Source: a virus
Lineage: Duplodnaviria > Caudoviricetes
Strand: one strand, 5' to 3'
Virus record (IMG/VR): IMGVR_UViG_2634166338_000002
Length of the DNA stretch: 64,000 nucleotides
Part shown: piece after piece, positions 1 through 64,000 of the stretch
How the letters are laid out: each line of letters opens with the position of its first letter
Position numbering within the stretch: position 1 is the stretch's first letter
Notes under the pieces: generated by a model
Databases searched by the model: none
What the model saw: only the letters and a program-made list of their open reading frames with translations
What the model was told of the DNA's origin: nothing
Made by a program: the position numbers and the translations under genes

Positions 1-375
1 CCACATGCCGTTCGTGTCGTCCCAGTCGCTGGCGCCACCGATACCGGGCACCAGGTGTGAGCGGTAGGCGGCTTCGGCTCGGTGCCCGCCGGCCCGAGCC
101 CGCTCGCGGATGTCGTAGTGGGCGGGGATGTCGCTGGCCGCGTAGGCGACCATCAGGGTCGTGACCGTGTCGTACATCCACGTGCCGGTCGGGAACTCGC
201 AGGACTCCCCGTAGGCGTAGCCGCCGCGCTGTTCGCGCCATCCGGCTCTGATCTCGCGGGCCATCCGGCGGGTGATCTCGTCGGGCAGAACGAGCACCTC
301 AAGGCCGAGCCAGTCGGTGGCGAAGCGGATTTGGTTGACGGTCAGCGTCGATACGGCCGCAGCGGTGTTCGGCAT
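1..375 (-). CDS. Hypothetical protein (runs off window), paralog of 479-934
   Basis: Not in the ORF track; translated by hand from ATG at 375: MPNTAAAVSTLTVNQIRFATDWLGLEVLVLPDEITRRMAREIRAGW...FPTGTWMYDTVTTLM. Purine-rich RBS upstream; aligns with the neighbouring gene. Confidence 0.8.
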   Translation of the reverse strand, partial: MPNTAAAVSTLTVNQIRFATDWLGLEVLVLPDEITRRMAREIRAGWREQRGGYAYGESCEFPTGTWMYDTVTTLMVAYAASDIPAHYDIRERARAGGHRAEAAYRSHLVPGIGGASDWDDTNGMW

Positions 376-478
376 GGGCGGTCGGCTCCTCTCAGGCGAA
401 GGGGTGTGGTGCCGGGAGACGGACCGGCCGCGCCCTCGATGAGGTCGCGGCCGGAGAGCGGGGTGGCGCAGTGGTGGG

Positions 479-934
479 TCAGTCGCCCTTTACGGCGCGC
501 TTGAAGGCGATCGCGTGATCGGGGCAGAGGTGCGGGCCGACGACGTGTAGGTCGGGGTCGACCGGGGCGTCCGGTGTCCGGGTCTGCTCGTTCCAGTCGT
601 CGGCGCTGATGATCGGCGGCCACAGCGTGAGGCCGTGGGCGGCGGAAAACCGGTTCGTCAGGGCGTCCATGTACTGGTCGTGGCCGAGGCCCTCAGGGAT
701 CGGGCAGGCGGCGAGCGCCCACATGATGGTGGTGACGGTCGTGTACGTCCAGGTCCCGGAGGTGAACACCCTCACAGGGCCGGGCAGCGTGCCGAAGTGC
801 GGGGACCAGCCGTCGGTGATCTCGGCGCGGATCCGTGCGGCGACCTCGTCTGGCACGAGTAAGGCCTGGTGGCCGTCACGGTCGTAGGCCACTCGGACCT
901 GGTCGGTGGTGAGCGGGGGCCCGGGTTCGGTCAT
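479..934 (-). CDS. Hypothetical protein, paralog of 1-375
   Basis: ORF 479-997; GGAG RBS before ATG at 934; shares LT.DQ.R...LLVPDE...GW and GTW.Y.TVTT.M with the gene at 1-375. Confidence 0.8.
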   Translation of the reverse strand: MTEPGPPLTTDQVRVAYDRDGHQALLVPDEVAARIRAEITDGWSPHFGTLPGPVRVFTSGTWTYTTVTTIMWALAACPIPEGLGHDQYMDALTNRFSAAHGLTLWPPIISADDWNEQTRTPDAPVDPDLHVVGPHLCPDHAIAFKRAVKGD

Positions 935-971
935 GTGGGGCTCCGTTCTGTGTGGGGGTGGGCTTGGACGG

Positions 972-1006
972 CGACCGGCCGTGACCTCGGTGGTCACGGC
1001 CGGTCG
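972..1006. terminator. Perfect 15-bp stem-loop (terminator or processing site)
   Basis: cgaccggccgtgacc-tcggt-ggtcacggccggtcg, intergenic, no U tract. Confidence 0.5.
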
Positions 1007-1016
1007 GATGGGTCGC

Positions 1017-1292
1017 TCAGGAGGCGGTGGCGACGGTGGCGCTCAGGCGGCCGTTCTCGCTGGTGGCCCAGCTGCCGGTGATCATGTATCCGGCATAGCG
1101 CCGCAGGATGCGCTCGGCCTGGGCCGTGGCGGTCCGCTGCCACAGCCGCAGCATGTGCGGGTCGATCTTGAAGCCGGTGCGGTCGCCGTCAATATCGACG
1201 TGCAGGTACGGGGTGCCGAGGGTGTCGAAGGTGATCTCGGCGGTCGTGGTCTCGGTTGCGGTGGTGGCGGCGGGCAGGGCGGCGATCGACAT
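1017..1292 (-). CDS. Hypothetical protein, family shared with 6618-7205 and 7331-7765
   Basis: GAGAAAGG RBS before ATG at 1292; motif PYLHV...FKID...ILRR..GY..TGSWA. Confidence 0.8.
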   Translation of the reverse strand: MSIAALPAATTATETTTAEITFDTLGTPYLHVDIDGDRTGFKIDPHMLRLWQRTATAQAERILRRYAGYMITGSWATSENGRLSATVATAS

Positions 1293-1389
1293 GGTGATGC
1301 CTTTCTCGTGGGTGTGGTGGGGGTTGCTCCGGCGCTGGTGGGCCGGGGGGCGGGTGACGTGTGGGCCGGGTGCCGTGCAGTGGAAGTAC

Positions 1390-1408
1390 CGTCCGGAACG
1401 TCTGGACA
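1390..1408. promoter_or_regulatory. 19-bp operator-like site, copy 1
   Basis: CGTCCGGAACGTCTGGACA; recurs at 7887, 8291 and 9446. Confidence 0.65.
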
Positions 1409-1556
1409 AATCTAGAGCGAGGTGATGTCCCGGATCAATTTCCGCAGCTCAGAAGGGCTCTCTCGTGTTGCGCATGCGACGTGCGCATACGTGTTGTGCG
1501 CCAGTGAGCGACCGTGGGCGCATGCGTGAGTGGCATGTGCGCGCCACCCACGCCTG

Positions 1557-3449
1557 TCAGATCTGGAGTTCCTTGATCACGGCCGACCACAGCAGCGCGG
1601 GATCCGTGTCGTCGTCCGCGTCCGCATTTCCCGCATCCGTGCTGCTCGCGTCCGGGTGCTGCGCGACCTGCTCGCGCTGGCGGCGGACGAAGCTGTACAG
1701 CCCGTCCCAACCGTCGTGGCCGGGCACGACGTGGCGGGGGTGGTAGTTGTCGCCCGCGTCGATCAACCGAGCGGCTAGGGCGTAGTCACCGGCGGTCACG
1801 GCCTGTAAGACTCGCTCGACCACCGCGTCGGCAGCGGCCGCCCGGTCGAACGCCGCGTCGGGCTCGGGCACGAACCCAGGGTGGTCGATCGGGTTGCACT
1901 CGATGTCTACGCACTTCACGGTGTGCGCGCACACCGCGCAGCAGCCGATCCGGTCCGCCTCCTGTTTCAGCTGCACCCAGGGGCAGGTGAACAGGTGGAA
2001 GCACACCGGGCAGGTCACCCGTGCTGGTTCGAGCCCGTACACGTGGGACGAGGTGTCACCGTCGGGCAGGTCGATCCGGCCACACCAGCACGGGTTGGCG
2101 ATGCCCTGCCGCCCGTTGCCGTGGTCGACCAACCTCACCGTCTCCGCCCGGACATGTCTGCGGCCCTGCGGCGCCGCATGATCAATCAGCGCCAGAGTAG
2201 GCGCGACCGTCTCGGAAGAGGACCCGTCGTGGAGCGCGATCACGTGAGACGGGCCGGGGCAGGTGTCGGGCTCCTCCATGGCCTCCCATTCGTCGCGCGC
2301 CTTCCCGCACAGCGGGCAGAACGGCAGCATGACGTAGCGGCCCCAGTAGTGGCCGCCTGTTCCTGCCTGCGGCCCGAATGCTTCCTGCTGGCATTCGGTG
2401 CACGCGGCCGGGTGCCCGTCGTGACCTTGCTCGCTGTGCCGGTAGGCGGCCACCTGCCTGCGGTAGTCGTACCGACGCCCGTAGCGCGCCCGCGTGTCGT
2501 TCCCGGCCAGGGCGAAACCGCCGTAGGCCGCCGTCCACCATCCGCCCCGACCGTCCGGCCGGTCGAGGAACCGGCTGTTGCCGTCCACGTCGACCACTCG
2601 CAGCGTGGACCCGTCGTTGGTGGACGCCTCGTTGACCTCGACGAGGCCGAATTGCACGTGCTTGACGTTGAACCCGATCGGCGGATGCTTCAACTGCCAC
2701 CAGCCGTTCGCGGCCGGCGCCGCGAGTGTCTGCTCGTCGACGAGGCGCTCGACGGCCTTGATGATCGCCTCGGCGATCTGGTGCTCCCGGGCGTAGCGCT
2801 GCTCCAGAACGCAGGTGTCGCCGACGTAGACGACCGTGTAGGTATCCTGGCATTCCAGCCGTGACGCCCGTGACTCGTACGTCAGCACCCGCACCGGCAG
2901 GATGCCCACGGTGAATCCGATCCCGTCAACGCGGCGCACCGGCGCGCTCGACCAGCCGTTTTCCGCTACCCGGCCCTCCACGACCGGCAGCCCGCTGCCC
3001 CGGCTGACCCGTTCCATCACCTCGCGGGCGTGACTGACCACCCCGTTCTCGGCGGGGTGCTTCTCCGCCGGGACCGATACGACGTGGCGGTCCAACGGGG
3101 TGGTCACCGGCGGGCGGCCCTCGCAGCTCACCAGTTCACATGCCGGGTCGCCGGCGAGGTGCGTGCACCCCTGCGGCTTCGGCGGGATGGTCACCCACGC
3201 CTGGCTCGGCACGTGCCGGACCGGCGAGTGCTTCGGACCTTGCCGGTGTTCCACTGCGGTCTCGTCCACGCCGAAATACGCAGCGATCGCCCGCGTCAGC
3301 GCGCCGGTGTCGGCCCTGCCGCCCACCAGCGGCACTCTCACGTCCGCGACCGCCTGGCCACGGTCCCACGCCTGCCAGCGCACGCTACTGCGGTTGCGGG
3401 TCTCGTCGATCCCGACCTTGACCTGCACCTGTTCCTGCTCCTTCATCAT
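1557..3449 (-). CDS. 630-aa Cys-rich multi-module hypothetical protein
   Basis: Long ORF with GAAGGA RBS and several CxxC motifs; C-terminal GDYxxAxxLIDxG...H...GW module shared with the DnaN fusion. Confidence 0.85.
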   Translation of the reverse strand: MMKEQEQVQVKVGIDETRNRSSVRWQAWDRGQAVADVRVPLVGGRADTGALTRAIAAYFGVDETAVEHRQGPKHSPVRHVPSQAWVTIPPKPQGCTHLAGDPACELVSCEGRPPVTTPLDRHVVSVPAEKHPAENGVVSHAREVMERVSRGSGLPVVEGRVAENGWSSAPVRRVDGIGFTVGILPVRVLTYESRASRLECQDTYTVVYVGDTCVLEQRYAREHQIAEAIIKAVERLVDEQTLAAPAANGWWQLKHPPIGFNVKHVQFGLVEVNEASTNDGSTLRVVDVDGNSRFLDRPDGRGGWWTAAYGGFALAGNDTRARYGRRYDYRRQVAAYRHSEQGHDGHPAACTECQQEAFGPQAGTGGHYWGRYVMLPFCPLCGKARDEWEAMEEPDTCPGPSHVIALHDGSSSETVAPTLALIDHAAPQGRRHVRAETVRLVDHGNGRQGIANPCWCGRIDLPDGDTSSHVYGLEPARVTCPVCFHLFTCPWVQLKQEADRIGCCAVCAHTVKCVDIECNPIDHPGFVPEPDAAFDRAAAADAVVERVLQAVTAGDYALAARLIDAGDNYHPRHVVPGHDGWDGLYSFVRRQREQVAQHPDASSTDAGNADADDDTDPALLWSAVIKELQI

Positions 3450-3544
3450 CGGTCCTTCGCTCGCTCGTGGGTGCTAGGCGGGAGGCCGGGTCGTGACGCG
3501 CCCACCGGGGACGCGACACGACCCGGCCGTGGCAGTGGTGCAGG

Positions 3545-6484
3545 TCAGCCGACGCGGGCCGGAACCACGTCCGGCAGGGCCGTGAGGACGGCCCGGTCGA
3601 CGGTCGCGTTGGCCGCCGTCAGGGCTCCGGCGGTCGCGAACCGGATGCGCAGCCGGTACGGCCGCTCCGCCTTCTCCACCTCGACGCTCGGCATGGCCGC
3701 GATCACGCCGTCCCGCTTGGCGTCGACCAGCCGGTCGAGCACGTCTTTGCGCAGCGCCCTCAACCGGGTTCCGGCCGGAAGCAGCCACACTCGCTCTCCG
3801 CCGGTGGTGCTCGGAGCCGTCATCCCGAACTTCGTCCAGTTCGACGTGCCAGTGGCGGCCGCAGCCGTCCGGGCCGGGGCCGGGCTGGGCACCGCAGCGG
3901 CTGCACGGCGCGGCGCGGGAACGGTGCGCTGCGGCTGCTCCGGCTTAGCGGCCGCCGGGCGGGGTGCCGTCTGCCGCGGCATCGGCGCGGCCGCCGCGGT
4001 AGGTGCTGCCGCCATCGCGGCGGCCACCGCCGCCTCGATCACCTCTTCCGGGTGCCCGGCCAGAGCCTCCCGCAGCCGCTGCGCCACCGGGTTGCCCTCG
4101 ATCGGGGCCGCCTCCTGCTCACGCTCAGCCACCGTCTCCGGCCCGGTCTCCGCGCTGCCGTGCGTAAGCTCGTCGGCGGCGTCCGTCTCCTCGGTGTCGG
4201 CCACCGCCTCGGCGGCGATGTCCGCGAGCGCCTGCTTCTCGGTGTCGGCCGCGATCTCCGCCTCGACCTGCTTCGCCAGGATCGCCTCCTGGATCGTCTC
4301 CCACCCGTAGGTGAGGCCGCCGCCACGGAAGAGGTGGGCGGGGGCGTTCTGCATGCCCAGGTCGATGAGTTCGAGCGCTCCATCGAAGTCGCCCATGCTC
4401 AGCCGGTTGAACGCCTGCAACGACGTCGCCTTCGGGTCGAACTTCGGCTCACCGCCCACGATCACCGGCGCCTGCTCCTGTGCCTTCACCTGCTCGCCTC
4501 CCACCTCGTTCACGGCCGCCGCACCCTGCGGCGGCCACACGCCCTGTGCCGTGTGCGCCGGAATGGACGCCGCGAGAGCGCACAGCTTCATCCGCTCGGC
4601 CTCCTCCGCGCTTCGCACGGCCACGTACATCCGCTTGCCGTCGGGGGTGTCGGCGACCAGCACGCCCGTGGTCGTGTCCTCGCCGAAGACCCGGACCGCC
4701 GTCATTCCCGCTTGCACGGTCGCCTCCGTGACCATCTGCCCGCCGCTGCGGGCGGTCAGCTGAAGGACCGCCATCCACACCGGCCCGGCAGCCAACGCCG
4801 TCTGCTTGGTCTCCTTCGCCGCTGCGGCCCGGCCGCCGTGCACCTTGGCGTTGCGGGTGGTCCCGCAGACACACTTCGTGAACGGGTTGGTCTTCCTGCC
4901 GTCATCGACCGCCCGTTGGAACGGGTGCGGGGTGGTCCGGTCCGGCGCCGCCGCGCTCGGCTTCGGCACGGCGGCGCCCTGCCCGCTGATGTCCGGCTGC
5001 CCGGCCGGTTTCGCCTGCGGCCCGTCGCCCAGCATGGCGGCGCTCTCCTGAGACGCGGAGGCGTCATCGGTCGGCTCGGCCGCCGCCCCCGCCGCGTCTG
5101 CCTCGGCCGTCTCCGGGCCAGTGGTCAGCGCGGGCGGGATCGCGATGCTGTCCTTGGTCTCGCCGATCCGGATGGGCATCTGGAGGTTCGTCACGCCCGG
5201 CAGCGGCTGCCCGTCGCGGTCCAGTGGCACGGCTACGAACGGCTTGTACGGGTCGACGAACCGCAGGCGCACCCGCTTCGACCCGGCGGTCTTGAGCGTG
5301 TCGGCCAGGTAGTCGGGGTTCGCGCCGACGACCATGCCCGCGCCCACCCTCGCCAGCGCATCCGCCGTCTGCTGCCCGGCTTCTGCGACCTTCCGGTCGC
5401 GCACCTCCTTGGGGTCGCGGGAGTGCCTCTTGCGCGCCTGCTTCTCGGCCTCTTTGACCGCTGCCTTCACGGCCGCAGCAGTTTCCTTCGGTGTGCCCGT
5501 GACGAACGTGAAGTCGGAGAACGTCTCGCTCGCGGCCCCGTCCTCGTCGGTGCCGCCACCGACGGTGAATGTGTCCGGCCCGAACTCCATCAGCACCGGC
5601 AGCGCCCGGGTGAGAGCGACCTGCACCCGCTCGATGGTGCTGATGAGCGAGGCCACGTCCACGTCGACGTCGAGGACGAACGCTTTCGGCACCAGCGACG
5701 CCACCGGCGGGTAGGTGCCCCCGTCGAGCGTGCGTGTCACCACTCGCATGGTCGCGTTCTCGATGCCGAACCAGCCCGCACCGGGGCCCTTGGGGTCGTA
5801 CCCGAGCGTGACGTTGGGGCTCTGGCCGATCGTCTTGGTGACCTCCGTGAGCAGCTTCGCAGGCACCAGGGCGGTGAACTTGTCGACGTCGTTGGCCCAG
5901 TCGAGGTCCCGTACGGTCACCCGGTAACGGTCGGTGGCGACCAGGTGCAGGGTCGTGCCCTCACCACGCAGGTGGATGCCGGTCAGCGACGGCAGCGTCT
6001 CGTCGGTGCCCGCGAATCTGGTCGCCTGTGCAACCTGGTCGGCCAGCGCCTTGCCGTCGACCAGGCCCATCAGGGGCGGCATGTCCGGCCGGGTCGGGTA
6101 GTCCTCGACCGGCATCGTCGGCAGCGTGTATGTGGTCTTGCCATTGGACAGCCGTGCCTGCACACCCTCGCCGGCGAACGCGATGGGACGGTCCTTGGCG
6201 AGCACCTTCACCCGTGTGAGCAGGTTGGCCGCGCTCACCAGCACCGTGCCGGGCTGCGTGCACGTCGCGCCGGGGAGCGTGACCGTCCGCGACTGGTCGT
6301 AGTCGAACGCCTCGATCGTGACGGTCTCGCCGTCGCTGGTCAGGATCACGCCCGCGAGGACGGGAACCGGCGGCTTCTTCGGGATGGCCCTGCCCACGAA
6401 CGTGAGCGCGGCCAGCAGTTCTGGCTGCGGAACGACGAACGTCAGGTGGCCCTCCACGGGCGCCTGATTGTCGGTGGTGGACAT
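3545..6484 (-). CDS. dnaN: DNA polymerase III beta sliding clamp fused to a C-terminal extension of about 540 aa
   Basis: Beta-clamp motifs: PVPVLAGV, AFDYD, LPTMPVEDYP, LPSLTGI, VATDRYR, YP, NPDYL, MPIR. Confidence 0.92.
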   Translation of the reverse strand: MSTTDNQAPVEGHLTFVVPQPELLAALTFVGRAIPKKPPVPVLAGVILTSDGETVTIEAFDYDQSRTVTLPGATCTQPGTVLVSAANLLTRVKVLAKDRPIAFAGEGVQARLSNGKTTYTLPTMPVEDYPTRPDMPPLMGLVDGKALADQVAQATRFAGTDETLPSLTGIHLRGEGTTLHLVATDRYRVTVRDLDWANDVDKFTALVPAKLLTEVTKTIGQSPNVTLGYDPKGPGAGWFGIENATMRVVTRTLDGGTYPPVASLVPKAFVLDVDVDVASLISTIERVQVALTRALPVLMEFGPDTFTVGGGTDEDGAASETFSDFTFVTGTPKETAAAVKAAVKEAEKQARKRHSRDPKEVRDRKVAEAGQQTADALARVGAGMVVGANPDYLADTLKTAGSKRVRLRFVDPYKPFVAVPLDRDGQPLPGVTNLQMPIRIGETKDSIAIPPALTTGPETAEADAAGAAAEPTDDASASQESAAMLGDGPQAKPAGQPDISGQGAAVPKPSAAAPDRTTPHPFQRAVDDGRKTNPFTKCVCGTTRNAKVHGGRAAAAKETKQTALAAGPVWMAVLQLTARSGGQMVTEATVQAGMTAVRVFGEDTTTGVLVADTPDGKRMYVAVRSAEEAERMKLCALAASIPAHTAQGVWPPQGAAAVNEVGGEQVKAQEQAPVIVGGEPKFDPKATSLQAFNRLSMGDFDGALELIDLGMQNAPAHLFRGGGLTYGWETIQEAILAKQVEAEIAADTEKQALADIAAEAVADTEETDAADELTHGSAETGPETVAEREQEAAPIEGNPVAQRLREALAGHPEEVIEAAVAAAMAAAPTAAAAPMPRQTAPRPAAAKPEQPQRTVPAPRRAAAAVPSPAPARTAAAATGTSNWTKFGMTAPSTTGGERVWLLPAGTRLRALRKDVLDRLVDAKRDGVIAAMPSVEVEKAERPYRLRIRFATAGALTAANATVDRAVLTALPDVVPARVG

Positions 6485-6487
6485 GGT

Positions 6488-6620
6488 TGGGGAACCTCCA
6501 GATGGGTTGCGCCCGGCCGTGCCTGACCGGGCGGAACGGGATGTCGAGCGGGTTGGCCCGGCACCACTCGACGACCACCGGCCCGCACACGGGCCGGTTG
6601 TCGCCGGGCAGCGCCGGTCA
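6488..6620 (-). repeat. Intergenic leader repeat copy 1 (stop codon, two hairpins, RBS)
   Basis: Near-identical to 7205-7333; partial copy at 7765-7820. Confidence 0.9.
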
Positions 6621-7205
6621 GTGGTGTCGGGCGTGCAGGACCAGTTGCCGGTCGGGCAGGGCCAGCACCTTCGCGAAGTCGCAGGTGGGTGTGCCTTTCA
6701 CACGGATGCCCGAGCAGCCGTGGTGGCGACAGGCGTACGAGGTGAACTGGCAGTCGCAGCTGCGGTTCACGCACGTCTCGCAGCGGCCTGCCATCGCTCG
6801 AATCGCGGCCGTGTAGGTGCCCAGGCCGGGCGCGGGCAGCCATTCGCCGTCGAGGGCGAAGCCGCAGTGCCGTGCCAGGTCGACCTCGGCGCGGGTGAAG
6901 ACGTCCGTCATGTCGAAGCGCCCACGCCTGCGGATGACCGCGTTCATGTCGATGCGCCGCCGGTCGATCGCGTCGCCGCTGCCGATCTCCAGACTGGGTT
7001 CGATGCGGCCGCCGGTGCGCCGACGAAGCAGACGGGCGGCCCTGCGGGCGGCGGCGGGCAGCAGCGTCCCCGGCCGTTGCGATTCGGCGACCAGACGGGC
7101 CAGGTCGACTCGCACTCGCCACGTGAAAGAGCCGATCTCCAGGTGCAGGAGATCCAGGGTGCCCGTGTCGAGGAGGGCGTACATCTGCTCGGGTGTGTCG
7201 TTCAT
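6618..7205 (-). CDS. Hypothetical protein with C-terminal Cys cluster
   Basis: GGAGG RBS, ATG at 7205; GRCETCV..C.C...C.H.GC motif shared with 7331-7765. Confidence 0.8.
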   Translation of the reverse strand: MNDTPEQMYALLDTGTLDLLHLEIGSFTWRVRVDLARLVAESQRPGTLLPAAARRAARLLRRRTGGRIEPSLEIGSGDAIDRRRIDMNAVIRRRGRFDMTDVFTRAEVDLARHCGFALDGEWLPAPGLGTYTAAIRAMAGRCETCVNRSCDCQFTSYACRHHGCSGIRVKGTPTCDFAKVLALPDRQLVLHARHH

Positions 7206-7333
7206 GGGGAACCTCCAGATGCTCACGCCCGGCCGTGCCTGGCTGGGCGGAACGGGATACCGAACGGCTGTCCGGCACCACTCGACGACCGCCGGCCCGT
7301 GCGGGGCCGGTTGTCGCCGGGCAGCGCCGGTCA
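7205..7333 (-). repeat. Intergenic leader repeat copy 2
   Basis: Direct repeat of 6488-6620. Confidence 0.9.
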
Positions 7334-7765
7334 GCGGCGACTCCGGTTTCGCGGGATCGCGGTGAGCACCGCGACGCCGGGGCAGGTGTTCGCTCGGTCC
7401 GGGGTCCGCTGGCCCCGACATCCGAGGTGCTCGCAGCCGTCGCTTCCGGCCCGGCATTCGCAGCGGGACACACACGTCTCGCAGCGGCCCGGCATCTCCG
7501 CGATCGGGACCGTGAATGCGTTCCGGTCCGTGCTCGTCCGCGCCCAGCTGCCGGTCGGCGCGTAGCCGGTCTTGCGGCGCAGCAGCCGGACCGCCTCGGT
7601 GGCGACCGCGCTCACCAGCGAGCCCCGGCTGCGGGTGATCACGCGGGCGAGGTCGACGCGGAACTGCACGGTGGCGAAGCCGACGGTCACGTGCAGGCAC
7701 GGGTCGGTGTGTGGGTTGGTCAGGGTGGCCGTCCAGGCGTGGGCGGACACGGTGGCGCTGATCAT
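7331..7765 (-). CDS. Hypothetical protein with C-terminal Cys cluster (paralog)
   Basis: AGGAGG RBS, ATG at 7765; FRVDLAR...RLLRRKTGY.PTGSWA...GRCETCV. Confidence 0.8.
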   Translation of the reverse strand: MISATVSAHAWTATLTNPHTDPCLHVTVGFATVQFRVDLARVITRSRGSLVSAVATEAVRLLRRKTGYAPTGSWARTSTDRNAFTVPIAEMPGRCETCVSRCECRAGSDGCEHLGCRGQRTPDRANTCPGVAVLTAIPRNRSRR

Positions 7766-7886
7766 GGGGAACCTCCTGATGATGTGGCGACGCCCCTCAG
7801 CCGTGCCTGGCCGAGGGGCGATTCGTGCGGGTGGGTGAGAGTCGGAAACCGTCACGCGCCTGCCGCGTGAGTTCCGCTCGGCTCTC

Positions 7887-7948
7887 TGTCCGGAACGTCT
7901 GGACAAGAGCAGGGCAGGGATCAAATCACAAAACACCCAACGTGTCAA
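7887..7948 (-). promoter_or_regulatory. Leftward promoter (-35 TTGACA at 7948-7943) with operator copy 2 (7887-7905) downstream
   Basis: TTGACA on the minus strand; TGTCCGGAACGTCTGGACA lies just past the expected +1; -10 element weak. Confidence 0.55.
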
Positions 7949-8235
7949 ATCTAGGTTCCAATCCGCGCATACGCGCGCAACCCGCCCACACGCGCCGCGC
8001 GCGTACATGGGCACGCCGGCGACGCCCTCACGCGCGCCCGCCGCACGCGCACCGCAGTCACGCGCGTGGACGCAAGGGTGCGCGTGGCTGATGACCAGCG
8101 GGTTCCACTCGCGCGCCTAAGCGATGCGCCGCGCGGGCACCAGTGCGACGCGCTCCACGGGCGCGCCCGCGAGCACGGCAGCGCACGCAGGCACCTCGCG
8201 CGAGCGCGCAAGACGCGCCCACCCGAGTGAATGAA

Positions 8236-8489
8236 CGCACCGGCACGCGCGCGCGACCGCCTGAGAGGCTCGGAGACGGCCGTGCACGCCTGTCCGGAAC
8301 GCCTGGACGTCAGGATGCGCGTGCGGCCCCCACGGACGCCCTGAGGCGGTCGCGCACACCTGCCGGGATCGGCCGAGCACACCGGCACGCACGCGACCGC
8401 CCGAGAAGCTCAGGGCAACCGTTCGCGCCTGCCCGGAGCCTGGACGTCAGGATGCGCGTGCGGCCCTCACGGACGCTCTGAGGCAGTCG
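8236..8489. repeat. Two imperfect tandem copies of a unit of about 115 bp in non-coding DNA
   Basis: About 8236-8352 vs 8377-8489: caccggcacgc...cgcgaccgc..gaga...cctggacgtcaggatgcgcgtgcggccc.cacggacgc.ctgaggc. Each copy holds a variant of the 19-bp operator. Confidence 0.85.
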
Positions 8490-8504
8490 TGCCCCACAAT
8501 CGGA

Positions 8505-8544
8505 CACGAAAAAGGGCGTGCCCCCGTACGGGAGCACGCCCTTT
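8505..8544 (-). terminator. Intrinsic terminator after the 8597-9421 gene
   Basis: Stem aaagggcgtg...cacgcccttt followed by a T run on the minus strand. Confidence 0.7.
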
Positions 8545-8596
8545 GCGCGCTTGCGAGTGTGGGGGTACGCGCCGTGACACGTACCCCGATCGGCCG

Positions 8597-9421
8597 TTAG
8601 GCGACGCTGGCCACTGCCGCGATCATCACGGCGTCAACGTCGGTGGACACCGCCCCGCCGTCGTGGCCGTAGGCGACCAACGTGCGCCCCTCTTTGCGGA
8701 CGCTCACGCCCTTGACCTTCGCCCGCGACAGCGCCTGCCGCGCGGCCTTTGCCGCAGCCGCGATGGGCACACCAGCCGCAACCGTGAGCACGCGCTCACC
8801 CTCACTGGTCACGGCCACGCCACCCGCCGTGGCCTTGCGGGTAGCGGGCTTCACCGCAGCCGGGACGGGCTTCGCCGTCGCGCCCCTGCGGGTGGCGGGC
8901 TTCGCCGTCGCGGTCTTCGCCAGCGTATTCGCCTTAGCGACCGCCGCAGCGACCGCCGCAGCGATGATCTCGGCGTCGACCCCATCCGCGACTAGTGCCG
9001 CCGTAATCGTCTCCGCCAGCGTCGCGCCGGTGACGGGCTGCACCGCAGCCGGGGCGGGCTTCGCGGCCGCCCTGCGGGTGGCGGGATTCGCCGCAGCCGT
9101 CGCACCCTTGCGGGTGGCGGGCTTCGCGATCGCGGGCTTCGCCGCCGCGCCCGTCAAGTCGATCACGTCGACGCCGTGCTCAGCGAGCGTCATGATCACG
9201 TCATCGGCCGTGAACGCGCTGTCGGTGGTGGGCACCCAACCGCCGTTGTCGCGGTCCCACTCCCAACCGAAGCCGTGGCGGTTCATGAGCCGACGTGCCT
9301 GCCCGGGCTTCCCGTCCTCGCGGAGCCCATCGATCATCCACGGGAGGCCGGTCAGGATGGGCTGGCCGTCCGCTCGCAGGGCGAGGGTCGTGATCTTCGC
9401 GGTGGTGGTGGTTGCAGCCAT
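8597..9421 (-). CDS. Ala/Lys-rich histone H1-like repeat protein with C-terminal domain shared with the DnaN extension
   Basis: GGGAGG RBS, ATG at 9421; repeats of AKPATRKGATA; C-terminal GERV...AG...AK..GV module. Confidence 0.8.
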   Translation of the reverse strand: MAATTTTAKITTLALRADGQPILTGLPWMIDGLREDGKPGQARRLMNRHGFGWEWDRDNGGWVPTTDSAFTADDVIMTLAEHGVDVIDLTGAAAKPAIAKPATRKGATAAANPATRRAAAKPAPAAVQPVTGATLAETITAALVADGVDAEIIAAAVAAAVAKANTLAKTATAKPATRRGATAKPVPAAVKPATRKATAGGVAVTSEGERVLTVAAGVPIAAAAKAARQALSRAKVKGVSVRKEGRTLVAYGHDGGAVSTDVDAVMIAAVASVA

Positions 9422-9445
9422 GGTGCGCCTCCCTGGCGGGTGTGC

Positions 9446-9511
9446 TGTCCAGACGTTCCGGACAGCGACGTTGCGGCCCAGACATTCCCCAGAGAGACCC
9501 AATTCTGTCAA
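9446..9511 (-). promoter_or_regulatory. Leftward promoter TTGACA-N18-GAATGT with operator copy (9446-9464)
   Basis: TTGACA at 9511-9506; operator lies between the promoter and the RBS. Confidence 0.6.
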
Positions 9512-9806
9512 GCCCTAGGCGGCTAATTTGTGACTCACGACACAACAAAATGCGGGCAAAGGTGTACCAAAGGTGAGGCTCGCGTATAGGCCTACGCGTA
9601 CGTAGGGGCGGGGGTGCCCCTGCCCCCGCGTGTACGGGTGCCGCCCGGAAGGTTCGGCATCCCGCCGTCCGGACGGGATAGAAAACTTTGAGACCCGAAA
9701 TTTTCGGGGTCAACGTGTCGCCCCGGTGGCGATCGCTAAGCGGAGACGGTTCGGGCCGGGCATTTTTCGTTCGCGGACGCTCGTCCTAGAGTGCTCCAAT
9801 AGCGGT

Positions 9807-11501
9807 GTGAACCTTGACCTTGGTGGCGAGCAGCGGTCGGAAGAGCCTGGCGGTCAGGCCGATCGACGAGAAACTGACGTTGACTTCCCGCTTCTGATTC
9901 ATGTGCTCGGCGAGCCCTTCGTCAAGTGGATCCTGGTGGCACCGTTTGAGTTGCCCTCGCCGGGACAGCTTGAGGTGGCGGCAGCACTGACGCGCTTCGT
10001 TCGTGAAGGCAGTGCTGATCATTCCGGCCGGTCGGCAGACCTCGTGGGTATGCGTCTGTCGTTCTACGTGCCTGCGTGGAACGCGACGTTCGTCGAGGGC
10101 TTGCGTCAGCGTGCTGGCGGACAGCCGGCTGAGGCTGAGGCTTCCGAGGACGATCTGCAGAATGCTGTCGTCGACCTGGCGGCGCAGAGTTATGGGCAAC
10201 TGCTTCTGCCTGCAGGGTTCACCGGTCCTTCGCTGTCTGCCAACCTGATGTCGCCGGCTGGTGCTCGGGTCGTGGCCGCGGTCCGGGCCGACGGCATCTT
10301 TCCCGGCGCTGACGACGACTGGGGGTCGGAGTCAATAGTCCTCGGAACAACTCTGGGGACCGCGCAGGGGCAACAGGCTGCCATCTTCGGTAACCACGTT
10401 CTGCTGGCGGCTTGGGATGCGGTGAGGCTCCGGGTTGAGGGCCCGACTTTAGAAGAGTATCTATCCGCAGTGCGGCAGATGCTGACTCAAACCCGTGCAC
10501 TCTTGCGTGGGGAGGAGGTGCTCGTCCCGTCCCTTGTGGGTTTCACCGGCATCGTCGTTGATCAGGATGTCGAGGTTGTCGGATCTTGGGGCCGACTCCG
10601 CTCCGCTCGTCCGAGCGACCTCCCCTCTTTCGCGAGCAGCATGTCCGAGCGGCGCATCAACACGACTACCGAAACGGGTGAGCACATCGAGATCACCGAC
10701 GCCGGTGATGTCGTCCTGGAGACCCGCATCCCTTACCGAGTTCGAATCCAGTCCCCTGACGAAATGATCATGGAGGGAACGACCACGGTCGGCCTGGAGG
10801 CATTAGTTGAGCAGGCCCGAATCTGCTTGGCGTTGTCCTGGGATGGGGATCAGATACCCGTCGTGTTGCCGACCTGGCGCCGCACGATCTCCTTCATGAC
10901 CTCGAGTATCGGCTACTGGACCGATCCGCAGCACTCGGCACCAAGACATCCCACCAAGGCAACGCGGGCCCAGATGGATGCATGGGGCTCCTGGCTCGGC
11001 ACTGTGGACACGGAAGCGTTGTCTCATGTCAGGCTTGCCGCAACCAGGACGTTACGCGCACTAACTGAACGACGTGTTCAGGACGACATGCTGATCGATG
11101 CAGTGATCGCCTGGGAATCGCTGTTCGGAGCCAAGACCGAGAGCACTCTTCGCGTATCCGGCGCCCTGGCCTGTCTTCTCTACCCGCCGGGGGCAGACAG
11201 AGAAGCCGCCCAGAAGAGATACAGCAAGATCTACAACTCGCGGAGCGAGATCGTACATGCGAGTCTTACCAAGAAGACGACGCCGGAGGTCATCGCTGAG
11301 AACGCCCGAGAGGCGGCCCAGGTTGCCATCCGGGCACTACGGGCGATCCTTGACACTCGACGCGACCTGATCACCCTCGACAGCGCCAGTCGCGGTCTTC
11401 AGCTACTGCTTGAGGGCTCTTTTCCGCAAGCGGCGGACGCCGAGACTCTGACGTCCGAAGCCGCCTCCGGCGATGGCTCCGCGATTGATGCCAACGGGTG
11501 A
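9807..11501 (+). CDS. HEPN-domain protein (ApeA-like), putative defence RNase
   Basis: C-terminal LIDAVIAWESLFG...IYNSRSEIVH with RxxxxH motif. Start uncertain (frame open from 9630). Confidence 0.75.
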   Translation: MNLDLGGEQRSEEPGGQADRRETDVDFPLLIHVLGEPFVKWILVAPFELPSPGQLEVAAALTRFVREGSADHSGRSADLVGMRLSFYVPAWNATFVEGLRQRAGGQPAEAEASEDDLQNAVVDLAAQSYGQLLLPAGFTGPSLSANLMSPAGARVVAAVRADGIFPGADDDWGSESIVLGTTLGTAQGQQAAIFGNHVLLAAWDAVRLRVEGPTLEEYLSAVRQMLTQTRALLRGEEVLVPSLVGFTGIVVDQDVEVVGSWGRLRSARPSDLPSFASSMSERRINTTTETGEHIEITDAGDVVLETRIPYRVRIQSPDEMIMEGTTTVGLEALVEQARICLALSWDGDQIPVVLPTWRRTISFMTSSIGYWTDPQHSAPRHPTKATRAQMDAWGSWLGTVDTEALSHVRLAATRTLRALTERRVQDDMLIDAVIAWESLFGAKTESTLRVSGALACLLYPPGADREAAQKRYSKIYNSRSEIVHASLTKKTTPEVIAENAREAAQVAIRALRAILDTRRDLITLDSASRGLQLLLEGSFPQAADAETLTSEAASGDGSAIDANG

Positions 11502-11630
11502 ATGTTTTCCGACCGCCATCGCTCCGCTTCGCTGCTGACCGACAGGCGGAGCGAGACTGAGATCGTGCCGGTCCCGGCTGCTGCACGGCCGACGTGGCGC
11601 CGGAGTCGACTGATGGCAGAGGATGGTCGG

Positions 11631-12110
11631 ATGACTCCCAGGATGATCTTCGCAGGAATAGCCATTTGTGCTCTGGTGGCCGGCTGCGGCGGTCAGACCG
11701 ACGCCGCCGATGGCACACGCTCTGCCGCTGCGGGCGAGACTTCGGTTCCGGCGGCCGGTACTGCCGCCAGTTCCGACACGGCATCACCCACTGCCGTCGC
11801 CGTCGATGCGCAGAACGAGTTGAAGGCCGCGGTTCAGGCTTACAGCGACGCCTTTCTTACCGGCGACCCGAAGGCGGCCTACGAACTGCTGTCGCAGCGG
11901 TGTCGGAAGCGGCACTCGCTGGCCGAGTTCACCTCCATCGTCAGCGCGGCCGAGCAGATGTACGGCAGTGCGCTGCCGATTGAGACCTTCTCGGCGCAGG
12001 TGTCGGGAGATCTGGCCAGAGTGACGTATACCTACTCGGTCAAGGCGATCAATCAAGATTCTGAGCCCTGGGCCCGCGAGCAGGAGAGTTGGCGCCAGGA
12101 CGATTGCTGA
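11631..12110 (+). CDS. Lipoprotein with NTF2-like domain
   Basis: Signal peptide with LVAGC lipobox; AV.AY..AF..GD...AYELLS pattern. Confidence 0.75.
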   Translation: MTPRMIFAGIAICALVAGCGGQTDAADGTRSAAAGETSVPAAGTAASSDTASPTAVAVDAQNELKAAVQAYSDAFLTGDPKAAYELLSQRCRKRHSLAEFTSIVSAAEQMYGSALPIETFSAQVSGDLARVTYTYSVKAINQDSEPWAREQESWRQDDC

Positions 12111-12243
12111 TCGCCTGAGGTCGGACGACACCTTCCTCGCCAAGCCGTTCACCGCTGACGAACTGGCCGGCACGATCCGCACCCTCCCCGCCGCTGGCGC
12201 TCGCCGGCACCTCACGCGATGGCGGTACCCGGCGGTCTGTGCG

Positions 12244-12432
12244 TCAAGCGATCAGGGCCGCCACCGCGACCGCGAGGCCTAGAGCCGCACCAGAGGCTGA
12301 ACCGCCGACCAACACCGCGCGGGCCAAGCGGGAATCGTCCAGCCACGACAACCAGCCAGCGACAGCGCCGACTACCACCGCTGCAAGCACCGCCACCGCA
12401 ACGTACAACCCGACAACCGTGAGCTTGTCCAC
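12244..12432 (-). CDS. Small two-TM membrane protein
   Basis: Two hydrophobic segments; GTG at 12432. Confidence 0.5.
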   Translation of the reverse strand: MDKLTVVGLYVAVAVLAAVVVGAVAGWLSWLDDSRLARAVLVGGSASGAALGLAVAVAALIA

Positions 12433-12668
12433 CGAGGATCGTCCTCTTTCGTTTGCCCGTCGGCCCGGCATCGCGCCGGGCCTGTTCCCTACGGGCATGG
12501 CCAAAGGCTCCAGTACCGCCAGCCCCAGAACAAACGGCCTTCTGACCGATCAGCCGCGCCTCGGACTCGTGAAGCCGCAGGTCACAGGACTGGCCATTCT
12601 CTCCGACGCAGCCTTTACAGCCACGAACTTCTTGGTGCGGCTGATCGGTCACGATAACTTCTTCACCC

Positions 12669-13655
12669 GTGAACATCCGTGATCGGAAACGCCATCGCGC
12701 CCGCGCCACCACGCTGCTCACCCACGCGAAGGCGTACGACCACGCGCAGGCCCGACTGCACCAGATCCACCACGCCGGCGGGCAAACGCCCCAGCGCTAC
12801 CTGATCCGCCGAGCCCTCGTCCGGGCCCGCACCCCAGCTGCGGACCGACCTGTGGTGGCCTCACCGGCCGCGGCACTCGCCCCGATGAAAGGCTGGGCCC
12901 TGCACCTGTACCTGATCGCGATCTTCGAGGCACAAGCCCGGCTCACACCCGCCTTCGCCGTCAACAACGACAGACCGCTGCTGTACGGCACCCGCCAGGC
13001 GGCCGCCTGGGTCGACCTGCTCCCCACCATCACCGACACCGTCCCCCGTTCGGCAGGAATGCGACGCCAACTCGTCCGTGCCCTGGCCTTGCTCCACCGC
13101 GAACACCTGGTCGGCCTCCGCAGCCGCATCGGCGCACGAGGCAGGTACGAACGCTTCGAGCTTCGCCATGAGGACGGTGAATCTTGGTCGCCCGTCTACA
13201 CCATCCCGCGAGGCGACTCCACCAGCGCCAGCGAGCCGCTCTGGATCCGGCCACCAGGACCCGTCGCCGGACGCACCGCGGTCGTCGCGCTTCCCGCCAC
13301 CTTCTTCCTCAACGGGTGGGCGCACGTGCTGTCCGCCGCGGAGATCACCACCTACCTGATGCTCTGCGATCTTGAAGCCCGCTACCCGCAAGCTCGTGCC
13401 GGCGGGGTGTACCTGACCGATCCCCAGCGAGAGGCCTGGTATGGCATCCACCGCGACGTGTACGCCACCCACCGGCAACTATCCGCATTCGGGCTCATCG
13501 AACGCCTCGACGACCCGGACCGGCGCCCGGACGGAACGATCACCCGCGGAGCCGGCCAGCAGATGCGGCAACCATATCGATTCCGAACACTGCCCCAGGG
13601 CTTCAGCCAACCGGCACGAATCACCGTGGCCCACCACCTCACCGAACACCAATGA
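12669..13655 (+). CDS. Hypothetical protein, possibly frameshifted at its 5' end
   Basis: 328-aa ORF; the upstream frame from ATG at 12497 joins it if one C at 12666-12668 is removed. Confidence 0.65.
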   Translation: MNIRDRKRHRARATTLLTHAKAYDHAQARLHQIHHAGGQTPQRYLIRRALVRARTPAADRPVVASPAAALAPMKGWALHLYLIAIFEAQARLTPAFAVNNDRPLLYGTRQAAAWVDLLPTITDTVPRSAGMRRQLVRALALLHREHLVGLRSRIGARGRYERFELRHEDGESWSPVYTIPRGDSTSASEPLWIRPPGPVAGRTAVVALPATFFLNGWAHVLSAAEITTYLMLCDLEARYPQARAGGVYLTDPQREAWYGIHRDVYATHRQLSAFGLIERLDDPDRRPDGTITRGAGQQMRQPYRFRTLPQGFSQPARITVAHHLTEHQ

Positions 13656-13879
13656 CAGACGCCTGGACTGCTGGTACGGAACTCAAAAACGATGCTGACG
13701 TTGACGGCCGGTTCGGGTGGGTCCTTCCGCTTGAGTGCGGTGGCCGTGTTTCGATCCTCATGCCCGGGTCTGATCTTGCGGCGATCCGGGACGATCCCTC
13801 CGCGCTGACATACTGCGTCCGGGTCCGTGGGTGCTGGTGGTGGTGGCGTGATGCCATCGGCATGGCTATTCCGCTCTAG
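13652..13879 (+). CDS. Small hypothetical protein
   Basis: ATGA overlap with the previous stop; protein-like composition. Confidence 0.55.
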   Translation: MTDAWTAGTELKNDADVDGRFGWVLPLECGGRVSILMPGSDLAAIRDDPSALTYCVRVRGCWWWWRDAIGMAIPL

Positions 13880-14242
13880 CCTGGCCGATGGGAACCAAAG
13901 TGTTAGCGGTTCCTGAGGCAACTCGATGCGGCGGGTGGTGCGTGGTCGGCGGCCCATGGCGTCTCGGAAATCTTCGAGGTCAGAGTGATCAGGTGCCCAA
14001 CGCTCTCATGAAGGCCCAGATCTTGCTAAACGGATTAATGCAAATATTGCTGTTGGGCCTCGCACTAGACGCTTTAACCAGCAATTAGATAACACGGTCG
14101 ACGAAACCTGTATACCCACTAGAGTTCCCGCCAGGACCTGCGGCTAACAGGTGTACTCATGTTGCCCGCTGGCTGGCTCGTGAGTGCGGCCGAAAGGGCG
14201 ACCGTCCGATCGGCGACGACTGCAAGCAATCGGAGGTAATCG

Positions 14243-15088
14243 GTGTCGCGATCGAACCAGGCCACGTGGCGATGTGCTTTCTGCGGCAATCCGGGTTCCA
14301 AGTCGGCTGAGCATGTCCTGCCGCAATGGCTGCGGGCCGGTACGGCGCCGTTGCCCATGCAGCGCACCTCCTATTGGACCGGATTCGGGTTACGAGACGA
14401 CAAACAGGCTTACGCAAGCGTGGACCCGGCGGTTCGGGAATCGCGGAACTCCATGCTCCACCAGACCACGCGCGCTGTCTGCGTGAGCTGCAACAACGGT
14501 TGGATGAGCCGCCTCGAAACGAAGGTGAAGCCCATCATGGAGTCGCTGTTTCACTCGCGACGAACCGGCAACACGTTGACCCTACCGCCGGCCGAAGCCT
14601 CGACTCTTGCTCGCTGGGCAGTAAAGACGTCCTGGACAGCAGAGCTGTCTGGTCTGGGCAATCAGAACCAAGATCAGACCTGGCTCTCTCCGCACGCTTT
14701 GAAGCAGTTCGCCTCGCGCGATGTGCCGCCAACTGTGTCCTGGGTCTGGCTCGCCTCTCATCAGGATCTCGACCGGGTCGAGCAGATGCAGGCCCATGTC
14801 GCGATTGACCGGACCAGCCCGCCTGCTCCCGGAGAGGCTGCTCGGCGTCTGCATGCCAGTGCCCTGGTCATCAACGGCATCGTCCTGGTCGTCTACAACT
14901 TCGAAAGCCGCGAGCACTTCCCGCCACCGTTCCGCCCCATGCACGGACTGCGGCTCTGGCCCCGTCCCACAGCGGTGGAGTTTCCGCCCCCTGAGGTAAG
15001 CCATCAGGAGGTCACCGGAGCGATCGCGCACTACGGGCACTGGTTTCCGCTGCACAACCGCGCTTTCGACCACAGCACGCGCATCTGA
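14243..15088 (+). CDS. HNH-like Zn-finger nuclease domain protein
   Basis: CAFC...EHVLPQW...VCVSCNNGWM; GGAGG RBS. Confidence 0.7.
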   Translation: MSRSNQATWRCAFCGNPGSKSAEHVLPQWLRAGTAPLPMQRTSYWTGFGLRDDKQAYASVDPAVRESRNSMLHQTTRAVCVSCNNGWMSRLETKVKPIMESLFHSRRTGNTLTLPPAEASTLARWAVKTSWTAELSGLGNQNQDQTWLSPHALKQFASRDVPPTVSWVWLASHQDLDRVEQMQAHVAIDRTSPPAPGEAARRLHASALVINGIVLVVYNFESREHFPPPFRPMHGLRLWPRPTAVEFPPPEVSHQEVTGAIAHYGHWFPLHNRAFDHSTRI

Positions 15089-15150
15089 TCGACGGAGCCG
15101 TCGCGGTTCACCCCCGGCCGGCGCCAGATGGTGCACTAGGCTGCCCGGCC

Positions 15151-15735
15151 ATGACCTCCGCGTTGGCCGTCGCCGCGTTGTTTATCAGTCTCGTGGCTTT
15201 GGCGGTTGCATGGTGGAACGGCAACTCCGCCCGCCGGTCGGCAGACGCCGCCGAGGGGGCACAGCAGGCCGCAGATCGATCTGCCGACGCCGCGAAGGAC
15301 TCTGCCGAAGCAGCGCGGCAGGTCGCCTCGGCGGAACTCGAACGCGATCACGAGTCGTACCGCCCCGACCTTAGTCAGGCGAAGTTCGCCTATCCGCGTA
15401 GTCGGCCGAAGCCGCCTTTCGAGTACACCTTCGTGCCGTCACGGCGCTACCGGCTGCGGGCGTACGCCGGGAAGGCGGGGGAGCCCATGCGTGACCTGAC
15501 CGATGGCAACTTCCGAGCCATCACCTCGGGTGTTTCGGTATCGATCGCGGCTGCCGAGGCCGGAGCCGAGGCGCATCCGGATTTTCTCCTTCTGCAGTTT
15601 TGGCCGCCCGCGCCCGCAGCCGGGGAGGAAGTGTGGATGTGCCCGTGCGGCCGGCCGACTGAGCCGTCGGAGCAACCGCATTGGGATATGCGCGTTGAGG
15701 TGCCGCGGAAGCGGGGCAAGGTGGTGGTGTTCTGA
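15151..15735 (+). CDS. Membrane-anchored hypothetical protein
   Basis: N-terminal TM helix followed by SA..AA repeats. Confidence 0.65.
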   Translation: MTSALAVAALFISLVALAVAWWNGNSARRSADAAEGAQQAADRSADAAKDSAEAARQVASAELERDHESYRPDLSQAKFAYPRSRPKPPFEYTFVPSRRYRLRAYAGKAGEPMRDLTDGNFRAITSGVSVSIAAAEAGAEAHPDFLLLQFWPPAPAAGEEVWMCPCGRPTEPSEQPHWDMRVEVPRKRGKVVVF

Positions 15736-15815
15736 TGTCCTCTGCGGCAGTAATCACCTCCCATCTCTTACTAGTTAAGCCGTGGAGCGCCCGACGAGTT
15801 GGGCATCACGGTTCG

Positions 15816-16349
15816 CTACCGGCCGGGCGGAGTGAGCCTGGACTGCTGATCCGGAGCCTGCGGGTCGATCACGGTCAACCCGACCTGGGCGAAGCCCTCG
15901 ACACTCGCTTCGGAGTCCTCGTCGGTCCACCAGCGGGCGATGGCGTCGCGCAGCGCATGGTCGGCGACCGGAGAGAGTCGGCCGACGTACTCAAGGAGTT
16001 CTTTCTCGTCGACGTCCCACTTGCGGCCGTACGACGCGAGGTCGGGCACGGGGGTGTCGCGGGCGATCGTGAACCCGTCGGCCAGGGACATATACACCGT
16101 GCCACCGAGTGTCGCGTCGATCGCCGTGCCGGTGAGGACGTCGGCGATGCAGGACGCCTGCGCGACGGTGAGCCGGATCCGGCGTAGCTCCAGGGCCAGC
16201 GCGGAGCGCCAAAGGCCTAACTCAATCACTGCTTGCTGGTGGTGACTGGGTGTGAACATGCGTTCGGTCCGGCCTTTGAGCCAGGCCGCGGTTTCAGGGT
16301 TGCTGATACGTGCCTGGATGCGGTTGTCAGGCTGCTTGTCGTCGACCAT
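15816..16349 (-). CDS. Hypothetical protein, possible DNA-binding regulator
   Basis: AAAGGA RBS; 177-aa ORF downstream of 16428-17198. Confidence 0.7.
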   Translation of the reverse strand: MVDDKQPDNRIQARISNPETAAWLKGRTERMFTPSHHQQAVIELGLWRSALALELRRIRLTVAQASCIADVLTGTAIDATLGGTVYMSLADGFTIARDTPVPDLASYGRKWDVDEKELLEYVGRLSPVADHALRDAIARWWTDEDSEASVEGFAQVGLTVIDPQAPDQQSRLTPPGR

Positions 16350-16427
16350 CTCAGTCAGTTCCTTTCAGGCCGTTAAATCGTTTAGGCAACGGGTCTCGGG
16401 TGCGAGCATTCGGGAGCGGACGGCGAG

Positions 16428-17198
16428 TCAGTCGCCGGTTCCCCAGACTCCGCTGCGGCCGTGAGCGTAGGCGCGCTGCTGGAGAAAACGGACCGGGTGG
16501 TCGAGCCGGAGCGCGCGGTGGGTGCGGCCGTCGTCAGGATGGTGGGTGAGCAGCCGATTTGTGGCGTCCCAGTGGTGGGAGGTGACCCGTCGTCCGTCGG
16601 GGTCTTTGCGCCAGTCGTCGCCGAGCCATCCGGTCGGTGCGTCGTGTGCCCGGCTGGTGGCGATGGCGTAGATGTCGCCCTGCCGGTCGATCTGTTTGCC
16701 GGCGGCGAGTGCTTTGGTGACGGCGGCGGGCGTGAGCCAGGTGAGTGCGGCGGTCACGGTGGTGACGGTTCCGGGTAGACGGACGGCCCAGTCGCCGGCG
16801 TCGTCGTGTCCACACAGGTACGACAAGCTAGCGCGGCGGGAGCCGTAGGCGCGACTGTAGTAGCGCCAGCCCTCGACGTGCAGCACGACCAGGCCGGCCT
16901 CACGGTCGACGAGTCGCAGCGGCAAGGTGCGCAGCGCTGACGCCTTCTCGCCGGACTCGATGCCAGTCTCGCCACCGCGGCGCGCGATCTCTGCGGTGCA
17001 CCGGACGGTCAGTGCTGAGACTAGGCGGGAGGCGAGATCCGACGGCGGTGAGGCCACCTGCCGCGCCGTTGCCCGAGCCCGGCGGAGCTTTGCGATGGCG
17101 GTCTTCGATCGCGCACCGGGAAGATTGGATGCGCGAAGCGCGTCGGCGAGCGCGGCCGGCGAGTCAATCACTGCGGGACTCAGAACAGTGGTGGACAC
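16428..17198 (-). CDS. Hypothetical phage-type protein
   Basis: GGAGAGG RBS before GTG at 17198; RQGD motif. Confidence 0.7.
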   Translation of the reverse strand: MSTTVLSPAVIDSPAALADALRASNLPGARSKTAIAKLRRARATARQVASPPSDLASRLVSALTVRCTAEIARRGGETGIESGEKASALRTLPLRLVDREAGLVVLHVEGWRYYSRAYGSRRASLSYLCGHDDAGDWAVRLPGTVTTVTAALTWLTPAAVTKALAAGKQIDRQGDIYAIATSRAHDAPTGWLGDDWRKDPDGRRVTSHHWDATNRLLTHHPDDGRTHRALRLDHPVRFLQQRAYAHGRSGVWGTGD

Positions 17199-17262
17199 GG
17201 TCCTCTCCAGCTTCATCAGGAGGTTCTTGAGGTTGCGCGATCGGAGGGGATCAAGCAACACC

Positions 17263-17293
17263 ATCGTATGACATAAGTCTACATTCGTCTACA
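17263..17293 (-). promoter_or_regulatory. Promoter TAGACG-N17-TACGAT overlapped by a TGTAGAC direct repeat
   Basis: GTCTACA at 17277-17283 and 17287-17293. Confidence 0.55.
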
Positions 17294-17598
17294 GCTGTAC
17301 TCGACTGGAGGGCGTGGCGGCGCTGATCGGCACGACGTACCGCGATGAGGTTGAGCGTGCTGATCCCCAACCGCGTGGGGCGGCGCGGATGCGAGTCGGG
17401 CGGTCGCCCCGCGGAGGGCTTTTGCGGAGGTCGTGCGATGTACGTCGGCGCCCCGGCTGGCGCTGGCCGGCGTGGGCTTATGTCGGGTGCCGTGGAGGTC
17501 GAGGGGGATGACCGGGCGCCGCTCCCACGTCAGAGCTCGTAGCTCGGGATTTACTCAGGCGTCTCCGGTCACCCTCCTCGGCCTCCGCAGTGATCCTG

Positions 17599-18843
17599 CT
17601 ATTCGGGCTGTCGTGCGCGGGGAAAGGCGAGGTGTTCCTCGAAGTGGGCGCCCGCGGTCAGGCAGTGATGCAGGCCGGTGAGCAGGCGTGTGCTGACGCG
17701 GCGCAGCGCCCCGGCGTAGGTGTCGCCGGCGGCGCGGCGCTGGTCGTAGCGGGCGCGGGCGCCGGGGGATCGGGTCAGGGAGCAGAACGCCCATTGGTGG
17801 CAGACGGCTTTGAGGCGCCGGTTGCAGACGTATCGGTGGGCGACCTGGCTGCTGTTGCCGCTGGACCAGGTCAGCGGGGCGATCCCGGCGTAGGCGCGCA
17901 GACCGCGCGCGGTGGCGAACCGTCGGGGGTCGTCGCCGAGTTCGGCCAGGAGCCGGGCGCCGCCGAGGGGGCCGCAACCGGGGAACGACAGATAGATCGA
18001 GGCGTGCGGGTGTTGGAGGAACGCGTCGGTCAGTTCGGTCGTGAGCTGGTCGGTGGTGTTGCAGGCGTGGTTGAACTGGTTCAGCAGGGCGCGGACTTCT
18101 ACGGCGGTGGCCTTCTCGATTTCGCGGGGTAGCCGCAGGACGGGTTGGGCGAACAGGTCGCGTAACCGGTAGGCCTCGTCGTCGACGAGCCTCAGCCGGA
18201 CCGGTGCGAGGATCTTGGAGAGGCGGTACTGGGTCAGCCGTGCCGCGGCTTCTGCCGTCGGGCCGGCCTCAAGGACCGTCCGGGCTTCGAGTCGGCGCAG
18301 CCCGAAGTCGCGGCCTTCCCAGGCGATCAACGCGGTGGGATGGACCTGGTGCAGCAGCCGGCGAAGTTTCGCCTGCAACTGCTCGCGCAGCAGCTGGGAC
18401 CGGTACTGGGCACGGGCCAGCACGGTGATGGCCTCGGCGACGGGACTTGTGGCCGGTAGGGGCTGGAGTTCGCCCCACTTGTCGCGTAGCAACCTCGCCA
18501 GTAGCTCGGCATCCGAGCGGTCGGCCTTCTTCCGGGTCACCGACCGGTAGGCGCGGAATCGGGCCATGTCGCTCGGCGGGATCTGGAAGACGGTCTGGCC
18601 GCGGGCGCGCAACGCCTGGACCAGCAGGCCGCCGTTGGTCTCGATCGCTATCGGGACCTGCTTGCGGCTGTGCTGGTGGCCGGCGAGCAGCCCGGACAGC
18701 AGCGTGAACAGCTCACGCAGACCATCGGGGGAGGCGGCGATCCGTAGGTGGTGCACGGTGGTGCCGTGGGCGTCGATCACCGCGGCGTCATTGAGCCGGT
18801 CGGCCCAGTCGATCCCGCAGTAGAAGCGTGGTGGCCGTTGCAT
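17599..18843 (-). CDS. IS110-family transposase/recombinase
   Basis: DEDD residues in GIDWA, IAIET and KKADRSDA; C-terminal FPGCG...LLAELGD...YAGIAP.T.SSG. Confidence 0.93.
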   Translation of the reverse strand: MQRPPRFYCGIDWADRLNDAAVIDAHGTTVHHLRIAASPDGLRELFTLLSGLLAGHQHSRKQVPIAIETNGGLLVQALRARGQTVFQIPPSDMARFRAYRSVTRKKADRSDAELLARLLRDKWGELQPLPATSPVAEAITVLARAQYRSQLLREQLQAKLRRLLHQVHPTALIAWEGRDFGLRRLEARTVLEAGPTAEAAARLTQYRLSKILAPVRLRLVDDEAYRLRDLFAQPVLRLPREIEKATAVEVRALLNQFNHACNTTDQLTTELTDAFLQHPHASIYLSFPGCGPLGGARLLAELGDDPRRFATARGLRAYAGIAPLTWSSGNSSQVAHRYVCNRRLKAVCHQWAFCSLTRSPGARARYDQRRAAGDTYAGALRRVSTRLLTGLHHCLTAGAHFEEHLAFPRARQPE

Positions 18844-18849
18844 GCAGGT

Positions 18850-19105
18850 CTCCTATCCCGGGCACGGTGGGGTGGCTTCAGCCGAACCGCCGAGATGACG
18901 CGGATCGCCGCCGAATACGACTGAACTCACCGCTGCCGGCGAAGTGCCGGTGGGAGTCATGTCGTGCGGCAGCAGGCCGCTGTTACTCGGGCAGCTGCTG
19001 AAGTGAGCACCCCCGCGTGGGCGGGGAAGAGGAGCACCGTGACCGACAGCTCGGTAGGTCACGGCAGGGACCGCTGTTCTGTGGAAGAACGCTCTCGTCC
19101 GATAT
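18850..19105 (-). ncRNA. Candidate IS110 bridge/seek RNA region
   Basis: Hairpin-rich non-coding region 5' of the IS110 gene, preceded by a -10-like TACAGT at 19113-19108. Confidence 0.45.
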
Positions 19106-19467
19106 GGACTGTAGCGAACGGTCCGCCGCGACTGCCACCTTGATCGGCACCCGGGTTCGGTCGCTGAGGGGCGGGTGCCGGACGCGTCGGTGATTACCGT
19201 GTGCGCGCTGGGGCGGCGGATCGGCTTGGTTCGCTGCCGCCCGGGCGATCATGCGTGCTTGGTTCGGGTGGCGTGTGGAGCCGAGCGGCGGCCATCGCGT
19301 GGGGGAGAAACCTTGCGATAGAAAGACCGCCGCCCGGCGTCCTACAGGGTAGAGATGCAGACGGAACGGCAGGTTGGCCGGACCTGACTCAACCGCCTGG
19401 CCGAACCAGTGACGCCAGGGCTAGCTGATCGGTGATCGACTCCGTCGCGCGTCGCCACCGCGGTGCT

Positions 19468-20940
19468 TCAGCGAAGCTGGTTGATCCGCACGCCGTCGGC
19501 GTCGACCGTGACCCGGCATCCTGGCATGCAGCCCAGCACTCTGCGGATCTGATGGTCGATCGCGTATCGGAACCGTGCTGCGTGCTCGGCTGGCGGCGAC
19601 ATCCTTCGGCGGGAGTCGTCTGCCCTATCCGCGGCCGGGGCGGGGAGTTCGCCTTTGTCGTTGCGTTCGCCGAAGCGTTGCCACATCTGGTCCCAGCTGT
19701 AGGTGACCGGTTCCAGGAACGTGCGGGCGTGGCGGGCGAGCCATTGGTAGAGCTCCAGGAGCCGGGCGTCGTGGGCGAGGTGATGAACGATCAGCGGGTC
19801 GAGGTGGACGGTCTCCCGGATGACCTGGTCGGTGAATTCGGCGGACAGGGTGAACTCCGCGTGGTGGGGGCCGTCGTCGCTCCACCTCCAGCCGATCATC
19901 AGGCGCCGGCTCACCTCGTAGGGATCGGCTGCTGAAGCCGGCCGGTCCATGCAGATCGTGGTGGTGAACAGCGCCTGTAACTGTTCGCGCACCCGAGCGG
20001 GCTCGTGAGCGGCGTCCTCGATGCCGTTACCGGCCAGGAACGCGTACAGGTCCCTGGTGTGCAACTCGCGCTGTCCGCCGATCAGGGCCTGCCCGCCGAG
20101 CCAGGCCAGCATCAGCCGCGCGATGTTCCCCCAGGGCAGCGTCCCGCCAGCCCGCTCCCCGGGTGCGCCGTGGTTTGGCCCGGCCGACAGGTACACGGCC
20201 GTCCCGCTGCGGCTGTCGGGGCGCAGCGGCCAGAACCTGGCCTCGTCCGAGGCGGCCTTCACCGGGAGGCCGACGTGGGTACTGATCGCCGGCACGGCCA
20301 GGGTGCGGTGCCAGGCCAGCTCCGGGAAGCGGCGGCTGGCCTCGTGGGCTCGAAGGTTCCCGGCGTTGTGTTGATGGGTGTGCAGGTGGCGCAGCAGTCT
20401 GCTCGCCTGGGCGGCGTCGTGGGCGGATGTCGTGGCGGTCTGTTCGTCGGCGTTCACCGCGGTCTGTCGCCTCCACCGTGTTCCGCGCGGCAGAGCGTCG
20501 AGGAGTTTCTGTGCCTGTTGGCCGGTGCGGATGGTGACTTTGGCCGGGCCGCGGACCAGGTCGATGTCCTGCCTGTTCGGGCACGTCGCCCGGATGCCGG
20601 GGGCGCCGTACAGCTGCTTGTTGAGTCGCCGGGGCAGCAGCAGACGCAACAGGCGATCGGCGTGTTCCGGCTCGACGACCAGACGGATGCTCGTGGGCTC
20701 GGGGCTGACGAAGCGGATGGCCCGCAGGGTCGCGGTGTCGCTGCGCAGCAACGCCCAGACGTCGTGTTCGAGTTCGGCCTGCGCCCCGGAGGTCTCCGGG
20801 ATGGCGGGGCCGGTCGTGCCGAGCATCTGCTTGGCGCGGCTGTAGCTCTCGTTGGTGTTCAGGGACCTGTCGAAGGCGGCCTGGCTGTACACAGTGGATC
20901 CTTGTCTCGACGTGAACGCCCGGCTCGCCACGTCGATCAT
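19468..20940 (-). CDS. Plasmid RepA_C-like replication protein with unrelated N-terminal domain
   Basis: LPWG.IARL.LAWL...F...RVREQL..LF...LS..F...V.LD...L...LELY.WL...SW...RFG matches the IncW-type RepA_C pattern. Confidence 0.7.
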   Translation of the reverse strand: MIDVASRAFTSRQGSTVYSQAAFDRSLNTNESYSRAKQMLGTTGPAIPETSGAQAELEHDVWALLRSDTATLRAIRFVSPEPTSIRLVVEPEHADRLLRLLLPRRLNKQLYGAPGIRATCPNRQDIDLVRGPAKVTIRTGQQAQKLLDALPRGTRWRRQTAVNADEQTATTSAHDAAQASRLLRHLHTHQHNAGNLRAHEASRRFPELAWHRTLAVPAISTHVGLPVKAASDEARFWPLRPDSRSGTAVYLSAGPNHGAPGERAGGTLPWGNIARLMLAWLGGQALIGGQRELHTRDLYAFLAGNGIEDAAHEPARVREQLQALFTTTICMDRPASAADPYEVSRRLMIGWRWSDDGPHHAEFTLSAEFTDQVIRETVHLDPLIVHHLAHDARLLELYQWLARHARTFLEPVTYSWDQMWQRFGERNDKGELPAPAADRADDSRRRMSPPAEHAARFRYAIDHQIRRVLGCMPGCRVTVDADGVRINQLR

Positions 20941-21145
20941 GATCGACCGTGGGTGTTGAGTGACGGTGTTCGCTGGCTAGACCACAACCTGCGTGCTTTT
21001 TCGTCCGAACGAGCGTGGCGCTGTCAGCCGGGACACACCACTACAGACGAGGCATCTGCACTACCTATGCCCGCACGCTACCGCACCCGTGCCGGTCGGC
21101 CGTCGACTGTTCACCCCATCGTGGCTGGCGGTGCGCCCACTGGTC

Positions 21146-21173
21146 TTGACACAGCTTGTCGTAAAACTATAGT
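21146..21173 (+). promoter_or_regulatory. Promoter TTGACA-N16-TATAGT, probably a leaderless transcript
   Basis: ATG at 21181 follows the -10 hexamer after 7 nt. Confidence 0.65.
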
Positions 21174-21180
21174 CGTAGAA

Positions 21181-21390
21181 ATGTCAGTGAAGCCGGTCCG
21201 TCTCATGGGCGCACACGAGATCCGTATCCGTCTCGGTGGCGTCAGCCGCCAGCGCGCCTACCAGATCACCAGCAGGTCAGATTTTCCGACTCCGATCGCC
21301 GACCTGGCCCAGGGCAAGGTCTGGCTGATCGAGGATGTCGAGACGTGGATGAAGGCGCACCGGCGCGACGCGTCCGAGGACGATATCTAG
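21181..21390 (+). CDS. AlpA-family HTH regulator
   Basis: LMGAHEI..RLGGVSRQRAYQI...DFP.P..L..GKVW...DVE.W; C-terminal end of ORF-track frame 20005-21390. Confidence 0.85.
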   Translation: MSVKPVRLMGAHEIRIRLGGVSRQRAYQITSRSDFPTPIADLAQGKVWLIEDVETWMKAHRRDASEDDI

Positions 21391-21433
21391 CCGTGCGCCG
21401 GCATGCCGGCGCCAATTCCTGGCGGCGAATCTC

Positions 21434-21462
21434 TTGACAGAGATCGCTAACTCACCCATCCT
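21434..21462 (+). promoter_or_regulatory. Putative late promoter TTGACA-N17-CATCCT
   Basis: -35 flanked by the inverted repeat ATCTC/GAGAT; upstream of the virion operon. Confidence 0.55.
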
Positions 21463-21491
21463 GAATATCTTCGCAGCACCATAACCAAGAT

Positions 21492-21525
21492 CAGCGGCCC
21501 CCGGAGGTATCGGGAGCCGCTTTTT
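21492..21525 (+). terminator. Intrinsic terminator in the late leader
   Basis: agcggccccc-ggaggtatc-gggagccgct followed by TTTT. Confidence 0.7.
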
Positions 21526-21543
21526 GCGTCTTCGGGGGTGGTC

Positions 21544-21888
21544 ATGGCGACGCGACAAGGCCGAACGCCGTGGGAGGGCTCCACCCGCAGAAGGCGGCTG
21601 CCCGCGAACTGGGACAGCGAACTGAAACCAGCCGCACACCAGCGCAATCCGCAGCACATCTGCCACTGGTGCGGCAGGCCGGACGGCAACGACCTGGACC
21701 ATCTCCAGCGCGGTGACGATCACCGGATCGAAAACCTCGACTGGATCCACGGCCGTAACGACGTGCTGGCCGGCCGGTCGGAACGCAACTGCCACGGCGA
21801 GAAATCCGGAGCGGAAGGCGCGGCTGCCGCCGCCGCGAAACTGCGAGCACAACGACGCCCACCGGAACCGCATCCCGCGTTCACGTGA
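21544..21888 (+). CDS. Phage packaging HNH endonuclease
   Basis: RR.RLP.NW...CHWC...LDHL..GDDH...NL...CH..KS; C-terminal RPPEPHP. Confidence 0.88.
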   Translation: MATRQGRTPWEGSTRRRRLPANWDSELKPAAHQRNPQHICHWCGRPDGNDLDHLQRGDDHRIENLDWIHGRNDVLAGRSERNCHGEKSGAEGAAAAAAKLRAQRRPPEPHPAFT

Positions 21889-22006
21889 GCCGGCCTTTCC
21901 GCCCGGCTCCCTCAGGCATTTCCCTCGCGTGCGCGAGGCGTACCGGAGCCCGGTCCCCCGCTGGTCTCTCGTATGCCTCGCGCCGCATCTCTTTCTGGAG
22001 GTCAGC

Positions 22007-22243
22007 GTGGCTTCGTTCGGCGACGCGGCAAAACAGCAACCCGACGAGCCGGACGGCGACTTCACGATCCTCGGCGGCACGCTGCTGGTCGAGGTCGCCG
22101 TAGACCCGTCCCGGCTGGAAGTGTTGTACGGGCAGGTCCGGGACGCGACCCGGCGTGGTGTCCTCGACGGGTACGCCGACGCGGCTGAAGAGATCGCCCG
22201 TTTCGAGCAGGCGCAGGACACCGCTGGTGGAGCCGCGCCGTGA
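22007..22243 (+). CDS. Hypothetical protein
   Basis: GGAGG RBS, GTG at 22007; stop overlaps the next start. Confidence 0.6.
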   Translation: MASFGDAAKQQPDEPDGDFTILGGTLLVEVAVDPSRLEVLYGQVRDATRRGVLDGYADAAEEIARFEQAQDTAGGAAP

Positions 22244-22809
22244 CCACGGTTGTCGGTCTGGCCGGGCCGGCCGGTGTGTGGATGGCAGCCGATTCCCGGA
22301 CCAACGTCTACGACCGGCCGGTCGGCGGTGCGGTGAAGATCCTGCGGATGCCGCTCGACGGCGACCAGGTCGTGCTGGTCGGGTTCTCGGGCAACGCGGG
22401 GATGCCCGGACTCGCCCGCCGCGTTTGGCGCGAGGACCTGCGGCTCCCCACCCGGGGCGACGGCCTTCAGCAGTGGTGCGACGAGATCGCATCGCTGTTC
22501 ACGGAGCCCATGGTCGCGGCGGGGATGAGTGACGCCGGCCTGCTCGACGGCAACTTCCTGCTCGGCGTCCCCGGCGCCGGGGATCTGCCGTCGACGCTGT
22601 GGACGATCGGGCATCACATGGCGATCCGGCACCACGACGACCGCGGCGCTGTCGGCTCCGGCGAGGGCCCGGCGATCGGCGCGCTCGACGCGCTACTCGC
22701 CCTCGGCACGGAGCCCAGCGCCGCGGTTCACCAAGCCTGCATGATCGCGATCTCTCGGGATCGCTGGTCCGGGCGCCCGGTCCAGCAGGAGTTCACACCA
22801 GCGGCCTGA
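22240..22809 (+). CDS. Ntn-hydrolase, HslV/proteasome-beta-like protease
   Basis: N-terminal MTT, AADSR, K, G.SG and GAVGSG...A.GAL motifs. Confidence 0.78.
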   Translation: MTTVVGLAGPAGVWMAADSRTNVYDRPVGGAVKILRMPLDGDQVVLVGFSGNAGMPGLARRVWREDLRLPTRGDGLQQWCDEIASLFTEPMVAAGMSDAGLLDGNFLLGVPGAGDLPSTLWTIGHHMAIRHHDDRGAVGSGEGPAIGALDALLALGTEPSAAVHQACMIAISRDRWSGRPVQQEFTPAA

Positions 22810-22820
22810 CCCGGGGATTC

Positions 22821-23204
22821 TCAGCCGATACCGCTCCAGGCCAGCATCCATTGCGGCTCCTCGTCGTCGGGAACCTTGAGGATCCGCGCCGCCCACCGGA
22901 GGTTCGCCGTCTCGGCGCCCAACGGCAGCTCGGCCAGGAACGCGATGGGTTCCTTCTCGGTGCGTTCGAGGTAGGAAGCCAGCACGAACTGCTCCGGTTG
23001 CCCGTCGCCGACGTCCTCGTTGAAGAGCCCGAGCAACCCGAGTTGGTAATCCGGATCGCGGTTCGCCTCATCGTCCAGGAAGCCGCTGGCGCTGGCGTCG
23101 GTGAACATGTTCTGGGCGTGCGCGGCCGTCAGCAGCAGGGTCGTCGCGTCCTCGCTGTCGTAGTTGCTGATGGCGAATCCGTAGGCGAGAACCGCGTCTC
23201 TCAT
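22821..23204 (-). CDS. Acidic hypothetical protein (antisense moron)
   Basis: GAAGGA RBS; 127 aa. Confidence 0.65.
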   Translation of the reverse strand: MRDAVLAYGFAISNYDSEDATTLLLTAAHAQNMFTDASASGFLDDEANRDPDYQLGLLGLFNEDVGDGQPEQFVLASYLERTEKEPIAFLAELPLGAETANLRWAARILKVPDDEEPQWMLAWSGIG

Positions 23205-23439
23205 CGACGTCCTTCGGTAGATGGTGATACCCGCTCATGTTCTCCGCGCGCCTACGGCGACGACGGACAAACTGTGCGACCTCGGCCGCTCGTCCAGCCG
23301 GGCCCGCTCGCTTACCTGAGCAGGCCGGTGCAGTACCCCGCTGCTCCCTTGCGCGCCCGTTGGCGCATATCAGGCCGTGCTCCCGCAACAGGACAGGCCG
23401 ATTTTCTGCCCGCGATTCCCGGAATGGGAGTGAACACCG

Positions 23440-23904
23440 ATGCCCGGACCCCCGCCGAAGGACGTGAAGCACGGCCACACTGCCCGCGCATTGGCATGGA
23501 CGGAAGTCCCGGATGTGCCGTACGAGGACGGGCCGCCGTTGCCGCCGCTGGGCGGCCGCAAGAAGTGGCATCCGCTCGTCGAACAGTGGTGGGCGATCGT
23601 CTCGCGGATGCCGCACTGCGTGCTGTGGAGGCCTGAGGACTGGCACAAGGCCCTCGAACTGGCCTACGACAAGGACTTGTACTGGCGCAACGGCAACGAC
23701 CGGACCACCTCGCAGGCCACCGAGATCCGCCGCAAGGAGGACCAGCTCGGGATCGGCATGGACGCTCGGACCAAGCTGCGGATCCGGTATGTGACGCCGA
23801 AGAACGACGAGCAGCCGGCGGTGGCCGCCGTGCCGCCGGCCGCCGCGAGTGGCAAGGTGCTGTCCATCGCCGAGCGCCGCAAGGCCGCGCAGAAGACTGC
23901 GTAA
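23440..23904 (+). CDS. Terminase small subunit
   Basis: MPGPPPK N-terminus; WW..V..MPH...W...DW; EIR..E..LG....R.KLRI; directly before TerL. Confidence 0.85.
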   Translation: MPGPPPKDVKHGHTARALAWTEVPDVPYEDGPPLPPLGGRKKWHPLVEQWWAIVSRMPHCVLWRPEDWHKALELAYDKDLYWRNGNDRTTSQATEIRRKEDQLGIGMDARTKLRIRYVTPKNDEQPAVAAVPPAAASGKVLSIAERRKAAQKTA

Positions 23905-23919
23905 CGGGGCGGGGCCGGG

Positions 23920-25641
23920 ATGCCGCACCAGCGAATCCTGTCGCCCGACTACGACCCCAACCGCTCGCTCGGGTGGCTCGCCACCGCCTGGATCGAGTTC
24001 TTCGTGCGGCATGGGCCCGGTGACGTAGCGGGCCAAGCCGTCCACCACGGCCAGGAGTACACCGAGTTCATCGTCGCCGCCTACGCGGTCGGCGACGACC
24101 CGACCAACAACCACTTCCTACACGACACGATCTTCTTGAGCAGGCCGAAGGGCTGCGACAAGAGCGGCATCGCCGGCCGGCTGTGCCTGTGGGAGGCCTT
24201 CGGACCCTGCCGGTTCGCCGGCTGGGCCGAAGGCGGCGAGACCTACACCGATCCGCACGGATTCGGGTTCACCTACACCTACGAGCCCGGCGAGCCGATG
24301 GGCCGGCCGGTGCAGTCACCGTTCATCAGGATCCTCGCCACCGAGGAGAACCAGACCGGCAACACCTTCCGGACCGTTCACTACAACCTGACCAACGACG
24401 ACTGCCCGCTCTACTACTGGCCCGGCCACGACACCACCAAGGACAAGGTCTTCCTCAAGGGCAACGGCGGCGGAGAGATCCGCACGTCGACGGCATCCGC
24501 CGCGTCGAAAGACGGCGGGCTCGAAACGTTCGTGGTCGCCGACGAGTCACACCTCTACGACACCACCGAACTGCTCGACATGAAGGAGACCGTCGCGCAG
24601 AACCTGGAGAAGCGCAAGCAGAACGCCGGCACGCTGCTCCTGGAAACCACGACGATGTTCGCGCCCGGCGACGGATCCGCCGCCGAGGCCACCTTCGAAG
24701 AAGCCAAGGCGATCCTCGAAGGCCGCAAGAAGCGGGGCGCAGCCCGGCTGTACTACGACCACCGGTGGGGCCACATCGTCAACCTCGCCGACGAGGTCGC
24801 CCTGCGGCAGGCGATCCGCGACGCCTATGGCGACGCCCTCGAATGGATCAGCCTCGAATCGCTGGTCAACAAGGCCTACGACTCCCGCACCTCCCCGGCC
24901 AGGTTCCGCCGCTACTTTTTGAACGCCCAGACCTCCGCGAAGGACGCCTGGATCACGGTCGAGCAGTGGGACGACTGCGGCCGTGCCGACCGGGAACTGC
25001 GCGACGGTGACCTGGTAACGCTCGGCATGGACGGCAGCGTCACCGGGGATGCCACCTGTGTTTCGGCATGCCGGGTGTCGGACGGTCACGTCGAGTTGCT
25101 CGGCTGCTGGGAGCACCCGCCCGGTGCCGCCGGCGAGGACTGGATGGTCCCGCGTGAGGAAGTCGACGCGTGCATCGCCGACGCGTTCCGCCGCTTCCAG
25201 GTCGTCGGCTTCTTCGCCGACCCCCCACACTGGACGGACTTTCTCGCGGTCTGGACAAACCAGTTCGGCGACCAGCTGAAAGTCAAGGCGAGTCTGAAGT
25301 TCCCGATCCACTGGTGGACGAACCGGCAGACGCAGATGGCCGAGGCCCTCGCCGCGTTCCGCGAGGCCGTGGTCGAGAAACGTCTGTCGTTCACCCCGTC
25401 CGACGATCGGGCGGGCCGGGTCGCGGAGCTGTCGGCGACGCTTAAACGCCATGTCGGGAATGCCCGTGAACGGCCGTCCCGAGCGGGGTTGCAGATCGGC
25501 AAGGAACACAAAAATTCGGACAAGAAGATCGATGGAGCGATGAGTACCGTTCTCGCGTGGACCGCGCGGACCGCCGCGATCGCGGCCGGCGTGAAGCCGC
25601 AGGCGCCACCGGAGCTCTACCTGCCCAAGCGGATCCGGTAA
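23920..25641 (+). CDS. Terminase large subunit
   Basis: RPKGCDKS (Walker A-like), FVVADESH (Walker B), TT coupling motif, LGMDGS and KIDG nuclease motifs. Confidence 0.95.
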   Translation: MPHQRILSPDYDPNRSLGWLATAWIEFFVRHGPGDVAGQAVHHGQEYTEFIVAAYAVGDDPTNNHFLHDTIFLSRPKGCDKSGIAGRLCLWEAFGPCRFAGWAEGGETYTDPHGFGFTYTYEPGEPMGRPVQSPFIRILATEENQTGNTFRTVHYNLTNDDCPLYYWPGHDTTKDKVFLKGNGGGEIRTSTASAASKDGGLETFVVADESHLYDTTELLDMKETVAQNLEKRKQNAGTLLLETTTMFAPGDGSAAEATFEEAKAILEGRKKRGAARLYYDHRWGHIVNLADEVALRQAIRDAYGDALEWISLESLVNKAYDSRTSPARFRRYFLNAQTSAKDAWITVEQWDDCGRADRELRDGDLVTLGMDGSVTGDATCVSACRVSDGHVELLGCWEHPPGAAGEDWMVPREEVDACIADAFRRFQVVGFFADPPHWTDFLAVWTNQFGDQLKVKASLKFPIHWWTNRQTQMAEALAAFREAVVEKRLSFTPSDDRAGRVAELSATLKRHVGNARERPSRAGLQIGKEHKNSDKKIDGAMSTVLAWTARTAAIAAGVKPQAPPELYLPKRIR

Positions 25642-25970
25642 CCGGGACGTCCTCGAGGAGACGAAGCCGGTCAGAGGGTAAGCCGGTCGAGTAGGTCACG
25701 CAGAGCCCTCAACCGGCGCTGCGTTTGTGGTTCCGGCGGACGGGTGAGGCTTAGCGGCCCGATCTCGTGGATGACCGCACGGAACAGGACTTCCCGGTCT
25801 TCGTCGGTGTGAATCAGGCAGCCCCAGGAGGCCCGGCCCCGTTCACTGGCCAGGGTGGCGCGCAGTTCGCGTAGATGATCGGCGGGCTTACCGCTGGACC
25901 GCGCGATCTCGTGGTCAACAGCCTCAACCAGCGCGGCGCGATCGTCGTCGTCGTCACGCAGCAGACCGGA

Positions 25971-35724: not shown

Positions 35725-36882
35725 GTGACCCAGCCCAGCACCACCACGACCGGGCAGGCGCTGACGCCCGCACAGATGGCGGCACTGCTCGCGCTGGTCC
35801 AAGCCCAGGCGCGAGTGCGCCAGCAACTCACCGCGACCGCCGTCGCCGCGGTGCTCATGCCGTTCAGGGCGCTGTCCGGCGCGGACTGGTGGAACTCCGG
35901 CAAGGTGTCTGCGGCGATCCGCCAAGCCCTGATGATCATCCAGCCGGCGCAGCGCAACGCCGTCGCCCTCACCGACGCCTACCTCGCGCGCACCGCGACG
36001 ATCATGACCGGCCGCACCGTGCGGCCGGCCGGGCCTATCGAGGTCACCCGGATCCGCCGCCGAATCCCCGCCGACATCGTCGAGCAGCTCGTCGCCGAAC
36101 AGCGCCGCCCGGCGTGGATCGAACTCGGCGACACCTGGGACGGCCCCGCCGATACCATCGACGACGACCCGGTCTGGGCGGTCGCCGAGCAGGAGATGGA
36201 ATTCCTGCCGCCGTCGCACGCCTACGGGCGGGTCGCCGACGCCTACCGATGGCAGGTCACCGCCCGCGGTGATCCGCCGGAGACCGCCCAGGGCAAAGCG
36301 ATCGCCCGGCTGACCGTGGTCGCGCAGACCGACGTGACCCTGGCCGTACGCGAGCAGTACCGGCGATCCCTCGGCCAGATACGCGCCGACGGCTACCGGC
36401 GCATCCTGCACCCCGAACTGTCCGAGACAGGGCCATGCGGGCTCTGCGCGGTCGCCGCCGACCGCACCTACCGCACCGGCGACCTGCTACCGCTGCACGC
36501 CAAATGCGTGTGCGAAGTCCTGCCGATCTACGGCGACCTCGACCCCGGCCTGACCCTGAACGCCGACGACCTCGGCGCCCTCTACGCAACAGCCGGCGGA
36601 ACCCGCCGCGAACTGCTGCGCAAAGTACGGGTCGTGCTCGCCGAACACGGCGAGCTCGGCCCGACCCTGATCAACGGCGACCAGCACTACCGCGACCCGA
36701 TCGAGGTGGCCCGGACCCGGTCGGCCGACAAACGCGTCCGCGACCAGGCGCAACTCGACGCCCTGCTGGAGATCCACGACATCTCCAGGCACCGGGCCGA
36801 CCACGGCGAGAACCTGACCAGATCATTGCGGTGGCAGCGGGAGCGGATCGCGGAGTTGCAGGTGGCGCTACGTAAAGGCTGA
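35725..36882 (+). CDS. Minor capsid / capsid maturation (MuF-like) protein
   Basis: GYRRILHPELS..G.CGLC.VAA.R.Y....L.PLH..C.C.VLP. Confidence 0.8.
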   Translation: MTQPSTTTTGQALTPAQMAALLALVQAQARVRQQLTATAVAAVLMPFRALSGADWWNSGKVSAAIRQALMIIQPAQRNAVALTDAYLARTATIMTGRTVRPAGPIEVTRIRRRIPADIVEQLVAEQRRPAWIELGDTWDGPADTIDDDPVWAVAEQEMEFLPPSHAYGRVADAYRWQVTARGDPPETAQGKAIARLTVVAQTDVTLAVREQYRRSLGQIRADGYRRILHPELSETGPCGLCAVAADRTYRTGDLLPLHAKCVCEVLPIYGDLDPGLTLNADDLGALYATAGGTRRELLRKVRVVLAEHGELGPTLINGDQHYRDPIEVARTRSADKRVRDQAQLDALLEIHDISRHRADHGENLTRSLRWQRERIAELQVALRKG

Positions 36883-36908
36883 GCAGGAATTCTGGCGAAA
36901 CAGCCTCG

Positions 36909-37376
36909 TTAGATCGAGTCGTTGAAGCTCCTTTGCGGCGGTGCCGGTTTTGCGTTTTCGAGGATCTCTCGCTCTCTTCTGGTTGGGGGCTTCGCGAGGT
37001 GCCCTTCTGCCGCGATCATCAGGCGCAGGTTGTAGGCGATCTGCGCTGAGTTTTCGGCTTTCACGAGGACATAGGCGCTGGGCTGATTATCGGTCAACTC
37101 TGCAGCTGCCAGCGCGATTTCATGCGGATCCTCCACATTTTTAACCTGGTAGACCGAGAGTGCGCCCGGCATCCACCCGAAAAAGTTCCGGTCACGCTCA
37201 AGGCGAATGTCTTTAGCTTGTTCCTTGGCCAGATCTCGCTGAGCCTTCAGCCGATCCCGCAGGTCCCGCCACACTGAGGGCCCCGCCACGAGCGCTGCGA
37301 TGGCCAGCGCTAGTGCCGAGAAACCTCCAACGAAATCGCCAAGGTTTCCCATGAGTTCGACTGTTTTGTCATCCAT
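36909..37376 (-). CDS. Membrane-anchored moron protein
   Basis: Antisense, lower GC, N-terminal TM helix plus coiled coil. Confidence 0.7.
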   Translation of the reverse strand: MDDKTVELMGNLGDFVGGFSALALAIAALVAGPSVWRDLRDRLKAQRDLAKEQAKDIRLERDRNFFGWMPGALSVYQVKNVEDPHEIALAAAELTDNQPSAYVLVKAENSAQIAYNLRLMIAAEGHLAKPPTRREREILENAKPAPPQRSFNDSI

Positions 37377-37529
37377 GTCCGCTGACGATAGGTCATCCTC
37401 GCCTTAACAATCCCGTCGAGCAGCACCGGCCATCGCCGAGAGCCGAAACAGTGGGCGATTCCCTCGCAGAGATGTCCCGGAGTGTCCAGGCGCCAGGAAC
37501 GGCCGGTCGTATACGAATCCTGAGTAACA

Positions 37530-37559
37530 GACCCTCACTGACTCGGTGGGGGTCTTTTT
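37530..37559 (+). terminator. Intrinsic terminator upstream of the scaffold gene
   Basis: agaccctcac-tgactcg-gtgggggtct followed by TTTT. Confidence 0.75.
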
Positions 37560-37610
37560 CGTGCCCAAACGGGCTTTCCTGCACATCCGCGATTCAGATT
37601 GGGATCCCAC

Positions 37611-38762
37611 ATGAAGCCCATCCCGGCGATCACCGACCTCGGGGCACTGCCGCAGCACCCCACTCTCACCCACCCCCACACGGGCTTGCCGATCACCGCG
37701 GTCGGCCGGCGCCGTGACGGCCAACCGATCTGGCCGGTGATCGGTGGCTCGCAGCCGGTCGGCGGTGGACCTGACCCGATCCCCGTCCTCGGCGCCACGC
37801 CGCCGCCTGCCCCACAGACCACACCGCAGCCGCAGCCGCAGCCGCAGCCGGTCCCGGCGCCGACCGGGCCGCCGACGCCAGTGCCGGTTCCTCCGCCGCT
37901 GGGCGGCGAGCACGGTTTCCCGCCGGGTACCCCGGTGGAGCAGATGACGCCGCCGCAGCAGATCAACTTCTGGAGGCACCACGCCCGCCGCAACCAGGAC
38001 CAGCTGCGGCAGTACGCCGACTACGAGCAGATCAAGGGCGAGCGCGATCAGCTGCGGACGGCGACGCAGACCGATCTGGAGCGTGCGCAGGCCACCGCCC
38101 GTACCGAAGGCGAGTCGGCGGGCCGGCTCGCGGCCGGCCGGCAGGTCGTCGAGGCCTTTTTCACCGCCGCGGCGGCGGGCCGGCTGACCGAGGAGCAGAT
38201 CGCGCAGGCGGTCGCGGGCTTGAACATCGACTACTTCATGCCGAACGGGGCGGTGGACCGGCAGCGGGTCTACGACCACGTCAACCTGACCGTCGGTTAC
38301 GCCCAGCCTTTCTACCCGTACGCGCAGCCCGGCCCCGTCGCGCTTCCGCCGGGTCCAGGACCGTTGCAGGCGGTTCCACCGACGGCCTACGGCCAGATGC
38401 CCGCGCCGTACGTTGGTTACCCGCCGGCCACCGCACCGGCTCCGGCCGCGGTGCCGCCGGGTTATGGCCAGCCGGTGCCCGGATACCCGCCGCAGCCCAT
38501 TCCGGGCCAGGCGCCGCCCGCCGCCCCGGCGTACGGCTATCCGGGACAGTCCGGCCATCTGTGGCCGGACCCGTACGGCGCCACGCAGCGCCAGGCGTAC
38601 GACCCGTACGCGCAGGCCGCCGGTGGTCAGCCGCCGGTGCGGCAGGTCCCGGATTACGGGCAGGGCCCTAGCACGGCCGGGCCGCAGAACGGCCTGGTCG
38701 CCGGTGCCGCACGTGCGGCCGAGCGGCACGGCCGGACCCGTTCGCAGCAGACCGGCGGCTGA
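37611..38762 (+). CDS. Capsid scaffolding protein with Pro/Gly/Tyr/Gln-rich regions
   Basis: GFP..TPV..M...QQ..FW.H.AR..; position before the head decoration and MCP genes. Confidence 0.8.
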   Translation: MKPIPAITDLGALPQHPTLTHPHTGLPITAVGRRRDGQPIWPVIGGSQPVGGGPDPIPVLGATPPPAPQTTPQPQPQPQPVPAPTGPPTPVPVPPPLGGEHGFPPGTPVEQMTPPQQINFWRHHARRNQDQLRQYADYEQIKGERDQLRTATQTDLERAQATARTEGESAGRLAAGRQVVEAFFTAAAAGRLTEEQIAQAVAGLNIDYFMPNGAVDRQRVYDHVNLTVGYAQPFYPYAQPGPVALPPGPGPLQAVPPTAYGQMPAPYVGYPPATAPAPAAVPPGYGQPVPGYPPQPIPGQAPPAAPAYGYPGQSGHLWPDPYGATQRQAYDPYAQAAGGQPPVRQVPDYGQGPSTAGPQNGLVAGAARAAERHGRTRSQQTGG

Positions 38763-38816
38763 CACCCCCTGGCCGCGCCTGGGCCGGAGTTCCGGCCCCG
38801 GGCTGATCCTCATCAG

Positions 38817-38828
38817 ACAACTGAATAG
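38817..38828 (+). promoter_or_regulatory. ACAACTGAATAG motif (also at 47986, 58029, 60671 variant, 62362)
   Basis: AT-rich 12-mer repeated in late intergenic regions just before gene starts. Confidence 0.7.
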
Positions 38829-38840
38829 GAGTTTCCGTCC

Positions 38841-39251
38841 ATGGACATCAGTGTCCGCGAACTGGGTGTCTTTCAACCGGAGGACCGCTCGTGGCTGGGT
38901 GATCTCGACGGCACCCAGGCCACCCGGCCGATCACGCTGACGCCGTCGCTGTTCACCCCCGCCCTCCATTTCCCGCAGGGTGTGCTCCGGTCCGGCACCC
39001 TGCTCGCGCAGGTCACCGCCGTCGGCGCCACCCAGGGACTCTGGGGCCCTTACACCCCGGGTGCGGCCAACGGCCTGCAACTGCCGCGGGGGTTCCTCTT
39101 CAACTCGACGCCGTTGCAGGTCGGCGGCCCGAATGTGGGTGCGCCGTTGCAGGAGCGCGGCTTCGTCATCCCGGCCCGGTTGCCGGCCGGCCACGGCCTC
39201 GATGCGGCCGCGCGTACGGCGCTGGCCGCTCACTGGATCTTCCGGGACTAA
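38841..39251 (+). CDS. Head decoration protein
   Basis: EDRSWL...G...SG..L...GLWGPY...NG.Q...GFL; directly before the MCP. Confidence 0.8.
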   Translation: MDISVRELGVFQPEDRSWLGDLDGTQATRPITLTPSLFTPALHFPQGVLRSGTLLAQVTAVGATQGLWGPYTPGAANGLQLPRGFLFNSTPLQVGGPNVGAPLQERGFVIPARLPAGHGLDAAARTALAAHWIFRD

Positions 39252-39263
39252 GGGGGCCTTGCG

Positions 39264-40310
39264 TTGACCATCGTCATCGACGACATCGTGACGCCCGCCG
39301 AGCTGACGGGCTACGTGCGTGAGGTTCCCGCCCCGCGCAATCTGCTGCTGGAACGGTTCCTGCCGGTCCGGCTGGAGCGCAACATCAAGGCCCGGATCAC
39401 CCAGATCAAGGCCACCAACAGGGCCGCGAAGTTCCGCAACTGGGACACTCCCGCCCCGCAGGGACGCAGGGACTCCTTCTCCAGCAGGGAACTCAGGTTC
39501 CCGCCGATCAGCCAGAAGCTGTCGGTAGGCGAGCAGGAGGAACTCGAACTGGAGATGGCCCGCACCGGCGGCGACAACCGCTCGGCGCTGGTCGACCAGA
39601 TCTACGACGACGTGGACACCAACGTCAGCGCGATCTGGAATCGTTTCGAGCTGGCCCGTGGTGACGTGTTCGAGGACGGGGTCTTCACGATCCGGGAGAA
39701 CGGTCTCGTCCTCGAGGCAGACTTCGGTCTGGACCCGCTGCACAAGGTCGCCCCGCTCATCGCGTGGGACAACCCGGAGACAGCGACACCGCTGTCGGAC
39801 ATGCGGCCGTGGATCCAGCGGTACGTCAACTCCACCGGTGAACGGCCCGGCTACATGGTCGTGTCCGAGTCGACCGTCGGCCACATGCAGATGTCCAAAG
39901 AGGTCCGCCAGGCCGCGGCCGGCGCCGGGCAGATCCCGTCGTACGTCACCGACGAGACCCTGGCACAGCTCATGCGCGTGCACCGATACCCGCAGATCGT
40001 GCCGTACGACTGCCTGCTCGACGTCGACGACGTCACCACCCGCACGATCGCCGAAGGCAAGGCGATCTTCCTGCCCGCCGAACCGGAGAGCCTCGGTTAC
40101 ACCGCGATCGGTATCACCGCCGAGGCGCTGATGCTCACCCGCGGCGCGAACCCGTCGCTGATCTTCGCCGAGACACCCGGCCTGGCCGGTGTGGTGACTC
40201 TCGAAGGCGACCCGCCGCGGCGCCACACGAAGGTGAGCGCGGTCGGCATGCCGATGCTCACCGACATCCGGCGGCTCATGGTCGCCACGACGTGGACCCC
40301 GACCCCGTAA
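39264..40310 (+). CDS. Major capsid protein (lambda gpE-like family)
   Basis: PAELTGY.R; A.FR.WD; PPISQK...GE.E; R.ELARG; DFG; DP........AVGMP.L. Confidence 0.92.
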   Translation: MTIVIDDIVTPAELTGYVREVPAPRNLLLERFLPVRLERNIKARITQIKATNRAAKFRNWDTPAPQGRRDSFSSRELRFPPISQKLSVGEQEELELEMARTGGDNRSALVDQIYDDVDTNVSAIWNRFELARGDVFEDGVFTIRENGLVLEADFGLDPLHKVAPLIAWDNPETATPLSDMRPWIQRYVNSTGERPGYMVVSESTVGHMQMSKEVRQAAAGAGQIPSYVTDETLAQLMRVHRYPQIVPYDCLLDVDDVTTRTIAEGKAIFLPAEPESLGYTAIGITAEALMLTRGANPSLIFAETPGLAGVVTLEGDPPRRHTKVSAVGMPMLTDIRRLMVATTWTPTP

Positions 40311-40327
40311 GGAGCCGTGAGCAGCAG

Positions 40328-40693
40328 ATGAGCAGCATTCCCGAACTGGCCCACACCGTTCACGTCGGCGGACGCGCCTATGCGGCGGGCACGATCCCGC
40401 CGGTGGCGATCGCCCGGCAGATCCTCAACCGGGCGGCGTGGGACGGCGGCGAGCTGCCGGACCTCGACGACGCCGAGGACACCGAACACACCGCAGGTCC
40501 GGCCGATCCGCACGTCCTGGTGTCGGCCGGGTTCGGCGACAACGCCATCCCGAAGCAAGGCGATCCGGCGTTCGAGGGCCCGCGCACCGACGGTCTGCCG
40601 ACCGACGGCGGTCCCGGCCGGGCCGCCACACCCCTCCCGGCCGCCGAGACGGCGGCGCGGCCGAAGCGGACCCGGCGCACCACCACCCCGTAA
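40328..40693 (+). CDS. Hypothetical virion-associated protein
   Basis: VHV....Y.AG..PP...A..I.N..AW motif, typical of the gene after the MCP. Confidence 0.7.
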   Translation: MSSIPELAHTVHVGGRAYAAGTIPPVAIARQILNRAAWDGGELPDLDDAEDTEHTAGPADPHVLVSAGFGDNAIPKQGDPAFEGPRTDGLPTDGGPGRAATPLPAAETAARPKRTRRTTTP

Positions 40694-40771
40694 GCCGGCG
40701 GGCCGAAGCCGGTGAACCCGCATCGCCGGGTGCCGGTCTCGGTCCGCCCCCGTCTCCGGAGGCACGCACGT

Positions 40772-41119
40772 ATGGCCGACGACCCGGCCGAGGAACGCAC
40801 GGTCGTCTACCTCGGCAACCACGATCCGATCGAGGTCGTCGCCGACCTCGACGACCAGAGCACGACGATCCGGCGCAGCACGCCAGGCCCGGCCAAGACC
40901 TACACCCGATGCGTGCTGCCGCCAGGCCTGGGACTGCTGGCCGCCGCCCGCGACATCACCAACCTGGCCGGCGGTGTCTGGGTCTCGCACTCCGACGCCG
41001 AACATCCGGCGTGGGTGGCCGCGTCCGGGCCGCTCGGCTCGGACCTGGCCGCGCTGCTGGGCGCCCACTGGAGCATCGAGATCCGCGCCGTCGACCTCGA
41101 CCACACGCCGGGAGGTTGA
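40772..41119 (+). CDS. Hypothetical protein
   Basis: GGAGG RBS, ATG at 40772. Confidence 0.7.
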   Translation: MADDPAEERTVVYLGNHDPIEVVADLDDQSTTIRRSTPGPAKTYTRCVLPPGLGLLAAARDITNLAGGVWVSHSDAEHPAWVAASGPLGSDLAALLGAHWSIEIRAVDLDHTPGG

Positions 41120-41122
41120 TCG

Positions 41123-41512
41123 GTGTTGCACAACGCCGGCCGCGACTGGGCGGCCAGCAGCATGTTCGACCGCAGCCCGGCCCGGGCGGCCACCGCCGAC
41201 TACATCGCGGTGTCGGCCAGCACCGTGCCACCGGCCGCCGGTGACACCACCCTGGCCGGGGAGATCGCCACGGCCGGGCTCGGCCGCAGGCAGGCCACCT
41301 GGGCGCACACGGCCGGAGCCGCCACCAGCACGCTGACCGCGACGTTCGTCGCCACCGCAGCCGACGCGCTCCCGGTGACGCTCGCGAAAGCCGCGGTGCT
41401 CAACGCGGCGGCCGGGGGCGTCATGCCGTTCAGCGAGGTGCTGTCGGCACCGGCGCCCCTGAACCTCGTCAACGACGCCGTGACGATCACCGTGACGGTG
41501 ACGCACGCCTAA
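41123..41512 (+). CDS. Fibre/structural beta-sandwich protein
   Basis: DTTL.GEI...GL.R...FN....G; GGGAGG RBS. Confidence 0.65.
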   Translation: MLHNAGRDWAASSMFDRSPARAATADYIAVSASTVPPAAGDTTLAGEIATAGLGRRQATWAHTAGAATSTLTATFVATAADALPVTLAKAAVLNAAAGGVMPFSEVLSAPAPLNLVNDAVTITVTVTHA

Positions 41513-41542
41513 CCGCGGCGCGAGCGGAAGGAGCCCGCCGAC

Positions 41543-42637
41543 GTGGCCGACTCCCTGTTCACCGCCGGCGTCGACGAGCCCGACGCCGACTACAGCGACG
41601 GCATCGCCAACGGCATCGCCGTCACCGTCCACTTCCCCCTGACCGCCGGCACGATCACCCACGTCCGGTTCCGGGCTCCGGCCAACGTGACCGCCGGGGT
41701 CCATCAGGCCGCGGTCTGGGAGATCACCGGCCCAGACACGAACCCGTCCGGCATCCGGCTCACCGACGTGCTGACATTCGAGTCGCTGCAGCCCGCCGCC
41801 TGGAACCTCCTCGAAATCCCCGGCGGCCTGCCCGTGGCCCGGGGCGGGCCCGGCGGCAAGGCCTACCGGGTGATCGTCTACTCCTCGCTCGGCCGGTACA
41901 CCGCCCGCGGCGGCTACTTCGCCGCCCTCGGCGGGAAGACCTCACCGGGCGGGTACGTACACGCGCCCCACAGCGGCGACGATCCGGTGGGGCTCGGCGC
42001 GCTGGCGCAGGGCACCTACGGGTACGTGCCGGCCGGGATCTATGTGGCCGACACGTTCGGCGCCGCCAGCTACTACGTCGACGTGGTCTTCGAACCCGCC
42101 GCCACACCACCGATACTCACCGGCGTCGCGGCGGCGATCACCGTGACCGACGCCGTCGCCGCGGCCGCCGCCTATACCCGCACCCTCGCGGCGACAACCA
42201 CGCTCACCGGCACGACGGTTCCCGCGCTGGCCCTGGCACGAGGCGGCAGCGCAGCGCTGGTGCTGACCGACAGCGTGACGGCAGCGAACGCCACCAGCGG
42301 ACGGACCGCCACCGAAGCGGTCATCCTCGGCAGCGCGGCCGGACGGTCGCTCTCCCACGCGCGGGTAGCCGCCGGGACGCTCACGCTCGGTGGCGGCGCC
42401 CGCGCGACGGTGTTCCGCAGCGCCGCGGCCGCCGAGACTCTGACGCTGTCCGCGGCCGCGTCCCGCAGCGGCCACATGCTGGCCCGCACCGCAGCCGTCG
42501 GCCATCAACTCACCGCGCAGGCCCAGGCGAGCGTGCCCACGCCGGTACCGGCGGTGCCGCACACGCACCACGTGACCATGACCGTGGCCGTGCCCGGCCG
42601 TATCACCTTCACCGCCGGACCCGGCGTGACCGCATGA
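41543..42637 (+). CDS. DUF4082-like domain plus Ala/Thr-rich stalk
   Basis: G.ITHVRF...WN...P...Y.V...Y...F...Y.VDV.F pattern followed by T/A repeats. Confidence 0.6.
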   Translation: MADSLFTAGVDEPDADYSDGIANGIAVTVHFPLTAGTITHVRFRAPANVTAGVHQAAVWEITGPDTNPSGIRLTDVLTFESLQPAAWNLLEIPGGLPVARGGPGGKAYRVIVYSSLGRYTARGGYFAALGGKTSPGGYVHAPHSGDDPVGLGALAQGTYGYVPAGIYVADTFGAASYYVDVVFEPAATPPILTGVAAAITVTDAVAAAAAYTRTLAATTTLTGTTVPALALARGGSAALVLTDSVTAANATSGRTATEAVILGSAAGRSLSHARVAAGTLTLGGGARATVFRSAAAAETLTLSAAASRSGHMLARTAAVGHQLTAQAQASVPTPVPAVPHTHHVTMTVAVPGRITFTAGPGVTA

Positions 42638-42653
42638 ACGGGGGTGGCGGCAG

Positions 42654-43346
42654 TTGAGTGCCGTTGTCGACGTCGGAGACGCGTTCACGCTCACGTTCAC
42701 CTCCCTGCCCGGCGCGGTGGTGTATGTCGACTGGCTCGACCCCGACCTCACCCCCGTGATCAACCAGGAACTCGTGCCTGCCAGCCCAGCCGGGAGCAAC
42801 ACCTACCCGCGCACGTTCACCGCGCCCCGGCCCGGCATGTGGACCGCCCGGTTCCTGACCGCCGGTGCCACCGACGACTACCACGTGCGCGTGGTGTCCA
42901 CCATCGGGCAGCCGCCGCCACTGGCCGCGGTCGGAGACGTGGTCGCCCAGTACGGTCCCCTGTCCGACGACGAGGCCACCCTGACCCGCTATCTACTGCG
43001 GGCGGCATCGGCGATGCTGCGCCAGCAGGTGCCGAACCTGGACCCGATGGTCACCGACGGCCGACTGAACCCGAACGTGGTGGCGCTGGCCCCCACCAAC
43101 ATGACCTTGCGGGTGCTGCGCAACCCCGACGGGCTGCGCGCGGAGACCACGGGCCCGTTCAGCCGGACCTTCGACGTGTCGGCCGCGGCCGGTCTGCTGG
43201 TGGTCACCCCGGTCGACCTGGCCAACGTGACACCCGGCGCCGCCGCGGCGACGAGTTCCGGGTGGGCGCCGCCGTCGACGATCCGGGTCACACCGGGCAT
43301 GGCCCCGCCGCCGCACTGGAACAGGGGACGTAGTGGCTGGCACTGA
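42654..43346 (+). CDS. Head-to-tail adaptor with N-terminal Ig-like extension
   Basis: LA.V.DV...L..AS..LR...RVLRNPDG.R.ET.GPFS.T. Confidence 0.8.
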   Translation: MSAVVDVGDAFTLTFTSLPGAVVYVDWLDPDLTPVINQELVPASPAGSNTYPRTFTAPRPGMWTARFLTAGATDDYHVRVVSTIGQPPPLAAVGDVVAQYGPLSDDEATLTRYLLRAASAMLRQQVPNLDPMVTDGRLNPNVVALAPTNMTLRVLRNPDGLRAETTGPFSRTFDVSAAAGLLVVTPVDLANVTPGAAAATSSGWAPPSTIRVTPGMAPPPHWNRGRSGWH

Positions 43347-43653
43347 GACCGTCACCGTGATCCGCCCGCCCGGCAAAGACCCCTTCGGCGACCCGCTGCC
43401 CGACGGCGAGCAACGCTTCGACGTGCCGGGCTGCCGGTTCGCGCCCGGACCGTCGCGGGAGACCGGCAACAGCAGCGGCGCCGTGCAGTCCGACGGCACC
43501 GTCTACGCCCGCCGCGGCACCGCCCAGATACCCAACGGCATCGCGGCCACCGACCTGGTCCAGGTCCGCGGCATCGTCTACACAGTGGTCGGCCACCCCC
43601 AGGACTGGGGTCGCGCCGGAACCGTGATCGTCCTGCGCCGCTACACCGGCTGA
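43333..43653 (+). CDS. Head-to-tail stopper
   Basis: ETVTV.R...D.FGDP...V.GC..AP..S.E...D...VRG..Y.V.G.P..W. Confidence 0.85.
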   Translation: MAGTETVTVIRPPGKDPFGDPLPDGEQRFDVPGCRFAPGPSRETGNSSGAVQSDGTVYARRGTAQIPNGIAATDLVQVRGIVYTVVGHPQDWGRAGTVIVLRRYTG

Positions 43654-43675
43654 ATCCTCGAGGGAGCTGAACCGG

Positions 43676-44284
43676 ATGGCACGACGCCGGCGCCGCAAAC
43701 CGTACCGCGGCCCCACCCTGCTGACCGACCTCCGAAAGACGTACTACTGGGGCCGCAACCTCAAGATCCAGTTCGAGTTGCGGCGCGGAGCGATGCGCAG
43801 GCTCGCGCTCAGCGACGAACTGCGCGACGCCTGCCGGGCGGTGATCGTCGGACAGGCGCTGCCGTACGCGATCCGGGTCAGTCCCCGCGACCGGGTCAAC
43901 GACGGTGACGGCACACTTCCGTACGTCGCGTCATGGCGCGTCGCCGAGGGCACGGACGTCTTCGTCGGCATGCGCCGCACCACGGTCAAGCTGATCAACG
44001 TCGCGCCGCACGCCGCCGCGGTGGAGTGGATCAACCCGGACACCGGCCGTGGTCACGGCTATCACGTGCTCGGCCGGACCCTGGCCCACCTGGACGGCCA
44101 GACGGGCACCGAAATCCGTGGCACCCCGCAACGCCCCGCGTGGAAGGCCGCCCAACACCCCCGCGGCCCTGGCGGACGGTTCGTCGCGAAGACACCCACC
44201 GCCACAACCGCCGACCCGGCCGGGGGAGACGCCGCCGCGGTCGGCAACGCCGTCTACGACGCCCTCCGGCGCCGCCGCCGCTGA
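43676..44284 (+). CDS. Neck/tail completion (HK97 gp10-like) protein
   Basis: A...SP...Y..S...N..PHAA.VEW...H.LGR; synteny. Confidence 0.65.
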   Translation: MARRRRRKPYRGPTLLTDLRKTYYWGRNLKIQFELRRGAMRRLALSDELRDACRAVIVGQALPYAIRVSPRDRVNDGDGTLPYVASWRVAEGTDVFVGMRRTTVKLINVAPHAAAVEWINPDTGRGHGYHVLGRTLAHLDGQTGTEIRGTPQRPAWKAAQHPRGPGGRFVAKTPTATTADPAGGDAAAVGNAVYDALRRRRR

Positions 44285-44325
44285 CCACCGCCTATCGGGC
44301 AGCACGCGGAAGGGCGGTGAGGCGT

Positions 44326-44709
44326 ATGCCGCGCGGGTTCGCGCACATCGAGCGGACCCTGGCCGGGCTGCTCGTGCCTCGCTTCTTCGCCGGTGACGCC
44401 TCCCGGGTCGGCTCACAGACCCCCGCGGATCTGGACGACAGGCTCCCGTTCGCACAGGTGAGCAAGACCTCCGGCGGCCGGACCGCGGTCGATGACAACC
44501 CGGTCGTCGACGTCGATGTCTTCGCACTGCTGGACACCACCGCCTGGGAACTCGCGTCGGCGATCTGCGACTTCCTGCTCACCAAACCGTTCCCGCTCGA
44601 CACCGTCTACTGCCCGGACGGGCCCCGGGAACTGCCCTGGCGCGCCGACGGAGCGATCCGCAGGTACGGCGCCACCTACTTCACCAGCTTGCGCCGCGTG
44701 CAGCTGTAA
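44326..44709 (+). CDS. Tail terminator
   Basis: LP...V...GG.......VDVDVFA...P.ELPW.....RR..ATY; precedes the major tail gene. Confidence 0.8.
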   Translation: MPRGFAHIERTLAGLLVPRFFAGDASRVGSQTPADLDDRLPFAQVSKTSGGRTAVDDNPVVDVDVFALLDTTAWELASAICDFLLTKPFPLDTVYCPDGPRELPWRADGAIRRYGATYFTSLRRVQL

Positions 44710-44834
44710 CCGGCACATGCCCGCGCGCTGCCCGATCTTCCGCTCGGCCCGCTGGCCGGCGAAAAGGCCCACCCGCCCTTTCACCGCCCCGCGCGTCGGG
44801 GCTCACCCATGCCTCGACCCGGAGGGGACGAACC

Positions 44835-45500
44835 ATGTCTTACGAAGACCTTCGTAACAAGAAGAACCAACTGATCCGCAGGGCCAAAGACGGCAGCGTC
44901 TTCATCGCGCGGATGAACGTCCCGCTGATGGCCACGCTGACCGCCGGCCCGACCGCGTCGCTGCTCACCCTCGACCCCGACGACTGGATGGACCTCGGGC
45001 ACATCAGCACCGAGGGCGCCACCTACGACCGGGAAACCGAGACCACCGAAACCCAGTCGTACGGCAGCCGCGAATCCACCCGCACCGACGTCACCCGCGA
45101 CGAGATCAGCCTCAACGTCACCGCCCAGGAGACGAAACTCCTGACGATCGGCCTGTCGACCGGGGCCGAACTCGACGCGATCAAAGCCGCGGCCGTCACC
45201 GGTGAGGTCCAGATCGCCAAGCCCTTCACCCCGCGGCTGCGGTTCTACCGCACCTTCGGACTGTTCCTCGACCACGACGACAACGGCAGGGAGATCTACT
45301 TCGCCCGGCTGATGCCCCGCGCCCAGATCAGCGAGTTCGGCTCCCAGGGATACAACGAGGACGAAAACGGCATCTCGTACCCGATGGTCTGGCGCGGCAA
45401 AGAGGACAGCTCCGTCGGATACAGCCACAAATGGCTGTGGGGCGGACCCGGCTGGCTCGCGCTTCTGTCCGACATGGGCATCCCCCAGAACACCGCCTGA
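44835..45500 (+). CDS. Major tail protein
   Basis: LG.IS.EG....E......G..E.TR.D......V..QET; D...GY.....GGPGW. Confidence 0.88.
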   Translation: MSYEDLRNKKNQLIRRAKDGSVFIARMNVPLMATLTAGPTASLLTLDPDDWMDLGHISTEGATYDRETETTETQSYGSRESTRTDVTRDEISLNVTAQETKLLTIGLSTGAELDAIKAAAVTGEVQIAKPFTPRLRFYRTFGLFLDHDDNGREIYFARLMPRAQISEFGSQGYNEDENGISYPMVWRGKEDSSVGYSHKWLWGGPGWLALLSDMGIPQNTA

Positions 45501-45698
45501 TCTAGCTCCAGCGGAGGCTATACCGGCGGGAAGCACCCCTGCGAGGTCGCTGGCCGGCCACCAAAGCGATGGCATGACTTATGTCTTCTCGCTTTAAGGG
45601 GTGGGGCTCGGACCTGCTTGCGCTAGGCAAGAGAGGAGCCTTTGATGGTTTGTCCAGCATGAACGCGGCGGACTTGCAGTTGAAGGCAGCGGACCCGT

Positions 45699-45729
45699 TG
45701 CTGGGATCCGAACAGTTCGGATCCCAGCA
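45699..45729. terminator. Perfect 15-1-15 inverted repeat
   Basis: tgctgggatccgaac-a-gttcggatcccagca. Confidence 0.6.
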
Positions 45730-45752
45730 GCATCGATGGCTGGTCCAGGCCA

Positions 45753-45923
45753 TCAGAGCAAGTCTGACCAGCCGTCCAAGGGGGAACCGAACAAGATGGC
45801 CATGACGGTCGGCATGGCAACTCGTCCGATCTTCAAGGCCACCCCACCGACCTTCTTCCAGTCGATCCTCCGGGCGTTCCCATCGTCACTGGGGTGCTCG
45901 GGAGTCTTGCTGTCGTTGCTCAT
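45753..45923 (-). CDS. 56-aa peptide (moron)
   Basis: Below the ORF-track cutoff: MSNDSKTPEHPSDDGNARRIDWKKVGGVALKIGRVAMPTVMAILFGSPLDGWSDLL; AGGTGA upstream, hairpin downstream. Confidence 0.55.
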   Translation of the reverse strand: MSNDSKTPEHPSDDGNARRIDWKKVGGVALKIGRVAMPTVMAILFGSPLDGWSDLL

Positions 45924-46725
45924 CGAAAGTTCACCTATATGTTCAATAGAAATTGAGCATGGGTTCGGCTTACGGATCGCTTCACATGGGGCAGATCTGG
46001 ATGCCGTAGGGACGCGAAGCGAGGATAAATCAGGGCTTTCGGAGGAATACGTGATTCACGTAAAAATGTTCTGACTAATTCTAAAGTGGCTGGTCACCGG
46101 GGTTCCTCGCCAGGTGAGCGCCACCGGACCGCAGTTGCGCTCGATCGCGGCGGCTGCGGCGAGCGAGACGGCAGGTCGAAAGAGAGTCCACTCGACCTCC
46201 TGCTGCCGCACGGGGTCTGGTACCTGCATTTCAGGGTTTTGTTCCTTTGGGAGAGCGCCTCGCCGAGACCTTGAAAAGCGGTGATGCGCCTTCGTTGGCG
46301 AGCAACATCTGGACTCATCGATTCATGTCACGGTCCTGGCCGCCCAAGCCTGATCGTCCTGCGCCTCAACCTCGCCCCAACCACCTGAAAAGCCGCTACA
46401 AACAGTCGGACGACCGTTACCCGAAATGGCTCAATCACCAGCGATCGGTCACTTCCTAGGCGGGAGTTTTTCAGATCTGGCCCCACTAGAGATCTACTGC
46501 GTCTCCGTCAGGCCTCTATGACTGGATGAAGCACCGACAATCCACTCGCGTAAGCCTCGAGTTCGTGACTGCGCGGCCAGGCATTTGCCCAGCACGTTCC
46601 AGAGCCCGGCGCGCCCAGGTCGCGCGGCTGCGGCGCCGCCGCAACGGCCGGCGCGGTGTACCGGGTGGGTGCACCGCTCGGACTTCGCCTGCCACCCACC
46701 CCAACCATCGTGGAGGTCTTCTGCC

Positions 46726-46914
46726 ATGCCCGCATCCGACGGCTTCCGGCCGCGCACGTTCATCAAGGCCGGTCGCGGCAGCGAACCCGTCGAACGCCTC
46801 GTATCCACCCCCGCCGAGGAGGTCGACGCCCTGTTCGACGGCTTTGCCGAACCGGCGCCTCCGGCACCGAGAAAGGCTACCGGTGCCGGGGCAACCGCCG
46901 CGAAGGCCGACTAG
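46726..46914 (+). CDS. Small tail-region hypothetical protein
   Basis: GGAGG RBS, ATG at 46726. Confidence 0.65.
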   Translation: MPASDGFRPRTFIKAGRGSEPVERLVSTPAEEVDALFDGFAEPAPPAPRKATGAGATAAKAD

Positions 46915-46993
46915 CAAACGGCCCTCGTGCGCGGCCGCCCAGGCATAGGGCCCGGACGCTCCCGGCTGACGGAGTTCGACTGTCATCCGGCTG

Positions 46994-47521
46994 CTATCCC
47001 AGGCCGAACAGTTCCTCAAGCAGCGCTTGGGACCTGATGGGCAGCGGCTCCTCCGGAAGGCACCGCTCGCACAACTGCCGCGCGGCCCGCACTCCTGTCA
47101 CGCCGACAATCGCTGCGAGGCTTCGGAGATCCATTTCGTCACAGGTGTGGGCGGAGAACGCTTTCAGCACGAATACGTGTTCCGGTATCCCGGTCATCAC
47201 CCGGAGGCCGGGATGGTCGAACGCCTCCCGCAGGCCAGGAGCTTGCTCGCCGGAGACATACCGGATCGCCTGTTCCGTCAACCACGATGGCGGCAAAGTC
47301 ATCGCCACAGCCACATTGTCGGCTTCTTCAAGAACAACAGTGTGCGAAATGAAACTGGCACCGACCCGCCGGGTCACACGCTGCGCGTCGTAGGCCAGGA
47401 CCATCGTTGCGCCATCGACGACGAACAGGTCAGCGACCACATTGCGGCGTAGCAGCCGATCGCCAAGTGCACCGAAGGCCCGGTCTACAGCGGCTCGGAC
47501 CTGTGAGCCGTCGCCGCTCAT
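46994..47521 (-). CDS. DUF6036-like nucleotidyltransferase, catalytic motifs degenerate
   Basis: LFVVDGATMVLAYD..RVTRRVG corresponds to the canonical VVGGAAM.LAYD...TRD.D. Confidence 0.7.
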   Translation of the reverse strand: MSGDGSQVRAAVDRAFGALGDRLLRRNVVADLFVVDGATMVLAYDAQRVTRRVGASFISHTVVLEEADNVAVAMTLPPSWLTEQAIRYVSGEQAPGLREAFDHPGLRVMTGIPEHVFVLKAFSAHTCDEMDLRSLAAIVGVTGVRAARQLCERCLPEEPLPIRSQALLEELFGLG

Positions 47522-47883
47522 GCCGCCTCAAGATCGCGGGCGGCAAGGTAGACGCCGTGCTTGCGGAACGCGGCCGGCGCGGTCACTAAGGCCTCCATCC
47601 GTTTGGACGCGAGCGACGACGGAAACCACGGCGTCGCAAGAACCTGGCCCCGTGACCACTCCGGTGGAGCGAGGTCCAGCTGCGCGGAAAGATGCTCCGC
47701 TATCGCGGCCAAAAGCACATTCCACCGATCATCGTCAACCCGTTCGGGTTCATCCCGAAACAGGTCCGGCTGCTGCCCGACAGGCGCCCATCGGAATTCC
47801 TCGAAGAACTCCCAGACGTGTTTCCAGCGGATCCTCTCGTCGCCCTGAGACGCGAGACGACCAGCAAGATCCACCAATGTCAT
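47518..47883 (-). CDS. Partner (antitoxin-like) protein of the nucleotidyltransferase
   Basis: EP....D.RW..LLAA.AEHL...P.W...L..PWF...P.AFR.HGV; ATGA-coupled to the NTase gene. Confidence 0.7.
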   Translation of the reverse strand: MTLVDLAGRLASQGDERIRWKHVWEFFEEFRWAPVGQQPDLFRDEPERVDDDRWNVLLAAIAEHLSAQLDLAPPEWSRGQVLATPWFPSSLASKRMEALVTAPAAFRKHGVYLAARDLEAA

Positions 47884-48010
47884 CGGCCGATAGACCACGA
47901 TCACCTGCCCAGCGGATGTTCTGGCCGCCGCGTGGTCGATCGTACGGCGACTCCCTGACAAATGACGCAGACCCGCATGTCGATCACAACTGAATAGGGC
48001 CCATCCGATC

Positions 48011-48427
48011 ATGAACCTCGCACCCCAGAATCCCACCAGTACGACCACCATGACGCCCAGCGCCGAGCCGGCCAGCGACAGCACGGTTGCCGGGGTCTCG
48101 ACGGAACCGACCGCTGAGGTCTCACTCGACCTGGATGCCCTGAACAAGTTCGACGTCGTCGACGACGCGGTCGCCGAACCGTTCCTGGTCCGGCATCAGG
48201 GTCACGTCTTCACCTTCGCGGATCCGCGGGACTCGGATTGGAAGGACCTGCTGCAGAGCATCCGCAACCCGGTGATGGCGATGCGGTATGCGCTGCCCGA
48301 GGACCAGCAGGACGTCTTCTACGGGCTGCGCCTGGAGGCGTGGAAGATCAACGTGCTGATGGAGCGCTGGCACAAGCACTACAAGCTGCCGCAGCAGCAG
48401 GACTTCGCCAAGCTGATCGCCGGGTAG
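48011..48427 (+). CDS. Tail assembly chaperone (gpG-like)
   Basis: Position between major tail and tape measure; LDLD...PF...W.D...W..HY motif. Confidence 0.8.
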   Translation: MNLAPQNPTSTTTMTPSAEPASDSTVAGVSTEPTAEVSLDLDALNKFDVVDDAVAEPFLVRHQGHVFTFADPRDSDWKDLLQSIRNPVMAMRYALPEDQQDVFYGLRLEAWKINVLMERWHKHYKLPQQQDFAKLIAG

Positions 48428-48431
48428 CCCG

Positions 48432-49193
48432 GTGAACCTGCTCCGGGAGCTCGACGACCTGGACCGGGAGCAGCCGGGGCGGCCGTTCACGCTGCGGATC
48501 GCCGACCGGGTGCTCGCCCTGCGGGCTGCACAGGCGCTGAGCTGGCGGGACTTGGTCGATGGCCTGCACAGCCTGGTCGGGTTCGTGACCTGGATCAGCC
48601 CCGACGACACCGTGGGTGAGGTGCTCGGCGGGCTGGCGTTGTGGCAGATGCAGGCCGTGGTGCGCGCCTACCGGCAGCACTATGGGCTGCCGGCGTCACC
48701 GCAGCAGGATCAGCGGCTGCTCATGCTGCTGGGAACGCCGGCCTACCGGCGGGCGATCGAGTGGGATCTGCGCGCCCTGCACGGTCTGGATCTCGGCGCG
48801 GAGTGGCGGGAGCGCCGGTGGCGGCGGCTGCTCGACTTCATCGACGGCCTGCCCTCCCACTCGCATTTCGCCGAAGCGCTGGCCGCCGACGAGGACCTGG
48901 CCGAGGCGATCATCGACGCCGACGACGGCACCCCGAAACGCCCCGTTCGCCGGTTGTCGGAGTACAGCGCCGAGGTGGAGCTGCTGACGGTGCTCACCGA
49001 CCGGGTCGCCGAGTTGATCCAGGTGACGGTGGCCAGCCGTGGCGGTAAACCCCGCAAGGTCACGCCGATGCCCCGCCCGGCCAGCGCGGTGGAGAAGGTT
49101 CGGGGCCGCCGCCAGCGGCGCCGCCACGAATGGACCGTCGCCCGCGTGTACGGGCGCATCGGCCCGGACGCCCCACCACCACCGCACTCGTAA
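48432..49193 (+). CDS. Tail assembly chaperone gpGT-like (duplicated G domain plus T domain)
   Basis: N-terminal part aligns with 48011-48427; C-terminal AIE.DL...G.DL...WR.RRWRRLL..ID.LP..S...A...D. Confidence 0.78.
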   Translation: MNLLRELDDLDREQPGRPFTLRIADRVLALRAAQALSWRDLVDGLHSLVGFVTWISPDDTVGEVLGGLALWQMQAVVRAYRQHYGLPASPQQDQRLLMLLGTPAYRRAIEWDLRALHGLDLGAEWRERRWRRLLDFIDGLPSHSHFAEALAADEDLAEAIIDADDGTPKRPVRRLSEYSAEVELLTVLTDRVAELIQVTVASRGGKPRKVTPMPRPASAVEKVRGRRQRRRHEWTVARVYGRIGPDAPPPPHS

Positions 49194-49250
49194 CTCCCGA
49201 TCCGGCGGCCGGCACCCGGCCCCGCCTCACCGACGGGAGGTGGTGCCGGG

Positions 49251-52200
49251 ATGGGCGCGGCCAAGACGTACAGCGCGGGAACCGCGTGGCTCCAGGTGGT
49301 CCCGAGCCTCGAGGACATCGAGGACCTGCTCGGCAAGGAAGTCGGCAAGCTCGGCCGGAACATCGAGAAGACCCTCGGCTCCGCGTTGCCGCAGGGGATG
49401 GCCCAGGGCGCGAAACGGGCGCGGCCGCTCGGTGAGCAGGCCGGCATGGTGTACGGCGGCAGCTTCGGTAAGACCGCGGTCCGGCAGATCGAGAAGGCGT
49501 GGCAGGCGCTGCCCGAGCCCGAGCCGAAGATGACCAAATGGCAGTCCCGGATCAACGAGGTCCGCAAGGAGCTGCGGTCGATCCAGGGTGACGCGCTCGG
49601 CGGGAACATCGATGAGAAGGCCCTGGTGGCGCGGGTGCAGGCGGCCGCGGACCGGCTGCAAGTGCTGCAAGGCGCCGCGCGGACGGCGGGTCAGTTCCAC
49701 AACGCCCGCGACGCCGCGCGGGAGCTGGAGACGTTCCTCGACGTCGCCGATGATGCCGCCCGCCGCGGCGCGGTCGCCGGGCGGGGCTTCGGCGGGGCGT
49801 TCGTCGACCAGGTCGCACGCTCGCTCGACGAGGCGATCGCGGCGCTGCCCGCCTTCCCGGTCGGCGTCGACACCGATGAGGCCCGCGACCAGGTAGCCCG
49901 GCTGCGCGACGAGCTGTTCCGGCTGTCGGCGCTGACCATCGGCATCGACATCGACCCGGACGCGGCGATGGCGCAGATCCTGCGGGTGCGCGAGGAACTG
50001 CGGGCGCTGGCCGACGACGGTGATGTGGAGATCCAGTTCGCGGCCGAGACCGCCGGCGGCAAACTCGGCCGGCTGCTCGGCGAGGACGCGCGACGGCGGG
50101 GCAAGGCCGACGCGGAGGCGTACTCCGGGGCGTTCGACACGCACCTGCGCTCGTCGCTGTTCGGTGCCCTCGAGGCGATCCCGGATGTGCCGCTGTCGCT
50201 GGACACCAGCGCGGCCCAGGCCAACCTGGCGGTCCTGCGTGACCAGATTGAGGATCTGGCGGACCGCCGGATCGGCGTGGACATCGACGCCATCGACGCG
50301 TACGCCGAGTTCCTGCGGCTGCACACCGCTTTGCGGGCGCTGGAGGCTGAGGACGTCGACCTGGACGTGCGGGTCAACGCGGCCAGCGCCGCGGATGCCA
50401 TGTCCCGGTTCGCCAACGAGACCGACAATGGCTCCGGCGCGCTGCAGCGTATGGACCAGCAGGCCCGGCTCACGATGTCGCGGCTCGGTTTGATCGTCGG
50501 GCTCAGTGCGTCGTTCGGTGCGGCTTTCGTGCCGGCCGTGTTGTCGGCGGCTGCCGCGGTCGGCTTCCTCGGGGCGGCCGGGCTGGCGGCCGGGTCCGGG
50601 CTGGGGGTGCTGGCGCTCGGCCTTAACGGCATCGGTGACGCCGTCGGGGCGTTGAACCAGGCCGAACAGTCCGCCGACCGGACCGCGCAGACCGTGGCCC
50701 GGGCGCAGGCCTCGGTCCGGCAGGCTACCGAAGGGGTGGCTCAAGCCGAAGCCGGCCAGGCGCGTACACGGCAGCAGATCGCCGATTCCGCCGAAGACGC
50801 GGCCCGGCGAGTGCACACCGCGGAAGCCGATCTTGCCGAGGCGCGGCGGGCCGCCGGCCGCGACGCGCGTGACGGTGCCCGTGCCGTCGCGGCAGCGCAA
50901 CGCGATGTCACTGAGGTCGAGGCCGCGGCTGTGGCGGTGCGCCGGGACCTGAACGCGGCCTACCAGGAAGCGGCCCGCAGCCTGGAGGACTTGCAGTCGA
51001 AGCTGGCCACCAATGCGATCGATCAGCGCAAGGCTTCTACCGCGATCATGCAGGCCCACCAGGAGCTGCAAGCAGTCATCGCCAATCCGCGGGCGACCGA
51101 CATCGAACGCCGTCAGGCGCGGGAACGTTACGACGAGCGGGTCCAGCAGTACAAGGATCTGCAACAGCAGGGCAACCGGCTCGGCCAGGACCTCGCGGCG
51201 GCCAACCGCAAGGGGCTGGAAGGCAGCGACGAGGTCGTGGCCGTGCGGGAGCGGATCGCCGCCGCCGATCAGCGGGTCGCCGATGCTCGGGCCCGGCTGA
51301 CGCGCACGCAGGAGCAGGCGGCCGAGTCGCAGCGGCAGGCCGGAACCCGGATCGCGGCCAGTCAGCAGCAGGTCACCGACGCCCAGCGGGCGCAGGCCCG
51401 CGCGGCGGTCGACGGCGCGTACCAGGTGCAGCAGGCCAGCGCCGCGATCCGTTCCGCCCGGGCGCAGGAGGCGCAGGCCTACACCGACCTCGGTGCTGCC
51501 GGTGGCGAGGCGGCCCGCACCCTGACCACGGCGATGGCCGATCTGACGCCGGCCGGCCGGGAGTTCGCCGGGTTCATCTTCGGGCTCAAGGACGAAGCGC
51601 TCGCGCTACGGGCAGCCGGGCAGGAGAACCTGCTGCCCGGCCTGCAGGAGGCGATCACCCTGTCCCTGCCGTACCTGCCCGGTTTGGAGGACTTCATCGG
51701 CCGGGTCGCGGGCAAGGTCGGTGACCTGGCGGTGCAGTCATCTCGGGCGTTCGGCGGTGCGACGTGGCAACGCTTCTTCGCCTTCGTCGGTCAGGACGCG
51801 GTACCGCAGTTGCAGCAGATGTACGACATCGGCTCGGATCTGACCGAAGGACTGCTCGCGCTGTACCTGGCGCTCGTGCCGTTCAACGGCCAAGTCGGTG
51901 GTGGTCTGGCATCGCTGGCACAGGACTTCGCCGACTGGGCGAACAACCTGGACCGCACGCAGGGCTACCGGGACTTCCTCGATTACGTGCGTGAGCAGGG
52001 CCCTGAGGTCGTCGAACTGCTGGGCAGCTTCGCCGAAGCGGTGGTCAACATCGCCGAGGCGGGGATGCCGCTGGGCGCTCTGATGATCGACGCCACCAAC
52101 GGGGTGCTGGAGTTCGTCAACGCGATCCCCGGACCGGCGTTGACGGGGCTGGTCAGTATGCTCGGCTTGGCGGCGGCCGGGGTGATCGGCCTGTCGGCGG

Positions 52201-54533
52201 CGATCCGGGTCGGGAAGTTCAAGAACGAGTTGTCGGAGATCTTCGGCCCGGCGATGCAGTCGATGGTGCAGCGGTACGCCGTCGACACCGGCCGGGCCAC
52301 CACCGAGACCGGGAAGCTGCGCACCGCGGTGGCCACCGCGGGTGGCGTGGCCAGCGCGGCGGGCAACAAGTTCCTCGACGCCGGCCAGCGCATGGCCGGG
52401 GTGGCCAGTGCCCTGGTCGGGCCGTGGGGCCTGGGCATCGCGGTCGCCACCGGCGCCGTCATGTACTTCGGCGCCAAGACCGCCGAACAGCAGGCGAAGG
52501 TCGACGGCCTGACGTCGGCGCTCGCGGCGATCAACGACGAGTTCCGGGACCTCAAGGCGCAGGGCGTGCCTGCAGCCGACGCTACGGCCACCGCGATCCG
52601 CCGGGCGGTGGAGAACAACCCGCAGCTGCAAGAAGCGGTGGTGGCCCTCGACGAGATGGGCGTCAGTTTCGCCGAGATCGTCGAGGCGGCCTCCAGCGGT
52701 GACCCGTCGCAGATCGTGGCCCGGCTCAACGAGGAACTCGCCGAACAGGCCGCGATCGTCAACCAGGGCGGCCGGTACGGGGCGAAGGAGAACGACGCCG
52801 CGGTCAAACGGATCCAGAACATCCAGGATCTCAAGGACGCGTTCGTCGCCAACGCGCAAGCGATCGGCCTGGCCGCCCGCGCGCAGGACGTGCTCAACAC
52901 CGAGAACAGCGAGCACAACGCGATCCTGCAATTCCGGGAGCAGCACCCGGACGCCACGCCCGCGCAGATCCAGGCGCAGACCGGCGCCTACCGGGCCAAC
53001 GCCGATCAGATCGACGACCTGACAGTGCTGCTCAACGCGTTCGCCGCGGGCCAGAACGACGCGACGATCAAAGCGGACGCGTTGCGGCGGGCCATCGACG
53101 ATCAGAGCGGTGCGCTGATCTCGGCCGAAGAAGCCGGCGACACCTGGAACGCGCAACTGCTGTCGCTGAGCGAATCGGTGGACAGCAACGGGCGCAGCCT
53201 GGCCATGAACACCCGCGAAGGCCTGGCCAACCGCGACGCCCTGCAAGCGGCGGCGAAAGCCACCCGCGACCTGTATCTGGAGGAGATCGCCTCCGGCAAA
53301 CCGATGGCTGACGCCACCAAGGCACATCAGGACCGGATCGGCGCGCTGCGGGAGGAGGCCAAACGGCTCGGGATCGCCGGCACGGAGACCGACCGGCTGA
53401 TCGACCTGTACGGCGAGGTCCCCGACGACGTGCAGACGATCTACACCACCAAGGGGTTCAAGGACGTCTACCTGGAACTCGCCCAGCTCAAGTTCATGCA
53501 GGACTCCCTGAACAAGGGCTGGTCGGTGGAGAAGGCCCAGAAAGAATGGGAAATCCGCAAGATGTACCTCACCGGGGAGGGCGGTCCGCCGTTCCCGAAT
53601 CTCCCCGCGAAGGCAGACGGCGGCCGGATCACCGGACCGGGCAGCGGCACGTCCGACGACGTGCTGCTCTGGGGCTCCAACGGCGAGTGGGTGCATACGG
53701 CCGCCGCGGTGAACTTCTACGGCGACGACTTCATGCAGGCGATCAACACCATGTCGCTGCCGAAACAGTGGCTGCCGGGATTCTCCACCGGCGGGCGCAT
53801 CGGCGAGGACCCGCTGCCGCGTTACGCCACCGGCGGCAAGGTGATGACCTGGCCGGCCGCGATCGACCTCACCAAGACGCTGATCCCGTCGCTGCAACAG
53901 GCCACCGCCGCGCTGGGCGACGCGGCCAACGGCCTCGGCTGGCAATGGCAGATGAAGGTGCTGCGCGCAGCGTTCCCCGGCCTGGCGTTGTACTCCGGGC
54001 ACCGGGTGGACTCGCGTACCGCCAACGGCAGTCTCAGCTGGCACTCCCGGGAGGGCGTCGACGCCGATGGCCGCAAGGTACGCGGCCGTGCCGTGGACGT
54101 CCCGCCCCGGCAGGACGTCTTCGACGCGATCCACCGCCGCTACCGGGCGAACACCAAGGAACTGATCTGGGGCGGTGACCCGGACCGCAACATCTACCAC
54201 GGTAAGACGCACCGGTTCAGCGACTCACTACTCGCACAGCACGGCCCCTACCAGGGGAAACGTGGCCCTTCACCGCACATTCACTGGGCTTTCGACCAGG
54301 GCGGATGGCTGATGCCGGGCATGCCGAGCATCAACAACCTGCGCGAGCCGGAACCGGTGCTGACGCCGTGGCAGTGGGACGCCATCGAGGCGTACGTCGG
54401 TCAGGGCCTGGCCGGCGCCGGAACCGGGCCGACGTACCACTTCGCCTTCACCGACACCACGCTCACCCCGGAGCGGCTGTCGGCGATCCAGCAGCGCCAG
54501 GACGCGCTCGCCCGGGTCGGCCGCCCCCGCTGA
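49251..54533 (+). CDS. Tape measure protein with C-terminal peptidase-like domain
   Basis: 1760 aa, helical; AG.A...V.P start; GPG.GTSD...SNGE; SWH...AVD...HIH. Confidence 0.93.
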   Translation: MGAAKTYSAGTAWLQVVPSLEDIEDLLGKEVGKLGRNIEKTLGSALPQGMAQGAKRARPLGEQAGMVYGGSFGKTAVRQIEKAWQALPEPEPKMTKWQSRINEVRKELRSIQGDALGGNIDEKALVARVQAAADRLQVLQGAARTAGQFHNARDAARELETFLDVADDAARRGAVAGRGFGGAFVDQVARSLDEAIAALPAFPVGVDTDEARDQVARLRDELFRLSALTIGIDIDPDAAMAQILRVREELRALADDGDVEIQFAAETAGGKLGRLLGEDARRRGKADAEAYSGAFDTHLRSSLFGALEAIPDVPLSLDTSAAQANLAVLRDQIEDLADRRIGVDIDAIDAYAEFLRLHTALRALEAEDVDLDVRVNAASAADAMSRFANETDNGSGALQRMDQQARLTMSRLGLIVGLSASFGAAFVPAVLSAAAAVGFLGAAGLAAGSGLGVLALGLNGIGDAVGALNQAEQSADRTAQTVARAQASVRQATEGVAQAEAGQARTRQQIADSAEDAARRVHTAEADLAEARRAAGRDARDGARAVAAAQRDVTEVEAAAVAVRRDLNAAYQEAARSLEDLQSKLATNAIDQRKASTAIMQAHQELQAVIANPRATDIERRQARERYDERVQQYKDLQQQGNRLGQDLAAANRKGLEGSDEVVAVRERIAAADQRVADARARLTRTQEQAAESQRQAGTRIAASQQQVTDAQRAQARAAVDGAYQVQQASAAIRSARAQEAQAYTDLGAAGGEAARTLTTAMADLTPAGREFAGFIFGLKDEALALRAAGQENLLPGLQEAITLSLPYLPGLEDFIGRVAGKVGDLAVQSSRAFGGATWQRFFAFVGQDAVPQLQQMYDIGSDLTEGLLALYLALVPFNGQVGGGLASLAQDFADWANNLDRTQGYRDFLDYVREQGPEVVELLGSFAEAVVNIAEAGMPLGALMIDATNGVLEFVNAIPGPALTGLVSMLGLAAAGVIGLSAAIRVGKFKNELSEIFGPAMQSMVQRYAVDTGRATTETGKLRTAVATAGGVASAAGNKFLDAGQRMAGVASALVGPWGLGIAVATGAVMYFGAKTAEQQAKVDGLTSALAAINDEFRDLKAQGVPAADATATAIRRAVENNPQLQEAVVALDEMGVSFAEIVEAASSGDPSQIVARLNEELAEQAAIVNQGGRYGAKENDAAVKRIQNIQDLKDAFVANAQAIGLAARAQDVLNTENSEHNAILQFREQHPDATPAQIQAQTGAYRANADQIDDLTVLLNAFAAGQNDATIKADALRRAIDDQSGALISAEEAGDTWNAQLLSLSESVDSNGRSLAMNTREGLANRDALQAAAKATRDLYLEEIASGKPMADATKAHQDRIGALREEAKRLGIAGTETDRLIDLYGEVPDDVQTIYTTKGFKDVYLELAQLKFMQDSLNKGWSVEKAQKEWEIRKMYLTGEGGPPFPNLPAKADGGRITGPGSGTSDDVLLWGSNGEWVHTAAAVNFYGDDFMQAINTMSLPKQWLPGFSTGGRIGEDPLPRYATGGKVMTWPAAIDLTKTLIPSLQQATAALGDAANGLGWQWQMKVLRAAFPGLALYSGHRVDSRTANGSLSWHSREGVDADGRKVRGRAVDVPPRQDVFDAIHRRYRANTKELIWGGDPDRNIYHGKTHRFSDSLLAQHGPYQGKRGPSPHIHWAFDQGGWLMPGMPSINNLREPEPVLTPWQWDAIEAYVGQGLAGAGTGPTYHFAFTDTTLTPERLSAIQQRQDALARVGRPR

Positions 54534-54612
54534 AACCCCCTGCCGATCGGCAGCCCGTCACCCCCGCAGGTGACGGGTCCGATGTCGTCTCACGAGCCGG
54601 GGGAGGCGAGCG

Positions 54613-55617
54613 GTGCCGATTCTCGCCGGCGGTCTGTCCACCACCCCCGTGGTGGAAACGCCCAGCGTGGTGCAGCCGGTCTGGTCAGAAGACCTCGGCA
54701 CGATCGCCGCGACCTGGATCGATCCCGACGGCACCGAATGGCCGCTGTCCAACCCGGATCTGGGCTGGTTCACCATGGACGGCCCGGCCGGATGGGGCTC
54801 CACACCGCTGGAGATCGTGGTGGACCCGCTGCCCCGCGGCGGCGAACAGGTGCGTTACATCCGGTCGAAGTCGCGGCGCATCCAGTGGCCGCTCTACATC
54901 GGCGGCGACGACCACGCCGAGTTCGTCACCCGGTACCGGCAGCTGATGCACGCCTTCACCGCGACCACCCAGCGCGGCGTGCCCGGATGGCTGCGCATCG
55001 GCCGGACCGGGTCCGGCCGGTACCGGCAGATCGCCGCGTACTACGAAGAAGGCTGGGAGGGCGAGTCCGGGCAGAACCACCTGTTCGCCAAACCGGTGGT
55101 GCAGCTGTACTGCCCGGACGGGTTCTGGTCCGGCGACACCCCGGTCGTGGCGGCCCGCACGTTCGAGGCCAGCAACCCCGACCCCGACGACCTCGTCACC
55201 TTCTACCGGCCGTTCATGTCGGTGACCAGCTCGCGGCTGGTATCCGGCGGAGACGACGGTAGCGGGGCGCCGTCCTCGACGACGGTCGTCAACGACGGCC
55301 AGGTCGAGGCATGGCCGGTCTGGAAACTACGGGGCCCGTTCGACAAGCTGACCTGCGTCAACCTCACCACCGGCGCCCGGTTCTCCCTGACCTACAACCT
55401 GGCCGCCGGCGACGCCATCACGATCACCACGAACCGGCCCTCCGTGCGCGACCTCGCCGGCGTCAACCGTTCCCGGTTCATCGACTGGCTCAACCCGCTC
55501 GGCACCGAGTTGTGGCCGCTGGTCCCCGGCGCCAACGAAATCGCCTTCATCGCGATGGGCGCCGGTGCAGGCACCGGCGTGGAGATGACGTTCACGCCGC
55601 GCTACGAGACCGCCTGA
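54613..55617 (+). CDS. Distal tail (Dit-like) protein
   Basis: Follows the TMP; L.CPD.FW, N.G...AWP.W...GP, LWPL.PG.N. Confidence 0.85.
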   Translation: MPILAGGLSTTPVVETPSVVQPVWSEDLGTIAATWIDPDGTEWPLSNPDLGWFTMDGPAGWGSTPLEIVVDPLPRGGEQVRYIRSKSRRIQWPLYIGGDDHAEFVTRYRQLMHAFTATTQRGVPGWLRIGRTGSGRYRQIAAYYEEGWEGESGQNHLFAKPVVQLYCPDGFWSGDTPVVAARTFEASNPDPDDLVTFYRPFMSVTSSRLVSGGDDGSGAPSSTTVVNDGQVEAWPVWKLRGPFDKLTCVNLTTGARFSLTYNLAAGDAITITTNRPSVRDLAGVNRSRFIDWLNPLGTELWPLVPGANEIAFIAMGAGAGTGVEMTFTPRYETA

Positions 55618-55628
55618 TCGGGGGTGCG

Positions 55629-56912
55629 ATGTCATCCCCTCTTCCGGTGACCGGCCCGGCTGCGGCCCGGCTGCTGCGCGCCGACTACACCGTCCTGGTC
55701 ACCGACCCGCAACTGACCGTACTCGGTGATCCGCTGCACGAATGGAGCCGCCTGCAAGCGACCCTGCGGTGGAAAGAACCGGGCTCCGGACAGATCGTGC
55801 TACCCGCCCACAACTACATCCGCGACCAGCTGATGCCCGGCTGCCGGATCGTCGTGATCCGCCACGTCCTCGGCCGGTCGTCGGTGCTGCTGGCCGGGCC
55901 CATGGAACAACGGCTCCGGGAACGCGCCGACGACGGCGAGCACGGTGGTGTCGGCACGCTCACGGTGTCATTCGCCGACGACACCGCCCACCTGGCCGCA
56001 CGCGTGGCCTACCCGGACCCGACCAAACTGCCCAAAAACCAGACCAGCGACTACTGGACCTACAGCGGCAACCCCGAACAGGGCATGCTGACCCTGGTCG
56101 ACACCCAGGCCGGGCCCGGCGCGCTGGCGGCCCGCCGGGTGCCGAAGCTGCAGGTGGCCCCGTTTTCGGGGATCGCCGGCACCGGCACCATCGCGCTGGG
56201 GCCGACCTCCGACGTGGCACCGCGAGAACGCCTCGAACGACTGACCGACGTGCTGCGCCGCATGTGCACCCTCGGCGTCGGCACCGGCCATCCCGACTCC
56301 CTCGGCTTCCGCGTGCGCCAGACGCAAATCAACGGCGCCGACACGCTGCTGTTCGAGCCGGTCAGGTCCCGCAATCTCGCCGGTGACGTCCACTTCTCGT
56401 TCGCCATGGGCAACCTGCGGTACTACAGCTTCGAACTCGGTGCCCCGACCCTGACCCATCCGATCGTCGGCGGGCAAGGCGAAGGCGTCGACCGGTTCAT
56501 CGACGAATTCCCCACCACCGACCCGGCACAGCTGGCATGGGGCCGGTGGGAAGGCTACGTCGCCCGCGCCGGAGCCAGCCCGCGCGCGCAGCTGCAGGCC
56601 GCCGCGACCGAGGCGTTACAGGAGGCCGGCCAGTCCGGCCGCCTCGCCTCATCCGCGGCCGACACCGTCGACCAACGATTCGGCGTGCACTACTCCGTCG
56701 GCGACCTGGTCTCCCTCGAACTGGACATCGGCGAAACCGTCAGCGCCCCGGTCCAAACCGTCTCCCTACAAGCATGGCCGACCGCGGGTGAGGTCGTCGG
56801 CACCACCATCGGCGACCAATCGGCCCGCTACGAGTCAGCATGGATTCGCGAGATGCGACTGATGGACCAGCGCGTCGGCACCCTCGAACGCTACGCACTC
56901 ACCGCCGTGTGA
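55629..56912 (+). CDS. Minor tail / baseplate hub (Gp37-like) protein
   Basis: L.GP...GNL...GQGEG..R...W...E..V...FG.HY.VGD.V. Confidence 0.82.
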   Translation: MSSPLPVTGPAAARLLRADYTVLVTDPQLTVLGDPLHEWSRLQATLRWKEPGSGQIVLPAHNYIRDQLMPGCRIVVIRHVLGRSSVLLAGPMEQRLRERADDGEHGGVGTLTVSFADDTAHLAARVAYPDPTKLPKNQTSDYWTYSGNPEQGMLTLVDTQAGPGALAARRVPKLQVAPFSGIAGTGTIALGPTSDVAPRERLERLTDVLRRMCTLGVGTGHPDSLGFRVRQTQINGADTLLFEPVRSRNLAGDVHFSFAMGNLRYYSFELGAPTLTHPIVGGQGEGVDRFIDEFPTTDPAQLAWGRWEGYVARAGASPRAQLQAAATEALQEAGQSGRLASSAADTVDQRFGVHYSVGDLVSLELDIGETVSAPVQTVSLQAWPTAGEVVGTTIGDQSARYESAWIREMRLMDQRVGTLERYALTAV

Positions 56913-57103
56913 ACCGCGTGATTCCGATGACCATGGGCGGCCACCCCGACGGTTCAGACTCCCTCCGCCACGGCTCAAGAGATAAGAACTGCGACGGCCC
57001 AAAATCGGCCCCGCCTCACTCACATCTCATGCGCAGCGTCATCGTCAATGCTGCCAGCGGCATTGACGATGGACCAGGCGTCGGTCAGATCCTAGGATCG
57101 ACG

Positions 57104-57880
57104 TCAGACCGAAATCCTCGAAGCGACTTCCTCGATGCGGTGCGTCGCCCGGAAGTTGCCTCTACCAACGCGCTCGACATGGCCACGCTTGACCATGCGG
57201 GCCACAGCGGTACGCACGACGGCTTTCTTCAAAGCAATTTCTTCGAGGCTTAATTGCTCGCTTCTCTGCGTACCAATCAGATCATCGACGGTGAAGGTGC
57301 AGCCGCGGTCGGCAGTCAGCACCTTTGCGATTCGCATAGTCCAGGTAGGGGTTTCATTTGCCTCATCGGGTACGGGTGGAACTCGTTCGACGTTCAGTGA
57401 TGGCATCAAAAACTGAATGCCACTTGAATGCAATTCATACCTTGCCCTCGGCGCGGTGGAATCAAGTCGGCGACCGTTGAGTAACACCTCCTGGCTATCC
57501 CGCGGTCGCGCGCTTTCGCCGCACCTGCCGACCCGGGAGACCTCAGTATCCCTTCGCTGACCCGCATCGCCTACCCCTGCAGCGATGCAAGCATCCCGGG
57601 CTTCCTTGAGCACCTCGAGCTTGATGCGAGCCGAAGTGGTCTGCTCTTTCAGTTCCGCTGCTGTAGCTATTACGCGTTCGAGTTTCTTCTGCGCGCTCTC
57701 CAGATCTCGCGCAGCTTTGTCGCATTGGCGCTGAAGGAATGTGACTAGCGATCGACTCGACGAGGAAGGCATGCTGCACATTTTATTGACGGTCTCTGTC
57801 GCAGGATTAACCCGACACTCCGACGTGGCGTTGCGTGGCATCTCCGGCCCGGTTGTGTGGATGCCTTGATTGGTCGCCAC
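57104..57880 (-). CDS. Moron: coiled-coil plus C-terminal winged-helix-like protein
   Basis: Antisense, lower GC; VRTAVARMVKRG.VERVGRG.F. Start uncertain. Confidence 0.6.
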   Translation of the reverse strand: MATNQGIHTTGPEMPRNATSECRVNPATETVNKMCSMPSSSSRSLVTFLQRQCDKAARDLESAQKKLERVIATAAELKEQTTSARIKLEVLKEARDACIAAGVGDAGQRRDTEVSRVGRCGESARPRDSQEVLLNGRRLDSTAPRARYELHSSGIQFLMPSLNVERVPPVPDEANETPTWTMRIAKVLTADRGCTFTVDDLIGTQRSEQLSLEEIALKKAVVRTAVARMVKRGHVERVGRGNFRATHRIEEVASRISV

Positions 57881-58051
57881 GGTTCGTGAACGCCGCTACC
57901 TGCTGGGCACAACTGGAATCAGCAGACCGACAGCAAGTTCGGTCAAACCACTGTGTCGGGTCATCGTGGGCGGGGATCGGCCGGCGAACCCGAACTGACC
58001 GACACCGCCAGAACCAAACTGCGACGACACAACTGAATATGGAGGCCCTCG

Positions 58052-59014
58052 GTGGCCGAAAAGTCCTTTCCGTATGCCGGTGGCGGCGGGGTTACCGACG
58101 CCCGTTACGAGGCGCTGATGGCGGGGGTCACCGGCAACGGCCGGGTCGCGTACAACCCCAACTCGACCACCCTGAGCCAGGGCCTGGTGTACGCCGATTC
58201 CACCGGCCGGCAAATCAAGGTCCGCGGCGGCCAGGCCGCCCTGATCCGGGGCTTCCGCTGGGAGACCGACAGCGAGGGGCTGCTCCAGCCGATTGAGGCG
58301 AACACCTCCGGCCAGCCGCGCCTGGATCTCGCGGTGCTGCGGCTGAACCGGGAGACCTACACCGTCAGCTTCCGCATCGTGAAAGGGCTGCCCGCGGCAA
58401 CGCCGGTGGCGCCCGCTGTCAGCCAGCAGACCGGCACGACCGGCGTGTGGGAGCTGCCGGTCGCCACGATCCGGGTCACCAGCAGCACCACGTCCGGGCT
58501 GCCGTCGATCGGCGCCACCGACGTGACCGTGATCGACAACTTCCTGGCCTCGCCCCCGATGACCGGGCATTCCTCGAGGCGGCCGCCGGCGGCATGGGGT
58601 GGCCTGTGGACCGAGTACGACACCGGCAAGACCTTCATCGGTCGCGGCGGCGCCTGGCACCTGATCGGCGAGAACGGGGCCTCCACCCGCATCTGGGGGC
58701 CCGTGCACTGGAACGCCGCCTCAACGTTCATGTACGCCCAGCGGCGTAACGGGTGGGTGGAGTTCCACGGTTTGTTGTTGTTGTACGCGGGCGGTAAGAA
58801 GGCCGCGGGCAGCGACGTGACCATCTGCACGCTGCCCGACCAGTTCCGGCCGATCGCCGACCGCACCCTGCTCGCCTACATCGCCGGTGCAAACCTGGCC
58901 CGCTGCTACCTCGACGCCTCCGCCGGGCGCATCGCCCTGAGCAACTACGCGGTGGCCCTGGAAAGCGGCGATTCCATCGCCATCCCTCCGGCCTCCTGGA
59001 TCGCCGCGAACTAA
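58052..59014 (+). CDS. Minor tail protein
   Basis: GGAGG RBS; I.ANTSGQPR.D..V.R, WE.P.A; C-terminal TLP..FRP. Confidence 0.85.
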   Translation: MAEKSFPYAGGGGVTDARYEALMAGVTGNGRVAYNPNSTTLSQGLVYADSTGRQIKVRGGQAALIRGFRWETDSEGLLQPIEANTSGQPRLDLAVLRLNRETYTVSFRIVKGLPAATPVAPAVSQQTGTTGVWELPVATIRVTSSTTSGLPSIGATDVTVIDNFLASPPMTGHSSRRPPAAWGGLWTEYDTGKTFIGRGGAWHLIGENGASTRIWGPVHWNAASTFMYAQRRNGWVEFHGLLLLYAGGKKAAGSDVTICTLPDQFRPIADRTLLAYIAGANLARCYLDASAGRIALSNYAVALESGDSIAIPPASWIAAN

Positions 59015-59172
59015 AGGCGGCACCTACTGGGCGCCCCCGCTACTCGTCACGGTCGTCTGACGCCGTCGGCCCCGTGTGGCGGCTGGACGGGCGTCTCGGC
59101 TTCTCACCTTGTGACCTGGCCGGCCTGCTTCTTCACGGGCCGGTCCCCTCTTTCGTGATCGGAATCAGATCC

Positions 59173-59745
59173 ATGGACACCGCGCACTGCACCACGTGCT
59201 CCTGCGGTCGAGGCGGAGTGATCCGCTGGCGGCCGATCGTCGCCGTGCTTCTCTTCATGTCCGGCTGGGACACCGTCGGCCTGCTGATCGGCGAGCAGAT
59301 GTTCGCCGGCCCCAGCTACGACCTGCTGCGTGACCTCGTCGACGAGGTCACGGTCGCCGGGATCACCCTCGGCGTACGCGTCTACGGCCTACTTCTGCTG
59401 GCCATCACCGGCTTGGTTACGTGGGCGCTGCTGGCCCACCGCTACCGGCACGGCAGCATGTCGAGGCCTCTGCGGCTGGGCCTGTCGGCCTTGGCCGCCT
59501 ACTGGGTGTCCTGGTGCGCCGGTCTGGCGATGACGTTCATCGCCCACGGCCAGATCTACGCCTGGGGCGCCATCGGAAAGCTCGTCGGCATCGCCGCGAT
59601 CGCGGTGCTGGCAGCACGAGTCCCGCCGCCGGAACCTGCGGTGGACTCCACAACAACGGGGAAGGTGAGACGTGCGGTGGGGGCCCCTGCAATGGCTGCG
59701 CAACAGCGCCGAACGGAGCGGCCTCATCCAGCTTCTGGCTCCTAG
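59173..59745 (+). CDS. Multi-TM membrane protein (lysis region)
   Basis: About four hydrophobic segments. Confidence 0.7.
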   Translation: MDTAHCTTCSCGRGGVIRWRPIVAVLLFMSGWDTVGLLIGEQMFAGPSYDLLRDLVDEVTVAGITLGVRVYGLLLLAITGLVTWALLAHRYRHGSMSRPLRLGLSALAAYWVSWCAGLAMTFIAHGQIYAWGAIGKLVGIAAIAVLAARVPPPEPAVDSTTTGKVRRAVGAPAMAAQQRRTERPHPASGS

Positions 59746-60106
59746 CCTGGCCGCCGACACGAGCCTGCTCGACAAACTGGCCGTCCCGGTGATCGGCGCG
59801 ATCGGCGTCATCACCGTCGCCGTGATCACCCTCATCGGCACGTACCGGTCCAGCGGCCGCACCGCACAGGTCCAGCGCGACAACGAACTGGATCAGCGCG
59901 CGGACCGGCAGAACGAGCGGCTGATGCAAGAGCTGGTCCGGGTGACCGCCCTGCTGGAGATCCGCGAACGCGAACGCGACGCCGCCGTCCAGGCTCGCGA
60001 CCAGGCCCGCGAGACGCTCGGCGAATACCGGGAGAAGTACGCCGCCCTGCGGGTGCGCGTCCGCCACGCGGGACTCGACCCCGACACCCTCGGCGAGAAC
60101 CTCTAA
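59672..60106 (+). CDS. TM plus coiled-coil protein (lysis accessory)
   Basis: One TM helix followed by a coiled coil. Start uncertain. Confidence 0.7.
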   Translation: MRWGPLQWLRNSAERSGLIQLLAPSLAADTSLLDKLAVPVIGAIGVITVAVITLIGTYRSSGRTAQVQRDNELDQRADRQNERLMQELVRVTALLEIRERERDAAVQARDQARETLGEYREKYAALRVRVRHAGLDPDTLGENL

Positions 60107-60129
60107 CCGGCGCTCGCCTCCCGCATTTC

Positions 60130-60159
60130 ACGCCCGGACCGACACGGTCCGGGCGTTTT
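60130..60159 (+). terminator. Intrinsic terminator before the holin
   Basis: acgcccggaccg-aca-cggtccgggcgt followed by TTT. Confidence 0.7.
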
Positions 60160-60204
60160 CTCGCGCCCCGCATGCGCGGGGCCAGCCCGAAGGAGAACTG
60201 CTGC

Positions 60205-60591
60205 ATGTCCCGTCTCAAGGCGTTGCTCACCAAGTACGGCAAGGCCCTCGTGCCGGCCGCGATCGCCGTGGTCACCGCCGCACAGGCGCCGCTGACCGAC
60301 CACCAGATCAGCACCCAGGAGGTGATCGCGTTCCTGATCGCGGTCAACGCCACGTTCTCGGTCTACGTCGTCCCCGTCCTGCACTACCGGTACGCCAAGA
60401 CCACGGTCGGAGTGTTCAACGCCGTCCTCATGGCGCTGGCCACCGCGGTGATCGGCGGCATCGACTGGCACGACGCCACCCAGCTCGTTCTGGCCGCGCT
60501 GATGGCGCTCGGCGTGAAAGTCGCCGACGCCGAGTCGGTCGGCAGGCCCGTCGACGGCGAGATCGTCGACAGCCCTGTCACGGCCCTCTGA
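60205..60591 (+). CDS. Holin
   Basis: Hydrophobic multi-TM protein (Y.KA...G/Q.I...E/D repeats) directly before the endolysin; AAGGAG RBS. Confidence 0.75.
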   Translation: MSRLKALLTKYGKALVPAAIAVVTAAQAPLTDHQISTQEVIAFLIAVNATFSVYVVPVLHYRYAKTTVGVFNAVLMALATAVIGGIDWHDATQLVLAALMALGVKVADAESVGRPVDGEIVDSPVTAL

Positions 60592-60692
60592 AAAACACGT
60601 CCCCTCCGCATTGTGGCTCTCGCGTTGACCGGCCTCCCCGGCGGCGCGAGGGCCACCTTCTTCTGTTCACACAACTTCATAGGGAGCACCTC

Positions 60693-61667
60693 ATGGGTCT
60701 GATCGCCACCGTCCTGTGGCCTGGACTGCACGCGCTGGAACCGGCGTCCAAGCTCGGCGGCATTCTGGCGCGCAAGCGCGGCTACCACGACAGCCGCGGC
60801 CATCACTTGCAGGTCGGCCGCACCAACGACTACTCGATCCGGATGCCGCTGGACCTCAAAGGTCCCGATGACGAAGCCGCCGCGATCGACTGGACCTTCC
60901 CGGACGCCCAGGCCGGCGACTTCACCACGATCAAGAAGTACAGCGCGCGGCTGCTCGCCGCCGGCCGGGCGAACGACCCGCGCACGTACGCGATGCGGGA
61001 GTTCTTCGGCAACGCCGACCTCGACCGCGACGTCGAGGGATGGGACTTCGTCCGCGACGAGACGTCCTCCTCGGACAGCTCCCATCTGTGGCACATCCAC
61101 ATCAGCATCCGCCGCTGCTACGTCAACAACAGACAGGCGATCGACGCGATCCTGTCGATCCTGCGCGGCGAGGCCCTGGCGGTGTGGCAGAAACGGTGGG
61201 GAATCGCCCCGACCGTGCCGGCCCCGGCCAAGCCGGCACCGAAGCCGGGTGACACGTACACCGTGAAGACCGGCGACACGCTGTCCGCGATCGCGAAAAC
61301 GTACCGGACCACCGTCGCCGCACTGAAAACCCTCAACCGCCTCACCAGCGACAAGATCATCGTCGGGCAGAAGCTGCTGCTGGTGACGCCCGCCCCGGCA
61401 GTACCGGCCGCTCCGAAGTGGCCCGTCGGCGAGCACGACTACTTCCGGCCCCAGGCCAACGCGCCGTACTCCGCGACCGTCGCGAAGTGGCAGGCGCAGA
61501 TGACCAAACTGGGCTGGGCGCTCACCGTCGACGGGCGCCTGGGCCCGAAGTCGGGCGCCGCTCTGCGGCAGATGCAGAAGCAGGTCGGTTTGGCCGCCGA
61601 CGGCCTCCTCGGCAAGAGGTCGTGGACGGCCACCTGGACCTCCACGAAAGCGCGCCGCAAGAGCTGA
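60693..61667 (+). CDS. Endolysin: Zn-peptidase-like domain, LysM and PG-binding domain
   Basis: GYH...AAID...HLWHIHIS; YTVK.GDTLS.IA..Y (LysM); VDG..GP...Q...GL.ADG..G..SW. Confidence 0.9.
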   Translation: MGLIATVLWPGLHALEPASKLGGILARKRGYHDSRGHHLQVGRTNDYSIRMPLDLKGPDDEAAAIDWTFPDAQAGDFTTIKKYSARLLAAGRANDPRTYAMREFFGNADLDRDVEGWDFVRDETSSSDSSHLWHIHISIRRCYVNNRQAIDAILSILRGEALAVWQKRWGIAPTVPAPAKPAPKPGDTYTVKTGDTLSAIAKTYRTTVAALKTLNRLTSDKIIVGQKLLLVTPAPAVPAAPKWPVGEHDYFRPQANAPYSATVAKWQAQMTKLGWALTVDGRLGPKSGAALRQMQKQVGLAADGLLGKRSWTATWTSTKARRKS

Positions 61668-61728
61668 CGGCCACCCGCTACCGGGCAACGACACGGGCGA
61701 GATGGCCGCCCGGCCGCCCGGTGACACC

Positions 61729-61770
61729 TGACGGTGTGCACCCGACCGCTTAGCGGGGTGCACACCGTCA
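61729..61770 (+). terminator. 15-bp stem-loop after the endolysin
   Basis: tgacggtgtgcaccc...gggtgcacaccgtca. Confidence 0.6.
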
Positions 61771-62014
61771 ACACCGCGTTGAGATGCGCGAAGTGGGAAC
61801 GGTTCCGGCGCTGCGGCCATGTCGGCGGAGCAGGGGCTTTCCCGCTGCATCGAGCAGCGCTCTAAGTGTGCGCGACAGCAAATGCGAGCAGCGTTATGGT
61901 GACCCGCGAACGAGCAACATATTGGCGTGGAGTGTCGCCTAAAGGCGGTAGCCCGCCGCCCATATACGCATGCCCGCATTCACATCCGAAGGCCATAGGC
62001 CGAAGGGACTGCCG

Positions 62015-62260
62015 ATGCTCCTGAATCAGGAAGATCAGACGGAAGCTCTCGTTCCCGCGTCGGCAGGAACGAGTGACGACCGTTCTCCGGTAGTCGAGGT
62101 AGTGGCCGGCTGGGACTCCGCCGACGACGGCTCGGACGTGATCGTGGCATGCCGCTCCGCCACAGGAAACTGGTACCTCGCCGACACGAAAGCCTCCATC
62201 AGCGCAGCCCAGGTGGCACGTCTCGCTGGCCGCACCGCACCGCTCTGCGAACCGTACTGA
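62015..62260 (+). CDS. Small hypothetical protein
   Basis: GAAGGGA RBS; 81 aa. Confidence 0.5.
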   Translation: MLLNQEDQTEALVPASAGTSDDRSPVVEVVAGWDSADDGSDVIVACRSATGNWYLADTKASISAAQVARLAGRTAPLCEPY

Positions 62261-62396
62261 TCCTGCCGGAACCCTCTTCTTCGCCGCCCGCAACGGGCTT
62301 CCGACTTCCCCGTACTGCCCCAAAGGGTCCCTGACGATCCAGCACACCCCAGTCCTCATTCACAACTGAATAGTCCAACCGAACCGGAGGGCCTTC

Positions 62397-63707
62397 GTGT
62401 CCCAGCCGTGCTTGGTATGCCACTACCGCAACGCAGAAACGGTATGCGCCGACGACCGTCATCTACTCGCGAAACAACTATCCGACATCCCCCGGAAACT
62501 CGTAGCCCTCGCACTGCAAATCATGCCGGGAACCGACATGGACAGTCCCCGCGTCGCCACCTCCCGCGTCGAAGCCCCCCTCCCGGTACGGCTCGACGCA
62601 CTGTCGCTGCTGGCGGCCGGCAGCGAGCAAGTCACCAGCCCAATGCACCCCTTGATCCGCCGATGGTCGGTCACCACCACCATCCACGTGCAGACCGTCG
62701 TCCGCGGCGAAACGATCACCGAACAGCGACGCATCCCACAATGGTTCAGCGAGCCCGTTTACGACGCCGACGGCAAACCGGTCCTGGTTCCCGACGACGA
62801 CCAGATCGGCTCCATCCCGCCACGGGAATGGCTGGACATGACCGTCCGCGCCTGGCGCGCCCAGCTCGGCCACCGCGTTCCCGCCCGAACGTCCAAGGCC
62901 ATCACCGCCCGACTCGGCGGCAAACACCCGCCGGTCACCATCTGGCCGGCACCCCGACGTCCACGCTCTCGCCCACTCACTCGGCGGGAACAAGTTCAGG
63001 CGGCCCTGCACCTGTTACACACTCCGGCCGGCCAACACACCTTCTGCCTGCTCCGAACAATCCAGGCCAGCCTGCACCGCCCCCAACAGCCCCCGCCGCC
63101 CGTCGAACCGATCGATCCGCTGGCGGCCGACATACAGCACCGCTTCGGCACGCCGGCCACGTCCCAGTCCGTCACCTGGGACGTGAAGTATCTGCTCACC
63201 TGGTTGGACACCGCCTGCGACCGTGACCTCGGTATCGCCGAGTTCGCCGCCGAACTCGGCGCGGTCACCGCCGAACTGGCCCGTGCCCTCGGTGAAGAGC
63301 CGGCCCAGACACGAATCGGCCGCTGTCCGGCGTTCCTCCTCGAGGAACACCCCACCGGCCACGATGAGCCACCAGCCGTGTCCCGCAGACCCTGCGGCGC
63401 CGAACTCCGGCATGAACCCGGCTGGGCACAGGTCCCCTGCCCGCGCTGCCACAGCGTGTGGGAGGTACGCGGGCCTGCGGCGATCCGCACCGCCCGCGAA
63501 ATCCGCCGAGTCTGGCCCATCGACCGGCACCGCCGATACACCGCCGACGAAATAGACGGACTGCCCTACCCGCGCTGCCCCACATGCTCGGTCCAGGTCA
63601 CCGTCCGCTGGCGCGAAGTCACAGATCCCCGCGACAAGACGCGTACCTGGCAGCCAGCCTCTGCCCGCTGCGAGAACGGCTGCGAAGCCGCTGGCAGAAC
63701 GCTGTAA
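62397..63707 (+). CDS. Zn-finger-rich phage protein, possible transcription regulator
   Basis: GGAGG RBS; CxxC...C N-terminus; GRCP...CGA.L...C.RC...W; further CxxC. Confidence 0.75.
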   Translation: MSQPCLVCHYRNAETVCADDRHLLAKQLSDIPRKLVALALQIMPGTDMDSPRVATSRVEAPLPVRLDALSLLAAGSEQVTSPMHPLIRRWSVTTTIHVQTVVRGETITEQRRIPQWFSEPVYDADGKPVLVPDDDQIGSIPPREWLDMTVRAWRAQLGHRVPARTSKAITARLGGKHPPVTIWPAPRRPRSRPLTRREQVQAALHLLHTPAGQHTFCLLRTIQASLHRPQQPPPPVEPIDPLAADIQHRFGTPATSQSVTWDVKYLLTWLDTACDRDLGIAEFAAELGAVTAELARALGEEPAQTRIGRCPAFLLEEHPTGHDEPPAVSRRPCGAELRHEPGWAQVPCPRCHSVWEVRGPAAIRTAREIRRVWPIDRHRRYTADEIDGLPYPRCPTCSVQVTVRWREVTDPRDKTRTWQPASARCENGCEAAGRTL

Positions 63708-63757
63708 CCGATCCACCACGACCTCAACGCAGATCCGACCGAGACCCGAGGACTTCG

Positions 63758-64000
63758 ATGATCGGACGCTGGCACGGCAACGACTTTCTCATCGACCAGG
63801 AGGCAGCCGCCGTCATCGACGCCCGCGGCCTGTCCAAGCACACCGTCAGGACAAGACTTGCGGGCTTCGCCACTGCCTGTGATGTCGCGACCCGAGCTCC
63901 CCTGTACGACCACGAGGAGGCGGCTCACATCCTTGGCACCGTACGTCCTCGCCCCGCACGCCGCGCGACCGCGCAACGAGCACAGCGAGTCGGGCCATGA
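63758..64000 (+). CDS. Small HTH-like hypothetical protein
   Basis: GAGGA RBS; LID.EAA...S.HTVR...ACDV.TRA.LYD. Confidence 0.6.
   Translation: MIGRWHGNDFLIDQEAAAVIDARGLSKHTVRTRLAGFATACDVATRAPLYDHEEAAHILGTVRPRPARRATAQRAQRVGP

Follow-up and report, generated by a model that had tools for sequence, protein, structure and literature searches.

A prophage beta clamp fused to a conserved arm, a candidate platform for DNA modification

The clamp-tail gene and its early operon

The analysed window is a stretch of 64,000 nucleotides from the virus record IMGVR_UViG_2634166338_000002, and its gene P0002 (3545..6484, minus strand) is a single intact ORF that starts with ATG and encodes 979 aa, a beta clamp plus a tail. 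A ribosome-binding site, GGAGG (6495..6499, minus), lies 10 nt before the ATG, and codon-position GC followed the typical coding pattern with a GC3 of 0.91. The gene belongs to the early operon of a temperate, siphovirus-type prophage of ~90 kb in an Actinoplanes-like actinomycete, a soil bacterium, and genes for terminase, portal, capsid, tape measure, and a tyrosine integrase were seen in this prophage. Always directly downstream of the clamp gene is F2 (1557..3449, minus), a Cys-rich protein of 630 aa with a docking-type peptide at its C-terminus (1560..1607, minus) that consists of an acidic run followed by W-x-x-V-I-x-E-L. Upstream lies F0 (7358..7765, minus), a ~140-aa Cys-cluster protein with paralogs at 6696-6950 and 1017-1409, and another early protein, F5 (8597..9421, minus; 274 aa), has a C-terminal half that is a paralog of modules M3-M4 of the clamp tail. 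The operon likewise encodes an MTS-type methyltransferase and DpdA, a 7-deazaguanine transglycosylase, and its gene order was conserved across the loci of six relatives. A preliminary description, made from the letters alone, had placed the clamp among non-replication genes, and indeed no neighbour gene matched a replication family; polymerase, primase, and helicase families were not recognised in any prophage ORF scanned, and PADLOC assigned no defence family to the clamp or seven neighbours.

A plain DnaN has about 370-400 aa and ends at the pocket strand. P0002 has 979 aa, owing to the 52-aa insert and to 540 residues that follow M-P-I-R, and so counts as a clamp-domain fusion rather than a plain DnaN. 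The fusion was retained by about twelve full-length relatives of 940-1198 aa and 40-54% identity, in one continuous frame in independent assemblies, and a clamp-only ortholog of the fusion was not found, the closest stand-alone clamps being chromosomal DnaN at 34-38% identity. These results turned down both ways in which the preliminary description could have failed, namely a sequencing error hiding a stop after MPIR and homologs that are always split into two genes. No slippery heptamer, which could have produced a short clamp product by programmed frameshifting after M-P-I-R, was present in the clamp-tail gene or in L005. On one 3.7-kb metagenome contig the final 311 aa formed an ORF of their own, overlapping the preceding 634-aa ORF, as misassembly or a decaying, functionless fused pseudogene would have it; set against the continuous relatives, the coding-type codon-position GC, the conserved tail modules, and the ribosome-binding site, such an explanation is hardly credible. 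As judged from sequence, the clamp-tail fusion is real and under selection.

Clamp domains, pocket, and arm

The protein was first described as a DnaN clamp, which was borne out by three DnaN Pfam domains that all scored above their gathering thresholds, in the order N-terminal (residues 15-131, 4.7e-28), central (145-259, 1.2e-13), and C-terminal (367-419, 6.5e-09), and by TIGR00663 with 173.5 bits against a cut-off of 137.65; PHROG also matched the clamp-tail protein. All clamp and arm features lie on the minus strand. Domain I (residues 12-135; 6080..6451) was delimited by PF00712 at 4.7e-28 together with the AF2 model and Foldseek, and domain II (residues 136-262; 5699..6079) by PF02767 and a table of pocket residues, of which it holds T184, R186, Y187, R188, and P259. 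Domain III is split: its first part (residues 263-331; 5492..5698) was found by a profile match to PDB sequences and the AF2 model, while its second part (residues 384-441; 5162..5335), matched by PF02768, carries N389, Y392, P415, and the pocket end M436-P-I-R439. The clamp part was modelled at a pLDDT of about 70-90, and Foldseek of this model returned mycobacterial clamps (E 2.7e-33, target TM 0.81-0.85); a whole-family profile run against PDB sequences matched clamps only.

The two parts of domain III are separated by a basic helical hairpin (residues 332-383; 5336..5491), recognised from alignment, AF2 model, and charge. Its 52 aa carry a net charge of +5, are predicted to form two antiparallel helices (pLDDT about 84-89), and occur in nine of the 11 aligned relatives, which upholds the insert of roughly 50 aa that had been noticed in domain III. 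The insert site lies between the positions equivalent to 311 and 315 of E. coli beta. The pocket, formed between domains II and III with the C-terminal M-P-x-R strand, has the same residues in the fusions as in Micromonosporaceae chromosomal DnaN at 22 positions, these positions being set by the E. coli numbering of the literature. By sequence comparison, the fusion clamp is closest to the chromosomal DnaN of Micromonosporaceae and has kept a host-type client pocket, and it still looks able to form a ring. Identity to the host DnaN is 33%, so mixed rings of phage and host subunits are unlikely.

Actinomycetota chromosomal DnaN (Micromonosporaceae; mycobacterial 8djq, 5agu, and 3rb9) shares the three-domain fold, the pocket residues, and the M-P-x-R end. 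The fusion clamp is nevertheless only 33-38% identical to it, adds the hairpin in domain III and the 540 residues past the DnaN end, and is borne by a prophage rather than encoded beside dnaA and recF. Clamps in phages have been documented (PMC4889955), and the stand-alone clamps of mobile elements (PHROG 947; Arthrobacter phages, Waterfoul gp48, and the dnaN of Streptomyces plasmids) are likewise copies of the bacterial clamp. All of these stop at the clamp end, whereas the fusion goes on; no phage or plasmid record covered more than 44% of the fusion protein, and the fusion clamp was closer to host-family DnaN than to stand-alone phage clamps.

Beyond M436-P-I-R439 the chain continues, as had been claimed, into linker 1 (residues 442-515; 4940..5161), which is acidic, disordered, and variable (family identity 0.17), and in one relative holds an additional domain of ~210 aa. 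The next module (residues 516-556; 4817..4939; net charge +6) is zinc-knuckle-like of the HCCH type. It contains the pattern HPF..C.CG..H, initially read as a mini zinc motif, and the columns H520, F522, C538, C540, G541, and H549 proved invariant in the family; the four short-spaced ligands H520, C538, C540, and H549 were the same in 11 sequences, which makes it a putative metal-binding site, in a region of low AF2 confidence. The further globular modules that had been expected were recovered as four modules folding at a pLDDT of 83-96. M1 (residues 565-652; 4529..4792) is a PII/ACT-like alpha/beta domain (Z 6.7, rmsd 3.2, 76 aligned; a generic match), and M2 (residues 673-767; 4184..4468) combines TPR-like helices with a long acidic helix (Z 8.6-8.8, rmsd 1.6-2.2, 57-73 aligned), resembling in VIA-align the last TPR and capping helix of FKBP51, Cpr7, and Ctr9 with scores within the chance range for helical pieces. 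M3 (residues 798-827; 4004..4093) is a helical hairpin, followed by the basic linker 4, rich in Pro, Ala, Arg, and Lys (residues 828-878; 3851..4003), and by M4 (residues 879-979; 3548..3850), a basic Pcc1-like alpha/beta domain (Z 7.1, rmsd 3.1, 75 aligned); M3 and M4 are common to F5.

Within the family, identity was 0.52-0.60 for the tail modules, 0.45-0.65 for the clamp domains, and 0.16-0.23 for the linkers. Among 1.84 billion representative proteins, the tail had no relatives outside the fusion family; tail relatives were lacking in IMG/VR and in 300 same-family genomes, and one other species genome had them. With the tail model, Foldseek had no match in PDB or BFVD at E <= 0.001, and for the arm modules VIA-align returned only TPR-like, PII/ACT-like, and Pcc1-like matches of a generic kind (Z 6.7-8.8); the ESM Atlas had no usable match for the tail or F2. 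Compared with 85 prophage ORFs, the arm had F5 as its sole outlier (P 7.7e-6), and hhalign of the arm with F5 gave a probability of 70% and a P of 4.1e-5; a homolog search with F5 returned F5 itself only. Kinship between the tail and F2 through GD[FY]..A..LI, which look alike by eye, was rejected at an hhalign P of 0.01, not significant over 85 comparisons. The arm modules, F2, F5, and F0 are without known relatives and may therefore also yield new folds or functions.

A shared C-terminal tag on early proteins

At least four unrelated early proteins, the MTS methyltransferase, DpdA, a DUF3560 protein, and the Cys-rich F2, end in D-P-W-x-x-[VL]-[LI]-x-[EQ]-[LM]. In an alignment of 16 C-termini from the four families and six phages, the W was invariant and the D nearly so. 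The tag continues as a canonical clamp-binding motif (QLGLF, QLALF, QLSLL, or QMELF) in DpdA or MTS orthologs of several related phages; the motif was canonical in 5 of the 16 C-termini, the remainder being E-for-Q or shorter variants. A regular expression for the tag, composed after the data had been seen, found matches in 10 of 62 early proteins, all within the final 25 aa; elsewhere in the 17.8 k residues it had none, and the shuffle mean was 0.035. Genome-wide it matched 8 of 10,611 ORF-like frames, five of them in the prophage and four in the clamp operon. The C5 methylase and the Mom-like protein are without the tag, and the arm itself contains no conserved internal clamp-binding motif.

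The tag resembles a clamp-docking peptide, and docking on the clamp is putative. Known beta-clamp clients with QL[SD]LF or QLxLxL motifs, such as mycobacterial ImuB with QLPLWG (PMC10421592), likewise carry short peptides at flexible protein ends, and several of the tags are canonical in the same sense. By contrast, the putative clients here are DNA-modifying enzymes, and their tag has a conserved D-P-W-x-x-V-L extension and often E in place of Q; the W-x-x-V-L part has a helix-like spacing unlike that of known clamp-binding peptides. Since the phage pocket equals the host pocket, the tags could equally target host DnaN, and the tags alone do not explain a private clamp.

Possible roles of the fusion clamp

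A phage that encodes its own clamp with a conserved arm, and places a common tag on several of its DNA-modifying enzymes, probably relies on that clamp as its private platform for DNA modification during copying. The fuller proposal, in which a clamp hub private to the phage links DNA modification with replication, is tentatively favoured here. In it, a flexible acidic linker connects a host-derived beta clamp with an arm specific to the phage, made up of the zinc knuckle, the PII/ACT-like domain, the TPR-like module with its long helix, the helical hairpin, the basic linker, and the basic Pcc1-like domain. The host clamp loader would place the ring on replicating phage DNA, where the loaded ring would serve as the phage's own landing pad for the tagged MTS, DpdA, DUF3560 protein, and F2; with these proteins docked, new phage DNA would be modified while it is made. 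The arm, present twice per ring, may provide functions that the host clamp lacks: it may offer the tagged enzymes another contact, tether the ring to phage DNA or F5-bound DNA, or do both. Ring formation, loading, and tag binding by the fusion clamp, as well as this role of the arm, are what the proposal predicts. The initial suggestion had been a decoy or poison for the host replisome, or else a carrier of effector domains onto DNA: the carrier part fits, as the tail modules are just as conserved as the clamp domains and the operon enzymes bear clamp-docking-like tails, while the decoy or poison part found no direct support.

A narrower version, which I consider doubtful, is that the two halves of the tag go to different sites, D-P-W-x-x-V-L to an arm module that reads it and [EQ]-L-x-L-F to the pocket, so that modification enzymes would ride on phage clamps only. 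If true, this private code would create a self-contained modification factory that moves along with nascent phage DNA and is orthogonal to the host's own network of clamp interactions.

The rival that survives best, though rather unlikely, is that P0002 simply helps replication, as an extra clamp for host Pol III whose arm anchors it to a phage origin, initiator, or chromatin (F5), with the tagged enzymes using any clamp. The host-like pocket, a prophage without a recognisable polymerase of its own, the basic, F5-like distal arm, and the frequency of stand-alone beta clamps in actinophages and Streptomyces plasmids are all consistent with it, and phage lambda favours its own replication by raising translation of the host dnaN (bioRxiv 10.1101/2024.10.31.621285). 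However, supplying a clamp would not need a conserved arm of 540 aa, neither an origin nor an initiator was identified in the prophage, and a phage-specific tag on four enzyme families is left unaccounted for.

Coupling of late transcription to replication, of the kind that T4 gp45 performs with gp33/gp55 and Mu MuC with the host clamp, appears quite improbable for P0002. Here RNA polymerase or a late activator would be the partner of the arm, and loaded clamps would turn on the adjacent late operon; in all relatives the early operon does lie back to back with the terminase/late operon, the arm is built of small modules of a protein-interaction type, and clamps have a precedent in phage late transcription (PMC12867686). 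Against this, sigma-like, Mor/C-like, and RNAP-binding families were not detected, and the tag carriers are DNA-modifying enzymes rather than transcription factors.

To a similarly small degree I would credit a host-takeover decoy, in which the phage clamp titrates host polymerase, clamp loader, or other clients, or makes dead-end complexes, and host replication and repair are shut down. The host-like pocket does make competition with the host clamp possible, since it could bind host clients, and the mycobacteriophage clamp subunit Waterfoul gp48 was reported to be cytotoxic on overexpression (PMC11797047). A decoy would have no need of DNA-encircling features or a conserved arm, however, the low identity to host DnaN disfavours mixed rings, and the operon context shows no sign of host shut-off; the fixed place of the gene in a replication/modification operon argues for a constructive role.

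Phage-encoded beta clamps are already known but have been regarded as spare replication parts, and the fusion family would represent a clamp turned scaffold with its own arm. Clamp use beyond replication is known from DNMT1 on PCNA, and if binding is confirmed, the modification hub would be a clear counterpart of it in a bacterial virus. In T4 gp45, Mu MuC with host DnaN, and DNMT1 with PCNA, a clamp loaded on DNA serves as a moving platform through which a further DNA transaction is coupled with replication; there the clamp is unmodified and the partner bears the motif, whereas the fusion clamp also bears a large covalent arm. The two phage cases pair gp45 with gp33/gp55 and MuC with host DnaN (PMC12867686). 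T4 glucosyltransferases did not bind gp45 in a 2025 preprint, and the link between alpha-glucosyltransferase and gp45 is disputed (10.64898/2025.12.06.692756). Confirmed binding of the tags to the fusion clamp would also explain how several DNA modifications reach new temperate-phage DNA before host restriction acts, and the system is small and tractable, with one clamp and a handful of peptides.

Clamp domains, client pocket and arm

This is a bacterial-type beta clamp, carried by a temperate actinophage without a recognisable polymerase and fused to a large conserved arm. Its gene (3545-6484, minus strand, 979 aa) shows a codon-position GC pattern typical of coding sequence (GC3 0.91) and has a GGAGG 10 nt ahead of the ATG; a GC-rich stem-loop (3484-3528) lies between its stop codon and the ribosome-binding site of the next gene, which encodes the Cys-rich protein F2. 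Residues 15-441 matched the three DnaN domains of Pfam as well as PHROG 947, and the protein exceeded the TIGR00663 cut-off. An AlphaFold2 prediction that drew on 11 family sequences placed the clamp part at a pLDDT of roughly 70-90, and solved mycobacterial clamps matched it in Foldseek (E 2.7e-33, target TM 0.81-0.85). The preliminary description of a clamp with a domain III insert and a long tail was thus confirmed: besides the DnaN domains there is a 52-residue insert (332-383), absent from every solved clamp compared, and the protein runs 540 residues beyond M436-P-I-R439, the point where DnaN ends. The insert falls between the equivalents of residues 311 and 315 of E. coli beta, has a net charge of +5 and was modelled as two antiparallel helices.

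The nearest stand-alone clamps were chromosomal DnaN proteins of Micromonospora, Actinoplanes and Plantactinospora (34-38% identity), and the genome's own dnaN product (377 aa, encoded 174 kb away) was 33% identical to the fusion. At 22 client-pocket positions, assigned by E. coli numbering, the fusions agree with Micromonosporaceae DnaN, sharing T184, R186, Y187, R188, P259, N389, Y392, P415, M436, I438, and R439. Given these pocket residues, the fused clamp is probably still able to engage the host loader as well as ordinary clamp-binding peptides.

The tail begins with an acidic disordered linker (linker 1), followed by a basic, putatively zinc-binding segment with invariant H520, C538, C540, and H549, and contains four modules (M1 to M4) that fold at pLDDT 83-96. 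Linker 4 and M4 are likewise basic, and M2 is acidic. Fold searches returned only generic likenesses: M1 to PII/ACT-like domains (Z 6.7, rmsd 3.2, 76 aligned), M2 to the last TPR and capping helix of co-chaperones (Z 8.6-8.8, rmsd 1.6-2.2, 57-73 aligned), and M4 to Pcc1 (Z 7.1, rmsd 3.1, 75 aligned). When the tail profile was compared with all 85 prophage ORFs, the sole stand-out was F5 (P 7.7e-6, runner-up 0.007), a 274-aa early protein (8597-9421, minus strand) with Ala/Lys/Pro/Arg-rich, histone-H1-like linkers. A profile-profile comparison aligned the two across M3, the basic linker, and M4 (probability 70%, P 4.1e-5), so that the C-terminal half of F5 appears to be a paralog of M3-M4, a relationship that holds moderately well. 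Homolog and family searches with F5 found neither relatives nor family matches. A likeness between M2 and the C-terminus of F2 was not significant among the same ORFs (P 0.01).

The early operon and its shared C-terminal tag

The window covers most of a prophage of siphovirus type, with the large terminase at 23920-25641, the capsid at 39264-40310, and genes for portal, protease, scaffold, a 1760-aa tape measure, Dit, a Gp37-like tail protein, and lysin; a tyrosine integrase lies ~28 kb left of the window. Among the structural genes, a GDSL-lipase-domain protein (29131-30360) and a pectate-lyase-like beta-helix tail protein (34116-35693) are likely cell-envelope-degrading virion enzymes. Beyond the integrase, in the host DNA to its left, an ORF of 510 aa (L008, a locus of the same genome, 6475-8007) combines HTH_31/HTH_3 with a peptide deformylase domain, an unusual pairing.

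The clamp gene belongs to a leftward early operon that extends beyond the window into the 20 kb directly to its left (L007, genome 7,676,640-7,696,639). This adjoining part encodes an MTS-type methyltransferase, a 708-aa C5 cytosine methylase, a PAPS-reductase-like protein, a Mom-like protein, a DpdA-DUF6884 fusion, and a DUF3560 protein, and so large a DNA-modification set suggests a multiply modified phage genome. Polymerase, primase, and helicase families had no match in the roughly 60 ORFs scanned. The local order, a ~145-aa Cys-cluster protein, the clamp fusion, F2, small paralogs, MTS, and the C5 methylase, was found again in six related loci, back to back with the terminase. In all related phages the clamp gene is flanked by members of a family of paralogs of ~85-140 aa (here 7358-7765, 6696-6950, and 1017-1409, minus strand), most with a C-terminal Cys cluster. 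F2 (1557-3449, minus strand) always follows the clamp gene directly. F2 matched no known family; its N-terminal core of ~200 aa is conserved and includes an invariant C-H-C-C pattern, its Cys-rich middle varies and contains an N-P-x-W-C-G motif reminiscent of the arm's zinc-knuckle-like segment, and the protein ends in a docking-like tag. Between early operon and terminase, a ~12-kb stretch of lower GC (9600-22000, 0.63-0.66) includes an IS110-family transposase (17599-18843, minus strand) together with ORFs that matched no family; it is missing from the same place in a related phage (L005) and is therefore probably inserted cargo.

The tag emerged from a scan of the early proteins for clamp-binding motifs. 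In MTS orthologs a conserved D-P-W-G-x-V-L precedes canonical motifs at the C-terminus (QLSLL as the last residues, QMELF, QLALF), and the wider pattern D-P-W-x-x-[VL]-[LI]-x-[EQ]-[LM] also terminates DpdA, the DUF3560 protein, and F2, in these three always after an acidic or Pro/Ala-rich stretch; in the DpdA of one phage it continues into QLGLF at the very end. Sixteen C-termini from four unrelated families and six phages could be aligned with an invariant W and a near-invariant D (L007: 15090-15179, 4060-4149, and 1177-1266; window 1560-1649; all minus strand; orthologs in related phages L006 and L019-L022). Of 62 early proteins, 10 matched the pattern in their final 25 residues, and it occurred nowhere else in 17.8 k residues, against 0.035 matches on average in shuffled sequences, and it matched 8 of 10,611 ORF-like frames of the whole 10.65-Mb genome (five in the prophage, four of the eight in the early operon), counts that overstate significance because the expression was written after the data had been seen. 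Both the bias in position and the confinement to the early operon are nonetheless plain in these sequences. Mycobacterial ImuB uses QLPLWG (PMC10421592), making such peptides normal currency of actinobacterial clamps.

Candidate roles of the fused clamp

The best-supported mechanism, at somewhat less than even odds, is that the clamp acts as a phage-private hub. Once on replicating phage DNA, the ring would serve as a docking site for F2 and the tagged modification enzymes, so that new phage DNA would be modified during synthesis; the arm might either give the tags another point of contact or tether the ring to phage DNA or to F5. This fits one half of the preliminary reading, that the clamp carries domains onto DNA. 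As the pocket is host-like, host DnaN is an equally possible target of the tags, and the T4 glucosyltransferase-gp45 precedent is disputed, being contradicted by 10.64898/2025.12.06.692756.

Plain clamp supply, with the arm as an origin or chromatin anchor, is about half as probable as the hub; phage lambda boosts dnaN translation, which shows the importance of clamp supply (10.1101/2024.10.31.621285). A role in coupling late transcription, by analogy with T4 gp45 or Mu MuC (PMC12867686), seems unlikely. The host decoy of the preliminary reading is just as doubtful; a mycobacteriophage clamp was reported to be toxic when overexpressed (PMC11797047). An artefact, finally, is highly improbable, as the fusion has relatives that align end to end.

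Relatives and rarity of the arm

These full-length relatives (940-1198 aa, 40-54% identity) come from Actinoplanes genomes and soil metagenomes and were recovered by a search, matched for length, among 5.8 billion proteins. Within the family, identity was 0.52-0.60 for the tail modules and 0.45-0.65 for the clamp domains, compared with just 0.16-0.23 for the linkers and 0.28 for the insert. The fusion is thus genuine and under selection. The architecture is modular: the insert is absent from 2 of 11 aligned sequences, and of two relatives, P0007 (L022:1011-4607) and P0008, one has an extra ~210-aa domain inside linker 1 and the other an additional Cys-rich motif there. Linker 1 evidently tolerates module insertion.

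The tail was present in one other species genome among 185,579, and was not found in any IMG/VR contig, in 300 genomes of the same bacterial family, or in any phage or plasmid record searched. A tail-only search of 1.84 billion representatives matched nine proteins, all of the clamp-fusion family, two of them short pieces. In one of these pieces, P0015, from a 3.7-kb metagenome contig, the last 311 aa of the tail were called as a separate ORF overlapping a preceding 634-aa ORF with no Pfam match on record; this piece may be a frameshifted copy, or a tail with a different N-terminal partner.

What the first reader, a model, noticed from the sequence alone, without database searches (positions are those of the whole stretch)
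3560..9010. DnaN C-terminus mirrors the C-terminal half of the H1-like protein
Seen: both proteins end with [helix: EALAGHPEEVIEAAVAAAMA / AALVADGVDAEIIAAAVAAAVA] - [Ala/Pro/basic linker] - [GERVWLLPAG...LVDAKRDGV...TVDRAVLTALPDV / GERVLTVAAG...LSRAKVKGV...DVDAVMIAAVASV]. Inference: the first gene of the arm (8597-9421, with AKPATRK DNA-binding-type repeats) and the clamp share an assembly domain. Together with the previous module this suggests a multi-protein complex that coats or protects incoming phage DNA and is tethered by a clamp. I know of no description of such a system.
Basis: partly seen in the sequence, partly recalled or inferred. Interest (0 to 1): 0.7.

Follow-up and report, generated by a model that had tools for sequence, protein, structure and literature searches.

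The report
Shared tail module in prophage clamp
Two proteins encoded 2 kb apart in the early operon of an Actinoplanes-type prophage, a sliding-clamp fusion and the operon's unannotated first protein, end in the same undescribed C-terminal module (about 140-180 residues), but what that module binds is not known.

Summary
The 979-aa clamp fusion (3545-6484, minus) and the 274-aa first early protein (8597-9421, minus) both end in the same three parts. These are an Ala-rich helical hairpin, a disordered A/P-rich linker of net positive charge, and a small beta-beta-alpha-beta-beta-alpha domain.

Pairwise methods do not detect the likeness (BLASTP E>6; six-frame genome searches find nothing). Family profiles do. 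hhalign of the two tails gives probability 97.5%, E 5e-12 over 140 columns. Column-shuffled controls score 11-13 (max 22) against the observed 77, and real decoy profiles from the same prophages score 11-20. A bridging protein in another Micromonosporaceae genome matches both families. AlphaFold2 gives both C-domains the same order of elements. So the similarity is not Ala-rich composition.

The gene order (first protein, small Cys protein, clamp fusion, 630-aa protein) recurs in a second Actinoplanes prophage.

"H1-like" is not supported.

Best reading: a duplicated or shuffled targeting module that brings both proteins to one site or partner.

No note on other DNA in this scan turned up in a sequence look-up with the 274-aa protein.

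The parts
3545..6484 (-). Gene of the 979-aa sliding-clamp fusion (P0001): DnaN domains I-III in residues 15-435, then a tail of about 540 aa.
   Evidence: Pfam PF00712, PF02767 and PF02768. TIGR00663 dnan scores 173.5 bits against a cut-off of 137.65. GC3 is 0.91. Nine full-length homologues were found.
4091..4249 (-). Acidic disordered linker just before the shared module (net charge -14 here; -13 or -14 in 8 of 9 family members, -5 in the ninth).
   Evidence: Composition table. AF2 pLDDT below 50 for residues 755-797.
4010..4090 (-). Clamp fusion, shared module part 1: Ala-rich helical hairpin (residues 799-825; helices 799-807 and 813-825).
   Evidence: AF2 secondary structure. hhalign of the hairpin alone scores 33.1, P 7e-8, with 0 of 150 permutations reaching it. 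Conserved in all 9 family members.
3851..4009 (-). Clamp fusion, shared module part 2: disordered A/P-rich linker, net charge +6 (+3 to +9 across the family), sequence not conserved.
3548..3850 (-). Clamp fusion, shared module part 3: C-terminal domain (residues 879-979). After a short helix the order is beta-beta-alpha-beta-beta-alpha. It has nine invariant Arg/Lys.
   Evidence: AF2 elements E892-894, E897-902, H908-924, E933-937, E943-948, H952-973, with pLDDT 74-90. Invariant columns. hhalign of the C-domain scores 31.5, P 1.1e-5. Full-length co-linear alignment.
8597..9421 (-). Gene of the 274-aa first early protein (P0002), with no annotated family.
   Evidence: GC3 is 0.87 in this frame. 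Eleven homologues found by exhaustive phmmer share the M-T-T-T-T type start. No hit in Pfam, PHROGs, NCBIfam or PADLOC.
9131..9394 (-). P0002 N-terminal globular domain (residues 10-97), family-specific and not shared with the clamp fusion.
   Evidence: AF2 pLDDT above 90. Conserved in A2. The only lead is a predicted-structure likeness to DUF3560 and the XPB DRD domain, TM 0.52-0.58.
9020..9130 (-). P0002 basic A/P/K/R linker 1. Residues 91-129 as tabulated have net charge +7 (the part drawn here is residues 98-134). It contains the AKPATRK-type strings.
8906..9019 (-). P0002, shared module part 1: Ala-rich helical hairpin (residues 135-172; helices 135-145 and 150-172).
8825..8905 (-). P0002, shared module part 2: basic disordered linker (net charge +7).
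8600..8824 (-). P0002, shared module part 3: C-terminal beta-beta-alpha-beta-beta-alpha domain (residues 200-274).
   Evidence: AF2 elements E202-204, E210-213, H220-233, E239-244, E247-252, H261-273, with pLDDT above 90. hhalign results. Joint alignment A3.

Best explanation
The clamp fusion and the first early protein carry paralogous copies of one undescribed C-terminal module. The module is a helical hairpin, a flexible positively charged linker, and a small two-layer alpha/beta domain ordered beta-beta-alpha-beta-beta-alpha. It was duplicated or shuffled between two genes of the same early operon in a narrow lineage of Micromonosporaceae prophages.

Shown: homology of the module, its conserved three-part layout in both families, and the conserved gene neighbourhood.

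Inferred: the module acts as a flexible targeting or tethering device that takes two different 'heads' to the same place. One head is a DnaN-type ring. The other is the 90-residue N-domain of the first early protein. The place is either a common protein partner or the phage DNA itself. The principle resembles T7 gp2.5 and gp4, or the T4 clamp partners, which reuse one C-terminal element to dock on one hub.

I put the homology at about 0.9. Given homology, I split the function as follows: about 0.5 for a shared target, about 0.2 for direct co-assembly of the two proteins, and the rest for shuffling without a functional link or for something not listed here.
For: Profile-profile similarity far above composition-matched and real decoy controls.

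The two conserved segments match independently and in the same order at the very C-terminus of both proteins.

Cross-family HMMs put their best hit at the right position: the C-domain in 8 of 9 clamp fusions and the hairpin in 8 of 9.

A bridging protein links the families. This is G030, L117:9002-9811, which belongs to the P0002 family (48.7 bits). The clamp C-domain HMM hits it at 14.6 bits (P 1.4e-6; E 9.7e-4 among 639 ORFs of related loci). The clamp hairpin HMM hits it at 9.7 bits. It also shares the longer loop of the clamp-type domain.

The two AF2 models have the same order of secondary-structure elements.

The linker between hairpin and domain has net positive charge in every member of both families.

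Synteny: P0002-like gene, small Cys protein, clamp fusion and 630-aa protein occur in the same order in Actinoplanes sp. NPDC049118 at 42-52% identity.

In 401 family genomes the joint C-domain profile finds two copies in each of the two genomes that hold the clamp fusion, one in G030, and otherwise only one marginal chance-level hit.
Against: No pairwise or profile-to-sequence search at genome scale finds the relationship, and the family profiles are shallow (9-13 sequences, Neff 2-2.7).

The surfaces have diverged. The Arg-rich positions that are invariant in the clamp type are Ala, Pro or Ile in P0002. This argues against an identical ligand bound in the same way.

Three P0002-family members lack the C-domain. 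G030 has a P0002-like protein but no clamp fusion was found there (that genome is 96% complete, in 230 contigs). So the two proteins are not strictly interdependent.

The fold is generic, with best Z 7.0, so it gives no functional clue.

Co-occurrence rests on only two genomes.
Confidence: 0.6

Rival explanations
1. Heterotypic assembly domain. The modules of the two proteins bind each other, or form mixed oligomers, so the first early protein is physically tethered to the phage clamp and a clamp-anchored complex forms on phage DNA.
For: The module is shared and the operon layout is conserved. Small beta-beta-alpha-beta-beta-alpha domains such as PCD/DCoH dimerise through their sheets (established knowledge); the C-domain resembles that fold only at Z 6.3-6.5. 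The hairpin is too short to be a stable fold on its own, which suggests it packs against a partner (inference).
Against: No binding test could be run. P0002-like proteins occur without the C-domain. In G030 one occurs with no clamp fusion found. The exposed residues differ strongly between the two types.
Confidence: 0.15
2. Homologous but functionally unlinked. The module is a leftover of ordinary phage mosaicism (domain duplication or shuffling), and each copy now does something different.
For: Identity is low, about 23-30% in the C-domain, and the charged surface positions have diverged. The module is dispensable in some P0002-family members.
Against: The three-part layout, including the sign of the linker charge, is kept in both families over 42-54% within-family divergence. 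The hairpin is the best conserved stretch between the families.
Confidence: 0.15
3. Chance or compositional resemblance of two Ala-rich tails in a 70% G+C genome.
For: BLASTP, six-frame searches and genome-scale HMM searches are all negative. In the window's own six-frame set a non-coding frame scores as high as P0002 against the first clamp C-domain HMM.
Against: hhalign scores 77.5 against at most 22.3 in 120 composition-preserving permutations, and 11-20 for real decoy profiles of the same composition. There is a bridging sequence, and the AF2 models have the same order of elements.
Confidence: 0.07

Closest known systems
Bacterial and phage beta sliding clamp (DnaN; TIGR00663; Pfam PF00712/PF02767/PF02768; PHROG 947)
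   Same: Residues 15-435 of the 979-aa protein match all three clamp domains above the curated thresholds. They are about 35% identical to the chromosomal DnaN of Micromonosporaceae.
   Different: It carries a tail of about 540 aa, seen in only about ten proteins out of 5.8 billion clusters. That tail ends in the module shared with the first early protein. Prophage clamps in IMG/VR lack this tail.
Shared C-terminal docking elements of phage replisome proteins (T7 gp2.5 and gp4 acidic tails; C-terminal clamp-binding peptides of T4 gp43, gp33 and gp55)
   Same: The principle is the same: different proteins of one phage reuse one C-terminal element on a flexible linker to reach one hub. This is stated from established knowledge, not from a test here.
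   Different: Those elements are short peptides. This one is a 140-180-residue module with a folded domain, and one copy sits on the clamp itself. No partner is known.
PCD/DCoH-like and ACT-like two-layer alpha/beta sandwiches
   Same: The C-domain has the same beta-beta-alpha-beta-beta-alpha order as PCD/DCoH. VIA-align gives Z 6.5 (2ebb) and 6.3 (1uso), and Z 6.5 to the aspartokinase ACT region. There is a weak Pfam ACT hit in 2 of 12 members, E 0.018.
   Different: The scores lie inside the noise band the tool states (typical best Z 7-8). There is no sequence relationship and no ligand or active-site motif. Gyrase/ParC, KA1 and secretin N-domains score equally.
Histone H1-like or HU-tail Lys/Ala/Pro repeats of actinobacteria
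   Same: The linkers are A/P-rich with scattered K/R and a net charge of +4 to +9.
   Different: K+R is only 0.13-0.25. The repeat strings are not conserved between homologues. There is no substantial tandem DNA repeat and no H1/H5 or HU domain.

Membership tests
DnaN beta sliding clamp (clamp fusion, residues 15-435) | Three consecutive clamp domains recognised by the family models above curated thresholds | tested here: met
   PF00712 98.2 bits, PF02767 51.7 bits, PF02768 36.1 bits. TIGR00663 173.5 bits against a cut-off of 137.65.
DnaN beta sliding clamp (clamp fusion, residues 15-435) | Head-to-tail dimeric ring that encircles DNA and binds partners in a hydrophobic pocket | not testable with these tools
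   The AF2 monomer shows the three-domain beta/alpha pattern. No oligomer prediction or assay was possible.
Histone H1-like / basic-repeat DNA-binding protein (P0002) | Globular winged-helix H1/H5 domain, or an HU/IHF core | tested here: not met
   No Pfam family at E<=10 of that kind in any of the 12 members. The AF2 N-domain is mixed beta/alpha.
Histone H1-like / basic-repeat DNA-binding protein (P0002) | Lys-rich (over 25-40%) tandem AKKA/PAKK-type repeats conserved in the family | tested here: not met
   K+R is 0.13-0.25 and the linker sequences are not conserved. The only tandem repeats in the gene are a 12-nt unit repeated 2.4 times and a 15-nt unit repeated 2.2 times.
PCD/DCoH fold (C-domain) | beta-beta-alpha-beta-beta-alpha two-layer sandwich that superposes on PCD/DCoH | tested here: inconclusive
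   The order of elements is the same. Z 6.3-6.5, rmsd 2.8-2.9 A over 70-72 residues, which is within the noise band.
ACT domain (C-domain) | Match to the Pfam ACT models above the gathering score | tested here: not met
   Best E 0.018, in 2 of 12 members; none for P0002 itself.
DUF3560 / XPB damage-recognition domain (N-domain of P0002) | Sequence or profile match to PF12083 or PF18458 | tested here: inconclusive
   Atlas predicted-structure likeness, TM 0.52-0.58. No Pfam hit. hhalign of A2 against the prophage's own DUF3560 protein gives P 0.45. The N-domain was not folded and searched on its own.
New module family (hairpin, basic linker, beta-beta-alpha-beta-beta-alpha domain) defined here | Both conserved segments present, co-linear, at the C-terminus, and detected by the joint profile | tested here: met
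   Both window proteins are hit: joint C-domain profile A3 gives 117 and 83 bits; hhalign of the tails gives E 5.3e-12.

The most novel reading that the evidence does not exclude
The module is a dedicated hetero-assembly or tethering device. Through it the first protein made from the incoming prophage genome is hooked onto a phage-encoded sliding clamp whose tail is a string of docking modules. The result would be a mobile, clamp-anchored protein platform on phage DNA, for protection from host nucleases or for marking phage DNA for its own modification and replication enzymes. No such system has been described.
Probability: 0.1. Interest if true: 0.8.

Novelty: new variant of a known kind. Interest (0 to 1): 0.45.

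Why it matters
Phage-encoded sliding clamps are usually treated as plain processivity factors. Here a clamp carries a tail of about 540 residues, and the last part of that tail is paralogous to the C-terminus of the first early protein of the same operon. This gives a concrete, testable handle for asking what a clamp with a tail recruits, or is recruited to, in a temperate actinophage. The handle is a 140-180-residue module with two well-folded, expressible pieces.

The case also shows a real domain relationship in a 70% G+C genome that pairwise searches miss completely and that only family profiles plus a bridging sequence reveal. The family is very small and confined to Micromonosporaceae prophages, so its general importance is limited unless the mechanism turns out to be new.

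Tried and rejected
Searches that did not detect the relationship or any relatives:
- BLASTP of the two proteins: nothing significant.
- Megablast of the region and tblastn of P0002 against 50,697 phage records: no match.
- First word-index search with P0002: swamped by low-complexity words, found only itself.
- Six-frame searches of the genome with either C-domain, and HMM searches of all six-frame ORFs: the counterpart was not found.

Searches for more genomic context:
- The search for related loci with a single tail, or with A2, failed.
- P0019's genome is not in the collection.
- Metagenome loci L124 and L125, and genome locus L204, end before the neighbouring gene could be seen.
- One family-wide genome search failed on the server. 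Its repeat found no further clamp tails in 300 genomes under a stricter first look.

Fold and family searches that gave nothing specific:
- Foldseek against PDB and BFVD: nothing at E<=0.001. The top BFVD row was MotA at E 0.029.
- VIA-align wide: best Z 7.0, generic sandwiches.
- ESM Atlas on the clamp tail: nothing usable.
- PDB sequence search with A2: no hit.
- PADLOC: no hit.
- DUF3560 lead for the N-domain: no profile support.

Other:
- A marginal hit of the joint C-domain profile in G285 (E 9.6e-4, 30 residues) lies in what, by its sequence motifs (my reading; no family scan was run), looks like the N-terminal strand-helix of a kinase-like anti-sigma factor. I treated it as chance.
- Literature search on clamp extensions in prophages found nothing relevant.
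Full report
SETTING

The window is G000:C1:7696640-7760639 of a single-contig 10.65-Mb genome of the family Micromonosporaceae; by its closest relatives it is probably an Actinoplanes, though no tool named the genus. G+C is about 70%.

The window lies inside a large prophage:
- Small and large terminase, portal, major capsid protein E and a 1760-aa tape-measure-size gene lie on the plus strand from about 23.4 to 62 kb.
- An early arm runs on the minus strand from about 9.4 kb leftwards.
- Beyond the window that arm continues with DNA methylases, a Mom-like protein, a DpdA fusion, a DUF3560 protein and an integrase.

The two proteins of the finding are:
- P0001, 979 aa (3545-6484, minus).
- P0002, 274 aa (8597-9421, minus). 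It is the first gene of the early arm.

In two related elements (L117, L204) the P0002-like gene lies 1-2 kb from a homologue of window gene 22240-22809, in divergent orientation. That gene precedes the terminase genes. So about 9.6-22 kb of the window, including an IS110 transposase, looks like inserted cargo.

THE TWO PROTEINS

P0001 is a true DnaN-type clamp in residues 15-435. It matches all three Pfam clamp domains, TIGR00663 above its cut-off, and PHROG 947. A tail of about 540 residues follows.

Nine full-length homologues were found (P0003-P0010 and P0024; 42-54% identical to P0001 for P0003-P0010). They come from Actinoplanes isolates and soil metagenomes, and all keep the whole tail.

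The last 180 residues of the tail are, in order:
- a strongly acidic linker (net -14; -13 or -14 in 8 of 9 members, -5 in the ninth);
- a conserved Ala-rich hairpin;
- a non-conserved A/P-rich linker of net +3 to +9;
- a highly conserved C-terminal domain with nine invariant Arg/Lys.

P0002 has no hit in Pfam, PHROGs, NCBIfam or PADLOC. Exhaustive phmmer over 1.84 billion representatives found 11 relatives. All are 'hypothetical', from Actinoplanes, Micromonospora and metagenomes.

Their alignment shows:
- a 90-residue N-domain;
- a basic linker;
- a conserved hairpin;
- a second basic linker;
- a C-domain, which three members lack.

No clamp fusion appeared among the phmmer hits.

IS THE RESEMBLANCE REAL?

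Pairwise and profile-to-sequence methods say no.
- BLASTP finds nothing significant.
- A shuffle test on the C-domains gives only p about 0.004 over 35 residues.
- Six-frame searches of the genome with either C-domain, and family HMMs against all 113,427 six-frame ORFs, do not retrieve the counterpart.
- In the window's own ORF set a non-coding frame scores as well as P0002.

Profile against profile the picture changes.
- hhalign of the complete family alignments picks, out of 1000 columns of the clamp family, exactly the hairpin-to-C-domain stretch: probability 93.7%, E 1.9e-7.
- Cut apart, the hairpin scores 33.1 (P 7e-8, 29 columns) and the C-domain 31.5 (P 1.1e-5, 41 columns). With relaxed settings the C-domain alignment extends co-linearly over 70 columns to the last helix.
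- None of 150 column permutations of either template exceeds 18.6.

A search of 401 Micromonosporaceae genomes with the P0002 family profile turned up a distant member in G030 (L117:9002-9811).
- It belongs to the P0002 family: C-domain HMM 48.7 bits.
- The clamp-family C-domain HMM also hits it: 14.6 bits, P 1.4e-6, and E 9.7e-4 as the only non-clamp hit among 639 ORFs of related loci.
- The clamp-family hairpin HMM hits it at 9.7 bits, both at the right positions.
- It also has the Arg-rich helix and the longer loop of the clamp type.

With this bridge and P0024 added, tail against tail gives probability 97.5%, E 5.3e-12, score 77.5, 140 columns. Controls:
- reversed: 10.7;
- full permutation: 11.0+-2.6, max 22.3;
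- permutation within 15-column blocks, which preserves regional composition and order: 13.1+-2.5, max 20.5;
- real profiles of equal composition from the same prophages (the rest of the clamp fusion, the P0002 N-half, the 630-aa family): 11-20.

Cross-family HMMs place their best domain at the corresponding position in 8 of 9 clamp fusions, for both the C-domain and the hairpin.

STRUCTURE

AlphaFold2 with the family alignments gives confident models of both C-domains: pLDDT above 90 in P0002 and 74-90 in P0001. The order of elements is the same in both.
- P0002: strands 202-204 and 210-213, helix 220-233, strands 239-244 and 247-252, helix 261-273.
- P0001: strands 892-894 and 897-902, helix 908-924, strands 933-937 and 943-948, helix 952-973.

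In both proteins the domain is preceded by a two-helix hairpin and a linker of pLDDT below 50. I could not superpose the two models directly.

Fold searches give nothing specific.
- Foldseek against PDB and BFVD finds nothing at E<=0.001.
- VIA-align against 48,161 chains has a best Z of 7.0. Gyrase/ParC, KA1, PCD/DCoH, ACT, secretin N-domains and BMC domains are all tied inside the tool's stated noise band.

The domain is a generic two-layer alpha/beta sandwich with the PCD/DCoH order of elements. No function follows from that.

CONTEXT AND DISTRIBUTION

In Actinoplanes sp. NPDC049118 (G366, contig of 302,785 bp) the same order is found at 42-63% identity: P0002-like gene, small Cys-rich protein, clamp fusion, 630-aa protein, further small proteins.

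The 630-aa gene follows the clamp fusion in all four loci where the downstream side is visible.

The joint C-domain profile (A3), searched in 401 family genomes, gave these hits:
- two copies in each of the two genomes that hold the clamp fusion;
- one copy in G030;
- one marginal chance-level hit in G285, and nothing in the other genomes searched.

G030 has no clamp fusion that I could find, but that genome is fragmented.

The clamp-type C-domain occurs in no architecture other than the clamp fusion among proteins longer than 175 aa, at word-index sensitivity.

WHAT IT MOST LIKELY IS

Shown: one module, two copies, in two genes of one conserved early operon. The three-part layout, including the sign of the linker charge, is conserved.

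Inferred: a flexible targeting or tethering module that brings two different heads to one target.

Points that shape this reading:
- The hairpin is the best conserved part between the families. It is kept even in P0002-family members that lack the C-domain, so it may be the key contact element.
- The clamp-type C-domain is Arg-rich and the linkers are basic, which is compatible with nucleic-acid binding.
- P0002's own C-domain has replaced most of those Arg residues, so an identical ligand bound in the same way is unlikely.

The 'H1-like' label fails its defining features.

NOVELTY

Neither family nor the module is annotated anywhere I could search. No paper on clamp fusions of this kind was found. 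A sequence look-up with P0002 in this scan's notes found no look-alike on other DNA.

The idea that phage replisome proteins reuse a C-terminal docking element is known from T7 and T4 (established knowledge). I therefore rate this as a new variant of a known kind. It is narrow in distribution and of moderate interest, with a small chance of being something more unusual.

Noticed in passing
window 1557-3449 (-) and 4280-4425 (-); L116:6533-8470, L124:3648-5279, L125:4608-6701: A 630-aa Cys-rich protein with no known family follows the clamp fusion in all four loci where the downstream side is visible. Its C-terminus and the clamp tail share a GD[FY]..A..LI..G...P.H...GW stretch. Support is weak: BLASTP E 0.11 and hhalign P 0.015, although it is the top hit and falls at the right place.
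   Followed up: partly
L117 (G030 C130), L204, L124, L125; window 7950-8596: Four independent short-read contigs break within 0.45-1.1 kb of the P0002-like gene's 3' end or the clamp gene's 5' side. In the window that position holds the repeat-rich non-coding tract, including a 137-bp unit repeated 1.8 times at 8238-8489. A repeat that defeats assembly may be a conserved feature of these prophages. No DNA similarity to the window tract was found in the short contig ends.
   Followed up: partly
P0015 and P0020 (alignment A2, columns about 270-303): Two P0002-family members replace the C-domain with a different, mutually similar C-terminus (L..L.GAEL...G......AEI.RRA.RRAAKRA). It looks like a helix-extended-helix (SAP/HeH-like) motif followed by a basic helix. 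If so, that hints at DNA binding as the role of this end of the protein. No Pfam support.
   Followed up: no
window 9131-9394 (-); L211:1174-3111 (-): The ESM Atlas model of P0002's N-domain resembles DUF3560 and the XPB damage-recognition domain (TM 0.52-0.58). The same prophage encodes a true DUF3560 protein of 645 aa (PF12083, E 1e-23). Profile comparison finds no sequence relationship (P 0.45).
   Followed up: partly
window 9630-22000: In L117 and L204 the P0002-like gene lies 1-2 kb from, and divergent to, a homologue of window gene 22240-22809, the gene before the small terminase. In the window about 12 kb lies between them. That stretch has lower G+C (0.63-0.69) and holds an IS110-family transposase (17599-18843), a DUF4440 protein and a 623-aa protein with a weak PHROG hit. 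It looks like inserted cargo.
   Followed up: partly
window 6618-7130 (-) and 7331-7780 (-); L116:11673-12119 and 5814-6191: Two paralogous small Cys-rich proteins (shared RCETCV..C.C motif) lie between P0002 and the clamp fusion. The related prophage in G366 also has two copies, one of them 63% identical.
   Followed up: no
window 4900-5000 (-), clamp fusion residues about 515-550: The clamp tail contains an invariant H..F...C.CG...A.VH pattern (H520, C538, C540, H549 in all 9 homologues). This may be a small zinc knuckle, in a stretch that AF2 models with low confidence.
   Followed up: no
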